The notes under the pieces: model-generated
What the model was told of the DNA's origin: nothing
Seen by the model: the letters and a program-made list of their open reading frames with translations, nothing else
Databases searched by the model: none
Program-made: the position numbers and the translations under genes
Source: Cycas panzhihuaensis
Lineage: Eukaryota > Plantae > Cycadophyta
NCBI GenBank assembly: GCA_023213395.1
Contig: CM041465.1
Span: 177,079,741-177,143,740, forward strand
DNA: 64,000 nt
Direction of reading: 5' to 3'
Shown: positions 1-64,000 of the stretch, one piece after another
Layout of the letters: each line of letters opens with the position of its first letter
Position numbering within the stretch: the first letter of the stretch is position 1

Positions 1-1112
1 ACATTAGATTTTACTACGATCAAGGTATTTTACTATTACAATGAGTTTGTCATTTGCTTTTACTATTTAAAAAAATCCTCTCTTTTTTTTTCTTAAGAAA
101 AGGGAAAAAGAAAAAAACTTAAAAATCTACTTCTAAAGTTAAATTTTAACCAAGAGAGAAAGTACTAGGAAAAGTGAGAGAAATTCAAATCTTCTGTCAA
201 AACTTCTATATGGCCATGCAACCATACAAAACGGTCAAAACATTTCAGCTCAAAATGCCACTCTCCTAGATGATTGATCTCATTATGGTGAGTCAAAAAG
301 TCTTATGGCGAAACTTCTAAAAATAAACAGAAATAGTCTGAAACTCGTTGAAACTCCTATGAGACTTTCATTAGTAGAAATCTAAAATTTGAAGATTTTT
401 TTTTCTTTAGTGAATCAAATCTAATAAAACTTGATTTGTTGGATTCCTTAAGGCTAGATCTACTAAAGCCCTTAAGAAATTTTAACATACATTAAAAATT
501 TTGAGAAAATTTCTTTAAAAAGTAATCAGATTAAAGTCAATTAAACTTTTACTTTTTAAGGTTGATCGAGGTAGAATTTAGAGATGGTGTAGAAGATAAA
601 AATATTTGTCTTGCTTGGAAGTCCCTCTTTGTAAATTTTTAGTCAAAATGGATAACTTTTAATTTTTACCTCTCGTAGAGCTAAACAGCCTTTTTCTGAA
701 CAATTTAGACTTATTTCTTCCACCTATAAGAAGTTAAAATTTTTTTCTACAACTTTATAGCATATATTTTGTAATTGATAATTGATTTATGATAAAAATT
801 AATAGAATATCCCTTAATAAAATTTAAAATTAGCTATAAAAATTAATAAAAAAGCTAATTTTTTTCATGAGAGCCTAAAGCCAAAAAACCTTCTTCTAGC
901 TAACAACTTTGATTCTCAATGCACCTGCAAATAAATAGAGGATATTAAAATATAATGTAAATGAAATACAAGCTTTTCATGATAAAAAATCTCTCAAAAT
1001 TTTAAAAATAATGAGTGCACTCTCAATACTTCACATTGAAGGTGAAAGAGAGGCATAATGACTCTATGCAAGTAGAATGGAATGAATAGATTTCCTTCTA
1101 GCTCTAATACCA
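1..1112 (-). mobile_element. 5' leader of a minus-strand LTR retrotransposon; tRNA-iMet PBS at 1101-1112
   Basis: 1101-1112 GCTCTAATACCA is the reverse complement of TGGTATTAGAGC (PBS) and abuts an LTR. The rest is non-coding AT-rich leader running off the window edge. Confidence 0.6.
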
Positions 1113-2092
1113 TATGAAGGAAGAATGAATCTAGGAAATAAATCACTCACATACATACCATGACAATGGAGAATGAAAAAGAGATGAAATAAGATATGAG
1201 AGCAAAGTTTGGAGGTGAGAATAAATAATGACTCCCCCCTTAAGATTTCACCTTTTATTATTGAGGGTGAGTATTAGGGTTAGGATTTTTCTGCCTAATA
1301 ACATGAAGCCAAAATTACATCTAAATGTATATAAAGCATATTTTACTAAGATACTAATACTAATCATACATTCTAAGGTCACTTAGTTAATCTACATAAA
1401 TAACCTAGTGCCTAGTGGCTCTACTGGGGCATACCATCCCCACGATCTAACTGTGACGCAATGAAGACTGGTTGCGAAGGATAACAGGCCCTGCTTGGAG
1501 CTAAATAGGCCATGAACTATACTATGCAAAGGTGTTGGAGCGGGAGGCGTTTAGAGATTACAGGTTAGGGTTCTCCCAGGATGAGAGGCAGTGCGTGGAG
1601 ACCCGAAGACTAGGATGCTTTGGCACCCTTCGAAAGGCGCAGGCTGCTGTGATGAGCTTGTTGTAACAGAAGGAAGACTGGCTGGGAAGGGAGACAGGTC
1701 CCTCTCGGTGGAAGATAGGCCGTGTAAAAAGACAAACAGTGAAGGAAGACAGGCTCCGTATGGTGACAGAGGATGCCCAGAGAAGAACTTGAATGGTAGC
1801 CCCCTAACTTAGGAGAAGAATGATAAAGCAAAGAGAATGCTAGAGGCTGAGTCAGATTTAGTGCCAAGGGCTATGGTATGTCCCTGCTTCCCTTGTTTGG
1901 GTTTTTTCTTTTGTAGTTTATAATCTCTCAAATATGGAAAAGGACCATAATCCTCAAAACCAGAACCAAAACCCCAACCTGTCATTGGGGAGATCCTACC
2001 ACGATGTTCTGAAAATAAATGAGGAGGAAACATTTGACCTAACACCTGTGATTCAGGATAATAAGGTTAGACTAAAAATCCCCTAGGCCCTA

Positions 2093-2869
2093 GTGGAGAA
2101 AACTGAGAAACATTGGGAGAACTACCTTGTTGGCAGATTCTCTAAACCTAAATCAGGTCTGGAAACCATCAGGAACTGGACGAGGACAAAATGGAAAATG
2201 ATGGGCAACGTGGAAGTAATAGCCATGCCTAAGGGCTGCGTACTATTTAAATTTTCTTCTTATGAGGACATATCTAGTATTCTGTTAAGGGCCCCATGGA
2301 TGCTTGGCAGGAAGGCCCTATCTCTTGAGAAATGGCATAGGGACTTTGATTCCTCTGTTCCCAAAATCAGACAAGCTCTTATATGGATCCAACTTCCAGG
2401 TCTCCCCTTACATCACTCAAACCCCGAAGTGTCCAAAGGTATAGCAAAAGCGGTGGGTCCTCTCTTAGCAATAAATTCTATAATAAAGAATAGAAGCAGA
2501 CTCATAAATGCTAGATTCTACACCCTGGTCCTTATTGATAAACCCCTCCTGGATGACATATGGATGGATATGATGGATGGGAGCTAGGCACAACTATTGA
2601 TCTATGAGATGGAGCATTTTAGATGCTCAACCTATAGAAACCTGGGGCACCTACCCCAAAAGTGCCCAGGTGTGCAACTCTCAAAGGATGAGAGACAAGA
2701 GGGCCCCTTAGAGCCAAATCTCCAGGAGGCTTCGAAGAAGGAAAAGGAAAAAGGGGAGGCATTAGAACGCCCAAGCCAAATGGAGGTCGTTGAGGCCCCT
2801 CATCTAAACCTAGGTTTTGACCCTAATGAGGAGGACATGCTCTTAGAGGAAGGTGAGCAAGCAGTATAG
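2093..2869 (+). pseudogene. LINE ORF1 core (DUF4283/RRM-like plus degenerate zinc knuckle)
   Basis: LVGRF...W...FKFSS...PWML...LEKW; IWIQLPGLPLH; C-STYRNLGH-LPQKC knuckle remnant; in-frame stops. Confidence 0.85.
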
Positions 2870-3390
2870 GTTCTAGTGGCCCCGGGGAGCCCGGTTGGCG
2901 AGGATAGTATAGGGGGCTTTATCCCAATTGGGGCTGCTTCTTCAGTCCAATTTACTTTAACTCATATGCCTGAGCCATATAGGATGCGGGGTATGGAGGT
3001 AGTACTGGGGCTGGGCTTACCCCCCTGCTTATAAAGGACTCCTCCTCAAATGCTGTAGATAAGACAGTATAACCAGTGAATTAGGCGTAGTTGGCTGGGG
3101 CTGAAGGGCTTGTGATGTCCACTTCAGAGGTCCTAGGGACGCCAGGCCTAGATACCTTCCCACAACTAGTCATGTCCTAAAAGAAGCAGCCGGATGTGGG
3201 TGCTAAGAAGAAGGTGGGGAGGCCATCTTTTAAACTCCAAAGAGAGAGAAACGGCTACCCAGGTAGATCAAGGTAGCCAGAAAACTTTAAAGGATGCCTT
3301 CCTTAAAGAGCCTAATCTTAGATCTAGAACAGAAGGCAGAGATCCATCGAAAGGTGAAGCCGCTGAAGTTTAGAAGCAAAGGAAGAAAAG

Positions 3391-6300
3391 ATAAAAATTA
3401 TATTATGGAATATCAGGGGACTTAATGCCCCCTCGAAACAGAGAATTATTATGGACATGAGGAATAGATACCACTCGGACCTGATGTTCTTGCAGGAAAC
3501 TAAGCTAAGTTAGGAGAATGGACCAAAGATTAGGAACAAAATTTGGAAGAGTGCCGAAAGTATAGAGATTAACTATGACCAAGGAGCTGGGGGCTTAATG
3601 GTGCTATGGACTTCGTCGACATGGTCGGGTGAAATCTTCCTAGCTGAGGAATCCTTTATATCGATACGATTAACAAATAAAAGTAACAACTATAAATAGC
3701 TAGCCATAAACATTTATGCCCAAAATCTTTTAGAGGCCAGGAAGAGGCTTTGGGATAGATTACTGGAGGCCCATAGGGATCCCCAAGAACCATGGCTACT
3801 GGTGGGTGACTTTAACTCGGCGTTGTCTCTAGGGGACAAGAGAGGTGGCACTGGTAGGTGGACTACTAGCATGAGCGAGATCAATGACTTCCTACAGCAG
3901 GGGGGTCTGGAAGATGTTAAGCTCAGAGGTGCTTCATTTACCTGGTCTAATAAGTATATGGGGGATGATTTAATTCAAATCAAATTGGACAAGTTGCTAG
4001 TCAACTATGATTGGATGAGGTGCTTCAAGGACTTCACCCTGGAGGCTCTGTCGAGGATTAGCTCTGACCATTCACCTCTCTTGTTTTAATTTTTAGATCT
4101 GGGTAAATATATTGGGTCATCCTTCAGGTTCGAACTAATGTGGCTTCGACACCCTGATCTTCGAAAGAGGATTGAGGAATGGTGGGGTGTTCAAATTCGA
4201 GGCCATGTAATGTACAGATTCTTAAAGAAATTAGATTGGGTCAAAAGACAAGTAAAGGTATGGAACAAGGAGGTTTTTCAAAACATACACGAACAAAAGG
4301 ATAAAACTATCCATGACACGAAGAAAGCAGAGGATGTGGTCCAGCGGAAGGTAGATCCCCAGAGCTAGATAAGACAGAGAAGGAACTGGCTGAGACCCTA
4401 GAGGAGATCCTCATCAGGGAGGAAATCCATTGGAGATAAAAATCTAGGGCTCTATGGCTGGCGAAGGAAATAGAAACACTAATTTTTTCCATATGATCAC
4501 AGCCAAGCATAGAGCAAGCAATAGAATTAATAGTCTTCAAAAGGAAGATGGCTCAGTAGTCAATTCAACAGAAGGCATGAAGGAGTTGGCTAGTGAATAC
4601 TTCAAGTACTTATATACTGAACCGCATGATGGGGATAAGGACGGAAGGAAGGATTTCCTAAATAACATCCCCGGTCTGGTGAATGAAGCATAAAATGCCC
4701 AGCTAACAGTACCATTCACCCTGGATGAAGTTAGGGTGGCTCTCTTTGGCATGAAGAAAGATAAAGCTCCAGGCCCCAATGGATTCCCCCTAGGATTTTT
4801 TCAGGAGTTTTGGGACATAATCAAGGAGGACCTCATGGAAGCTCTGCAGGAGTTTTATGTAAATAAAAAGATTCTGCAGGAATGGCAGACCACATTCCTT
4901 GTTATCATCCCTAAAAAAGAAGGGGCGAAAAGAATGGAAGAGTTTCACCTAATCAGTCTTTGCAATGTTAAATATAAGATTATAACCAAGGTCTTAGTTA
5001 ATAGACTAAAGAAAATTATGCCAAATACCATATCCCATAATCAAGACAGTTTTCTCTGGGGCAGACAGATTTATGATGGTTATATAGTAGTTCACGAAAC
5101 AATCCACTCAGCCACAGAAAGGAAGGAGCATGTGATGCTCATCAAGATAGACCTTACAAAGGCCTTCGATAGGGTCTCTTGGGAGTGCTTGCTAGATTGT
5201 CTAGAGGCATTTGGCTTTGGGGAACCTTGGCGGTCTTGGATTAAGCTATGTATAGGCAATCCATAATTCTCAGTTATCATCAATGGCTCATCTTCCAGCT
5301 TTTTTCCAGGTTTTCAGGGATTGAGATAGGGTGATCCCCTTTCTCCCTTCCTATACATTACGATGGCTGAATTGTTGGGTAGAACCTTGGAGTCAGCTAG
5401 GAGGCAAGGGATTATAAATGGTATTAAACTGACATCAGGGGTGGATAATGTGGCCCACCACCAATTCGTGGATGATAATATCTTCTTAGGGAAGGCTGCT
5501 ATAAGAGAGGCATCCAATTTTAAGGAGATCTTGGGGCACTTTGAGAAGGCCATGAACCAGAAGATAAGTTTGAACAAGAGTAACATCTTTTTCATAAACA
5601 TCCCAAGCCAAATCCAAGGTAGGATCTGCAAGATTCTAGGGATGAGTATCAAAAAGCTCCCCACAACTTACCTCGGCTTGCCTCTCTTTGTTGGAAAGAT
5701 TACAAAAGAAATGTGGAACCCCCTTATCGATAGGATGCAAAGGAAGTTGGCGAGCTAGAAAGGCACCCTATTAAGTTTAGTTGGAAAATTCCAGCTAGTT
5801 GCGTCTACGCTTCAGAGCATCCTAGTCTTTTGGATGTCCATCTTTAGGATTCCACCTGGAATCTCAGACACTATTGAATCCATCCAGAAGTGATTCCTTT
5901 GGTCTGGGGTAGAAAATAAGGATGGGATACATCTGGTGAGCTGGAGCAAAGTCTGCACTCCGAAATGGGTCGGTGGCCTCAATCTAAGAAGGATTTCATC
6001 CTTCAATGTTTCTCTCGGGGCAAAGTTGGGCCAACGATTAATCAAAGGAGGAGAAAGACTATGGGAGAAGATCCTATCATGAAAATATATTCAAGGGGGC
6101 TCTCTCATAGAAAACACTGCATCGCTGGTTGGCTCAACCATTTGGAGGAGCATCCTTAAAGCTTGGAAAGCCATCAGGGATGACCTGAAATGGAGATTGG
6201 GAAATGGCAACTCCATAAGGTTCTGGGAGGATGTGTGGTGCTATGACAAGGCTCTAAAGAAATACCCAGACCTGGAGCCTATTATGGGTCCTTGTGTTAG

Positions 6301-7576
6301 GCATTATGGTCTACATGTAAAAGATTATTGGACTGAGAGTGGAAAAAACAGGGACTGGAGGAACTTTGAGGAAATCCAGGGTGAGTGTAGATTGTAGGAG
6401 GGTCTTTATAAGATCAAAAGGATTCTAGGTAAAAGCTACATCCCTATAACGCCTTTGCCAGATTTGATTGTGTGGCCCTTGAGCTCGTCCGGGGAGTACA
6501 CCATTAAATAGGGGTACCACTATTTATGTTTAATGAGAGGGGACCAAAGTAATCCAATATTATAAGGTGTTTGGAAGCTCCCTCTCATCCCCAAGATAGC
6601 TATTTTTTGGTGGACCTGTTTGATGAACAAAATACTTACTATAGACAACCTCAAAAAGAGAGGCTTTTTATTGCCCAACAGATGTATACTATGTTGCAAA
6701 GAAGAGGAATCTACAGATCATATCCTCCTTGAGTGTCCCTTCATAAGGGAGGTATGGAGGATGTTGCTTGAGAAACTAGAGGTATGTTGGACCTTCTCAG
6801 AAAAGATTGTTAACCTTTAGCTTGTTTAGCAAAGCCCATTTAGAAGCAGAATCTTAACTTGTATCTAGAAGAGTACACTCCCGATACTTGCATGGAACAT
6901 TTGGAAAGAGAGGAACCGAAGGATTTTCCAGGGGAACCAGATGGACCAGTTAGCCACCTTCAATAGAATTTGTATGGACATCAAGGAGAATGTCAGAAAT
7001 ACCAAAGAGAAGCATACAACCCTGACTGAGAATAAGATTTTTCTTAAATGGGGCATAGAGCCTATATTTGAGGTGGTAAAGGCCAGATGTAGCAACTGGA
7101 TGCCCCCAGAGGCACCCTAGATTAAAATCAACTTTGATGGGGCGGCAAAGGGGAACCCCAGAGAAGCTGGGGAAGGGGGAATTTGTAGAGACAACAACGA
7201 CACCCCTATTTGGGCCTTTGCGGATTACTATGAGCATCAAACGAACCACTATGCGGAAACACACACTATGCTCAAAGCTCTAAATTTAGTTCTTGAAGGT
7301 GACATTCAGCGCTTGGTAATTGAGGGGGATTCAGAGGTGGTTATAAACTCACTAAAAGGTGTTCCCCTCCTAGACTAGAGATTCCAATCCATAATCAATG
7401 ATGCCAAGGAGACCATTAAGGGATTAATAGATGTCTGTATAAGGCACACCTTGAGAGAAGGTAACAAAGCAACTGATTTCTTGGCAAACTAGGGGGTGAG
7501 GCACAAGAGAGGACATGTGTGGAGGTGTGACTTTCTTGGGGACCTCATGGTTCTAGTAGAAAAAGAAATGGTCTAA
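3391..7576 (+). pseudogene. LINE ORF2 (APE endonuclease - RT - zf-RVT - RNase H), disrupted
   Basis: WNIRGLN, LQETK, GDFNS and SDH (APE); KAPGPNG, IDLTKAFD, GDPLSP and QFVDD (RT); CILC...EESTDHILLEC; KINFDGAAKGNP...IEGDS (RNase H). Many TAG/TAA/TGA stops and some frameshifts. Confidence 0.93.
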
Positions 7577-7779
7577 AGTAGTTAGTCATGGGGCTTGTCT
7601 CGGTAATCTATTTCTCTTGCCTAGACTGTGGGGCTGTCACGATCATCTCTGACTTGGTAACCCAAAGCATACTAATGTACTAGGTTGTGGGATCCTGCTT
7701 CAAACCCACTCATAATTCAATTTTATCTTATCAAAAAAAAAAGTCTACATAAATAACCTTGATACATTAATCTCTTTCA

Positions 7780-8153
7780 AGGAAACCAACTATTACTTTA
7801 TCATCTACAAAGGTAGAATACAAATCAACCATAAGTGCATCTTATAAAGCGATATGGTTGAGACAATTATTGATAAATCTAAATAAAAAATAAAGTGGTC
7901 CAAGAATTATTTACTATGATAATTAAAGCATAATAAATTTGACCAAAAAATCCAGTCTTTCATACCATAACTAAATATATTCAAGTGCATCATCACTTCA
8001 TCTAAGGAAAAATATAAAATAAAGAAATAGAGCTAATGTAATATACAACAAACAAATAAGTTATAGACATCTTAACTAAATCTCTCAGCAAAGATAATTT
8101 TTAATTTCTTAGAAATAAACTTAGTTTAAAATAGATAAAACATTAAGAAAGAG
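7780..8153 (+). pseudogene. Ty1/Copia RNase H remnant and PPT
   Basis: Decayed TLSSTKVEYK...AIWLRQLL...NPVFH..TKYI.V.HHF motifs, followed by purine tract AAGAAAGAG and then TGTTAG. Confidence 0.8.
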
Positions 8154-8453
8154 TGTTAGAATAATATTTTATCTATGATAGTATCTTAAGTTGTATAGTT
8201 AATTAATGAGGATTATGGGGCATTCTCTCTTCTTTGTAAGATTGACAAGTGGCTTACATATAGTAAGTGGTTACTAAACATTCCTTATATCTATAACGAG
8301 ATCATCTCTCACATAATCAATGAGCATTCCTTATTCAACAATATTTTCTCCTTCATTTAGAACTTCTCCTTCTTTCTTTATCTTCTTCCTACTCTTTCTC
8401 TTTCTCTTTCTATTCATCTATCTTAAGTGGTAATACTATTTAGACCTATTATA
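8154..8453 (+). repeat. Copia-type LTR followed by a degenerate PBS (8454-8467)
   Basis: Starts TGTTAGA after the PPT; CT-rich U5; followed by TGAGGTATCAGA. The 3' boundary is approximate. Confidence 0.6.
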
Positions 8454-9912
8454 TGAGGTATCAGAATAAGGTTACTTAGCCACCAAAAAAAAAAATTCTA
8501 CTTTAATATAGGATTTGAAAGCATATCTGGGAGTATAAATACTAAAAATTCTAAAAAACAATGGTAAATTTAAAACAAAATGGCACATTCTATAAATTTT
8601 AAATAGGTTAATCTAAAATTTTGGGGAGAAATTGTAACAAATTTAATTTCAACCTTTTTTTAGCCACCACTTTTGGTGTCAAATTTATTACATCAACTTT
8701 AAACAAATATAACTTTGACTACATGTATCAAAATGATCCTTTTTTTTTTTTAGAATTAGTCTTGGGTTGATTAGAGGTCAGAGTAAAAAGTTATCAATAT
8801 TTTATTAGAAGGTATTATTATAAGTCTAGAAATCCTATGAATAACACTCTTTAAAATAAACATATCTTTTGTTACATTTATTAAAATTAAATTTTATCTA
8901 AATTATTGGAATTGTAATTTAAAAGTCATTATTTTAAACTATATTTTATGCATTTTAGAGCTATTTTATTTTATATATTAAATTTTAAAATTAATATTTC
9001 ATATAGTATTTATTTTATCATCCAGACCTTGGTTGCAAAACTATTGCTCTTGAGACCTAATATTTTTCTTATCAAAATCAGGAGATAACAAGCTATAGAC
9101 ACCCCTAGTATCTCTTATCTTCACATCATCATGGCTACCTAAAGGCCCATGTTGCCCATATTTTGTATAGATAAGATTCTTATTATAGATGATTAGGTCA
9201 AAGAAATGAATAAGGATTTAAAATCTCATATTGATGACTAACTTAGAAGTGAAGAAATGACTAAAGTAACCTTATTATATCTATAAGGAGAAACTTACCT
9301 TTGGTCTAAGGAGTGTTATAATAGAGGTAGATAATTAAAATAATACTCACTATAATTAGCTATTTGTATGAAATATAATAGTTCTTGGTGGTAGGAAATA
9401 CAAAGCCTTGAATAAGAAAAAGAAAAAGCTCATTAAATATTAGAAAGGTTCAACTATAAGGTGGAACAAGGAATTCTACCTATTCTATAGAGTTAGTGAT
9501 AACAAAAGAATAATGATGGAGAAAAAGAATATCAAAGTTGTTTACCACCTTACATCACTAGATGTAGCTAATGACAAGAAAGAATGTAGCTTGTTAAAGG
9601 TTAAAAGTCATACTAAAGTGTTATCATACTAGTATCCACATTATCAAGACACTTAACATGCCAAAGCTCATTATGAAAGGCCCTCATCAACTAAGTACCT
9701 CAAGAAAGCACAACATTCAAGATTGAGATTTCAAAATTGTAGATATTAAGAGCATATTATAATCTACTTGGGATGGATAGATCTTTATTCTATGCATAGT
9801 TTTTTTAACAACTTTTACTAAACCTATCAATTAGATAACAATAGTAAGAGGTGGTCACATGTATCAATGTATCAAGATGTTTCGAGAGTGAAGAATCTAA
9901 ATGGGGAGGACA
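8454..9912 (+). mobile_element. Non-autonomous LTR internal region (leader + decayed gag-like) ending in a PPT
   Basis: Leader at ~8550-9000 resembles the leader at ~58470-58980; purine tract ATGGGGAGGA at 9901-9910. Confidence 0.5.
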
Positions 9913-12900
9913 TGTGGTGGGCCTTCACCACATAAGAATAGGTTAGTAGGAGGTTAAGGTTAATGAAAGCGAAGATGTTACATATTCACCCTCTACAAGT
10001 GGAGTGAGTACTTAAAATGTTAGTCATCAAAAGGATAGTGTTAATTATTAATTTGTATACATAGCTTGCTTATCTTTATTAATAGGATTTGAGGCCATTT
10101 TTTCCACTAATGAAACTTATTGTAAAGAGGCCTTATATGCCTAGTTAAGACCAAGTTTTATAAAATAATATTGTTGAGTGTTGTTTCTTCCTTCAAATGT
10201 TGTACTGTAGTACCCCTTGCTGGTGTCAATTTATGCTCAAAGTGCTCTCAAGCCATCTAAGTTGTAATATGGTTTTCATTATTAATAAAATTGAATCTTG
10301 GTTACCACATTTCCTATTTTTTATATCTGAAATCATATAACCATTGAGGTTTGATATATCCCAAGTGGTATTAGAGCTTGATACAGAATCCAATGAGAGT
10401 AGCAAGCAAAATCAAAAGAAGTTAAAGAAGGGAAAAAAATTTTCCCTTTCTATATTACTATAAAGCCTTATTTGTACCTTTTGTTTTATTCAAGGTTCTA
10501 TTTAATTTTATCTTAATTCAACCAAACTGCAAGCTGATAGCAGAGTCCCACCCATTCCCTCCTCTTTCCTTAGCGGTTAGGTAGAGACCATGTGTGGGGG
10601 GTCTTTAAATATCATGAGGATTTATTCCTACTAAACTAAGTGTATATGGCCAAACACATGTGCATGAAGTGAAGTAATATAACAATGCTTACACAAGCTT
10701 CAAATAAACCCAACTATAAAAGTGAGTCTCCATGTACCTTTGGGTATACTAGAGGACCCTTATAGGTTCCCATGCCAACCTAGATTAAAAAGCTTATCAG
10801 TCGTATATCCCTTTGTGGTGCACAGGTTAGTAATTAATGCCCAGAAGTTACCATTCATGAACATCTCTATACAGTTGTTAACCTTATGGAGACATGCATT
10901 CCCCCATAGGTATTGCTCTAAGATATTAGGCAGAGTAATAATATTAACCAGAAAGTTTATTAAAGGACCTGTAAATCCAAACAATCCTATATCAGTGTCT
11001 GGTAGGCTCTCTTTGTTCATCTGTATAGCATCCATTATAAAAGTATTCATTACAAAAAAAATCACTCAAACCACTGCAATTTTGAAATAATAAAATAATA
11101 AATTATTAAGACTATTATTCTCTTGAAATAATAAAGTCCAAAATCATTATATGATTACTGTACTTCTAAAAATAAATCCCTAAAGTTTCTAAACATCTGA
11201 ATAGACATGGGTTGAACCAGCAATAGTAATATCACCTAAAGAAAATAGCATACAAACATCATAATCCAATTTCAGTAAACAGCAACATCAAAGTATTGAA
11301 TCTATATAATTCAACTTCTAAGAATCAAAGTTCAACTCCCAGGGATCAAAGTAGTTGAGAATTCTATAATCCAAAATTTAGTATTACATTCATGTCTGAG
11401 CCTTCAGTACAATCTATCTTGTTCAAGTCCATATCAAAGTCAATATTCAATCTAGTATTGTTCTTCTCACTAAGTCAATCTAGTCCACCTCCTTAACCAT
11501 CTTTAAAAATAGAAAAAGGGCAGTATGCAAGGTCACCTTGTTGAATACTTATATGATTTAGATGAAACATGTATGGTTGGACCTAGAACACAAAAAAAAA
11601 AGTCCACAGCTTAAACAATTATTATTAAAATTTATACATCCTATTTTAATCATTGCGTCATATAGGCCAGTCTCCACTAAGTTAGTTTTTATAATTAGTT
11701 TCAAGGTATAACAATACCCAGGTCCCTCATGAGCCTTGTTATAGAAAAATTATTACTAAACCTTACCTACATTATTTCAACGAGCTCTTTACACTTAGGT
11801 AAGTGCACTAGGTGATATTATTTATTATTTTTAGGATCCAACAAGTTATAAATACCTCCTCCCTGTTTACATAATCTCCTACTTCTATATAACCCCTTCT
11901 TTTTATCTCTTTCCCTCTTCTTAAAGTATCATTCTTCTAAGATATCCCACTTCTCAATAACCCTTTCTTTATTTGTTCAACTCTAGATTCAACTTCCATG
12001 TCACCCACATAAGTAGAGTACATCCAAGCATTAGTAACTCATATTGAAAGCTTGTCATTCAGACTAGAGTCACTCGATCATGAAGTTTAGTTTGGGAAAA
12101 TAGCAACTGATTTACAAGCACTCTCCAATAAAGTCACAAGAATGAGACAAAAAATAAAGTAAGAATTGAAGCAAGAAATTCAAGACACTAAACAAATCCT
12201 CTAAGATAGTCTTGACCAAAAATTAGATAGTATACTCTAGATCATCAAATCAAATACGGGCCCATCCACCTCCACACCCCTCCGCCAATCCAAATTACCT
12301 CCAATAATGTGGAATCCATGCCTTCACTTCAACAACATCCACTCCATTATAAGATCATAGTATCAATATTTGATTCAAATCTTAATAGGAATTTTATAAA
12401 AAACTAGATTAGTAAATTGGAATCATACTTCTTCCAGAATCCCATGTCATTGGCAAAATAGTTGATATTTCCATTGATCCATTTAGATGGCAAGGCACAT
12501 CATTAGTTTCAATTATGATAAAAGAAGAACCCGTTAGGCCTAATGTGGGACTTATTTTCCAAAGGATTCTTTAAATAATATGATAACATATGGAACAGTT
12601 CTTTCTTTATTCAACTCACCAAGATTAAACAAACCACATTAGTAGAAGCATACACTAACAAGATCTAGAAATTCCAAAATTGAGTTACCTCTCAACTTAA
12701 TCAACATACCCTGGTTAATATTTATCTTTCATGGCTTAAAGAGTACATCTAGATGTGCTTAAAAGGTAGCACTGTCTACTCTTTAAGGGATGTCATCTCC
12801 ACTGTTAGAGAAATTGAAAATGAATTTGTGATAGAATGTGCCCCCACCTTTAGGGGAGAGCCTAATTAGACTCAATATCCTCATTTTTTAGATTATATGT

Positions 12901-15900
12901 AGCAATGCCCTTAAGTAGACTCTATTGTAGAACCTATTCACATCCCATCCATAAAAGCAGATAGTTGATTAAAGGCTAGCTTATGCATCAAATATTCAGA
13001 AAAATAGATCTTAGGCTATACTAAGGTATGCAAGTCAAGGCAGATGGTTTTCATAATTGACCCCAACTTGGAAGATGATTGTAAAATTGAAGAAGAGCCT
13101 ATGCAAGATGATGAGCAATCGCAAGATTTATCACCACCTAATCATCACAATGAAATTTTTCTATTTATTGTTTCCTCTGCTTCCTACCCAAAACCACTCT
13201 AGGTGAAAGGAACCCTTTAAAAAATGCCTATTTTAATATTAATCAATGGTGGTATGTCTTTAAATTTTATTGATATCTTTATATCTCATTAATTAAACTT
13301 TTACATTCTTCCCAAAATTAGATTTGCTTATTCCTTATGCCAGAATAATTAAAAACCTTTATATCCAAATTGACACTTATTAACTCACTTCAAATTTTTA
13401 TGCTCTATTAATAAGATCATACGCCATTCTTGGAGTCCAATGGCTCTAAATTCTAGGAGCATACAGTATGAAAATCCCTTAATAATCATTCTATTTTATT
13501 CAAAGACCACATTAGTCAAAAACATAAATGATATGGAATCCAATCCCCTCTTAATCAAGTCACATCTCCTAAGCAAATGTGTAAGCATTTGAATAAGTGT
13601 TAGCTATATTCTTCAAATCAACAATATCCAACCTAATAGTAACATTCATCCACATGTCCACAAACTCCTCTATAAATACCAATCTTTATTTTCTCCACTT
13701 CCTACAAGCCCCCACCTTTCAAATCATGGTTTTTACCACTCCATTCACTTTAAGAGCCTTCATAATCTCATTAGTCTTTGCCCATATAAAAATTCTTGTT
13801 TTTAAAATAATAAAATTGAGAAAATCACAAATGAGTTGATAAGCATGGGCATCATTATAACATAACCCAATCTTCTTAAGCAGATGAGGTACTAGTATAG
13901 AGAAACCATCCAGGGTTAAGTGTTGATGTTAACTATTTAAGTTTTGTGTGTAGGCCACTAAACCCTCTAATTTTATGTAAGGCCATTAGGTCCACTAATA
14001 AGATTGTGAAAGAGAAATCTTCTTTTGTCTATTTAAGAGTCAAAGATTACTTGTAATGGTACTAATTATTATTTTCTTTTCTAAGTGAAAGTACTTCAGT
14101 ACTCCTTTGGTGCTTTTTTGGTGTCCATCGTGTGAGATACTTCTATAATATTAGACTCCAAAGTTAATAGAAGTACTTTATTTGTTCTTTTAACTCATCC
14201 TCTTTTAGATTTGCAAAGATAATTTCAGGAAGATACACTCCAAGTGGTATCAAAGCAAGGTTTGACGACCCTTTAAAGGCACTCAAGAGTTAAAAAAGGG
14301 AGAATTTTTATTTTTCATTTGGTAACACTTGTAAACCTTCTCATGTACTACTTTCTTTTAGTTTCATCTTTTAGTCATTTTAATTTCTATTCAAGGGTAG
14401 ATTACACTACTTGGCAGCTACCATTTTCTACTCTCTCCCTCCCTCTCCCTGGTTAGATAATTTTACATGATAACTACCTAAATTAAATAAGTAGAGAGCC
14501 TATACTAGGGTCTATAAATATCATAAGTATCTATTATTTTGGGCTAAGTGTACTATGGATTTTCCTCCCTTATGTGAAGGAATTTAGTGAAGTTTGTTGA
14601 ACCAAGCCTTAAACAGAACTTGACTTTAGAACCAAGCCTCCACATACCCTTAGGTATATAGGAGAACCTTGATAAGCTCCCTACCCATCTTAGAATAGGT
14701 AAACTTCAAGTTGGTTGTCCTTTGAGGTGTACACATTAGCAATTGGCACTTAAAAGCTACTCTATATAAAAAATTTTACATAGTTGTAGACCCTACAGAA
14801 ACAATCTTTCCTCCATAGATAATACTCTAAGATATTGAGCTGAGCTACAATAATAGTAGAGAAGTTTATCATAGGGCCTATAGAGCTAAGCACTCTCTAT
14901 GTTAGAGTCTAATAGGTCTCCTTTGATTTAAAGTGCCACTCACATAGAGAAATTGAGTCTATTAAATTGTTGTTGTACATGCGTCACTGAAAATGCAAAC
15001 CTAAAATAATAAGGCCATAACTTTATCTGTACTTATTAGAATAAAAAATGACCTAGACTGTTGAACTTATCGCTAACAAAAATAAGTTTATGACCAAAAA
15101 ATTTATGGTTAAAATTCATACATCTTGATTTGATTAGCATCATATTTTAATTAGTGCATCATACTAATTAGTTTGCACTAGGTCAATTTTTATATTCTAT
15201 TTTAGGTATAGCAACACCTGGATTACTGGTAGGCCTTGTCGCTAAATTACACCCCTACAACTCACCTATCCTAATTTATTAAGCCTTTCACGCTTGCCCA
15301 AGTGCACTAGTTGATTTTTTTACCTAAATTCTGGGGTCAATAGGCTATAAACACCCCAAGCCCCATCCCCACCCCCTTATCCTTTATGTATCACGTCTTC
15401 TTCTTAAGACATTCCCTATTTCTTAAAAGCCCATTCTTTCTTGTTATTCCATATTTTGTAGATTTCTCTTTCTTCCTGCTAAGTCCCACTTCTTTAAAAC
15501 TCATTCTATATTTCTCATGGCATGTTCACAAGGATAAAGGATCTCTTCACTAGAAACCAAGCTTGAAGCTTTTCGATAAGAGATGAAGGTTGAGTTAGCC
15601 AACCTTCCTTCCAAGGTAGAATTCTTAGCACTGGTCAATCAATTAATTCAGTCCAATTCTAATAGCACTGGAGCATTGAATATGATGGCCAACTCTCCTC
15701 CTCCTCACCTTCTACAAGTGAATAATATAACACAGGGAGGCCATTCACATAGGTAGTAGTTGCTCCACAAATGAAGAAGACTAGCTATTATATGCCTCTA
15801 TCCATATGGATGGAAAAGCTCATCACTAGTTTACTTAGTTAAAAAAGAATACCCTTTGAATTAAACATGGTTACACTTCACAAATTATTTCGTTAAGTAA

Positions 15901-18900
15901 TCTGAGGACACTTGAAGCCAACCATACTTTACTCAATTGACACGATTCAAAAAACCATCATTTATAGAGGTCTTTACAAATGAATTTCAAGCATTATACA
16001 ATTAGTCCCCTCAAATCCAAGGCTTGGATAAACAAACCTTGATCAGCATTTATATAGTAAGCCTCTAGAATTGTATTCAGATGTGCCTCAAGACATCGTC
16101 CGTAAGATGTCACAAGGAAGCTATCAAAATGGCTCAAACAGTGAAAGAAAAATTTGTGGCTAAAAGACCCTTATACACTTGATAGGATAACCCATAGTTC
16201 TTATGATCCCATCAATCAGGCTTTGAATAACCTCAACCCTATTTTAATGAGACAACTCAACCATAAGTACATTTCCAATGTCCCAAACCATGAGTTGATG
16301 ATGTAACTCATCGTGCAATAGATCAACATGCCAAAGACTCCTCACCAAAAAGAGTCTAAATATTATAGCTAGAAGCATAACATTGAATAGAGATTAGCCT
16401 CTATGTTCAATACTTAAAAAAGTGGACTGTTGAACATGGTCACATTTGTAAAGTGAGGTGTATAGTCTTTTCTATTGACCCTACCTTATCCCCTGATGAA
16501 TATTCAAAGTTTGATTCAAAACATAAGGCTAATGATGACTTCTCAGAAGATCCCACCCTTGAGCCTCAACCTGAAGTATCCGTCTTAGTTGTAGCCTCCT
16601 CCTCTTATCCTAAACAGTTACGAGTTAAGGGCATCCTCCATAAAACTCTAATGTTAATCCTAATTCCCTAAACTTTATTGACATTTCATTTGCTCGATAG
16701 TTAAACCTTTATATTATCCCAAAAACTGGCTTTACTTGCTCCCTATTAGAGTACTAGAAGCTCCACTATATTGGTGTCATAAGAAACCTACATGTCTAGA
16801 TTGGCATCTTAGATTTCTTCACATTATCAATAGGAGAATTTAACATTATATTAGAAATTTAGTGGCTACAAACCTTAGGGACTTATAGTACCAACTCCTC
16901 CTCAATCCATCCTTTTATATTGTTCAAGGACCAAATGGAAGAAACACAAACTCTATGAGTTACAGTCCCACCAAACTGATTAGTTTTGCTAGCTTGTATA
17001 ACAAGACACCTTCAATCCAACCTTGGTTATATCATTTGTCTTAAAAACATTCAAGTTGGCCCTCAAATCTACCCATGCATCCAAGATATCATTACTAAAT
17101 ATGAGTAAGTATTTACTCCCCTTCCTACCACTACTCTACTTGACCATGGTTTCTTTCATACTATCAAGCTCCAATCCAATCACGATCCAATTAGCTTGCA
17201 CCCATATAGAAATTCATACTTTCAAAAAAATAAAATCAAGAAAATCACTACTAAACTAATGGATATAGGAATAATCCAACCAAGAAAAAGCCCATATGCA
17301 ACCCTAATTATCTTGGTTAGGAAAAGAGATGGATCATTTTTCCCTTGTGTGGACTATAGGGAACTTAATAAAAATATCATAAAAAATAAGTTCCCCACTC
17401 TGAGAATAGATGATATGTTAGATGAAATCTACTGAGCCTCAATCTTTTCTAGGCTAGATTTACAATCTAGATATTATTATATCCCAGTTGCTCTAAAGGA
17501 CTATAATAAAATGACTTTTTAGAATATATCATGGCTATTTATAGTTCTATGTGATGCCTTTCAGCCTTTGTAATGCACCTCCACCTTTCAAGCACTCATG
17601 AATAGGATATTTGGCCTCCACCTTTAAAATTTTGTTATTGTCTTCTTTAATGATATCCTTATTTATAGTTCCTACTTAGACCATCACATTCAGCATCTTG
17701 AGATTATTTTCCAAATATTACAGCAACACCAATTATATTCCAAACTTTATAAGTGCGAGTTTAGGAAAACAGAACTTTAGTTATCACTACTTGGCCAACA
17801 CCAACTAATCTCACATAATTGTAAACTTTCCTTGGCGTCATAGGATTCTATCATCTTTTTGTGTGAAACTACGCATCCCTCATAACTCCACTAATCAACT
17901 TACTCTGTAAAGACTCCTTTTAATATTCTTTAGAGGTTGAAGTTGCCTTCTCCTATCTCAAGGTCATAAAAACCTCTAGCCTAGTCCTTGCCACTCTTGA
18001 TTTTAGCCAACCATTCTAACTTGAATATGACACATCAAAATTTGGCTTGATCACAATTCTCATGTAAGACTACCCTCCAATTACATTTAAATTCTGAAAA
18101 CTGAAAAATCATAAACTTTAACTTTCTACATACCGTAAGGAAAACAAAACCATCTTACATGTTGTGGATGTGTGGTATCAATATCTCTTCGTATCAAAAG
18201 TTCTTATCCTTACAAACCACTAAAGCCTCCTTAGCCTATTAGGTTAGCCAATTTTGTTTAAAGAATAAGTTAAATAGATAAATTACCTATAGGTCTTTGA
18301 CTTTATAATCTCTTATAAAAAAGACAGGCAATGTAGCATTAGATGTCTTTTCTCACCTACACCTTGATTCTAGTACCCCCACCTGTGGTATTCATAGTAT
18401 ATCAAAGCCCCACCCCATTTGGTTTAATGAATTATACGCCAAAAATTAATCTTATCTTGATTACACTCGCTTGAGTGAAAAATCTCTCACCTAAAAATGT
18501 TGGTCACCCGACAACAACTGTTGTTACTTAGAAATCATATTTTTATACATCGATCCTCCTTAATCATCTCTTGTATTTTAACATAGTACCATTCCACTCC
18601 CATAAGGGCCACTCAAGATTTAATAAAACCTATCAATGTATTCATATAGATTTCTTTTGTCCCTACATGAAACCTACCATCTTCACATTTGTATGAGAGT
18701 GCGACATTTGTCAATAGAACAAGGTGGATACCAAATCCCTACCAAGTCTTCTCTAGCCACTGCACATTCCGTAAGGCAAATGGCAGGACACTACCATGGA
18801 TTCTATCACTAGTTTGCCTATGTTTATTAATTTTCACTCTATTTGGGTAGTCATTGATAGATTAACTAAGAATTCAAACTTCCTTACAATTCACCCCTCG

Positions 18901-21646
18901 TATACATCTTCCCATCTTGTTGACATGTGCATCCAATTTATTTTTCACCTTTATAGATTTCTCTCCACCATCACGTGTGATCGCAACCCCAAGTTCATTA
19001 ACTCCTTTTAGCAAGAACTCTTTAAAGCCATAGGAACCTTATTCAACATGAGTTTCACTTACTATCTTCAAACAAATGGTTAATCTAAGGTTTTGTATAA
19101 AACTTTAGAAATTTACCTTCATTGTTTGGTCTCCTAATACTAAGCTGAGTGGACCTCCTAGCTTTCCTTAGTAGAATATTGGTACAACCCATCTCACCAT
19201 TCAGTCATTAGTATGTCCCTATTTTTGGCCTTATATAGTTATCACTCCCCTTTATATCATACCTTAGTGACTAATTCTCAGACTACCTTAGCCCAATAAA
19301 ATTTTTAGGAGATGGACCAAATCCTCCATAGCCTTAAGCAAAACCTAGCTACTGCATGCAATCGCATGAAGCAACTTATCAACTGCCACAAGTCCAATCA
19401 ATCATTTGACATTGGAGATCTCATGTTCCTCCACCTCCAACCATACAAATAATAATCTCTTAAGTTCCATCAAGGCCATAAGTAAATCCCACATTATTAT
19501 GATCCATATAAAGCCCTCCAAAAGATTAGTAAAGTTGCCTATGCACTTGACCTTTATCTAGACACCAATATCCATAATATATTTGATGTCTCTTACCTAA
19601 AAAAAAAATCAGTAGAAAAGTTACACCTCACACCACCCTACTAATTCTTAATAATGAACAACACCTCATAGTCCTACCAAACCAAATCCTTGCCAGTTGT
19701 CAGCACCGACTCTAGAATCACACCATTTCTAAGCATCCAATACAATGGTTTTATCATGATGTAGATGAAGCAACTTAGGAATCTAAAGAGTTTGTCCAAT
19801 AACACCCTCATCTCTAATGCTTTAGAGGCTCACCATCTTAGAGGTAGGGACCTATAACATAACTCCATTTTCTTAAGTAAATGAGACACTAATATAGAGA
19901 AACCATCTAGGGTTAAGTGTTGATGTTAACTATTAAGTTTTATACATGAATTACTAAGCCCTCTAATGATATATAAGGTTATTAGGGCCACCAATGATAT
20001 GTAAGGCCATTAAGGCCACCAATAGAATTATGGAAGAGAGAACCTCTTTTGTCTATTTAAGGGTCAAAGATTGCTTATAATGGTACTGATTATTATTTCC
20101 TTTTCTAAGAGAAAGTACTTCGATGCTCCTTTGGTACTATTTTAGTATCCATTGTGTGAGTTGTTATGTAATATTGGATGCCAAAGTTAATAAAAGTGTT
20201 TTTTTTATTCTTTCAACTTATTCTCCTTTAAATTCACAAGGATAATTTTAGGAAGATACACTCTAATCATCCAACTCAGTAAAAACCCTTACACTACACC
20301 TATCAACCTAGTTAGGAGAAAAAATGGGTCTTTTTGCCTTTGTGTTAATTATCATGAACTTAATATGATCATGATCAAGAATAAATTCACTAGACCTTGA
20401 ATTGATAAATGCTTAATGAGATATATAGGGCTATGATTCTTTTGAAACTGGACTTTTAATTTAGTTACTACCAAATTCCTATCATCCTAGGAGATCACCC
20501 CAAAGTTGCTTTTTACATACAACATAAGTACTTTGAATTTCAAGTAATGTATTTCAATCTTTGCAATGTTGTAGAAATATTTCAAGCCTTGACGAAAAAG
20601 CTCTTTACACCATATCTTTGAAATTTTTACTTTTTTTTTTAAATAATATCTTTGTGTATAGCCTGAATTTACAGACTCACCTTTGACATCTAGAGACCAT
20701 TTTTTAGATCATCGATCATCATAATCTCTATGCCAAGTTATCCAAATGTAAGTTTGGAAAATTTGAGCTTTAATATTTAGGCCATATCATTTCATCAAAT
20801 GGAGTCTAACTTGACCTGAATAAAATTTCTATCATCACTACCTAACCAGAACCCAAAAATCTCACCTAGCGCAAAGCTTTCTTAGGTCCCATAAGGTTCT
20901 ATTACTAGATTGTTTGAAACCATACTTATATTGCTGCCTTGCTAATAAACCTACTTTGAAAAGATGCCTTTGTATGGTCTTCAAAGGTAGATTTAGCCTT
21001 CAATAAGTTTAAGGTTGTCATGACTTCTACCCCTCTTTTAGCTACCCCCAAATTCTCACAAACCTTCCAATTAGAGTGTGATGTCTTAGGTTCTAATTTA
21101 GGTGTTGTTATTAAATAATACCTTCACCCCATAGCATTTGAAAGTAAGAAATTCAAGGATCATGAATATCACTTATCCACATATCGCATTGTCAAAAAGT
21201 GGTGCCAATATTTTTGGGACTCCAAATTCACTATCTCAACTGACTAAAATAACCTTTGTTACCTACTCGACCAACCAACCCTCTCTGAGAAGTAGGCAAA
21301 ATGGATTGATCGCTTGCATGCCTTTGATTTTAAGATCTCATATAAGAAGGGAAAAGGAAAAGTTGTTGATGCCCTCTTCCATCTTCCAATAGACACTCCC
21401 CCTACTAAACTAGCCATCCATGAAATCTATATCCCCAAACTATTACTGTTAACATACCTAATAAGTAAGAATAATGCAGAATAATATTTTGTCAAATGGA
21501 CCTCCAAAGTCCACTCCCAAAAAGACTAGTCTTTACATAATTCCCAACTATTATATCAAAATCATATATTTGTCCACCCCAATTTATCATTTATCCCAAG
21601 AATTCTATATGAATACCATTCCACTCCCCTTAGTGGCCACGTAGGA
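9913..21646 (+). mobile_element. Host Ty3/gypsy element: LTR 9913-10363, PBS 10366-10377, gag from ~11998, protease, RT/RNase H 13800-13855 + 20271-21400, integrase start; truncated by a PLE
   Basis: TG...CA LTR plus TGGTATTAGAGC. RT reads MGII|QLSKNPY..PI.LVRRK across the nested insertion. FQLECDV and HPIAFES (RNase H); EYHSTPLSGH (integrase HH motif). Confidence 0.85.
13856..20265 (+). mobile_element. Nested full-length chromoviral Ty3/gypsy (LTRs 13856-14242 and 19853-20265; TSD ATCAT), copy 1
   Basis: TSD ATCAT at 13851-13855 and 20266-20270; PBS 14245-14256; PPT before 19853; decayed gag-PR-RT-RH-IN; chromodomain-like QILAS...IQWF...EAT*ES at ~19660-19810. Confidence 0.93.
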
Positions 21647-23140
21647 AAACATCGCATGACAGACCCTCATGATAGACCTTAAATGATGTCTAATAGGATC
21701 ACTTGATCATCATTAAGCTACCTGGTAAGAATCTAGGGATAGCAATCTTAGATATATCATGGTATAGTTTAGAGGAAATGAGATAACTCAATGATTCACA
21801 GGTGTATCTTTAGGTTGCAGAGGTCCCTTGGGACTAGATTTAGCAGAGGCTTAATCAAGTATTTTTTTGATTTCACCATATCCTCAATAATAGGAAGAAA
21901 TTTCTAATGAAGCACTCCCTAGCTCTACCTAACCCTATGCCTTCTACCTTCCTCCAAAGATTTAAAAGGTTGGTCTTGTTGGTAAACCCATTTGTGGCTA
22001 TTGCAACTATCCTCTTAAGCCCACCTCTAGATTCTTATACTACATGATTCTTCCTATTTTGCTCAAACAAAAGAACTACTTGATCTACTCCCTTACTCTC
22101 CTTAGAGATCTCTCTAATATTAAGTTGCCATTGAACATACTATTATTTACATTTGATGTTGAGTCTCTCTATCCTAGCATTTTGACCATTGAAGGCCTCA
22201 ATGCTCTACATGAGTTGCTTATTATTCATATTATAAGGAAGAAAAAGCTTAATGCTTCCATTATAAACTATTTACTAGAGTTTGTTGATATTGTTCTCTA
22301 GTCACATTATGTGAAATTCAATGGATTGTTCTTCAAATAAATTAGAAGAATTGATATGGATAGTAATTTTGTAATGGTTTATACTTGTCTGTTTCTATGC
22401 CATCTTAAGAAAATAGTTGAGGAAAATAACAATCTTCAAAACCTTTTATTCTACAAAATATTTATTGATGATGTTTTTGGGATTTGGCACAAATTGGAGT
22501 ATTAGCTTCAAGATTTCTTCAGTCAGTAATAGTCAGTGTAGCTAGAGAATATTAGGATCACTTATGTTATTTCTTCTACTTCTATCAACCAATTAGATAT
22601 CATTTTCTAGAAGGGAAAAGATTTTATGAAAATTGACCTACTCTCCATGAATTGCTACCGGAAGCCTTTAAATACCTACCAATATATACCTTTTAGTTCT
22701 TGGCATCCTAAGCATCAGAAAATAAGTTTCATTGTTAATAAACTCCACAAATTTCTTCTCAAAGAAAAAGAACACAATGGATTTGTTCACATGAGAGACT
22801 TATTCTATAATAGACTTAGAGCTCGAGGCTACCCTAAAGACTTTTTGTCGCATTATTTTAGCAAGGTTTTAATTTGTGACCACCTAAACTACTCGAGAAG
22901 TATTACTCTCAAGTAATGCGAAAGGGTAAGAGGGCCCCCTTAGTAATCAAGCCTAATTATTCTAAGTTTAGTAGAGAGCTTAACCTTAGGGAATCCCTAA
23001 ACCCTAAACTATTGGGGCTCTACCAACAAGACCCTGACTTGAGGTAGATCCCAAAAGTGCTAATCTGTTGAAGAAACCTATGGAAACTTGAAACATTCTT
23101 AATGCATAGTAGATTCCTTAAAAGTGGGGCATTATAGACA
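21647..23140 (+). mobile_element. Penelope-like element (PLE) reverse transcriptase, 5'-truncated, copy 1
   Basis: IIKL(P/A)(G/D)K(N/D)L, FYLPPKI.K, G(K/R)PI, FTFDVESLYPSI, FKQIRGT..GS, YKIFIDDVFGIW, YRKPLNTYQYIPFSSWHP and RLRARGYP match PLE RT and thumb motifs. Confidence 0.88.
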
Positions 23141-25798
23141 AAGTAGTTTAAGATGAAACAAATACTAATGATCAACCCTTGATGACTAATTTTAACCTGG
23201 ACGACACAATTCTTGACACTATGACATCGATGGCCCTAGAGATGGAACAAGAAGAGATGGATGACTCAAAAAATGCTTGTTAACAAGCTCTGTAGTATTG
23301 TTCACAACAACCTCTTGATCACTTTTGATATGCTTAGAAGATAGCAATAGTCTTATGCCTCTTGAGGCACTAACAATACTAATGAGTTCTAGCCCATCTT
23401 TTTAAAGTGGGTATTTTTTGGCTTACTTAATAATTTTACAATTTGTAATAGTAGCATTATGATGGGAGGCTTAGAACCCACATTTCACTCCCTTATCTCT
23501 TATTATTCTTTATTGTATTTTAATCACAACAAGAAACTTAAACCTTGCACAGATAACTCATTTTCTTAATTCTTGCATAGATTGACTTTGGCCACCACAT
23601 GTCACACCCTTTTATGGTTGTCATTACTACCCTTATTTCTTGTACTTATTGCTAGGATTCTATTGACTCCTAGCTATTGGCAAGATTCCTTTACCTTTTC
23701 TTAATTATTATGTAAGGTTCTCGACTTCCTCAAAGTTGCCTATGTAAGTTTCATTCTGAATAAAAACAAAATCATATCCACTCATGAATTCATGAAGAGC
23801 AAAATCTATTTGAAATATCCCTTTTGTATAGTTGTGAAGCAATTAATAAAAATTTCTAGTTTTGTAATGTTATCATAGCATTTTACCTTTTACTTTAAAG
23901 TTTTTGCTTGGTTCATCTACACTATAATACTTTTTACCTAAGTTAATCTTCCAAAACTCTATTTCACTACATGCTTGTATTCTTTACTACTTTTAACTTA
24001 CATATGGTTAAAAATATAAATCAACCCAATTATTTTTGGATAGGAGATGTTGAGGTGTAAGGAGGAATTATTGAAGGGGAAATCTTGCCATAGATGATTA
24101 ATAATCCTCTAGATCTAAGCAATGATTATCATGAACATTAAATAAGGCTTGGTATATATGTCCAAGTTTTTTTGGAGATAGTTTAATGACTAGGGAAACA
24201 TACTTAGAACAATTTTTTTTTATGTGTAAAAAATTCATCACGTAGGCGGTGTTGGGGTTAATGTTCATCACCCTACTTCCATATTTCATACATGTGAGTG
24301 CACACATATTAAGGTAAGTTAGGTAAGGTTAATTTGATTTGAGTTAAGCTGTTGAGTTATGTAATATTTTATTGTTGTTTGAATTCTAGGGGTTGAGGAG
24401 TTTCCCTCCTCCCCTAAAATATATATTTAGAGGGGTGTCCAACCCTAGTGTCTTTAAACACTGCCTATATTAGAAATTTACTATGTACTCACTCAAAGAT
24501 GGATTGAATACAAAGGCTTATATGTTTATGCTATAATGGAATAATTTTTTATACATGATCTACTCTGTCTCCATGAGGAGTTTCCCTCTTCTCCCAAACT
24601 ATATATTTGGAGGGGTGTCCAACCCTGGTGTCTTTAGACACTACCTATTTTGGAAATTTGCTATGTACTCACTCAAAGATGGATTGAATACAAAGGTTTA
24701 TGTGTTTATATTACAATGGAATGATTTTTGATACATGCTCTGCTATGTCTCCATCATTTTACATTCCTTCATTTGGTATTAGAGTATAGATTCTATGATC
24801 ATTCGCTCAGATTTTGGCTTGTTAAAGTTTTTTTTGAGAAGAAAGAAGATTTATTAGCATCTGAAGTAGATCTACTCACGGCAAGCCAAATATTAGTTCT
24901 ATTCATCTTCTACAAAGATTGATGGCAATTTCTTATATTATTTTTCATTAAAAATATGATTATTTCTTATTTATATTTGTAAAATAACCCATATCTTCAT
25001 ATATCTATGCAGGATCATAGCTATAATCAGTAGATATTCAAGATTTCATCACTTTATGAAGTTTTTATTAATAAGTTATACATATTTTGTTAAATATTTG
25101 ACTATTTTGGTATATCTGGTCCATTTATTCAATATTATTTTTCAAATCTATGCAATAGTTATTACATATTCAACCTAACAAATTTCTTAGAGAAGTTATA
25201 CTGCAAATGGTTAGTTGATAACTATTTATGTGATCTAGCTCTTCATACACTTGGTGAAAGTGTTGCATATGACTATTTGCTGGAATCCTGGCAAGCTGAT
25301 CTGTCTATTGGAGAAATCAGTTCAAAGTTTCGCCTTGTGTGGAAGAAGTTCTCATCCTCTGAAGTCAATCTTCTACACACCTACTACTGCTGCATTACCA
25401 AGTTCTTCGTATATTTACGTTTAGATATAAATTTATATATATTTCTTTGATATATCCTCTCCAATATATTTGAAAGATTTGTTATAGTTTTACATTGATA
25501 TATTGGTATATAGTATTGATTTGGTCGTATATACACCTATATTATTGTGTTTAATCTCTATGTGTGGCTTCGTTTCTTCCATAGTACACCTATTGTGTGT
25601 GAAGAAACCCTGATTTATATTTGGACATCCTGTTTCAAGGTAGCTTGGAGACCATTTTGAGTTTTGGCCTGTGAAATCCATTTGTGAAAAATAGTAAAAT
25701 CTATTACATAAATAGTTCTCAAAACCATTTTGTTAAACAACCCTATTTGAATCATACCATTATTTGTTCATCTGCATACTTGGCTCTTTTTTATTCGC

Positions 25799-25960
25799 TT
25801 AACTCTTCACTTCTGTTGTTGTACACATGAATGACTGCATGCAGATCTTGTAATGAACTGTCATTGCCTTTTTATTAAAGTCAAGTTGACTCCCTTTGGT
25901 GCTCTTGGCCTTCTCTTCTCTCCCAGGCCACCTTGGATTTCTACCCATTCCCACCATTAC
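25799..25960 (-). pseudogene. Captured fragment of an At2g23090-like small zinc-binding protein (4F5/zf-met2 type)
   Basis: GGNG*KSKVA.ER, then (frameshift) EKAKSTKGSQLDFNKKAMTVHYKICMQSFMCTTTEVK. This matches the family pattern GGGNGQKS.MAR...KGSQLE.NKKAMSIQCK.CMQTF.CTTSEVK. Confidence 0.8.
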
Positions 25961-26300
25961 TGGATCAACATATGAATCAGGTAGAACAAAGATGACTCTG
26001 GGTAACCCCACAAGTTTGTTTAAGGCCTCCTCATCAATTTGGCAACAAAATCCATAGTAACGCTTATACAATACATTGTATATTATCTTCTTGGCTGCCT
26101 CCTCAGTTCCCAAAACCTTGGTGAGTTTTTTAATATAACAGTCGATTATTTCCTCCTTTGTAATTTTACCCTCATTGGGAGGGTCCATCACGATGAGCTA
26201 ATACTCATAGTCATAGCTTGGGAAGAGTGCCATGGTCTTCACAAGGGGGCTATCAATTTAGTTTGGCAAGTCATTCATCAATGGAGAATACCCTGAGTCG
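25961..26300 (-). pseudogene. MORF: Captured intronless MORF/RIP/DAG (organellar RNA editing factor) fragment
   Basis: DSGYSPL...ALFPSYDYEY*LIVMDPP...IIDCYIKKLTKVLGTEEAAKKIIYNV...YYGFCCQIDEEALNKLVGLPRVIFVLPDSYVDP corresponds to the MORF box. Confidence 0.92.
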
Positions 26301-26317
26301 CATGAGAATACCCTCAG

Positions 26318-26435
26318 ATACCATTGGTAGTTGCTCTATAGATAGAAGTGCATCCATCATTGCTTCTAGCGTCCTTGTTTGCACCATCCTGTAACATAAT
26401 TCTCACACATTCAATATATCCCTTGACGATAGTAG
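26318..26435 (-). pseudogene. Captured ankyrin-repeat fragment (possibly VAPYRIN-like)
   Basis: KGYIECVRIMLQDGANKDARSNDGCTSIYRATTNG fits the ankyrin consensus. Confidence 0.7.
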
Positions 26436-28312
26436 TGGCCATTGGTTTCTCCACCTTGGTAGATGATACAGCCACGAAACCAACATCTTCAGCTTTTCTG
26501 CACTCGGTTCCCTATCTCGTAGCTAGAGCACTCAAAATTTAATACCCGCACTCCTCTCCCTTCCATTCTACAGGGTGTGCTTTTATGAATTACAGTTGTG
26601 GTCAGAAGGAAAGCTGTGCTTCAGGCACGTCTTTTGTCGACCCATTTTTTCTTTTCATTTTTCTTTATATATATATATATATATTAGTTGATGGATTAAG
26701 TGTGCCCTTATTTGATTTAAAAAACTTGATCTTTGATCGTATCATCACCTCTGTTTTGTTGTCTGCGTGATCACGGTAGTGGGGGAGTATCCTGTTTTGT
26801 TTATTTTTTATTTTATTTCTTTTAATAAAGTTTTGACTTAATAAAATTAAATTACATATTATTTAAAATTTGAGTTAGTTGTAAGCTTAAGCTCCCTTTG
26901 GTCTTAGCCCCCAATTCTATACTATTCCATATGACCTTTAGCTCATTGCTAAAGGGGCTTTCTAGCTTTATAACTATTTTCTTTTATTATATATTTTTTT
27001 TCTTTAAAATATAAGGTACTTGGTTAATTTCTTCAATATCTCTTTCCTAATATATCGGTTTCTGACGAAACCTATCATGCTAAGTCTAGAATTTTCTGTG
27101 GTATAATTTAGATTGGTTATTTGCCATATTTGGAGCTGATTTGACCTATTTCTAACAAGTTTAAGTCAATCTTTCTTAAAAAGGGCCTTCTTTTAGATTA
27201 TTAACATAAAAGTACTTGCTGTTATTTTCATTATAACTTTTTTGTTTCATATTAGAATTCATATATATTAGTTGCATTAGGTGCCTAACTTGTTCCTCTT
27301 CAAACTGACACTATTATTTATAAGTTTTAAAGTGTTGAGGTACATAATAACTTCTAATTAGTCATTATTACATATTTTTATATATTATTTCTCAAGTTTT
27401 TAAACTTAAAAGTATATTAAGCAACTCTCTAAACTATATATGATCATTTTACATTATTCTATAAGTTTTTTACTAACATTTCATAATATTTTAAGCCCTA
27501 AGCTCCTGTTAAGCCTAAAAAATGGGACTGTATCTTTTATACATTAAAATCTTAACTTGTAGGAATATGTTTTCAAAACGGTCAGTTCCGTTGACTAGAT
27601 ATTTTATTGATCTTCAAATTGGTGTAATTTCACCTTATTTTGACGTTGTCTAATATAGTTTTAGAGCTACTCAACTTGAGCATTCAAGATATCCCAATAG
27701 GCTTGTCCTCTAAACCTTTTGTAAGGAGTTCTTCATTTTTTTTCTTATTGATCACTTATAATACATGGTTGAAGCTTTTATTTAATTTTTTATATAGCTT
27801 CTTTTAAGCTAATTTATAGTAGAAATTGATCATATACATCTCAAATAAGTGACAAGCTAAGTGGTCCCATAACTCAAAATGGGTACAATTCTTTTTTTTT
27901 TAATGTTTCTTCTTCATTTTTTATCTTTCTAAAGTAAAAATGTGCATATATATTTTAGATTTCCTGCATTACATATATTTATTAAGACAAAAGTATTTCT
28001 TGCATTAAAAAATAAAGCCATTCTTTGCTCAAGTTAAGTGCTTATTTATTTGAAAAATCAAAAAGCTTAGAATTTTTTCTATTATTTTTTATCAAACAAT
28101 TTATTTCAGATCTGCATGTTTAAAAATCTTAGTTATTTTTCAAATTTGCTCATATAATCATTATATTTTGAAGAGTCTATTTGAAATTATATATTATAAG
28201 TTTGTTGATTGATTATGTTCTTTGATTCCTTCTAAAGGCATATAGTTTGTTGAGAAGTATAAAAAGTTCACTTGTAAACCATATTTTTTTATGTACTAAA
28301 GTTTTCTATAAA

Positions 28313-28924
28313 ATGGCAATCAATCTAAATAAAATACAATTCTCTATATTTGATGGTCATGATTTTTAAAAATAGCGTAAAATAATACAAACCTACTTTA
28401 TCACAAATAGTCTTTAGAGTTACTTATAAGATGAATATGATCTTAATATTAAAGAAGACATTAAAAAATGCAATGAAGCCTTAGCTATACTATTTTGTAT
28501 TATAAATGATAATGTTTTTTCTAAAGTTTGTGAAATGGCAACTTCCAAATCAATATGGGACACCTTGGATTCTATTTATGGGGAAGAAACCCTCAATATA
28601 AATGAATTTAACTTTGATATTGTTGAGCATGTGAGACAGATGCCAAAGCATATTGGTTGTGATGGAAAGACCAAGGAGAAAAATTCAAGTCAAATGTATG
28701 ATCACCTTGTTACATGTGAAGTTGATCCTCTATTTGAAGGGGAGAAACCTTATGATATGATAGTTACTCACAACATAAAGATTTCAGAAGACAAAGTCAA
28801 AGTTCTAAGAGATAAAATTAGAGTTGCAGCCATTCATCTTTATTCAAATCAAGCTACATTTACTTGGAGATTTTTTGAACCACTCACTGGTAAAGAGACA
28901 CACATTGCTAAAAGGATGAGGTGA
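28313..28924 (+). pseudogene. Truncated Copia gag of element A
   Basis: MAINLNKIQFSIFDGHDF..., AL.ILF.I.ND.VFSKV, ATSKSIWDTLDSIYG (DUF4219/gag N-terminus); no pol follows. Confidence 0.75.
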
Positions 28925-31097
28925 GTTGATAATGATCAAGCTAAAAGATAGAGACTTAAAGTTTTTTTCAAGTTTAAGTTTCACAAGTTTAAAGAAAAGA
29001 CAAAGTTGTCTGTGATGACCATTAAGGGGAAGAATGTTGGGGTTAATATTCATCACCTCACTCCCACCTTTCACACATATGAGTGCACACATGTTAAGGT
29101 AGGTCAGGTAAGGTTAAATTGATTTGAGTTAAGTTGTTGAGTTATGTAATATTTTATTATTATTTAAATTCTAAGGGTTGAGGAGTTTCCCTCCTCCCTC
29201 AAACTATATATTTGGAGGGGTATCCAACCCTGGTGTCTTTAGACACCACCTATATTGAAAATTTACTATGTACTCACTCAAAGATGGATTGAATACAAAG
29301 GCTTGCATGTTTATGCTACAATTGAATGATTTTTGATATATGCTCTGCTCTGTCTTCATCATTTTACATTCCTTTAGGTGGATGTTGTCATTAGATTATT
29401 TGTTCATTCTTTAAAAGGTCATATGATTGAATGATTACAAGATATATATAACAGTTCCATTACCAATTGTCGAATCTTAATGATGATTTTATCAAGCCTA
29501 AGTATTACAATCTAAAATATAATGCATCTTTAATAAAGAAACTATCCACTATTAGGAGGAGTTGGGGGGAACTATTTCCTCCTCTAGTGAGTAATTTAAA
29601 AGAATATTAAGACCCATAAAAGGTGAAGTGATAAGATATAACTAGAATGGTTTTTTAAATAAATGGATTTTTAAAATATAATGATGCTAATATATATGTT
29701 CCTAGAAATAATCATGCAAGAAAAAAAGTTAGTGTTGAATATCAAATTGATAATGAATAAATTTGACAGAAATGCTTCTCAGCCAATGATGCCATGATAT
29801 AAGGAGACCTAGATAGTCTCTCTAAACATTAATTCCCATATTCAATTAGTTATGAATAGACCAAGTAATGAAGTGTAACATTGGAGGAGACAAGCCCAAG
29901 GAAATGAGCCTCAAACTATGCCTACATTAAGGAGGCCCATAGTAGAGATGATTGATATTAAGTGAGAGAATAAGCTTGATACTATGGTTATAGATAATTA
30001 AGATATTCCATGTGACATTTGGATGATAATAAAGAAATATTAGCATCAAATGATGGAATCTCAAAAATCATAACTTCTACCCACTAAGTTAGTGGCCTTG
30101 CCTAAATCTCCAATTGATTAAGGAGGACTAAACAAACTTAAATCAAAGGTTAGGGCTATCTCCAAAGACCTAGAGCAGGTCCTACCTACTTCAAGAAAAG
30201 AAAAGCATGAGGTAAATTGAAATGGATGAGAACCAATTTGGTAAACATATTCTAATAAAGCAAAATTAGAAGGCACAAGTGTAAGTATTGCCTTCCTATC
30301 TCATGACATGATCCCTTCTTCCATTAGTGTGATTTATCATGCCCTTGAAGAATAAGAATCAAGTAGTGTTGTGAAAAGAGCTTCTACTCCAAATGATATA
30401 GCTTATTAATAGATGTACCAAGATGATGAGTTCAACCTACCTCTCATGTAAGAATATGAGGATTTGGTTGATGTGGTAGCTATTGGTGAATATGATTATA
30501 TGGACAAAGAGGCAAACATTTAGAGGCTAGCTAAGACCAAAGCCCAATGTGGTTAGAAGCTTAAAACCCATGATGAGTTGTCTACCATGTAATCACTCTT
30601 TAATTATGACGATGTAGAAAGTGATGAGGTTGTTCAACAATAATATTCAGAAAGAATAACTCAAGAGCTTAATCAAGAATATGAAGCTTTATCAATTGGA
30701 CCAAAGTGGGATGTACAAGGCTTTATAGGAGTTGATTTGTTTGTGCTCTAAGGAGCCTACAAATTTGAATAATCTAACATCTATTTATAAGATATGAAGC
30801 TCCATTTCATAACTAACTTCTACCCCACATCTTCTAATGAGAAGAAAGAGCAATTTCTAAGGTTGAAGTTTGGACTTAAACTTCTAATTGAATAATTCTT
30901 ATATAAAAATGGATATTGCCCTTATTTGTTAATATACGGAAAAGGAATTCTTCTATATAATCATATAATCTTGAGACATGCAATTGGTACTCTCTCAAAA
31001 TCATATAGAGGATGATAGATCCTACCTTTAAACTATGGATGCTTGATACAAAGATATTTTCCCTCTTTATAAATGAGCAATATTATAATCCTTTAAA

Positions 31098-31639
31098 TGT
31101 TAAGGGTAATGTTTTATCTAAACATTATTGTACTACTCAAATGTTTCTTTATGATGATTATGTGTCATTACCTCTTTTTTCTACCTATGATAAGTGACAC
31201 ATATGCATTTAGCCCTTTCCAAGGTTCATGTAATTCATATTATATTTATAGAGGGATTTCCTTCATTAATGAAATGAGAATTCATTGAGAGTTTCATATG
31301 GTATGAGAGCAAGGTTCCCTAGTTAAGACAAGTTCAGTAGAGATCCAAAGAGAAGAGTTTGAAATTAAGTTTTTTTAAGGTTTCTAAGAGAATTTAAAGG
31401 AGTTTCTTGAGAAAATATAAAAGGTCTTTTTAGTATTTAGGTTGCAAAGAAAAGCAAGCATTAATTACTTAAAGTACATATACAATATAGACTATACAAA
31501 CTTATTTTTTGAAGTGCTCAAAATTTATTAAAATTTCACTAGCAAGGATGTTTTGAAGAGGTTATCATCTCTCTAAAGACATGACTTAAAAATCGCATGA
31601 TTTAAGGATGTTTTGACCTACTTTTAGTGGGCATGGGTT
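31098..31639 (+). repeat. Duplicated 5' LTR (31098-31298), PBS and leader of the large Copia, truncated at the duplication junction
   Basis: Homologous to 44801-45343 and preceded by the same TTAAA. Confidence 0.85.
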
Positions 31640-32259
31640 GATCAATGGTGGTATGTCTTTAAATTTTATTGACATCTTCATAGCTCATTAATTAATCTTT
31701 CACATTCTTCCCAAAATTAGATTTGCTGGTTCCTTGTGCCAAAACAATTAAAAACCTTCATATCCAAATTGACACTTATTTACTCACTTCAAATTTGTAT
31801 GCTCTATTAATGGGAAGATCATACACCATTCTTAGAGTCCAATGGATTTAAACTCTAAGAGTATACAGTATGAATAACTCCCTTAACAATCATTTTATTT
31901 TATTCAAAGACCACATTAGTCAAAAACACAAACTATATGGCATCCAATCCCCTCTTAATCAAGTCATATCTCCTAAGAAAATGCGTAAGCATTTGAACAA
32001 GTGTCATTTATATTCTTCAAATCAACAATATCCAACCTGATGGTAACATTTGCTGACATGTCCAAAACCTTCTCCACAAATACCAATCTTTATTTTCTCC
32101 ACTTCTTGCAAGCCCACACCTTTCAAATCATGGTTTCTACCACTCCATTCACCTCAAGACCCCTCATAATCTCATTAGTATTTTCCCATATAAAAATTCA
32201 TATTTTTAAAATAATAAAATTGAGAAATTCACAAATGAGTTGATAAGCATAGGCATCAT

Positions 32260-35200
32260 TATAACATAACCCCATCTTCTTAAGCAGATGAAGCACTAGT
32301 ATGGAGAAACCGTCAAGGATTAAGTGTTGATGTAAATAATTAAGTTTTGTGTGTAGACCATTAAACCCTCTAATGATATGTAAGGCCATTAGAACCACCA
32401 ATAAGATTATGAAAGAGAAACCTTCTTTAGTTTATTTAAGGGTCAAAGATTACCTGTAATGGTACTAATTATTATTTTCTTTTATAAGTAAAAGTACTTT
32501 GTTACTCCTTTAGTGCTCGTTTAGTGTCTATTGTATGAGTTATTTCTATAATATTAGACTCTAAAGTTAATAGAAGTGCTTTATTTATTCTTTCAACTTA
32601 TCCTCCTTTAGATTCGCAAAGATAATTTTAGGAAGATACACTCCAAGTGGTATCTAATCAAGGTTTGATGACCCTCTAGAGGCACTTAAGAGTTTAAAAA
32701 GGGAGAAATTTTTTTTTTCCATTTGGTGACACTTGTAACCCTTCTCTTATACCACTTTCTTTCAATTTTATCTTTTAGTTATTTTAATTTCTATTTAAGG
32801 GTAGATTACATTCCTTGGTAGCTACCCCTTTCTTGTCCCTCCCTCCCTCTCCCTGGGTAGATAACTCTGCATGATAGCTACCTAACTTAAATAAGTAGAG
32901 AGCCTATACCAAGCATCTATAAATATCACAAGGATCTATCATTATAGACTAAGTGTATTATGGATTTTCCTCCATTACATGAAGGACTTTAGTGAAGTCT
33001 ATTGAACTAAGCCTCAAACAGAACTTGACTATGGAATCGTGCCTCCATGTACCCTTGGGTATATAAAAGAACCCTAATAAGTTCCCTACCCATCCTAGAA
33101 TAGGTAAAGTTTTAGTTAGGTGTCCTTTTTTATGCACACATTAGTAATTGACGCCTAAAAGCTACTCTATATGAACCTTTTTGCATAGTTATAGACCTTA
33201 CAAAGATAGTCTTTCCTTTGTAGATAATACTCTAAGATATTAGGCCTAGCTATAATAATGGTAGAGAAGTTTATCATAGGGCCTATAGAGCTAAACACTC
33301 TCAATGTTAAAGTCAGGTAGGTCTCCTATAATTTAAAGTGAGTTTGGTAGGTCTCATCCAATTTAAAGTGCCATCCATGCAGAGAAATTGAGTCTATTAA
33401 ATTATTGTACTAAATCTATCACTGAAAATGCAAACCTAAAAATATAAGGCCATAACTTTATCAATACTTATTAGAATAAAAAATGACCTAAATTGTTAAA
33501 CTTGCCACTAACAAAAAAAAAGTCTACGACCAAAAAAAATCTGGTTAAAATTTATACATCTTGATTTGATTAGCATCCTATTTTGATCAGTGTATCATAC
33601 TAATCAATTTGCACTAGGTCAATTTTTATAGTCTATTTTTGGTTATAGCAACATGTAGATCATTGGTAGGCCCTGTCACTAAATTTCACTCCTACAACTC
33701 ACCTATCCCATTTTAACAAGCCTTTCATATTTGTCTAAATGTAGTAAGTGATTTTGTTCCCTAAATTTTTGGGTCAATAGGATATAAATACCCCAAGACC
33801 CATCCCCACCCCTTTATCCTTTATGTATTTTGTCTTCTTCTTAAGGCATTCCCTATTTCTTAAAATCCCATTCTTTCTTGTTTTTCCACATTTCAGAGAT
33901 TTTCCATTCTTTCTGCTAAGTCCTACTTCTTTAAAGCTCGTTTTATATTTCTCATGGCATGTTCATAAGGAGAAAGGATCTCTTCACTAGAAACCAAGAT
34001 TAAAATTTTCTGATAAGAGATGAAGGTTGAGTTAGCTAACCTTCCTTCCTAGGTAGAATTCTTAGCACTGGTCACTCAATTGATGTAGGTCAATTATAAT
34101 AGCATTGGAACATTGAATATGATGGCCAATTCTCCTCCTCCTCCTCCTTACCTTCTACAAGGAAATAATACACCACTGAGAGGTCATACATATAGGCAGT
34201 AGTTTCTCCACCACAAAATCAATATCCTGACTTTTGATCTTTAGTTGAATAAAGAGTGCACTTGTAGTTGGATCAATAAATTGTAATCTTATTTCACTCT
34301 CAACCCCATGAATGAAGAAGAACAGCTATTATATGCCTCCATCCACACGAATGGAAAAGCCCAACACTAGTTTAATTAGTAGAAAAATGAATACCTTTTG
34401 AATTAAACATGGTCACACTTCATAAATTATTTCTTTGAGCAATATGAGGAGACTTGAAGCCAACCATACTTTACTTAGTTGAAACGACTCAAATAAACAT
34501 CATCTGTAGAGGTCTTCATAGATGAATTCCAAGCATTATACAATTAGTCCCCTCAAAGCCAAGGCTTAGATAAACAAACCTTAATCAGAATTTATATAAT
34601 AAGCCTCTAGAACTATATTCAGATATGCCTCAAAACATCGTCCGTAAGCTCTCTCAAGGAAGATATAAAAATGGCTCAAGCAGTGAAGGCAAAATTTGTG
34701 GCTAAAAGACCCTTATACACTCAATAGGATAACCCATGGTTCTCATGATCCTATCGATCAAACTTCCAATGGCCTTGACCCTAGTTTGACGATATAACTC
34801 AACCATAAGTAGATTTCCAATGTCCCTAACCATGAGTTTATGATGTAGTTCATCATGTAATAGATTGGTGCACCAAGACTCCTTACCAAAAAAAGTCTAA
34901 ATATTACAACTAGAAGTATAACATTGGATAGAGGTTATACTCTATGTTCAGTGCTTAAAAATATGGACTCTTCAATATGGTTGCATTTATAAAGTGAGGT
35001 CTATGGTCTTTTCTATTAATACCACCTTACCCCCTGATGAACATTCAAAGTTCAATTCAAAACATAGGGCTGATGATGACTTCTTGGAAGATCCCAACCT
35101 TGAGTCTCAACCTAAAGTATCCCTCTCAATTATAGCCTCCTCCTTTTGTCTTAAACACTTATGAGTCAAAGGCATCCTCTGCAAAACTCTAATGTTAATT

Positions 35201-38200
35201 CTTATTGATAGTAGTATGTGTCCTTAAACTTTATTGACATTTCAGTGGCCCAATTGTTAAACCTTTACATTGTCCCAAAAACTAGATTTACTTGCTCCCT
35301 ATTAAAGTACTAGAAGCTCAACTATATCAGTGTCATTAAAAACCTACATGTCTAGATTGGCACCTCATATTTCTTCATATTATCAATAGGAGAATCTAAC
35401 ATTATATTAGAAATTTAGTGGCTATAGACCTTAGGGAGTTATAATACCAACTCCTCCTTAATCAATCCTTTTATATTGTTCAAGGGCCAAATGGAAATAA
35501 CACCTAAACTCTATGGGTTATAGTCTCCACCAAACTAATTAGTTTTGTTAGGTCGTATAAAAAGACACCTTCAATCCAACCTTGGTTATATCATTTGCCT
35601 TAATAGCATTTAAGTTGACCCTCAAATCCACCCACGTATCTAAGATATTATTACTAAATATGAGTAAGTATTTGCTCTCCTTCCTACTACTACTCTACTT
35701 GACTTTGGTTTCTTTCATACTATCAAGCTCCAATCCAATCACGATCCAATTAGCTTGCACCCATATAGAAATTCATACTTTCAAAAAAATAAAATCAAGA
35801 AAATCACTACTAAACAAATGGATATGGGAATAATCCAACTAAGAAAAAGCCCATATGTAACCCCAATTATCTTGGTTAGGAAAAAAGATGGCTCATTTTG
35901 CCTTTGTGTGGACTATAAGGAACTTAATAAAAATACCATAAAAAATAAGTTCCCCACTCTTAGGATAGATGATATATTAAATGAAATATATTAAGCCTCG
36001 ATCTTTTCTAGGCTAGATTTACAATCTAGACATTATTAAATCCCAGTTGCTCTAAAGGACTATAATAAAATAACTTTCAGAATATATCATAGCTATTTAG
36101 ATCTCTATATGATGCCTTTTGGCCTTTGTAATGTACATCCACCTTTTAAGCACTCATGAATAGGATATTTGGCCTCCACCTTTAAAAATTTGTTATCATT
36201 TTCTTTGATGATATTCTTATCTATAGTTCTTACTTAGACCATCACATTTTGCATCTCGAGATCATTTTCTAAATATTACAGCAACACTAATTATATTCCA
36301 AACTTTATAGGTGTGAGTTTAGGAAAATAAAACTTTAGTCATCACTACTTGGCCAACACCAACTAATCTCATACAATTCTGAACTTTCCTTGGCCTCACG
36401 GGATTCTATCATCTTTTTGTGTGAAACTACATATCCCTCATAACTCCACTAATCAACTTACTCTGTAAAGACTCCTTCTAATATTCTTTAGAGGTTGAAG
36501 TTGCCTTCTCCTATCTCAAGGTTATAATAATATCTAGCCTAGTCCTTGCCACTCCTGATTTTAGCCAACCGTTCTAGCTTGAATACGATACATAAAAATT
36601 TGGCTTGAGCACAATTCTTATGCAAGACTACCATCCCATTGCATTTGAAATTTGAAAACTAAAAAAAAATAAACTTCAACTTTCTACATACTAGAAGGAA
36701 ATTAGAACCATATTACATGTTATGGATATGTGGTATCGATATCTCTTGGCATCAAAATTTCTTATCCTTACAAACCAGTAAAGCCTCCATAGCCTATTAG
36801 GTCATCCAATTTTGTTTGAAGAATAAGTTAAATAGATAAATTATCTATAGGTCTTTGACTTTATAATCTCTTATAAAATAGATAGACAATGTAGTATCAG
36901 ATGTCCTTTCTCACATGCACCTTGATTCTAGTACCTCCAACTATGGTATTTATACTATATTAAAGCCCCACCCCATTTGGCTTAATGATATATATGTCGA
37001 AAATCAATCTTAGGCTGATTACGCTTGTTTGAGTGAAAAAGCTCTCACCCAAAAAGGTTGGTCATCCCACAATAACCATTTGTTACTTAGAAATCGTATT
37101 TTTGTACATCCATCCTCCTCATTCATCTCTCGTATTTTAACATAGTACCATTCCACTCCCATAAGGGCCACTCAGGATTCAATAAAACCTATCAATGTAT
37201 TTATATAGATTTCTTTTGGCCCTATATAAAACCTACCATCTTTATATTTGTATCAGAGTGTGACACTTGTTACTAGAATAAGGTGGATACCAAAGCTCCA
37301 CCAAGTCTTCTCTAGCCATTGCACATTTTGTAAGGCAAATGACAAGACACTATAATGGATTTTATCATTGGTTTGCCTATGTTTGCTAATTTTGACTCTA
37401 TTTCGGTAATCATTGATAGATTAACTACATATTTAGACTTCCTTCTAGTTCACCCCTTGTATACATCTTCCTGTATTGTTGACATGTACATCTAATTTAT
37501 TTTTCATCTTTATAGATTTCTCTCCACCATCACATGTGATCGCAATCCCAAGTTCATTAAGTCTTTTTAGCAAGAACTCTTTAGATCCATAGGAACCTCA
37601 TTCAACATGAGTTTTACTTACTATCTTTAAACAAATGGTTAGTCTAAGATTTTGAATAAAACTTTGGAAATTTAACTCTATTGTTTGGTCTCATAACACT
37701 AAACTAAGTGGATCTCCTAGCTTTCCCTAGTAGAATATTAGCACAACCCATCTCACTACTTAGTCATCGGTATGTCCCTATTTTTGGCCTTATATGGTTA
37801 TCACTCCCCTTTATATCATACCTTGGTGACTAATTCTCAAACTACCTTATCTCAATAAAATTTTTAGGAGATGGACCAAATCCTCCATAACCTTAGGCAA
37901 AACCTAGCTACAACACTCAATCACATGAAGCATTTTGTCAACTTCCACTGGTCCAATCAATCATTTGACATTGGAGATCTCATGTTCCTCTACCTCCAAT
38001 TATACAAATAATAATCTCTCAAGTCCCATCAAGGCCATAAGTAAATCCCACATTATTATGGTCTATATAAAGTCCTCCAAAATATTAGGGAAGTTGTCTA
38101 CACCCTTGACCTTTACCTAGACACCAATATCTATAATATACTTGATGTCTCTTACCTAAAAAGAACTTAGGAAGAAAAGTTATACCTCACACCACCCTAC

Positions 38201-38827
38201 CAATTCTTAATGATGAACATCACCTCACAACCCTACCAAACCAAATCATTTCTAGTCATTAGCATTGCCTCTAGAATTGCACCATTTCTAAGCATCCAAT
38301 ACAGTGGGTTGGTCATGATATAAATGAAGCAACTTGGGAATCTAAAGAGTTTGTCCAACAACACCCTCATCTCCAATGCTTCAGAGGCTTACTGTCTCAG
38401 AGGTGGGGACCTATAACATAACTCCATTTTCTTAAGTGAATAAGGCACTAGTATGGAGAAGCCATCAAGGGTTAAGTCTTGATGTTAACTCTTAAGTTTT
38501 ATATGCAAACTACTAAGCCTTCCAATGATATGTAAGGCTATTAGGGCCACCAATGATATGTAAGACCATTAAGGCAACCAATAGAATTACATAAGAGAGA
38601 CCCCTATTTTATCTATTTTTAAGGGTCAAAGATTACTTGTAATGGTACTAATTATTGTTTCCTTTTCTAAGAGAAAGTACTTCAATACTCCTTTGGTGCT
38701 ATTTTGGTGTCCATTGTGTAAGTTATTCTGTAATATTAGCCTCCAAAGTTAATAAAAGTGCTTTGTTTATTCTTTTAACTCATTCTCCTTCAAATTCACA
38801 AGGATAATTTTGGGAAGATACACTCCA
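32260..38827 (+). mobile_element. Nested chromoviral gypsy, copy 2 (LTRs 32260-32645 and 38412-38827; TSD ATCAT)
   Basis: Same insertion site, same TSD and same internal RT deletion as copy 1. Confidence 0.92.
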
Positions 38828-38832
38828 ATCAT

Positions 38833-40197
38833 CCACCTCAAAAAAAACCCATACACTACACCTATCAACCTAGGTAGGAGAAAAGATGGGTCTTTTTGCC
38901 CTTGTGTTGACTATCATGAACTTAATATGGTCATGATCAAGAATAAATCCACTACACCTTAAATTGATGATATGCTAAATAAGATACATAGGGCCATAAT
39001 TTTTTCCAAATTGGACTTTCAATTTAGGTACTACCAAATTCCTATCATCCTAGAAGATCACCCTAAAGCTATTTTCTACATACATCATAGGTACTTTAAA
39101 TTTCAAGTAATTTATTTCAGTCTTTGCAATGTTGTAGCAATATTTTAGGCCTTGACAAAAAAGCTCTTTACACCCCATCTTTAAAAATTTCACTATTTTT
39201 TTAAATAATATCTTAGTATAGAGCCTGAATTTACAAACTCACCTTTGACATCTAGAGACCCTTCCTTAGATCCTTGATCATTATAAACTCTATGCCAAGT
39301 TATCTAAATGTGAGTTTAGAAAAACTGAGCTTTAATATTTAGGCCATATCATTTCATCAGATGGAGTCTGCCCTGACTCGGATAAAATTTCTATCATTAG
39401 TACCTAGCCAAAACTCAAAAATCTCACTAAGCTCAAAGTTTTCTTAGGTCTCACAAGGTTCTATTACTAGTTTGCTTGAAATTATGCCTCTGTTGTTACC
39501 TCGCTAACAAACCTACTCTAAAAAGATTCCTTTTTATGGTCTCTAAAGGTAAACCTAGCCTTCAACAAGTTTAAGGTTGTCATGAATTCTGCCCCTCTTT
39601 TGGCTACCCCCAAATTCTTGCAGACCTTCTAATTAGAGTGTGATGTCTTTGGTTCTAATTTAGGTGTTGTTATTATGCAAGACCTTCACCCCATAGCATT
39701 TGAAAGTAAGAAATTCAAGGATCATGAATATCGCTTATCTACATATCAAAAATGGTGGTGCGAATATCTTTGGGGCTCCAAATTCACTATCTTGACTGAC
39801 CATAATAACCTTTGTTGCCTACTCGACCAACCAACCCTCTCTAAGAAGAAAAATGGATTGATCGCTTCCAAGCCTTCAATTTTGAGATCTCATATAAGAA
39901 GGGAAAAGGAAAAGTTGTTGATGTCCTCTTCCATCTTCCAATAAAGACTTCCCCCACTAAACTAGTTATCCATGCAATCTATATCCCCAAACTATTATAG
40001 TTAACATACCTAATAACTGAGAATAATGTAGAATAATATTTTGTCAAATGGACCTCCAAAGTCCACTCTAAAAAAGACTGGTCTTCACATAATTCCCAAT
40101 TATTATATCAAAATCATATATTTGTCTACCCCACTTTATAATTTATCCCAAGAATTCTATATGAATATAATTCCACTCCCCTTAGTGGCCACTTAGG
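38833..40197 (+). pseudogene. Host gypsy RT/RNase H/integrase start, copy 2
   Basis: MQDLHPIAFESKKFK, FTILTDHNNL; homologous to 20271-21646. Confidence 0.85.
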
Positions 40198-41695
40198 AAA
40201 ACATCACACGATAGACCCTTATGATAGACCTTAAATGATGTCTAATAGGACTGCTTAATAATCATTAAGCTAGCTGACAAGGATCTAAGGATAACGGTCT
40301 TAGATATATCATGGTATACCTTAAAAGCAATGAGATAACTCAACAATCCACAGGTGTATCTTTAGGTTGTAGAGGTCCCTTGGGACTAGATTTGGCAGTG
40401 GCTTAATTAGGTAATTTTTAGATTTCACCATATCCTCAACAATAGGAAGAAATCTCTAATGAAGGACTCCCTAGCTCTGCCTAACCCTATGCCTTCTACC
40501 TTCCTCCAAAGATTTACAAGCTTGGTTTTATTGGTAGACCCATTTATGACTATTGTAATTATCCTCTTGAGCCCACCTCTAGATTCTTATACTCCATGAT
40601 TCTTCCTATTTTTTTCAAAAAAAAGAATTGTTTAGTCTATTCCCTTACTCTCCTTAGAGATCTCTCCAATGTTAGGTTCCTATTAAACATACTACTATTT
40701 ACCTTTGATGTTGAGTCTATCTATCTTAGCATTTCGACCATTCAAGGCCTCAATGCCCTAAAAGAGATTCTTATTATTCATGTTATAGGGAAGAAAAAGC
40801 TTAATGCTTCCATTGTAAACTGCTTGCTAGAGCTTGTTGAGCTTATTCTCTAGGAACATTGTATGAAATTCAATGGCCTATTATTCAAACAAATTAGAGG
40901 AACTACCATCGGTAGTAATCTTGTAATGGTTTATGCATGCCTATTTCGATGCCAGCTTAAGAAAATAGTTGAGGAAAATAGAAATCTTCAAAACCTCTTG
41001 TTCTACAAAATATTAATTGATGGTGTTTTTGGGATTTGGAATAGATTTGAGTCTTAGCTTCAAGATTTAGGTAGTCAGTAATAGTCGATATAGCCAGAGA
41101 ATATTAGGATCACTTATGTCATTTCTTCTACTTCTATCAATCTATTATATGTCATTTTCTAGAAGGGAGAAGATTTTTTAACGATCGACCTGCTCTCCAC
41201 CAATTGCTACCAGAAGCCTTTGAATGCCTATTAATATATATACCTTTTAGTTCTTGGCATCCTAAATATCAGAAAATAAGTTTCATTGTTAATGAACTCC
41301 ACAAATTTCTTCTCAGAGAAAAAGAACACAATGGTTTTGTTCACATGAGAGACTTATTCTATAAGAGACTTAGAGCTTGAGGCTACCCTAAATACTTTTT
41401 ATTATATTGTTTTAGCAAGGTTTTAATTTATGACTACCCCAAACTACTCAAGAAGTATTGCTCTCAAGTAATGCCAAAGGGTAAGAGAGCACCCTTGGTA
41501 ATCAAGCCTAATTATTCTAGGTTTAGTAGAGAGCTTAACCTCAGGTCATCCCTAAACTCTAAACTACCGGGGCTCTACCAACAAGACCTCAACTTGAGGT
41601 AGATCCCTAGAGCACTAATCTGTTGAAGAAACCTATGGAAACTTGAAACATTCTTGATGCATAACAGATTCCTTAAAAAATATGGCATTATAGAC
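40198..41695 (+). mobile_element. Penelope-like RT, copy 2
   Basis: FTFDVESIY, FKQIRGTTIGSN, IDGVFGIW, QKPLNAY and SSWHP motifs; same 5' junction as copy 1. Confidence 0.87.
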
Positions 41696-44600
41696 AAAGT
41701 AGTTTAAGACAAAATAATTATTAATGATCAACCCTCGATGACTAATTTCAACTTGGACAACATAATTCTTGACACTCTAATCTTGGTGGCCCTAGATATA
41801 GAGCAAGAAGAGATGGATGACTCAAAAAATACTTGTTAACAAGCTCTGTAATATTGTTCATAGCAATCTCCTGAGCACTTTTGATATGGTTAGAACATGG
41901 CAACAGTCTCATACTTCTTGAGGCACTAACAACACTAATGAGTGGTAGCCCATCTTTTTAAAATAGGTATTTTTTGACTTGCTTAACAATACTATAATTT
42001 GTAATTGTAGCATTATGATAGGAGACTTAGAACCCACATTTTACTCTATCTCTCATTATTCTTTATTGTATTTTAATTGTAATAAGAAACTTAAAACTTG
42101 TACAGTTAACTCATTTTCTTAATTCTTACATCGATTGACTTTGACCACCACATGGCACACCTTTTTATGGTTGTCATTATTGGCCTTATTTCTTATACTT
42201 TTTGCTCAGATTCTATCGACTCTTAGTTTTTGGCAAGATTCCTGTGCCTTCTCTTAATGATTGTACAAGGTTCTCGACTTCCTCAAAGTTGCCTATATAA
42301 GTTTCATTCAGAACAAAACCAAAATCATATCCATTGATGAGTTCATAAAGAGTAAAACCGATTTAAAATATCCCTTTTGTATAGTTATGAAGTAGTTAAT
42401 ACAAATTTATAGTTTCGTAGTGTTATCATAGCATTTTACCTTTACTTTAAAGTTTTTTATTTTAGTTTTGTGCCTCCATAATTATTTACTCAATTCATCT
42501 ACACTATGATTTTTTTTTATTAACTTAATCTTCCAAAACTCTGTTTCATTGCACATTTGTATTCTTTACTACCTTTGTATAGTTTTGAAGTAGTTAATAC
42601 AAATTTTCGTTTTGTAAGGTTATCCTAGTCTTTTTCCTTTTACTTTAAAGCTTTTCATTCTGGTTCCATGCCTTCAAAATTATTCCCTTGGTTCATCTAC
42701 ACTATAATACTTTTTACCTAAGTTAATCTTCCAAAACTCTATTTCACTACATGCTTGTATTGTTTACTACTTTTGACTTATATATGGTTGAGAATATAAA
42801 ATAACCCAATTATTTTTGGAGAGGAGATGTTGATGTGTAAGGAGGAATTACTAAAGAGGAAATCTTTCCATAGATGATCAACGATCATCTGGATCTGGGA
42901 AATGATCTTCATGAACATTAAATAAGGCTTGGGATATATGTCTGAATTCTTTTGGAGATAGTTCAATGAATAGGGAAAAACACTTGGAACAAGTTTTTTT
43001 TTTTTTTTTGTGTAAAAAATTCAACATCACTTAGGTGGATGTTATCATTAGATTATTTGTTTATTCTTTAAAAGATTGTGCAATTGAACAGTTTCAAGAT
43101 ATATAGAAATTTTCCATTACCAATTGTCGAAGCTTAATGATGATTTTCAAGCCTAAGTATTGCATTCTAAAATATAATGCATCTTTAATAAAAGAACTAT
43201 GCACTATTAAGAGGAGTTGAGGGGAACTATTTCCTGCTTTGGTGAGCAATTTAAAGGAAAATTAAGACCCATAACCCTTACTCAAAGGCAAAGTGACAAG
43301 ATAGAACTAGAATGGTTTATTAAAGGATTAGATTTTTAAAATGGAATGATGTTAATATATATGCTCCAAGAAATAATCATGCAAACAAAAAAAATAGCAT
43401 TGAATATCAAATTGATAATGAATAAATTTGGCAAAAATGCTTCTCAGCCTATGGTGCCATGATGTAAGGAGACCTACATAGTCTCTCCAAACACTCATTC
43501 CCATATTTAATCAGTTAGGAGGAGACTAAGTAATGAAATATAACATTGGAGGAAATAAGCCCAAGGAAATGAGCCTTAAACTGTGTCTATGTTAAGGAGT
43601 CCTACAATAGAGATGGTTGATATCAAGCGAGAGAATAAGCTTGATACTATGGTTATAAATAATCAAGATATTCCATGTGACATTTAGATAGGTCAATTGG
43701 ATGATAATGAAGAACTATCAACGTCAAATGATGGAATCTCTAAAATATTTTTTGGACATAATCAAGGATTATAACTTCTACCCACTAAGTTAGTGGCCTT
43801 GCTTAGATCTCTAATTGAGTAAGGAGGCCTAAACAATTTCAAATCAAAGGTTAGGACTATCTCTAAAGACCTAGAGAAGGTCTTACCTACTTTAGGAAAA
43901 GAAAAGCATGAGGCAAATTAAAATGGATGAGACCCAATTTGGTAAACATATTCTAATGAAGCAAAATTGAAAGGCACAAGTAGAAGTATTTCCTTCCCAT
44001 CTCAAGACATGATCCCTTCTTCCATTAGTGTGATTCATCATGCCCTTGAAGAGTAAGAATCAACTAGTGTTATGAAAAGAGCTTCTACTCCAGATGATGT
44101 TGCTCATTAACAGATGTACCAGGATGATGAGTTCATCCTACCTCTCATGTAAGAATATGAGGATTTAGTTGATGTGGTAGTTGTCGGTGAATATGATTAG
44201 ATGGACGAAGAGGAAAAAGTTTAGAGTCTAGCTTAGACCAAAGCCCAATGTGGTTGGAAGTGTATAAAACCCATGATAAATTGTCTACCCTGTAATCACT
44301 CTTTGATTATGATAATGCAGAAAGTAATGAGGTTGTTTAATAGCAATATTTAGAAAGAATAACTCAAGAACTTAATCAAGAATATGAAGCTTTATCAATT
44401 GGACCAAAGTGGGATGTGCAGGGCTTTATAAGAGTTGATTTTTTTATGCTGTAAAGACCCTACAAATTTGAACAATCCGACATCTATCTATAACATATGA
44501 AGCTCCATTTCATGCATGACTTCTACCCCACATCTCCTAATGAGAATAAAGAGAAATTTCTAAGGTTGAAGTTTGGACCTAAACTTTCGATTAAACAATT

Positions 44601-46496
44601 CTTATATAAAAAGGGATATTGCCCTTATTTGTTAATATACGGAAAAGGAATTCTTCTACATCATCATATAATCTTGAGACATAGAGTTGGTACTCTCTCA
44701 AAATCATATAGAGGATGATTGATCCTACCTTTAAACTATGGAGGCTTGATATAAAGATGTTTACCCTCTTTGTAAATGAGCAATATTATAATCCATTAAA
44801 TGTTAAGAGTAATGTTTTATCTAGGCATTATTGTACTACTTAGATATTTCTCTATGAAGGTTATGTGTCATTCCCTCTTTTCTCTACCTATGACAAGTGG
44901 CATACATGCATTCAGCCCTTTCCAAGTCTTATGTAATTCATATTATATTTATAGAGGGATTTCCTTCATTAATGAAATGAGAATTCATTAAGAGTTTCAT
45001 ATGGTATCATAGCAAGATTCCCTAGTTAAGACAAGTTCAGTAGGGATCAAAAGAGAAAAGTTTGAAATTAAGTTTCTTTTAGGTTTCTAAGGGAATTTGA
45101 AAGAGTCTTTTTAGAAAATCTAAAGGAGTCTTATTAGTATTTAGGTTACAAAGCAAAGCAAGTATTAATTGCTTGAAGTACATATGAAGTACAAACTGTA
45201 CAAACTAATTTTTTGAAGTGCTTAAAATTCATTGAAATTTCACTAGCAAGGATGTTTTGAACAGGTTGTCATCTCTCTAAAGGTATGATTCAAAAATCAT
45301 ACGATTTAAGGTTGTTTCAACCTTCTTTCAATGGGCATGGGTTTAAAAAGGAGATCACAAATTTCTCTCATTTGACTCATATATTTCGAGTAATACCTAT
45401 CTTAAAGTCTTCCCCTCTATAAGACAAGTCTATTGATATTGATTTTGAAGGTATTTAATAAAGATTTTAAAAATTATAAGCATTTTTCTCAAAAAATCCT
45501 AATTGCCATGTTGGGACTAACCCCAATGTCACTAAAGAATTGTGCATCTAGGGCCTCTCAAAGCCACATTCGAGCCCCCCCAAGGCACCTAGAGCCTCCC
45601 AATAGCCACCTAGAGCCGGCGCAACTTTATTAAGGTAGTGTATTCATTTATTATTGTTGTTTTTTAATATTGTTTGAATTATTTGTCAGCTAATGTGCAG
45701 GTCGGGTGAAGGCACTTGCCGCCTCCCCAAAATTCTATTTAACGGGTGGGAATACCTCCCTGGTGTTTTTTAACACCGCCAACTTTGGAAATCACTTATT
45801 TACTCAAGATGTGTGCAATCTAATTTCCCGCTCTGCTCCTTTGAATCCATCATTTGGTATCAAAGCATTAGGGTTGTTTGATAACTGCCTATGTTGATCT
45901 AACTACTCATACATTTAGCGAAAGTGTTGCATATGACTACTTGTTGGAATCCTGGGAAGCCCATCTATCTATTGGAGAAATCAATTTAAAGTTTTACCTT
46001 ATGTGGAAGAAGATCTCGTCATCGGAAGTCAATCTTCTACAACTGGTCACAATAACATTACCAGGTTCTTCGTGTTTTACGTTTAGATATAAATCTATAT
46101 ATATTTCTTTGATATACTTTCTCTAATATATTTAAAATATTTGACTTCATTTATGGCTCTGTTGCATCACTATATTCTTCGTTTATGGATCCGTTGTGTC
46201 ACTAAGTTCTTATTGATATTTCATTGATTTATTATAGTTTTGCATTAATATATTGGTATATAGTATTGATTTGATCATATATACACCTACATTATTGTGT
46301 TTAATCTTCATTTTTTTTAGAGCATTCTCTTCCATTTGATATTCTGTGAGTTTCTCTTCATCCTGTATTCTCTTTTAGGCTCCATAGACCTTTATTGTGG
46401 AATAGCTCCCAGAAGCTCTTCTGCCAACATTGGCACCTTCATCCCCTCCAGCCTCCACTCTATGTTTCTTTGATGAATCATCAACAACATAAGACG

Positions 46497-46760
46497 TAAC
46501 TCTCTATTTCCTTCCATGTTGTGTCTGGGACACTTGCTAATTTGGCCTGAATCATAGGCATAAGAATAGGAAGAATCTCATTGCCAAATACATTTGAAAG
46601 CACATCAAGCCTAGTTGCATTACATTTCCTCAAATTCCATGAAATGATAATATAGTCTTCCTCCTCTTCTTCATCAGCACCATCTGCTCCATGAACTCGT
46701 GAGGTGCGAAATTGGGGCTTCAAATCCTGATCCATGTCAGGCACTGTTGCATCATCCTCT
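46497..46760 (-). pseudogene. TRN1: Captured intronless transportin-1 (karyopherin beta-2) fragment, acidic loop region
   Basis: EDDATVPDMDQDLKPQFRTSRVHG...EEEEED..ISWNLRKCNATRLDVLSNVFGNEILPILMPMIQAKL...WKE matches transportin PDRDQDLKPRFH...WNLRKCSAA.LDVLSNVFG.EILP. Confidence 0.9.
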
Positions 46761-46846
46761 ACACTTCCCTTTGGTACCTCCCCACGATAGTTGAAAAAGA
46801 TAGTATTATCTCTGCTTTGGGATAGGATGAAGAACTATGAGATCAT
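46758..46846 (-). pseudogene. AP4M: Captured N-terminus of AP-4 complex mu subunit
   Basis: MIS*FFILSQSRDNTIFFNYRGEVPKGSVE versus the family pattern MISQFF(V/I)LSQRGDNIVFRDYRGEVPKGS.E. Confidence 0.8.
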
Positions 46847-47059
46847 GATGCCCTAAAAAGTCCCAATGTCCTTACTTGTTTTTCCCCCTTTCTATTGTTC
46901 CAATATTCTAATAATTCATTTTCTTTTGGTCCAAAATTTCACACTTATTTGCGTATTTTACACATGAATCCTATCGCGTAGAATGCCGATTCAGATTTAC
47001 AATCCAGACCTTCAAATATACCAATCCAACCTCAGCTAAATCTTCAAGAGCTCTAAATA

Positions 47060-47225
47060 AGTGTCCCTGCATCAAATTACACAATTCCACCATTAAGCAC
47101 TGATCTCTGTCTCAAATCCCATGATATAACCCTCAAATACTTGTCTCTGCGTCAAATTCTACGATTTCACCATTCAATGACCGTCTCTACATTGAATCCC
47201 ACGATATCACCCTTAAATGACCATT
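47060..47225. repeat. Degenerate ~40-bp tandem repeat, about 4 copies
   Basis: Recurring TCTCTGCGTCAAAT..CACGAT.TCACC-like units. Confidence 0.65.
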
Positions 47226-48084
47226 TCGACATCAAATTCTTTACCAACAAAAAACTGTAATTTAATTCAAACGTCCAAAATGTGCCACCGGATGGATAAT
47301 TTTCAAGATTAAATTTGTTTGGACCACTCAATTTTCCAAATGTTCTAGATTTTCCTCGCATGGTCTGGACTGAGAGTTCAAAAATACAACATTTTTCGTT
47401 CCAACCTCCTACCATTTATAGATGCTTCTCTAATAACTATTCTTCCAACTCTTTAAAATCTAGCACTATCTTTACACAAAGCTTGTACAAGCATTGATCA
47501 CCATAGTTGGTCCAACCCCATTTGCCTCTACATCTTCAAGATTTAGGCATGAATTTGCTTGTTGCAATATGCTATTTGAATCTACTTGTCACTAGAATTA
47601 GAATTGGAAGTGAGATTTAAAAACAACATATCTCTTCACTCGTCATTGCATGGCCTCCTCAAACAAATTAAGGTAGAATTAATTTACTCTAAGCAGTCAC
47701 ATCCATAAACAGCCAAAGAAGACAAATCACAAGGAGGCATTCGAAGAATTGAACATGAGACCTCCCGCAAGTCTCCCTCTAGTTGGCCTATCAATTAGTG
47801 ATGTTCAAGATCTTCATGCCTGATTAAGTAATGAGATCCAGTTTGAAATCCTAATTCGACAAGGCTATGCGTCACTCATGATCCTTAGATCTGTCTTTAT
47901 CGTCATTGATTTGGCTTTGTCTCCACTACCCATTTGGAACAGCAATGTGCACCCAGCAAATTGGGATTAGAAACTATCCCAAACGTATTGCTCTAAGTTT
48001 CTCTAAGATGACAAATGCATGCTTGAATACGTGCAGTTTAATAACATCGTCACCTCTATTCACTCTCTATTTTTTTATTTTTTC

Positions 48085-48682
<598 letters not shown>

Positions 48683-51252
48683 GGTTCATATAGTGAGAGC
48701 GCCTTCTTAGACTTAAAGGTTTGATCTTTGTTTTATTTTTGTGCCCCTTTTTTTAATTCTATCTTCCTCGTTTTTGTTGTTTGTGTATTCACAGCAGTGA
48801 CCTATATTTTTTATTCAAATATGTTTTTTATAAAGTTTTTTAAAAAATTAAATTATATTGTATAAAAGTTGAGATTCAAGTTGGTTTTGGGTTTAAGACC
48901 CCCTTTGGTCTTTGCCCCTAATTTCATACTCTTCCATGTGACCTTCGGTATTATTTAAAATGGGCTTTGTTTCATATTCTAAAGTTTTTAAATTAAAAGT
49001 TACTTGTGTTTTTTTTTAACTCAACGAGTGAGTTCACCCTTCTGGCATCAAAAGGGTTTATCTTCTGTGAGGTCTTGGGGTCAATCCCTGCCCAGTCTAC
49101 CCTCAGGATGACAATTCAAGGGGGTTATTTTAAGGATATAATTTTTTTTCTTTTTTTTCTTTTTTTAACATTTTTAAAGCATAAGGTACTTAGATAATTT
49201 CTACAATATCTCTTCATTGGGATATTAGTTTCTAACGAAACCTATCCCGTTGAGTCCAAAATTTTCTAAGGTATAATTTAGACTGGTTATTTTCCATATT
49301 TGGAGCTTATTTTACCTATTTCTAATCAGTTTAAGTCAATTCATTTTTAAAATGCCTTCTTTTAGATTTTTAACATAAAAAAGTACTTGCTGTTATTTTC
49401 ATTATAACTTTTCTGTTTCACATCAGAATTCAGATCCGTTAGTTTTTTTGGAAAGCTGACTCACTCCTCTTCGAACTGACACTATTATTTATAAGTTTTA
49501 AAGTATTCTTGTATACTTTTAAAGCCATCAAAGTTGAAGTACATAACAGTTTTTAATTTGTCATTATTGCATATTTTTATACGTTATTTCTCAAATTTAT
49601 TAACTAAAAAGTATATTGAGTAACTCTTTACACTATATTTGATCATTTTACATTGTTCTGTAAAGTTTTTACTATTTTTTTATAATCTTTTGAGCCCAAG
49701 CTCTCGTTAAATCTCAAAAAGATGACTGCATCTTTTGTACATTAAAATCTTGACTTGTAGGAATCCATTCTCAAAACGGTTAGTTCCGTTGAACAGATAT
49801 TTCATAGATTTTCAAATTGGTATAATTTCACCTTAATTTAACATTGTTTAGTACAGCTTTAAAGTTCCTCAACTTGAGAATTCAAGATATCCCAACATGC
49901 TTGGTCTCTAACCTTTTTTAAAGAGTTCTTTCTTTTATTTCTTACCGATCACTCATAATACATGTTTGAGACTTGCATTTGATTTTTTATATAGCTTCTT
50001 TTAAGTTGATTTGTAGCATAAATTAATCATATACATCTAAAGCAAGTGACAAGTATATGATCAATTTCTTTTTCTGCAACTTAAAACGGGTACAATTCTT
50101 TTTTTTTGGAAGTTTCTTCTTTACTTTTATCTTTCTAAAGTGAAAATATATATTTTTTTTTTTTAGATTTTCAGCATTATATATCTTCATCAAGATAAAA
50201 AGATTTCTTATATTAAAAAAAAAAAAAATTATTTTTTGCTCAAGTTTGTGTTTGTTCATTTGTAAAATCAGTAGCTTAAGAATTCGTTACTTTTTTTATC
50301 ATCAAAAGGTCTTATTTCAGATCTGCATAGTCAAAAGGAAAATTAATTACTTTCTTTCATCTGTGTTGAAAAGTTCATTTACTTATTGCACTTATAAAAG
50401 TTGCATCTAGTTGGTAATATGTTTTACTTTCTTATGGCATCTTTCACTTTTAAGGGCATTGTAATTACTTGCATATTTCTTTCAAACATTTATTATTTAT
50501 TTCATCTTACTTAGATGTTATTATTTTTCATTCAAGTTATTTTTTTATTTGCATAAAAGGAATCTTTCAAAACCTTAAGCAAGACCACACTACTAATTAA
50601 TTTATTTTTTACATTAAAAATGATAATTACGAATTGAACCACCATTTTTTTCCAGCCTTGCAAGGGGAATAGTTAGGACCCCTGAAGCTACCACCCCACA
50701 CACGTTAATCGACCTACTTATATTGGATGAGGACAGTCATTAGCTATCAGGTGTATTCGGTGGCAAGCTAAAGTGTAGAACCTATTCATTTTTATGGTGT
50801 TTGGAGACCAAGGCTAGACTTGGAAAGGGTGAGTGACTTAGTCCAAGAACCTTTACCACTAGATCTGTCGCTAGGCATAAGTCAGGTGTAGATGGACCAA
50901 CAACTTAGGGGGGTGTAAAAACCTTCTTAACAGCCCACGTACTGAGGTATATAAAGCCTAGTACTTACATACTGGTATATTGGGTCCTTGTTTTACCATA
51001 TGTGGGCAGGCACCATTAGACAGAATAGCAACCAAAGGTTGCCTCAGGAGAAACTTAAACTTAGAGCCTAGTAGCCTTAATAAGTCCTAGTTCACTTATT
51101 CAAACTTTGGGAAAAACCTTGGGTTATACTTGCAAGCGAATTTTTACACTTAAAACTTTTTTTAAATTTTAAATTTAAATACTTTTTTGATATTCAAATT
51201 CAAATTTTAAAAATTTATTTGTTACATTTGATCAATAAAACCTTAGTTCAAG

Positions 51253-54200
51253 ATGACGTCTACCTTTGGGAACATGATTATCCCCAAATTTAATGGAAAC
51301 AATTTCTTCAATTTGAGTATGAGGATGAGACCCATCCTCATAGCTAACAACATGTGGGAAATTATGAAGACATGCTACAACGAACCAGGACCAAATCCAT
51401 CTGATGTAGAAAAGGTTACCTACAAGGAGAATGTCAAAAATGACAGCAAAACCTTAGCCCTCATCTTCTGTGCACTAGAAAATCATGTGTTCCCAAGAGT
51501 TAGTGAATCAGTTAAGTCCAAAGAAGCTTGGGATACCTTACAGTTGATATATAAAGCAGCAACCTCCTCTAAATTACAGCACTTGATGAGAAAGTTTAAA
51601 AATTTATGTATAATGCCCACTGAAATAGTAACCAAATTTATGACCAAAGTCTAAGATATTGTAAACTAAATAAGGTCAATTAGAGATACCCTAACTGAAC
51701 AAAGGGTAGTTGAAATGATCCTTAGATGTGTAGGAGTTGTAAGACGTTTCGAAATGGTGGCTACTAGTATCAGTGTATCAAAGGATCTAAGTACTCTTAA
51801 AGTAAAACAACTTAGTGCCATGCTTATGTCTATATAAGAGCAGCAAAGTGCAAATGAATCTCTAGAATATGTCTTTGCTACAAAGGTCTGCATTCAATCC
51901 AACTCCCAAGCAAAGACCTCAAGGCAAAAGGAATCTCCTCCAAGGAGAAAAGGTAGAAATCTTCAAAGGGATACTAGACAAGACCCTCTACGATATCAAG
52001 CCTGTCACCATAGGAGGTAAGGAGGACCCCAACAACATGAATACCCTCCAAGAAATACCAATCAAGGGAGATAATTTGAGAATCCTCCTTACTATCCAAA
52101 TTGTTAAGGGAATTCTCAATCTTCAAGGTCAAATCCAGCATATCAAGACAACAGACCAAGAGACAACCCTCATCAATCTTATGAGGAAAGGGGGAGGTCT
52201 TTCAATATTGATCGTTTTCATCCAAGAAGTAGAAGCCTAAGTTATGGGAGAAGAGATCCATTATATTGCACTTATTACCATAGAAGTGGTCACACTGAAG
52301 ATAAATGCTTCTCAAAACATGGACCACCATCTAGAGGATATGCTCTAAATTCATCAGAATCAAAGGTTAATAATAGGTTATTTCTATCTAGTTTTTCTAT
52401 TAAGGAAGAAGACGACAATAGTTGGTATATCAATTCATGTTGCTCAACCCACATAACTCACAAAGAATATTTATTTCAAATCTTTGATAAAAACAGAAAA
52501 GGGTCAATTATGTTTTGAGGCAATACTTCCCATGAATTAGTTAGGAAAGGTAACATAGCTTTGATGACTAATATTGGCAAATATAGATATTTAGATAATG
52601 TCTTATATGTCCCTGCCCTATGGAAGAACTTGCTATCAGTAGGACAGATGATGAGACAAGATTACAAGGTGATTTTTTATAATAATAAATGTGTTATCAA
52701 AGATAAGAGGAAAAATAAAGTTATTATTGTCAAAGGTAAAATGACTAAGGATCGTTTATTTAAGCTTATCCTCACTCTGTCAGATACCTATACCCTTAAA
52801 ACTTCAACTACCATGGATAGTGATTTGTGGCATAGATGATTTGGTCATCTTAACCACAATAGCTTGGCTCTTATGAAAATGTTGGATATGGTTAATGGTT
52901 TACCATCTATTGATGTCAATAAAAAGCTGTGTGAGGGATACGTTATTGGTAAACAACATAAAGAAAGCTTTTTGGATTTTAGTCATTGAGCATCTACCCC
53001 TCTTCAACTAGTATACACAAACATTTGTAGACCGATGACTACTCCCTCCTTAGCAGGTGTAAAATTTTTCTCACATTTATTGATGACTTCACAAGGACGA
53101 CATAGGTTTTCTTTCTAAAATATAAATCAAATGCTTTCAACCACTTTGTTGACTTCAAAACCTTTGTTGAGCGACAAAGTGGATATTATATCATTTCTCT
53201 AAGATCAGATAATGGAGGAGAGTTTAAACCTAATTCTTTCAAGGACTATTGTATCTACTATGGGATTAGGAGACATTTCACCAACCCGTACACCCCACAA
53301 CAAAATGGTGTAGCGGAAAGAAAGAATTGAACTATCATTAAAATGGAAAGATGTATGCTTAAGGATAAGAACTTTGACCATGAATTTTAGGCTGAAGCAG
53401 TTCATATAGTCGTCTACTTACTCAATAGATGTTCCAACAAAGTGATTAGGTGGAAAACTCCAAAAGAAGCATAGACTGGTTATGAACCAAGTATACATCA
53501 TCTCAGGGTATTTGGATGTCTAGCATATACCATATTCCTGATCAAAGAAGAATTAAGTTGGATGACCATAATGTCAAATGTATCTTCATTGGCTATAATG
53601 AATCTTCTAAATCCTATAAAATCTATAATCTAAAATCAAGAAAAGTTATGGTGAGTAGAGACATCAAGTTTCAGGAAGATACCTACTACCAAGATAATTA
53701 GGAAAAGCAAAAGGAGATTGCCATTAAATTTGATACATCAAGTAAGTCCAAATATGTGACTCCTATGTAGAGAAGTATCCATGAACCCACTAGTGACGGA
53801 ACTTCATCTCAACCTCCATCATAACATCTACCCAAATAGGTTCATCGCAACCATGACTTAGGAAATATCTTGGATAACAATAGGAGATCCACATGCTCAC
53901 ATAGGGTCAACTTTGTCTTAATAAACAAGGTACTCGAAACTCATGAGCCTCAAACCTTTGCTGAGGCTAATCAACATGAATGTTGGAAGAAGAATATAAG
54001 TCTATTATTAAGAATGATACATGGGAACTCATGGAGTTACCACCAAAAAAGAAAGCTATTGGCACCAAATTTGTCTATAAAACCAAGTTCCACTCAGATG
54101 GCTCCATCGATAAGTATAAAGCTAGATTGGTCGTAAAAGGATATGCTCAAAGAGAAGGCATAGACTATACAGAAACATTTGCCTCTGTCGCTAAGATGGA

Positions 54201-55465
54201 ATATATTCGAATGATGATGAGTTTAGTCACCCAAATAGGTTGGAAAGTTTATCAAATGGATGTGAAAAGTTCTTTCCTAAATGGATATATCAAAGAAGAC
54301 ATCTATGTCACTCAACCTCTCGGTTTTGAAGTCAAGGGGGAAGAGAACAAAGTGTACAAGTTTAAAAAGGCATTATATAGTCTAAAACAAGCACCCAGGG
54401 CTTGGTATTCCCAAATAGATAAGTATTTTAGAGATCAACGGTTTGAGAGACCTCAAGCAGATCTAAACTTATACACTCAAATCAAGGGAAGTTTAATCTT
54501 AATAGTAGGTCTTTATGTGGATGACCTAGTCTATACCGGAAATGACTCACATCTTTTACATCAATTTAAAGATGTTATGTGTAAGAAATTTGGGATGACA
54601 GACTTAGGCCTCATGCATTACTTCCTAGAATTGGAAGTTTGGCAGAACAAACAAGGAATCTTCATCTCTCAACGTAAATATATATTGGATCTATTACAGA
54701 GATTCAGAATGATAGATTGCAAACCGTTGGCAATCCCAGTAGAAACTAGAATCAAACTATTTAAGACAAATGATTTGACTTCAATTGATCCAACTATCTA
54801 TAGATAGCTCATTGGCATCCTAATATATTTGACATCTACTCGACCAGATATAACACACTTAGTCAATGTTGTGTCCAGATTCATGCAGAATCCAAAAGAC
54901 CTCTCATTGGCAAGTTGCCAAGAGAATTCTTACATACCTTAAAGGGACTCTAGACTTTGGGTTATATTACAAAGCCATGTCTAAATTTTAGTTGATTGGT
55001 TATACAGATTCAAATTGAGAAGGTGATGTTAATGATAGAAAGTCTACAACGGGTTATGTATTCAGTATGGGATCAGCAGTAGTAGCTTAGAGTATAAAGA
55101 AGCAAAATACCGTTTCCTTATCCACAGCCAAGGTAGAGTATAAAGCAGAAGTTACAGGAAATTGTGAATCAATATGACTAAGGAGACTTTTATAGGATTT
55201 TCAGAATAAACAACAAGGTCCCACTCAAATTTGGTGTGATAATCAAAGCACTATCCAAATGGCCAAAAATCTGGTATTCCACAGCAGAACAAAATATATT
55301 GAAACTCAACACCACTTCATTTGGGAACTTATACAAGAAGACGAGATCGAGTTAGCTTATTACAGCACCAAAGATCAGACAACAGATATTTTTACAAAGA
55401 CTTTGGGAAAGATCAAATTTGAGAAGTTCAGAGATAATTTGCGAGTTGTCTACATTGAGCTTATG
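51253..55465 (+). pseudogene. Copia gag-pol of element B (gag, zinc knuckle, PR, IN, RT, RNase H)
   Basis: IPKFNGNNF, AWDTLQ, KNLLSVGQ, LRSDNGGE, PQQNGVAER, KYKARLVVKGYAQ, YQMDVKSSFLNG, LYVDDL, NLVFHSRTKYIE. Confidence 0.93.
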
Positions 55466-58173
55466 GGGGAGAATGTTGGGACTAACCCTAATATCAATAA
55501 AGAATTGTATGCCTAGGACCCCTCAAAGCCACCTATGAGGCTTCTTAGGGCACCTAGAGCCTCCCAATAGCCACCTAGAGCCAACGCAACTTTATTAAGG
55601 CATGTGTATTCATTTATTATTATTTTTTTTTAATATTGTTTGAATTATTAATCGACTAACGTGTAGGTCGGGTGATAGCGCTTGTCGCCTCTCCAAAACT
55701 CTATTTAAGGGGTGGGAATACCTCCCTAGAATTTTTTTAACACCACCAACTTCGGAAATGACTTGTTTACTCAAAATGTGTGCGATCTAATGTCCCTCCC
55801 TACTCTAATAAATCCATCATGGCATTCTAGGATTTCAACCCAGATTCTAAATCTTCTTCAAAAAATTGTATAGATTTAGAATCTATATTTCAAGGACTAC
55901 ATTTTATACCCATTATTTTGATAATCTGTACACCTATAAAATTTCGTACATATCTATATAATATATAGCCATATAGCCAAAAAGTATAATCTTACGATCC
56001 ATTTTTGCTTAATTTCATAAATCTGAAAATGGCCTCTTTAATTATTGCCCTCAATGAAGTAGATAAATTTACATAAATAAATTTTAACATATGAAAAATT
56101 AAAATAGGACTTTTTAGAGAAAAAAATGCATGAAAATTTGTAATTGGATAAGAAAAGAAACCTTATGATATCATTGATTTAATAAGCTAGGAAGAGAGGG
56201 ACAATATAACCATTGTCATTCTTAAATTCTCAATTTTAGACTCTCTTATGTCTTGTGTAGGTGGTGTAGGTACTTCTTCGAAAATATGGAAGATGGTAAC
56301 TTCTTTATTCAGTCAAAGGAATAAGCATAGAATAATTTCCCTAAGGGAAGAACTATATAAATTTAGAATAAGAGAAAATCAACATGTTTATGATTTTGTT
56401 GTAAAAGTAAACAATGTTAAATGTAATCTTATTACAACTAGAGATAAGATTATAGACACAAAATACATTTATTTGGTAGTAAATAAACTACCTCAATCAT
56501 TTGACAGTATGGTTAATATGCTTACAAGAGAAGGTCAAACTGCTGATATGACCTTTGAGACTTTAATAGGACATATACTAAACCAGAAATAGAGGAATGA
56601 AAGATATGAAGAAGAAGCTCAAATTGAAGAGGTTTTCTATCTAAACTCAACTTGGGCAGCAAAGGACATGGGAAGACTACTTTTCAAGGGCGTGGTAGGA
56701 TAACTCCAATAGAAAATAGAAATTAGATAGGCGCTATAGGTCATTGGTTAGAAGGAAGAGGCTAAGCAAGGTCAATCCCCTTAAGAGACTCTAGAATCCA
56801 CTTCAACTATGAAAGACTAGGTTATTTTTCAAATAATTACTATGTATTTGATGTATATTATCACTATAAATAGTCTAAATATCCTCCCTATCAATGCCCA
56901 TAAAAACATGCAAAATTTCAGAGAGGGAAGTAGGTTATAGGTCATTACAACAAATAATATGATACAATGGAAGATGAAGTGGAAACAACCTTTGTTGTCA
57001 CTCTTACCACTAGTTCTAAAGTAACTATTGACTGGTACATTGATTTAAGAGCCTCTAATCACATGACAGGTAGAAGAGAATGGTTTGAGACCTTGAAACC
57101 ATATCTTTGTGATAGAATTATTGAGTTAAGTAACAATCATCCTCTTCACATGCAAGGGATTAGAATAATTGCTATAGAAATTGATGGAAAGGTAAAAAAA
57201 ATGGAAAATTCTCTTTTTGTTTTAAGAATAAAAAAGAATCTACTATTTATATCCCAGTTAGGAAAAAAGAATGTGAGCATTATATTTGATTAAAATAGAC
57301 ATTGTTTCATTTTAGACATGAAAAGGAGTGGCATTGTAATTGTAGAAGGGATAGAAAACAACAATATCTATAAGTTGTTTTCTATGCCTGTTATGCTTGA
57401 AGGTGGTTTTGTTATATCTAGATTTGATATAAACTCTCTTGTTGTTTCTAGTTGTAATAATAATAGAATCTGGCATTTGAAGTATAGGTATATCTCAAAT
57501 GATATGTTAGAATTGTTAAAAAAATATAATATGGTGGATGGACTACCAAATATGTCCTTTAATTCTTTTGTGTATAAAAGTTGTAAGATGGAAAAGCAAC
57601 ATATGACTCTATTTTAAAGAAGCACATGACATGCACAAAACAAATTAGAATTAGTTCACACAAATCTCTGTGGTCCCATTATACCAAGTTATTCAAATGG
57701 AGTTAGGTGTTTTTTAACATTTATTAATGATTTCTCCAAGAAAACTTGTATATACTTTTTATTTAGTAAATAAAAAATATTTAACTTTTTAAAAGAAATT
57801 AAAGCAAAAGCTGAAATACAAAGCAATAGCAAAGTTAAATGCATTCACTCTAATGGTGGAGGCGAATATATATAAAAAAAAATCTCTCTTTTGCAAAACA
57901 CATGCAATATATAAACAGGTAACTATACCTTACTATAATCAAACAATGTGACAAAATGAATGAATAGGACTATACTAGAAATGGATCATTATCTAATTCA
58001 AGATAGGCAGGTTACTAAAGCATACTTGGTAGGAGCTGTTAATACTATAATGTATCTAATAAACAGGAGACAAACACAAGCTTTGCATAAAGTCACACCA
58101 GAAAGGTTTGAATTAGACAAAGACTAGATGTAAGTAATCTCAAAGTTTTTCGTTGTAAGGCTTATGCTTATAT

Positions 58174-61100
58174 TGTTGGAATATTAATGCATATTTGATT
58201 TGTCCCACATGTAAGTGGGTCCTACTCTTCTATCATGACTTGTATTATAAATACACAATATAGTGTATCATATTGAATGTTGTTGTAAGGATGTTTTGTT
58301 AATACAATTTGAGGTACCTTAAGGGTACCGTTCGATCATGTGGAGGTGTTCTATTTTGTTTGTCAATATCTTATTGTAGGTTCTATTTTTCAACATGGTA
58401 TCAGAGCGCCTATGTTGAGAAAGGTGTTTTGTTTATTCGGATTAGGCGTTGATTTGGGAGGTGCCATAACGTTGAAATTTCTAAAAAGTAATGGCGAAAT
58501 TGAGACAAAATAGCTCATTCTGTAAAATTTTAGTGGTCGCACTATAGATTTTAGGGTGAAAGTGCAAAAATTGCAGCAGAATTAATTTCAGCCTGCATTT
58601 TTCTCGTCGTCGTATTTTTGGGACAGATCTACAACCTCAACTTCAAAGAGTCATAACTTTAGCTACAGGTATCCAAATGACCTCAAAATTATTTTTATTC
58701 TATGCATTTTTAAATTTTCTTTCTAATGGAAATAGATTGAGGTTCATCAGAGTTTAGAATAAAAAGTTATTAGTAGTTTATCATAAGGTACTATTATAGC
58801 CTCTAGAAACCCTAATTGTAAAATTTTTAAAAGGAGCATAACTTTTAATCTAGATATCAGAATTCAATTTCATCTAAATCATTGGAATCATATTTCAGAG
58901 GCCATCATTTTCATCCATATTTTATGTATTTTTTAGCTATACTTTTTTTCGGAAATAAGTTTTTGGGAATTTAAGGGTTTCATATTGATATGGTGACATG
59001 AATAAGGCAATGGTAATGAGGTGATTGTTTGAGGCTCTCTTACATATGTTGTGCTTGGGAGAGTATTATTGCAATGTGAGATATTAAGTTATATTAATGT
59101 GAATGTATTTGTTATTCTATTAATGATTTGAAGTGCATGATAGTGATTTTTTAATAGAAAATTAAGTGCCTTCTTACATGTGTTTATATGAGAGAGCCAT
59201 TATGATGATGACATAGTATGGTGATGAAGCGACAGTGCATGTGTTTGCATGAATGAGTTGGGTGGCATATGGTGATTTAGTGTTCCTTGGAATGTAATTT
59301 ATGTGAAGGGACTTTATGGGCATGATAAGACTAATTTGAGGGTAATAAAGATAATGATATAAGACAATGAGATGCTTGTTGCATGTGAGGTTAACATGAC
59401 AAGATTTGGCATGTTTTGAGGATGAGATTAGGGATGTTTGATGATGTGTTCTAGTTGATTGAATGGGAAAAGAAGGATGAGTTTTTGTTGAAGTTACATG
59501 AGTTGCAAGTGTAATGGCATGAGTTATGTGTTTTGGGCAATCAAGTGAAGTGTGTGTCTTGGTAGCGACATGTGACATATATGATCATCGTGAGATTTAT
59601 GAGGCATTGATTTAATGAAGTGAGTGTTTGGATTCTATGTGACTAGTTGGTGATATGTGAAATGGATAAGGCAATGATGTGATGATAAAGTCAATGATGT
59701 TAGATATGAGACATGAGGAAATTTGTTGAGAGTGATCAATAGGCAAGTTACCAATGATAAGTGAGTTTATTGATTGAAAAAGGGAAGTGGCATATGGACA
59801 TGGCATTTACAATCATGGAGGATAATGATGTAGTTATATATGCTCCTAAATCAATTGAATATTACTTAAGGGATTCATTTCTTCCAGTACCTAAGTGCAA
59901 TGGTGAAGACTACTTCTTTTGGATAATTAAAATGAGATGTTTATTCATAGCTAGAGGTTTGTGGAAGATTGTTACTGATGAATATAATATCCCTAAGGAT
60001 GAAGAAGAAAAGGAAATGCTTGAGAAGAAAGATAAAAAAGTATTCATTGTGATTCGAGCTGCATTCAATGAGGTTGATCTTCCTTCCAGATTCCATTTTG
60101 TCATTCCTATGATTCTACATACAAGTAATGCTAAAGAAGCTTGAAATTTTCTAAAGGAAGTATTTGAACAAACCCTTGAAGAGACACAACGAATGATTGA
60201 AAAGACAATTAAGGCTAGTTATGGTTATGGTAGAGGTACAACAAATGAAGAAAATATCATCAACACTGATGAAACATGTCAAGATGAGGAAGGTATGAGT
60301 ATTGATGATATTTCTACTGAATGTAAAGAAACGATGGTTGAATGCATTGATGAAACTACAACTACTAATGAAGACATTGAAAGTGATGAGTTGATAAAGG
60401 TTTATATAGATAACACCATGATTTCAAGAGATATTGAATATGAATCCGATGGTTCTATAAAGGACAAGTCTTATATTGATGATATTCCTACTTTGAGTAC
60501 TGATTCAAGTTTAAATGATATTTCTTCTTTGAGCATTGTTTCAAGTTCAAAGAATATGCAAGTTGATCAAGACTCCACTCCTAAGGTTAAAGAAATCACT
60601 ATTGTACATAGTGTTCAAGAGTTTATACAAGATAATGATGACAGGGAAGTTGTAATTGAAGATGGTTATTTATAGGATTTACATCAAAATAAGACTAGAC
60701 TAGGCACAATGAAGAATTATGATTTGCACCTGCTAGAGCTGCTACATCAACATCATCACTATAGGATTGAAGACAGAAATCAAGCTGAGGATATCATCTT
60801 ACAAAGGCATAAGTACATAATTGAAGAAGAAAATCAAGATAAAGACATCATTCTACAGCAAAGACATCACTACAAGATCGAAGTCAAGGATCAAGTTGAA
60901 GACATCATTTTTAAGACATTTCTAAGGACAAGGCGTTACAAGTACAAATAACCCAAATGTGCATTAAGGGGAAGTGTTGGAATATTAATGCATATTTGAT
61001 TTGTCCCACATGCAAGTGGGTCCTACTCTTCCATCATGACTTGTATTATAAATACACAATATAGTGTATCATATTGAATGTTATTGTAAGGATGTTTTGT

Positions 61101-61196
61101 TAATACAATTTGAGGTACCTTAAGGGTATCGTTCGATCTGGTGGAGGTGTTCTGTTTTGTTTGTCAATATCTTATTGCAGGTTCTATTTTTCAACA
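58174..61196 (+). mobile_element. TR-GAG-like non-autonomous LTR element (222-bp LTRs at 58174-58395 and 60975-61196; TSD TATAT)
   Basis: Perfect TSD; intact PBS TGGTATCAGAGC at 58396-58407; PPT AAGGGGAAG; about 8 differences between LTRs by eye; no pol. Confidence 0.95.
59810..60951 (+). pseudogene. Copia gag N-terminus with acidic, repeat-containing extension
   Basis: VPKCNGEDYFFWIIKMRCLFIARGLWKIV...AKEA* (DUF4219-like), then a D/E/T-rich region and three H.Y.IE...Q.(E/K)DII repeats. Confidence 0.75.
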
Positions 61197-64000
61197 TATA
61201 TTCCAGATAAAAAATAAACTAAACTTGATAACAACAGTATAAAATACATAATAATAGGATATAACAATAGATCAAAGGCTTACAGATGCATAGATCCCAA
61301 AACTAATAGGGTCTATATTAGCAGAGATGTAGTATTTGATGAAAGTCTTGAAAGCAATAAAAGAACATGTCAAATGATAGAAACAACATTAGAAACTTCT
61401 GTCTTTAAGCCTATATTAACTTCTTATAATGAAGATTATAAAATCACTTCAAAAAATATTGAATCTAATAGTGAAACTTTTGAAGTAAGATCTCTAGACT
61501 GTAGTCAAGTTAATCCTTCTATCAAACAAAGTGTTCTAGAAGAAGAACAAAGGATTGCATTCGAAAAAGGGCTAGTAAAGTTTTCTTCAAAGAAGATACC
61601 AAAATGGTAGCTCAAAACAGTTGAGGAAGCAAAAGAAAATATCTTTAAGCATAAAATAAGTTATAAAAATATTAAGCATTGGCTTGTTTTGTTGAAACCT
61701 ATACATACGAAGAAGCAAGCCAAATTTCTAAATGGAAAACAACAATGGATGTCGAAATAGCAGCAATTATAAAGAATGAAACTTAGGAGTTGGTTGAACC
61801 TCCTGCAAACAAATCCATTGTCAATTACAAATAGGTGTACAAAGTAAAAGAAAAATCTAATGGAGAAATAAAAAAATATAAAGCAAGGTTAATTGTTAAA
61901 GGATACACTCAAACTGTTGGTATAGGTTATAAAGAAGCATTCTGACAAGTGGTTAAACTAAACACTGTGGAAACTGTAATTGCTTTAGTTGTATAATATA
62001 ATTAAAAAAAAATTAAATTGATGTGAAGACTACTTTATTAAATGGAGACCTGAAAGAAAAAGTATACATGTATCAACCAGAAAACAAGCTCTCAGAGAAT
62101 GGTATACAAAACTAAATAAATATCTTATTTACAATAATTTCTGCATGTGTGAATTCGATCCAAGTCTATATATAAAAATCAATATGGGTCTAATATATAT
62201 AATAGTAGTATATGTAGATGATATGCTCCTTACAAGAAGTGATACATACTTAATTGTATCTATAAAGAGCTAATTAGAAAAAGTCTTTGGAATGACTAAT
62301 CTTAGAATGTTACATCATTATCTTAGAATTGGAGTAACTCAATTGAAAGATTCAATTATCTTATCTCAGTCTAAATACATCAAAAATATGTTGAAAAAAT
62401 TAAATATAAAAAATTATAGCAATTGTGCCACACCTATGGAAACAGGTTTTACGTTAAATCATGATACAGATGGTCATGTAGTGAATGCAACTACAAACAA
62501 AGAACTAATTGAAAGTTTGATATAACACACTGCTACAAGACCTGAAATCTCTTAGTTAGTGTAATTTCTAAATATATGTAAGAACCCAAGACATCACATT
62601 GAAATGCAATAAAGAGAATACTCAGTTATTTAAAAGGAACAATAAATCTGAATTTGAATTATGCAAGAATTAATACTATGCAGCTAACAAGTTGTAGTGA
62701 CTTAGATTGGGTAGGAGATAGAATAGATAGAAAGTCTACAAGAAGATATTGTTTCTCTTTAGGTTTAATAGTGATGTCTTATAACAACAAAAAGTAGTCC
62801 ACAGTTTCTTTATCCTCTATTGAAATTGAACACAAATTAGTAGTAACTGTGACTTGTAAAGCTGTCTGGATTAGACAATTATTGAAATATCTGGGTCAAG
62901 AATAGAATATTCCTACCATTCCATTTTGTGATAATCAGAGCACAATTAAGATGACCAAAATTCTTATTCTTTATGCCAGAATGAAGCATATAGATATTCA
63001 TCATCATTTCATAAGAGAGAAGGTTCAAAATAAGGAAATTAATCTAATACATTACATATCAAATGAGAAAGTTGCTAACATATTTACAAAACCACTAAGC
63101 AAAGACAAATTTTAATTATTTAGAGACAAATTTGGAATAAAATAAATAAAACATTAAGAGAGGGCATTAAGATTAGTATTTTATTTAGACATTATTGTAC
63201 TACTCTAATATTTCTTTATGAGAGTTATGTGACATTCCCTCTTTTCTCCGCCTGTGACAAGTGGCACACATGGAGTCAACCATGTCCAAGGTTCATGTAA
63301 TTCATATTGTATTTATAGAGGGATTTTCCTGATTAATAAAATGAGCATTCCTTGAGAGTTTCACATTAAATTTAGAACAATTTTCATTTCATTATATAGT
63401 TTTCCTTTTTACGTAGTAAGAATAAGTGTAGTTCATATGTTTTGAATAAAGTTAGAATAAGATGTTACTTTGAATCACCCTTTGGCGGTAACTTGAAATA
63501 AGGAGGTTTATGTTATACCCCTTCAATATGCAACACTAAAAATTATAGAGTAAAAATTGCAAATGGTGGTGTTGGTTTGTTGGGTTGAATATACAAAAAG
63601 AGAGTGACATTCAGTAAGGGGGTAAGTTGTGGCAAAAAAGTATCAAAAAGGAAAAACATTCATGTGAAACTACTACAATATACTTTCTTGTAGAGGATGA
63701 TTATTACAATCATATAGTGTTGTTCTAAAGGGTTTGATAGAGAAAAGCAATCTTACGGGACAAACTTCTTCAGGGATGATAACTTATGTGAAAGGTCAGT
63801 TCCCCACCTATGAATTGGAGGAAGTGGAAGATAACGGGCAAGCACAACAAATAACTCATAGGAAAGGCCGCCTATAGGACATGAACATTGTGGGCGAAGA
63901 AAGCTATGGACAAAATATTTCAATGGAATACATTGCTCATGGAATTGGAAGCTTATGGGGAAATAATCTCTGGGAAGGTGTATTCGTAAGATTTGTAGAG

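Follow-up and report, generated by a model that had tools for sequence, protein, structure and literature searches.

The window, a 64,000-nucleotide stretch of DNA, contains an LTR retrotransposon (element A) that carries, antisense to itself, identifiable pieces of three host genes, of which one has lost two introns and all of which lie in a decayed cargo whose junctions recur in contigs of related genomes. We consider it probable that these are dead pieces lodged in the leader of a Copia element, copied there from spliced mRNAs by RT template switching and then spread and decayed.

Element A and its antisense cargo

Element A is a 5.1-kb non-autonomous LTR element (24250-29376) with two LTRs, a PBS, a polypurine tract (PPT) and a 5-bp TSD.

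24245-24249, plus strand: left TSD copy, GGCGG (right copy, GGTGG, at 29377-29381)
24250-24771, plus strand: 5′ LTR, TG...CA, containing a 180-bp tandem duplication at 24394-24753
24774-24784, plus strand: PBS
26666-26684, strand not given: (TA)n tract that borders the antisense cargo on its 5′ side
28313-28924, plus strand: degenerate Copia gag remnant (Retrotran_gag_2, E 8.8e-6, 25.7 bits versus a cut-off of 27)
29021-29034, plus strand: polypurine tract
29035-29376, plus strand: 3′ LTR, whose end reads TA

The PBS, which we take to be of the tRNA-iMet type, lies on the plus strand, and thus this is the sense strand of the element; the gag remnant and PPT share its orientation. The broken gag remnant is the only coding content, and no pol was found in the element. 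Two departures from the expected structure, the TA at the end of the 3′ LTR and the single TSD mismatch, are both transitions, and an empty site with a single GGTGG is present at 43034-43038. The LTRs have diverged from each other by a K2P of 0.117-0.128 (K about 0.12). Element A is likely to be an old Copia-type LTR retrotransposon, and its host genome is likely that of a gymnosperm.

The cargo occupies the minus strand inside the 5′ leader, antisense to element A, an orientation absent from the first-pass annotation. Three host-gene pieces (ankyrin repeat, MORF2-like and At2g23090-like) are joined between 26445 and 25796.

26446-26640, minus strand: outer segment upstream of ankyrin, relatively GC-rich, with 84-94% copies in the related-genome contigs listed
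26320-26445, minus strand: single ankyrin repeat fragment (Ank_4, PDB, Atlas)
26284-26314, minus strand: junction between ankyrin and MORF, where 11 bp of the MORF start occur twice in direct orientation (26314-26304 and 26294-26284)
25957-26300, minus strand: MORF2-like fragment without introns 1 (26106/26105) and 2 (26008/26007); stops at 26260 and 26200
25916-25956, minus strand: linker, frames inspected by eye
25796-25915, minus strand: At2g23090-like (zf-met2) fragment, stop at 25801-25799
25557-25795, minus strand: 3′ flank segment, present in related-genome contigs, with a weak 1wvk extension to about 25780

The first-pass annotation had proposed that at least three unrelated genes are joined on the minus strand, among them a near-complete MORF box (26300-25961), and Pfam and PDB matches to the individual pieces agree with this. 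The MORF piece matches Pfam MORF_dom (E 1.4e-29) over profile positions 2-84 of 93, its closest solved structure is MORF2 (5ydg, 2e-31), and its top relatives, at 71%, are from Ginkgo and Picea. A profile built from nine intact MORFs scored 163.9 bits on the window, whereas none of 200 base-shuffled versions of the cargo exceeded 5.1 bits. A functional MORF2-like gene was rejected, the piece being a 112-codon fragment with two stops that lacks the N- and C-terminal parts of its relatives.

The other two identities also stand, with revised boundaries. The At2g23090-like piece, previously placed at 25960-25799, matches PDB 1wvk (E 4.5e-10) and zf-met2 (9.3e-5, under Pfam’s cut-off), but the match begins at 25915 rather than 25960; the 14 codons that lead from MORF to 25915 in the ORF frame do not match 1wvk. 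By eye, the linker presumably holds the At2g23090-like N-terminus in another frame; PDB and Pfam searches for this shifted-frame N-terminus gave no match. A weak donor search among proteins of at least 78 aa yielded no candidate for this piece. Similarity to ankyrin, formerly bounded at 26435-26318, spans 26445-26320 and is weak, comprising one repeat with an Ank_4 E value of 0.001 (below the Pfam cut-off) and a best single PDB stretch at E 0.0036. The top PDB matches are all ankyrin proteins, and the Atlas matches are exclusively ankyrin, with low recognition value. They are too generic to name a donor, for which no candidate was found, although the piece may resemble VAPYRIN-like proteins.

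As previously described, the flanks (26640-26446 and 25795-25557) have no assignable match. Pfam searches of both segments were without a match, and the one frame searched further, 26644-26420, had 0 matches among 1.84 billion representatives. The segment 25557-25795 is possibly a putative tail or 3′ UTR of the At2g23090-like mRNA.

Copies of the cargo occur in related-genome contigs, a survey of which listed 32 of 921 pieces. One contig spans the MORF/At2g23090-like junction with 17 differences in 436 (X2, record 12), and another spans the ankyrin/MORF junction with 24 differences in 152 (X4, record 29). Among the contigs listed, intronless MORF copies reach further 3′ than the cargo in X1 (record 3), X2 (record 14) and X3 (record 20). 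We also considered a single contiguous donor locus. In other contigs, MORF continues as MORF past both junctions, and therefore the cargo pieces do not come from one contiguous locus.

The summed contig depth drops from the leader frame toward 26640. This hints that pieces near 25557 are common to more copies, though depth cannot rank the parts.

Intron loss in the MORF piece

The 98-nt exon 2 of MORF maps exactly to 26105-26008. From 80 plant MORF loci fetched, exon 2 could be located in 77, representing 43 distinct exon-2 sequences. Both intron sites coincide with a break in 40 of the 77 loci, site 2 alone in 13 and neither in 24, such that site 1 was seen in 40/77 and site 2 in 53/77. Four exon-2 sequences were found in intron-bearing as well as intron-free contigs, and thus the intron-free contigs are read as transcripts. 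In addition, one related-genome contig (X4, record 28) follows the cargo up to 26106 and then continues with a GT splice donor. The introns placed by the first-pass annotation at KVLG-TEE and NKLV-GLP therefore correspond to real sites, given the breaks in plant loci and the GT donor at site 1.

The MORF piece continues across both sites without interruption, which supports, at the level of sequence, an RNA step at some time, though not necessarily at capture, and so favors the RNA intermediate suggested earlier. Among the cargo pieces, intron loss was established solely for MORF. Intron 2 was seen solely in angiosperm-looking loci of the survey, and 12 plant MORF loci naturally lack intron 1. 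The portion of PMC13386178 consulted contains nothing on MORF introns.

Decay of the cargo

The MORF piece has changed at 15 of 66 invariant columns, versus 0-7 in each of nine intact MORFs, in a panel that keeps one row (L007) misaligned by an indel, and its terminal branch measures 0.42 versus a median of 0.061. At conserved sites, 21 of 75 G/C positions but only 1 of 84 A/T positions are altered, C>T and G>A account for 16 of the 22 changes, and 18 of the 22 are non-synonymous. The C>T/G>A excess may reflect methylation-driven deamination. A dN/dS estimate versus a conifer-like transcript (L001) was set aside because dS is saturated (about 2).

An open MORF/At2g23090-like chimera had been reported at 25799-26191. 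The frame is indeed open, but its start is not at 26191, where the codon is GTG. The earliest ATG, at 26188, follows the in-frame stops at 26260 and 26200 and begins 129 open codons that run to 25799. Starting beyond both stops, the ORF has neither a targeting peptide nor the beginning of the MORF box. Judged by these features, the frame is best read as a leftover or by-product of decay and not as a sign of a new gene. No RNA data set was listed as containing this sequence, an outcome with no bearing on expression.

A second element shares the leader

The window contains another element, of the Copia type (element B), with a host-gene fragment at the equivalent place.

45509-55819, plus strand: element B, Copia, with gag, protease, integrase and RT in broken frames
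25209-25557, plus strand: leader frame left of the cargo slot, common to B 45872-46307 (82% and 90%; K2P 0.16)
26802-28125, plus strand: leader frame right of the cargo slot, common to B 48805-50336 (76-78%; K2P 0.19)
46481-46834, minus strand: element B cargo, a transportin-1-like fragment (PDB transportin-1, E 4e-17)

Element B has LTRs at 45509-45852 and 55474-55819, a TSD (TGCCA/TGGCA) and the Copia domain order of gag, protease, integrase and RVT_2 (Pfam). Its transportin-1-like piece sits in the same slot as the cargo of element A and is likewise antisense, and a (TA)n tract of ~600 bp lies at the place matching 26666-26684. The two elements have the leader in common, whereas their LTRs are unrelated (local score 27), as are their gag sequences (39% over 54 aa).

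The edges of the shared module have no TSD in either element. No inverted pairs were found at the edges in element A among the 25 of 63 pairs listed, and the pairs listed for element B were taken up by its TA tract. A Pack-type DNA transposon or Helitron in the leader was rejected, the edges being without TSD and, among the inverted pairs listed, without TIRs, although old termini may have decayed. Also rejected was a plus-strand frame in the shared leader (25094-25447), which is at most a lead (best Atlas value 0.85). As a control, six-frame searches of a Gypsy element (14245-19860) and of 10366-13240 gave no host-gene Pfam match, but the control is weak because Pfam also overlooked the transportin piece of element B.

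Origin of the cargo

All cargo pieces are partial and without poly(A), and one junction has the 11-bp duplication. Partial pieces from multiple parents are among the listed features of LTR-mediated retroposition (PMC5131818, in the part consulted). With an antisense cargo, the introns could not have been lost when the element’s own genomic RNA was spliced, and the template would have been spliced beforehand, as an mRNA or its cDNA. The simplest route to antisense cargo just behind the PBS would be for RT to switch onto a packaged mRNA during plus-strand synthesis, since that synthesis crosses the leader first. Pieces may have been added over more than one round, and the cargo would then have spread along with the element and decayed. 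The standard model places template switching in first-strand synthesis, which counts against a plus-strand switch. A further point against template switching here is that transduced sequences are usually in sense, according to the sections of PMC7264820 examined. A processed pseudogene made by a LINE was rejected, the ankyrin and MORF pieces being internal and the 3′ edge of the cargo lacking poly(A).

The longer intronless MORF copies, found in at least three runs of related-genome contigs, suit a pre-existing processed copy equally well. We therefore weighed a two-step origin, wherein processed copies arose first and their DNA was patched in by break repair at (TA)n, or a separate cassette entered two Copia families. 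DNA patching has no strand rule, a (TA)n tract starts the cargoes of both A and B, one junction bears a short duplication, and the elements are alike in leader but not in LTRs or gag. However, the module edges are without target duplication and, among the inverted pairs listed, without TIRs, poly(A) is absent, and module exchange between LTR families is ordinary (PMC13570524, as far as consulted). All four identified pieces of A and B have one orientation, unlike random patching, albeit in two elements with a shared leader. On balance we regard this origin as rather unlikely. More improbable still is that intron-bearing genomic DNA was captured, spliced in an antisense transcript that initiated within the leader, and then copied back into the element. 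Such a history would account jointly for intron loss and antisense orientation, and antisense transcription of plant LTRs is discussed in the part of PMC7264820 consulted, but no MORF-intron copy was seen inside the leader frame among the 32 of 921 contig pieces listed. It seems barely tenable that the frame at 26188-25799 is a young chimeric gene with a function, along the lines of Bs1. In its favor, 129 codons are open from the ATG, and a contig of another organism has the MORF/At2g23090-like junction at 96%; yet two stops lie just upstream, the targeting peptide and MORF box start are lost, the linker has no 1wvk match in the ORF frame, and the invariant-residue (15/66) and non-synonymous (18/22) changes point to decay.

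Beyond our preferred reading of template switching onto spliced mRNAs, we tentatively entertain, with considerable doubt, a broader model. A ~3-kb leader module of gymnosperm Copia elements might be a refillable slot for antisense cargo, exchanged among Copia families unrelated to each other, that acquires pieces of spliced host mRNAs beside (TA)n, always backwards, through plus-strand switching. If so, its transcripts would be antisense RNAs that target genes for RNA editing and nuclear import, and the family would preserve, in layers, the mRNAs that had been packaged into retrotransposon particles. The antisense slot becomes interesting only if it is kept across the whole family. Since strictly antisense, intronless cargo excludes both a standard first-strand switch and splicing of element RNA, a genome-wide slot count would test mRNA uptake, and also antisense or small RNA action against donors such as MORF2.

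Comparison with known systems

A literature search, with most subscription papers outside its scope, returned no case of a slot in a Copia leader that carries antisense cargo free of introns. The citations below refer to the parts of each source consulted. The closest precedent is maize Bs1 (Elrouby and Bureau), an LTR element with partial exons of three unlinked host genes (PMC5131818, PMC13317346). Element A resembles Bs1 in its partial pieces of multiple genes and in switch points repeated in several copies. However, the Bs1 chimeric gene is transcribed and translated, whereas the cargo of element A is antisense to gag, in the leader and decayed; the sense orientation usual for Bs1-type capture is not seen. 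Like the products of LTR-mediated retroposition (Tan et al. 2016, PMC5131818), the cargo is partial, intronless, of multiple parents, situated between LTRs, without poly(A) and carried through further rounds of copying, but those retrocopies replace parts of internal ORFs and are mostly transcribed in sense.

TR-GAG and LARD-type elements (PMC13570524) likewise have LTRs, a PBS, a PPT and only a gag remnant, but in element A gag is broken and host cargo is aboard. The regional sharing between families of modular LTR groups (PMC13570524) parallels the leader that A and B have in common. Maize Sireviruses, which are Copia elements, capture host exon fragments, two or more in 15% (Muyle et al., 10.1101/777037). 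Their cargo has no preferred orientation and thus includes antisense pieces, and they exhibit siRNA cross-talk with donor genes; unlike element A, they are young maize elements, and neither a shared leader slot nor intron loss appears in the parts examined.

Gymnosperms hold about 400,000 TE-captured fragments per genome, with two or more fragments in 13.68% of carrier TEs (Bao et al. 2026, PMC13477047). These captures include Copia examples and non-canonical retrocopies without poly(A), as here. No fixed leader slot is described in the abstract and sections examined, and the words “antisense” and “chimeric” are absent from the main text, although Figure 7E and the supplements may hold such elements. 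Annotation can mistake pieces such as those of element A for additional MORF genes. The kind of capture is thus ordinary, multi-gene capture by LTR elements being published and abundant in gymnosperms, and element A adds a clean, intron-verified case of gene capture by an RNA route in a gymnosperm-type genome.

Host-gene pieces in the leader of element A

The window is AT-rich plant DNA crowded with decayed retroelements. One of these, element A, is a 5.1-kb LTR element (24250-29376) with the features listed below.

LTRs: about 340 bp; the 5′ copy has a 180-bp duplication
24774, plus strand: PBS
28313-28924, plus strand: gag remnant
Before 29035, plus strand: PPT
TSD: 5 bp, one transition between copies

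Since PBS, gag and PPT all lie on the plus strand, the minus-strand cargo (26640-25557) is antisense. It occupies the leader, with the PBS on one side and gag on the other. The three unrelated host-gene pieces proposed by the first-pass annotation were all found and are identifiable. The MORF fragment matches Pfam (E = 1.4e-29) and the MORF2 structure 5ydg (2e-31), and a profile of nine intact MORFs scores 163.9 bits on the real sequence versus at most 5.1 across 200 shuffles. The At2g23090-like fragment matches 1wvk over 25915-25796 (4.5e-10), and ankyrin is represented by a single repeat (26445-26320) that scores under the Pfam cut-off. Searches with the flanking segments gave zero matches.

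The closest relatives of the MORF fragment among 16 matches are Ginkgo Gb_32072 and Picea sitchensis (71%), versus 55-63% for the named angiosperms. In a 23-row tree, from which P0007, P0010, P0014, P0016 and most loci were omitted, the fragment falls in the MORF2-like clade beside the Ginkgo and Picea proteins, at the end of a long branch of uncertain position. The host is therefore likely a gymnosperm.

Element A lies in a tandemly duplicated 13.7-kb unit (13239-31638 and 31638-45343). It is present in the first copy only, and the second retains the empty site at 43034. The K2P of its LTRs (0.117-0.128) is similar to that of the units (0.124-0.130, ~0.125), which dates the insertion of A to the duplication or shortly afterwards. 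A decayed Gypsy LTR element (13856-20266, copy 32260-38828) has RT, RNase H, integrase zinc finger and SH3 remnants and LTRs that are 77% alike; Pfam found no host cargo in it. Broken frames at 21966-22916 (copy from 40485), which we take to resemble Penelope-type reverse transcriptase, had no Pfam match. Elsewhere are a younger non-autonomous LTR element (58174-61197; LTRs 96% alike, PBS 58396, gag-like frame 59761-60144) and, at 2087-5758, decayed LINE-like frames that by eye resemble endonuclease and RT.

Intron loss in the MORF fragment

A metagenome-contig scan for MORF loci gave 211 pattern matches, of which 109 were confirmed and the best 80 taken. Exon 2, 98 nt long and corresponding to 26105-26008, could be located in 77 of these. 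Similarity breaks at both exon flanks in 40 loci, at the second only in 13 and at neither in 24, counts that come from 43 distinct exon-2 sequences and thus from loci that are not independent. The 24 unbroken loci are short contigs, four of whose exon-2 sequences recur in intron-bearing loci, and we therefore read them as transcripts. Intron 1 is clearly absent from 12 of the 13 second-flank-only loci (L011-L021 and L028, plant MORF2-like genes that keep intron 2), indicating that it is also lost naturally.

Judged by sequence, the loci that carry introns resemble angiosperm ones, and intron 2 was seen only among them. Intron evidence from the host lineage is one contig at the first site, X4 record 28 (X1-X4 being DNA runs of related genomes), which matches 26227-26106 and then diverges; the new sequence opens, in coding orientation, with a GT donor. 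The proposed read-through of both intron sites is borne out.

Copies of the cargo in related genomes

The search for other copies covered four DNA runs, from as many coded organisms, at 80% likeness, and listed 32 of its 921 pieces along with 24 of the 279 loose ends. Among the matches listed, MORF runs into the At2g23090-like piece in X2 record 12 (17 differences over 436) and ankyrin into MORF in X4 record 29 (24 over 152). Overlapping ankyrin-side copies from X4 among these matches, at 84% and 94%, indicate that parts of the cassette are present more than once. Also among the matches listed, intronless MORF sequences in X1 record 3, X2 record 14 and X3 record 20 diverge from the cargo at 25957, MORF going on in the X3 loose end; in one X4 contig, MORF goes on upstream of 26296. 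Because MORF continues past both junctions, a single contiguous donor locus, which would have contradicted the joining of unrelated pieces, is excluded. Longer processed MORF copies therefore exist, and could belong to sister elements or represent a free retrocopy. Among the loose ends listed, several X1 and X2 contigs enter the At2g23090-like piece at 25915-25916 from other upstream sequence, suggesting other junctions there in other family members.

Decay of the cargo and its open frame

The cargo MORF has changed 15 of 66 invariant columns, versus 0-7 for each of nine intact MORFs (leave-one-out), and its terminal branch is 0.42 (median 0.061). At sites conserved between L001, a conifer-like MORF, and other transcripts, 21 of 75 G/C but 1 of 84 A/T positions changed; C>T or G>A accounts for 16 of these 22 changes. 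CpG observed/expected is 0.23 in the cargo, 0.22 in the window and 0.98 in L001.

The chimeric frame claimed previously is indeed open, from 26197 to 25799 as measured stop to stop. As a gene it fares less well: its earliest ATG (26188) lies behind stops at 26260 and 26200, the targeting peptide and MORF box start are missing, and the linker has no 1wvk match. The most plausible reading is a leftover.

A leader slot common to two elements

Element B (45509-55819) belongs to Copia and retains remnants of gag, protease, integrase and RT. The leader on both sides of the cargo slot is common to A and B (76-90% by blastn; K2P 0.16-0.19), and a (TA)n tract marks the same cargo edge, as a ~600-bp microsatellite in B (48068-48670) and 19 bp in A. 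The cargo differs, and is antisense in both.

Cargo of element B
46481-46834, antisense: transportin-1 fragment (4e-17)
47055-47240: tandem repeat, 40-bp unit
Further sequence: ~1.1 kb without an assigned identity

The LTRs of A and B do not align and their gag remnants are 39% alike over 54 residues, so the common leader either crossed between families or forms its own cassette. Neither inverted repeats, among the 25 of 63 pairs listed for A, nor a TSD mark the module edges. Exchange of modules between LTR families is described for sugar beet in the accessible part of PMC13570524. The common leader also contains a relatively GC-rich, 118-codon open frame (25094-25450, plus strand; 45872-46143), possibly an older captured piece, for which the Atlas gave no more than weak matches.

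Origin of the cargo

Capture by template switching is probably the class of route involved. Its signature, in the accessible text of PMC5131818, is a set of incomplete fragments from several parent genes that lack introns and poly(A) and lie between LTRs, left by switching onto packaged mRNA. A spliced host mRNA would have been the template. Given the antisense cargo, its introns could not have been spliced out of A's own RNA, and the template would already have been processed. If the switch took place in plus-strand synthesis, where the leader is crossed first in the standard replication cycle, both the orientation and the leader position would follow.

The main rival, DNA patching from earlier processed copies, which the longer MORF copies in X1, X2 and X3 would fit equally well, is appreciably less probable. 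Splicing within an antisense transcript, which would place intron removal inside the element, is improbable. That the cargo is a functional chimera is the least credible reading, given the lost targeting peptide and box start and the unmatched linker.

Comparison with known systems

The initial observation is real and was correctly spotted; the phenomenon is largely ordinary. As far as the accessible text of PMC13477047 goes, gymnosperm genomes hold ~400,000 captured fragments each, with at least two in 13.68% of carrier TEs, and elements like A may already figure among them. For maize Sireviruses, the available part of 10.1101/777037 reports no orientation bias and at least two fragments in 15%. 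An antisense leader slot shared between elements is not described in any paper listed by the literature searches, where subscription journals are thinly covered; the putative refilled slot is seen here in two elements. Transduced sequences are usually sense, according to the available part of a review (PMC7264820), whereas the cargo of A is antisense. Bs1, as described in the accessible parts of PMC5131818 and PMC13317346, resembles A in carrying pieces of three host genes.
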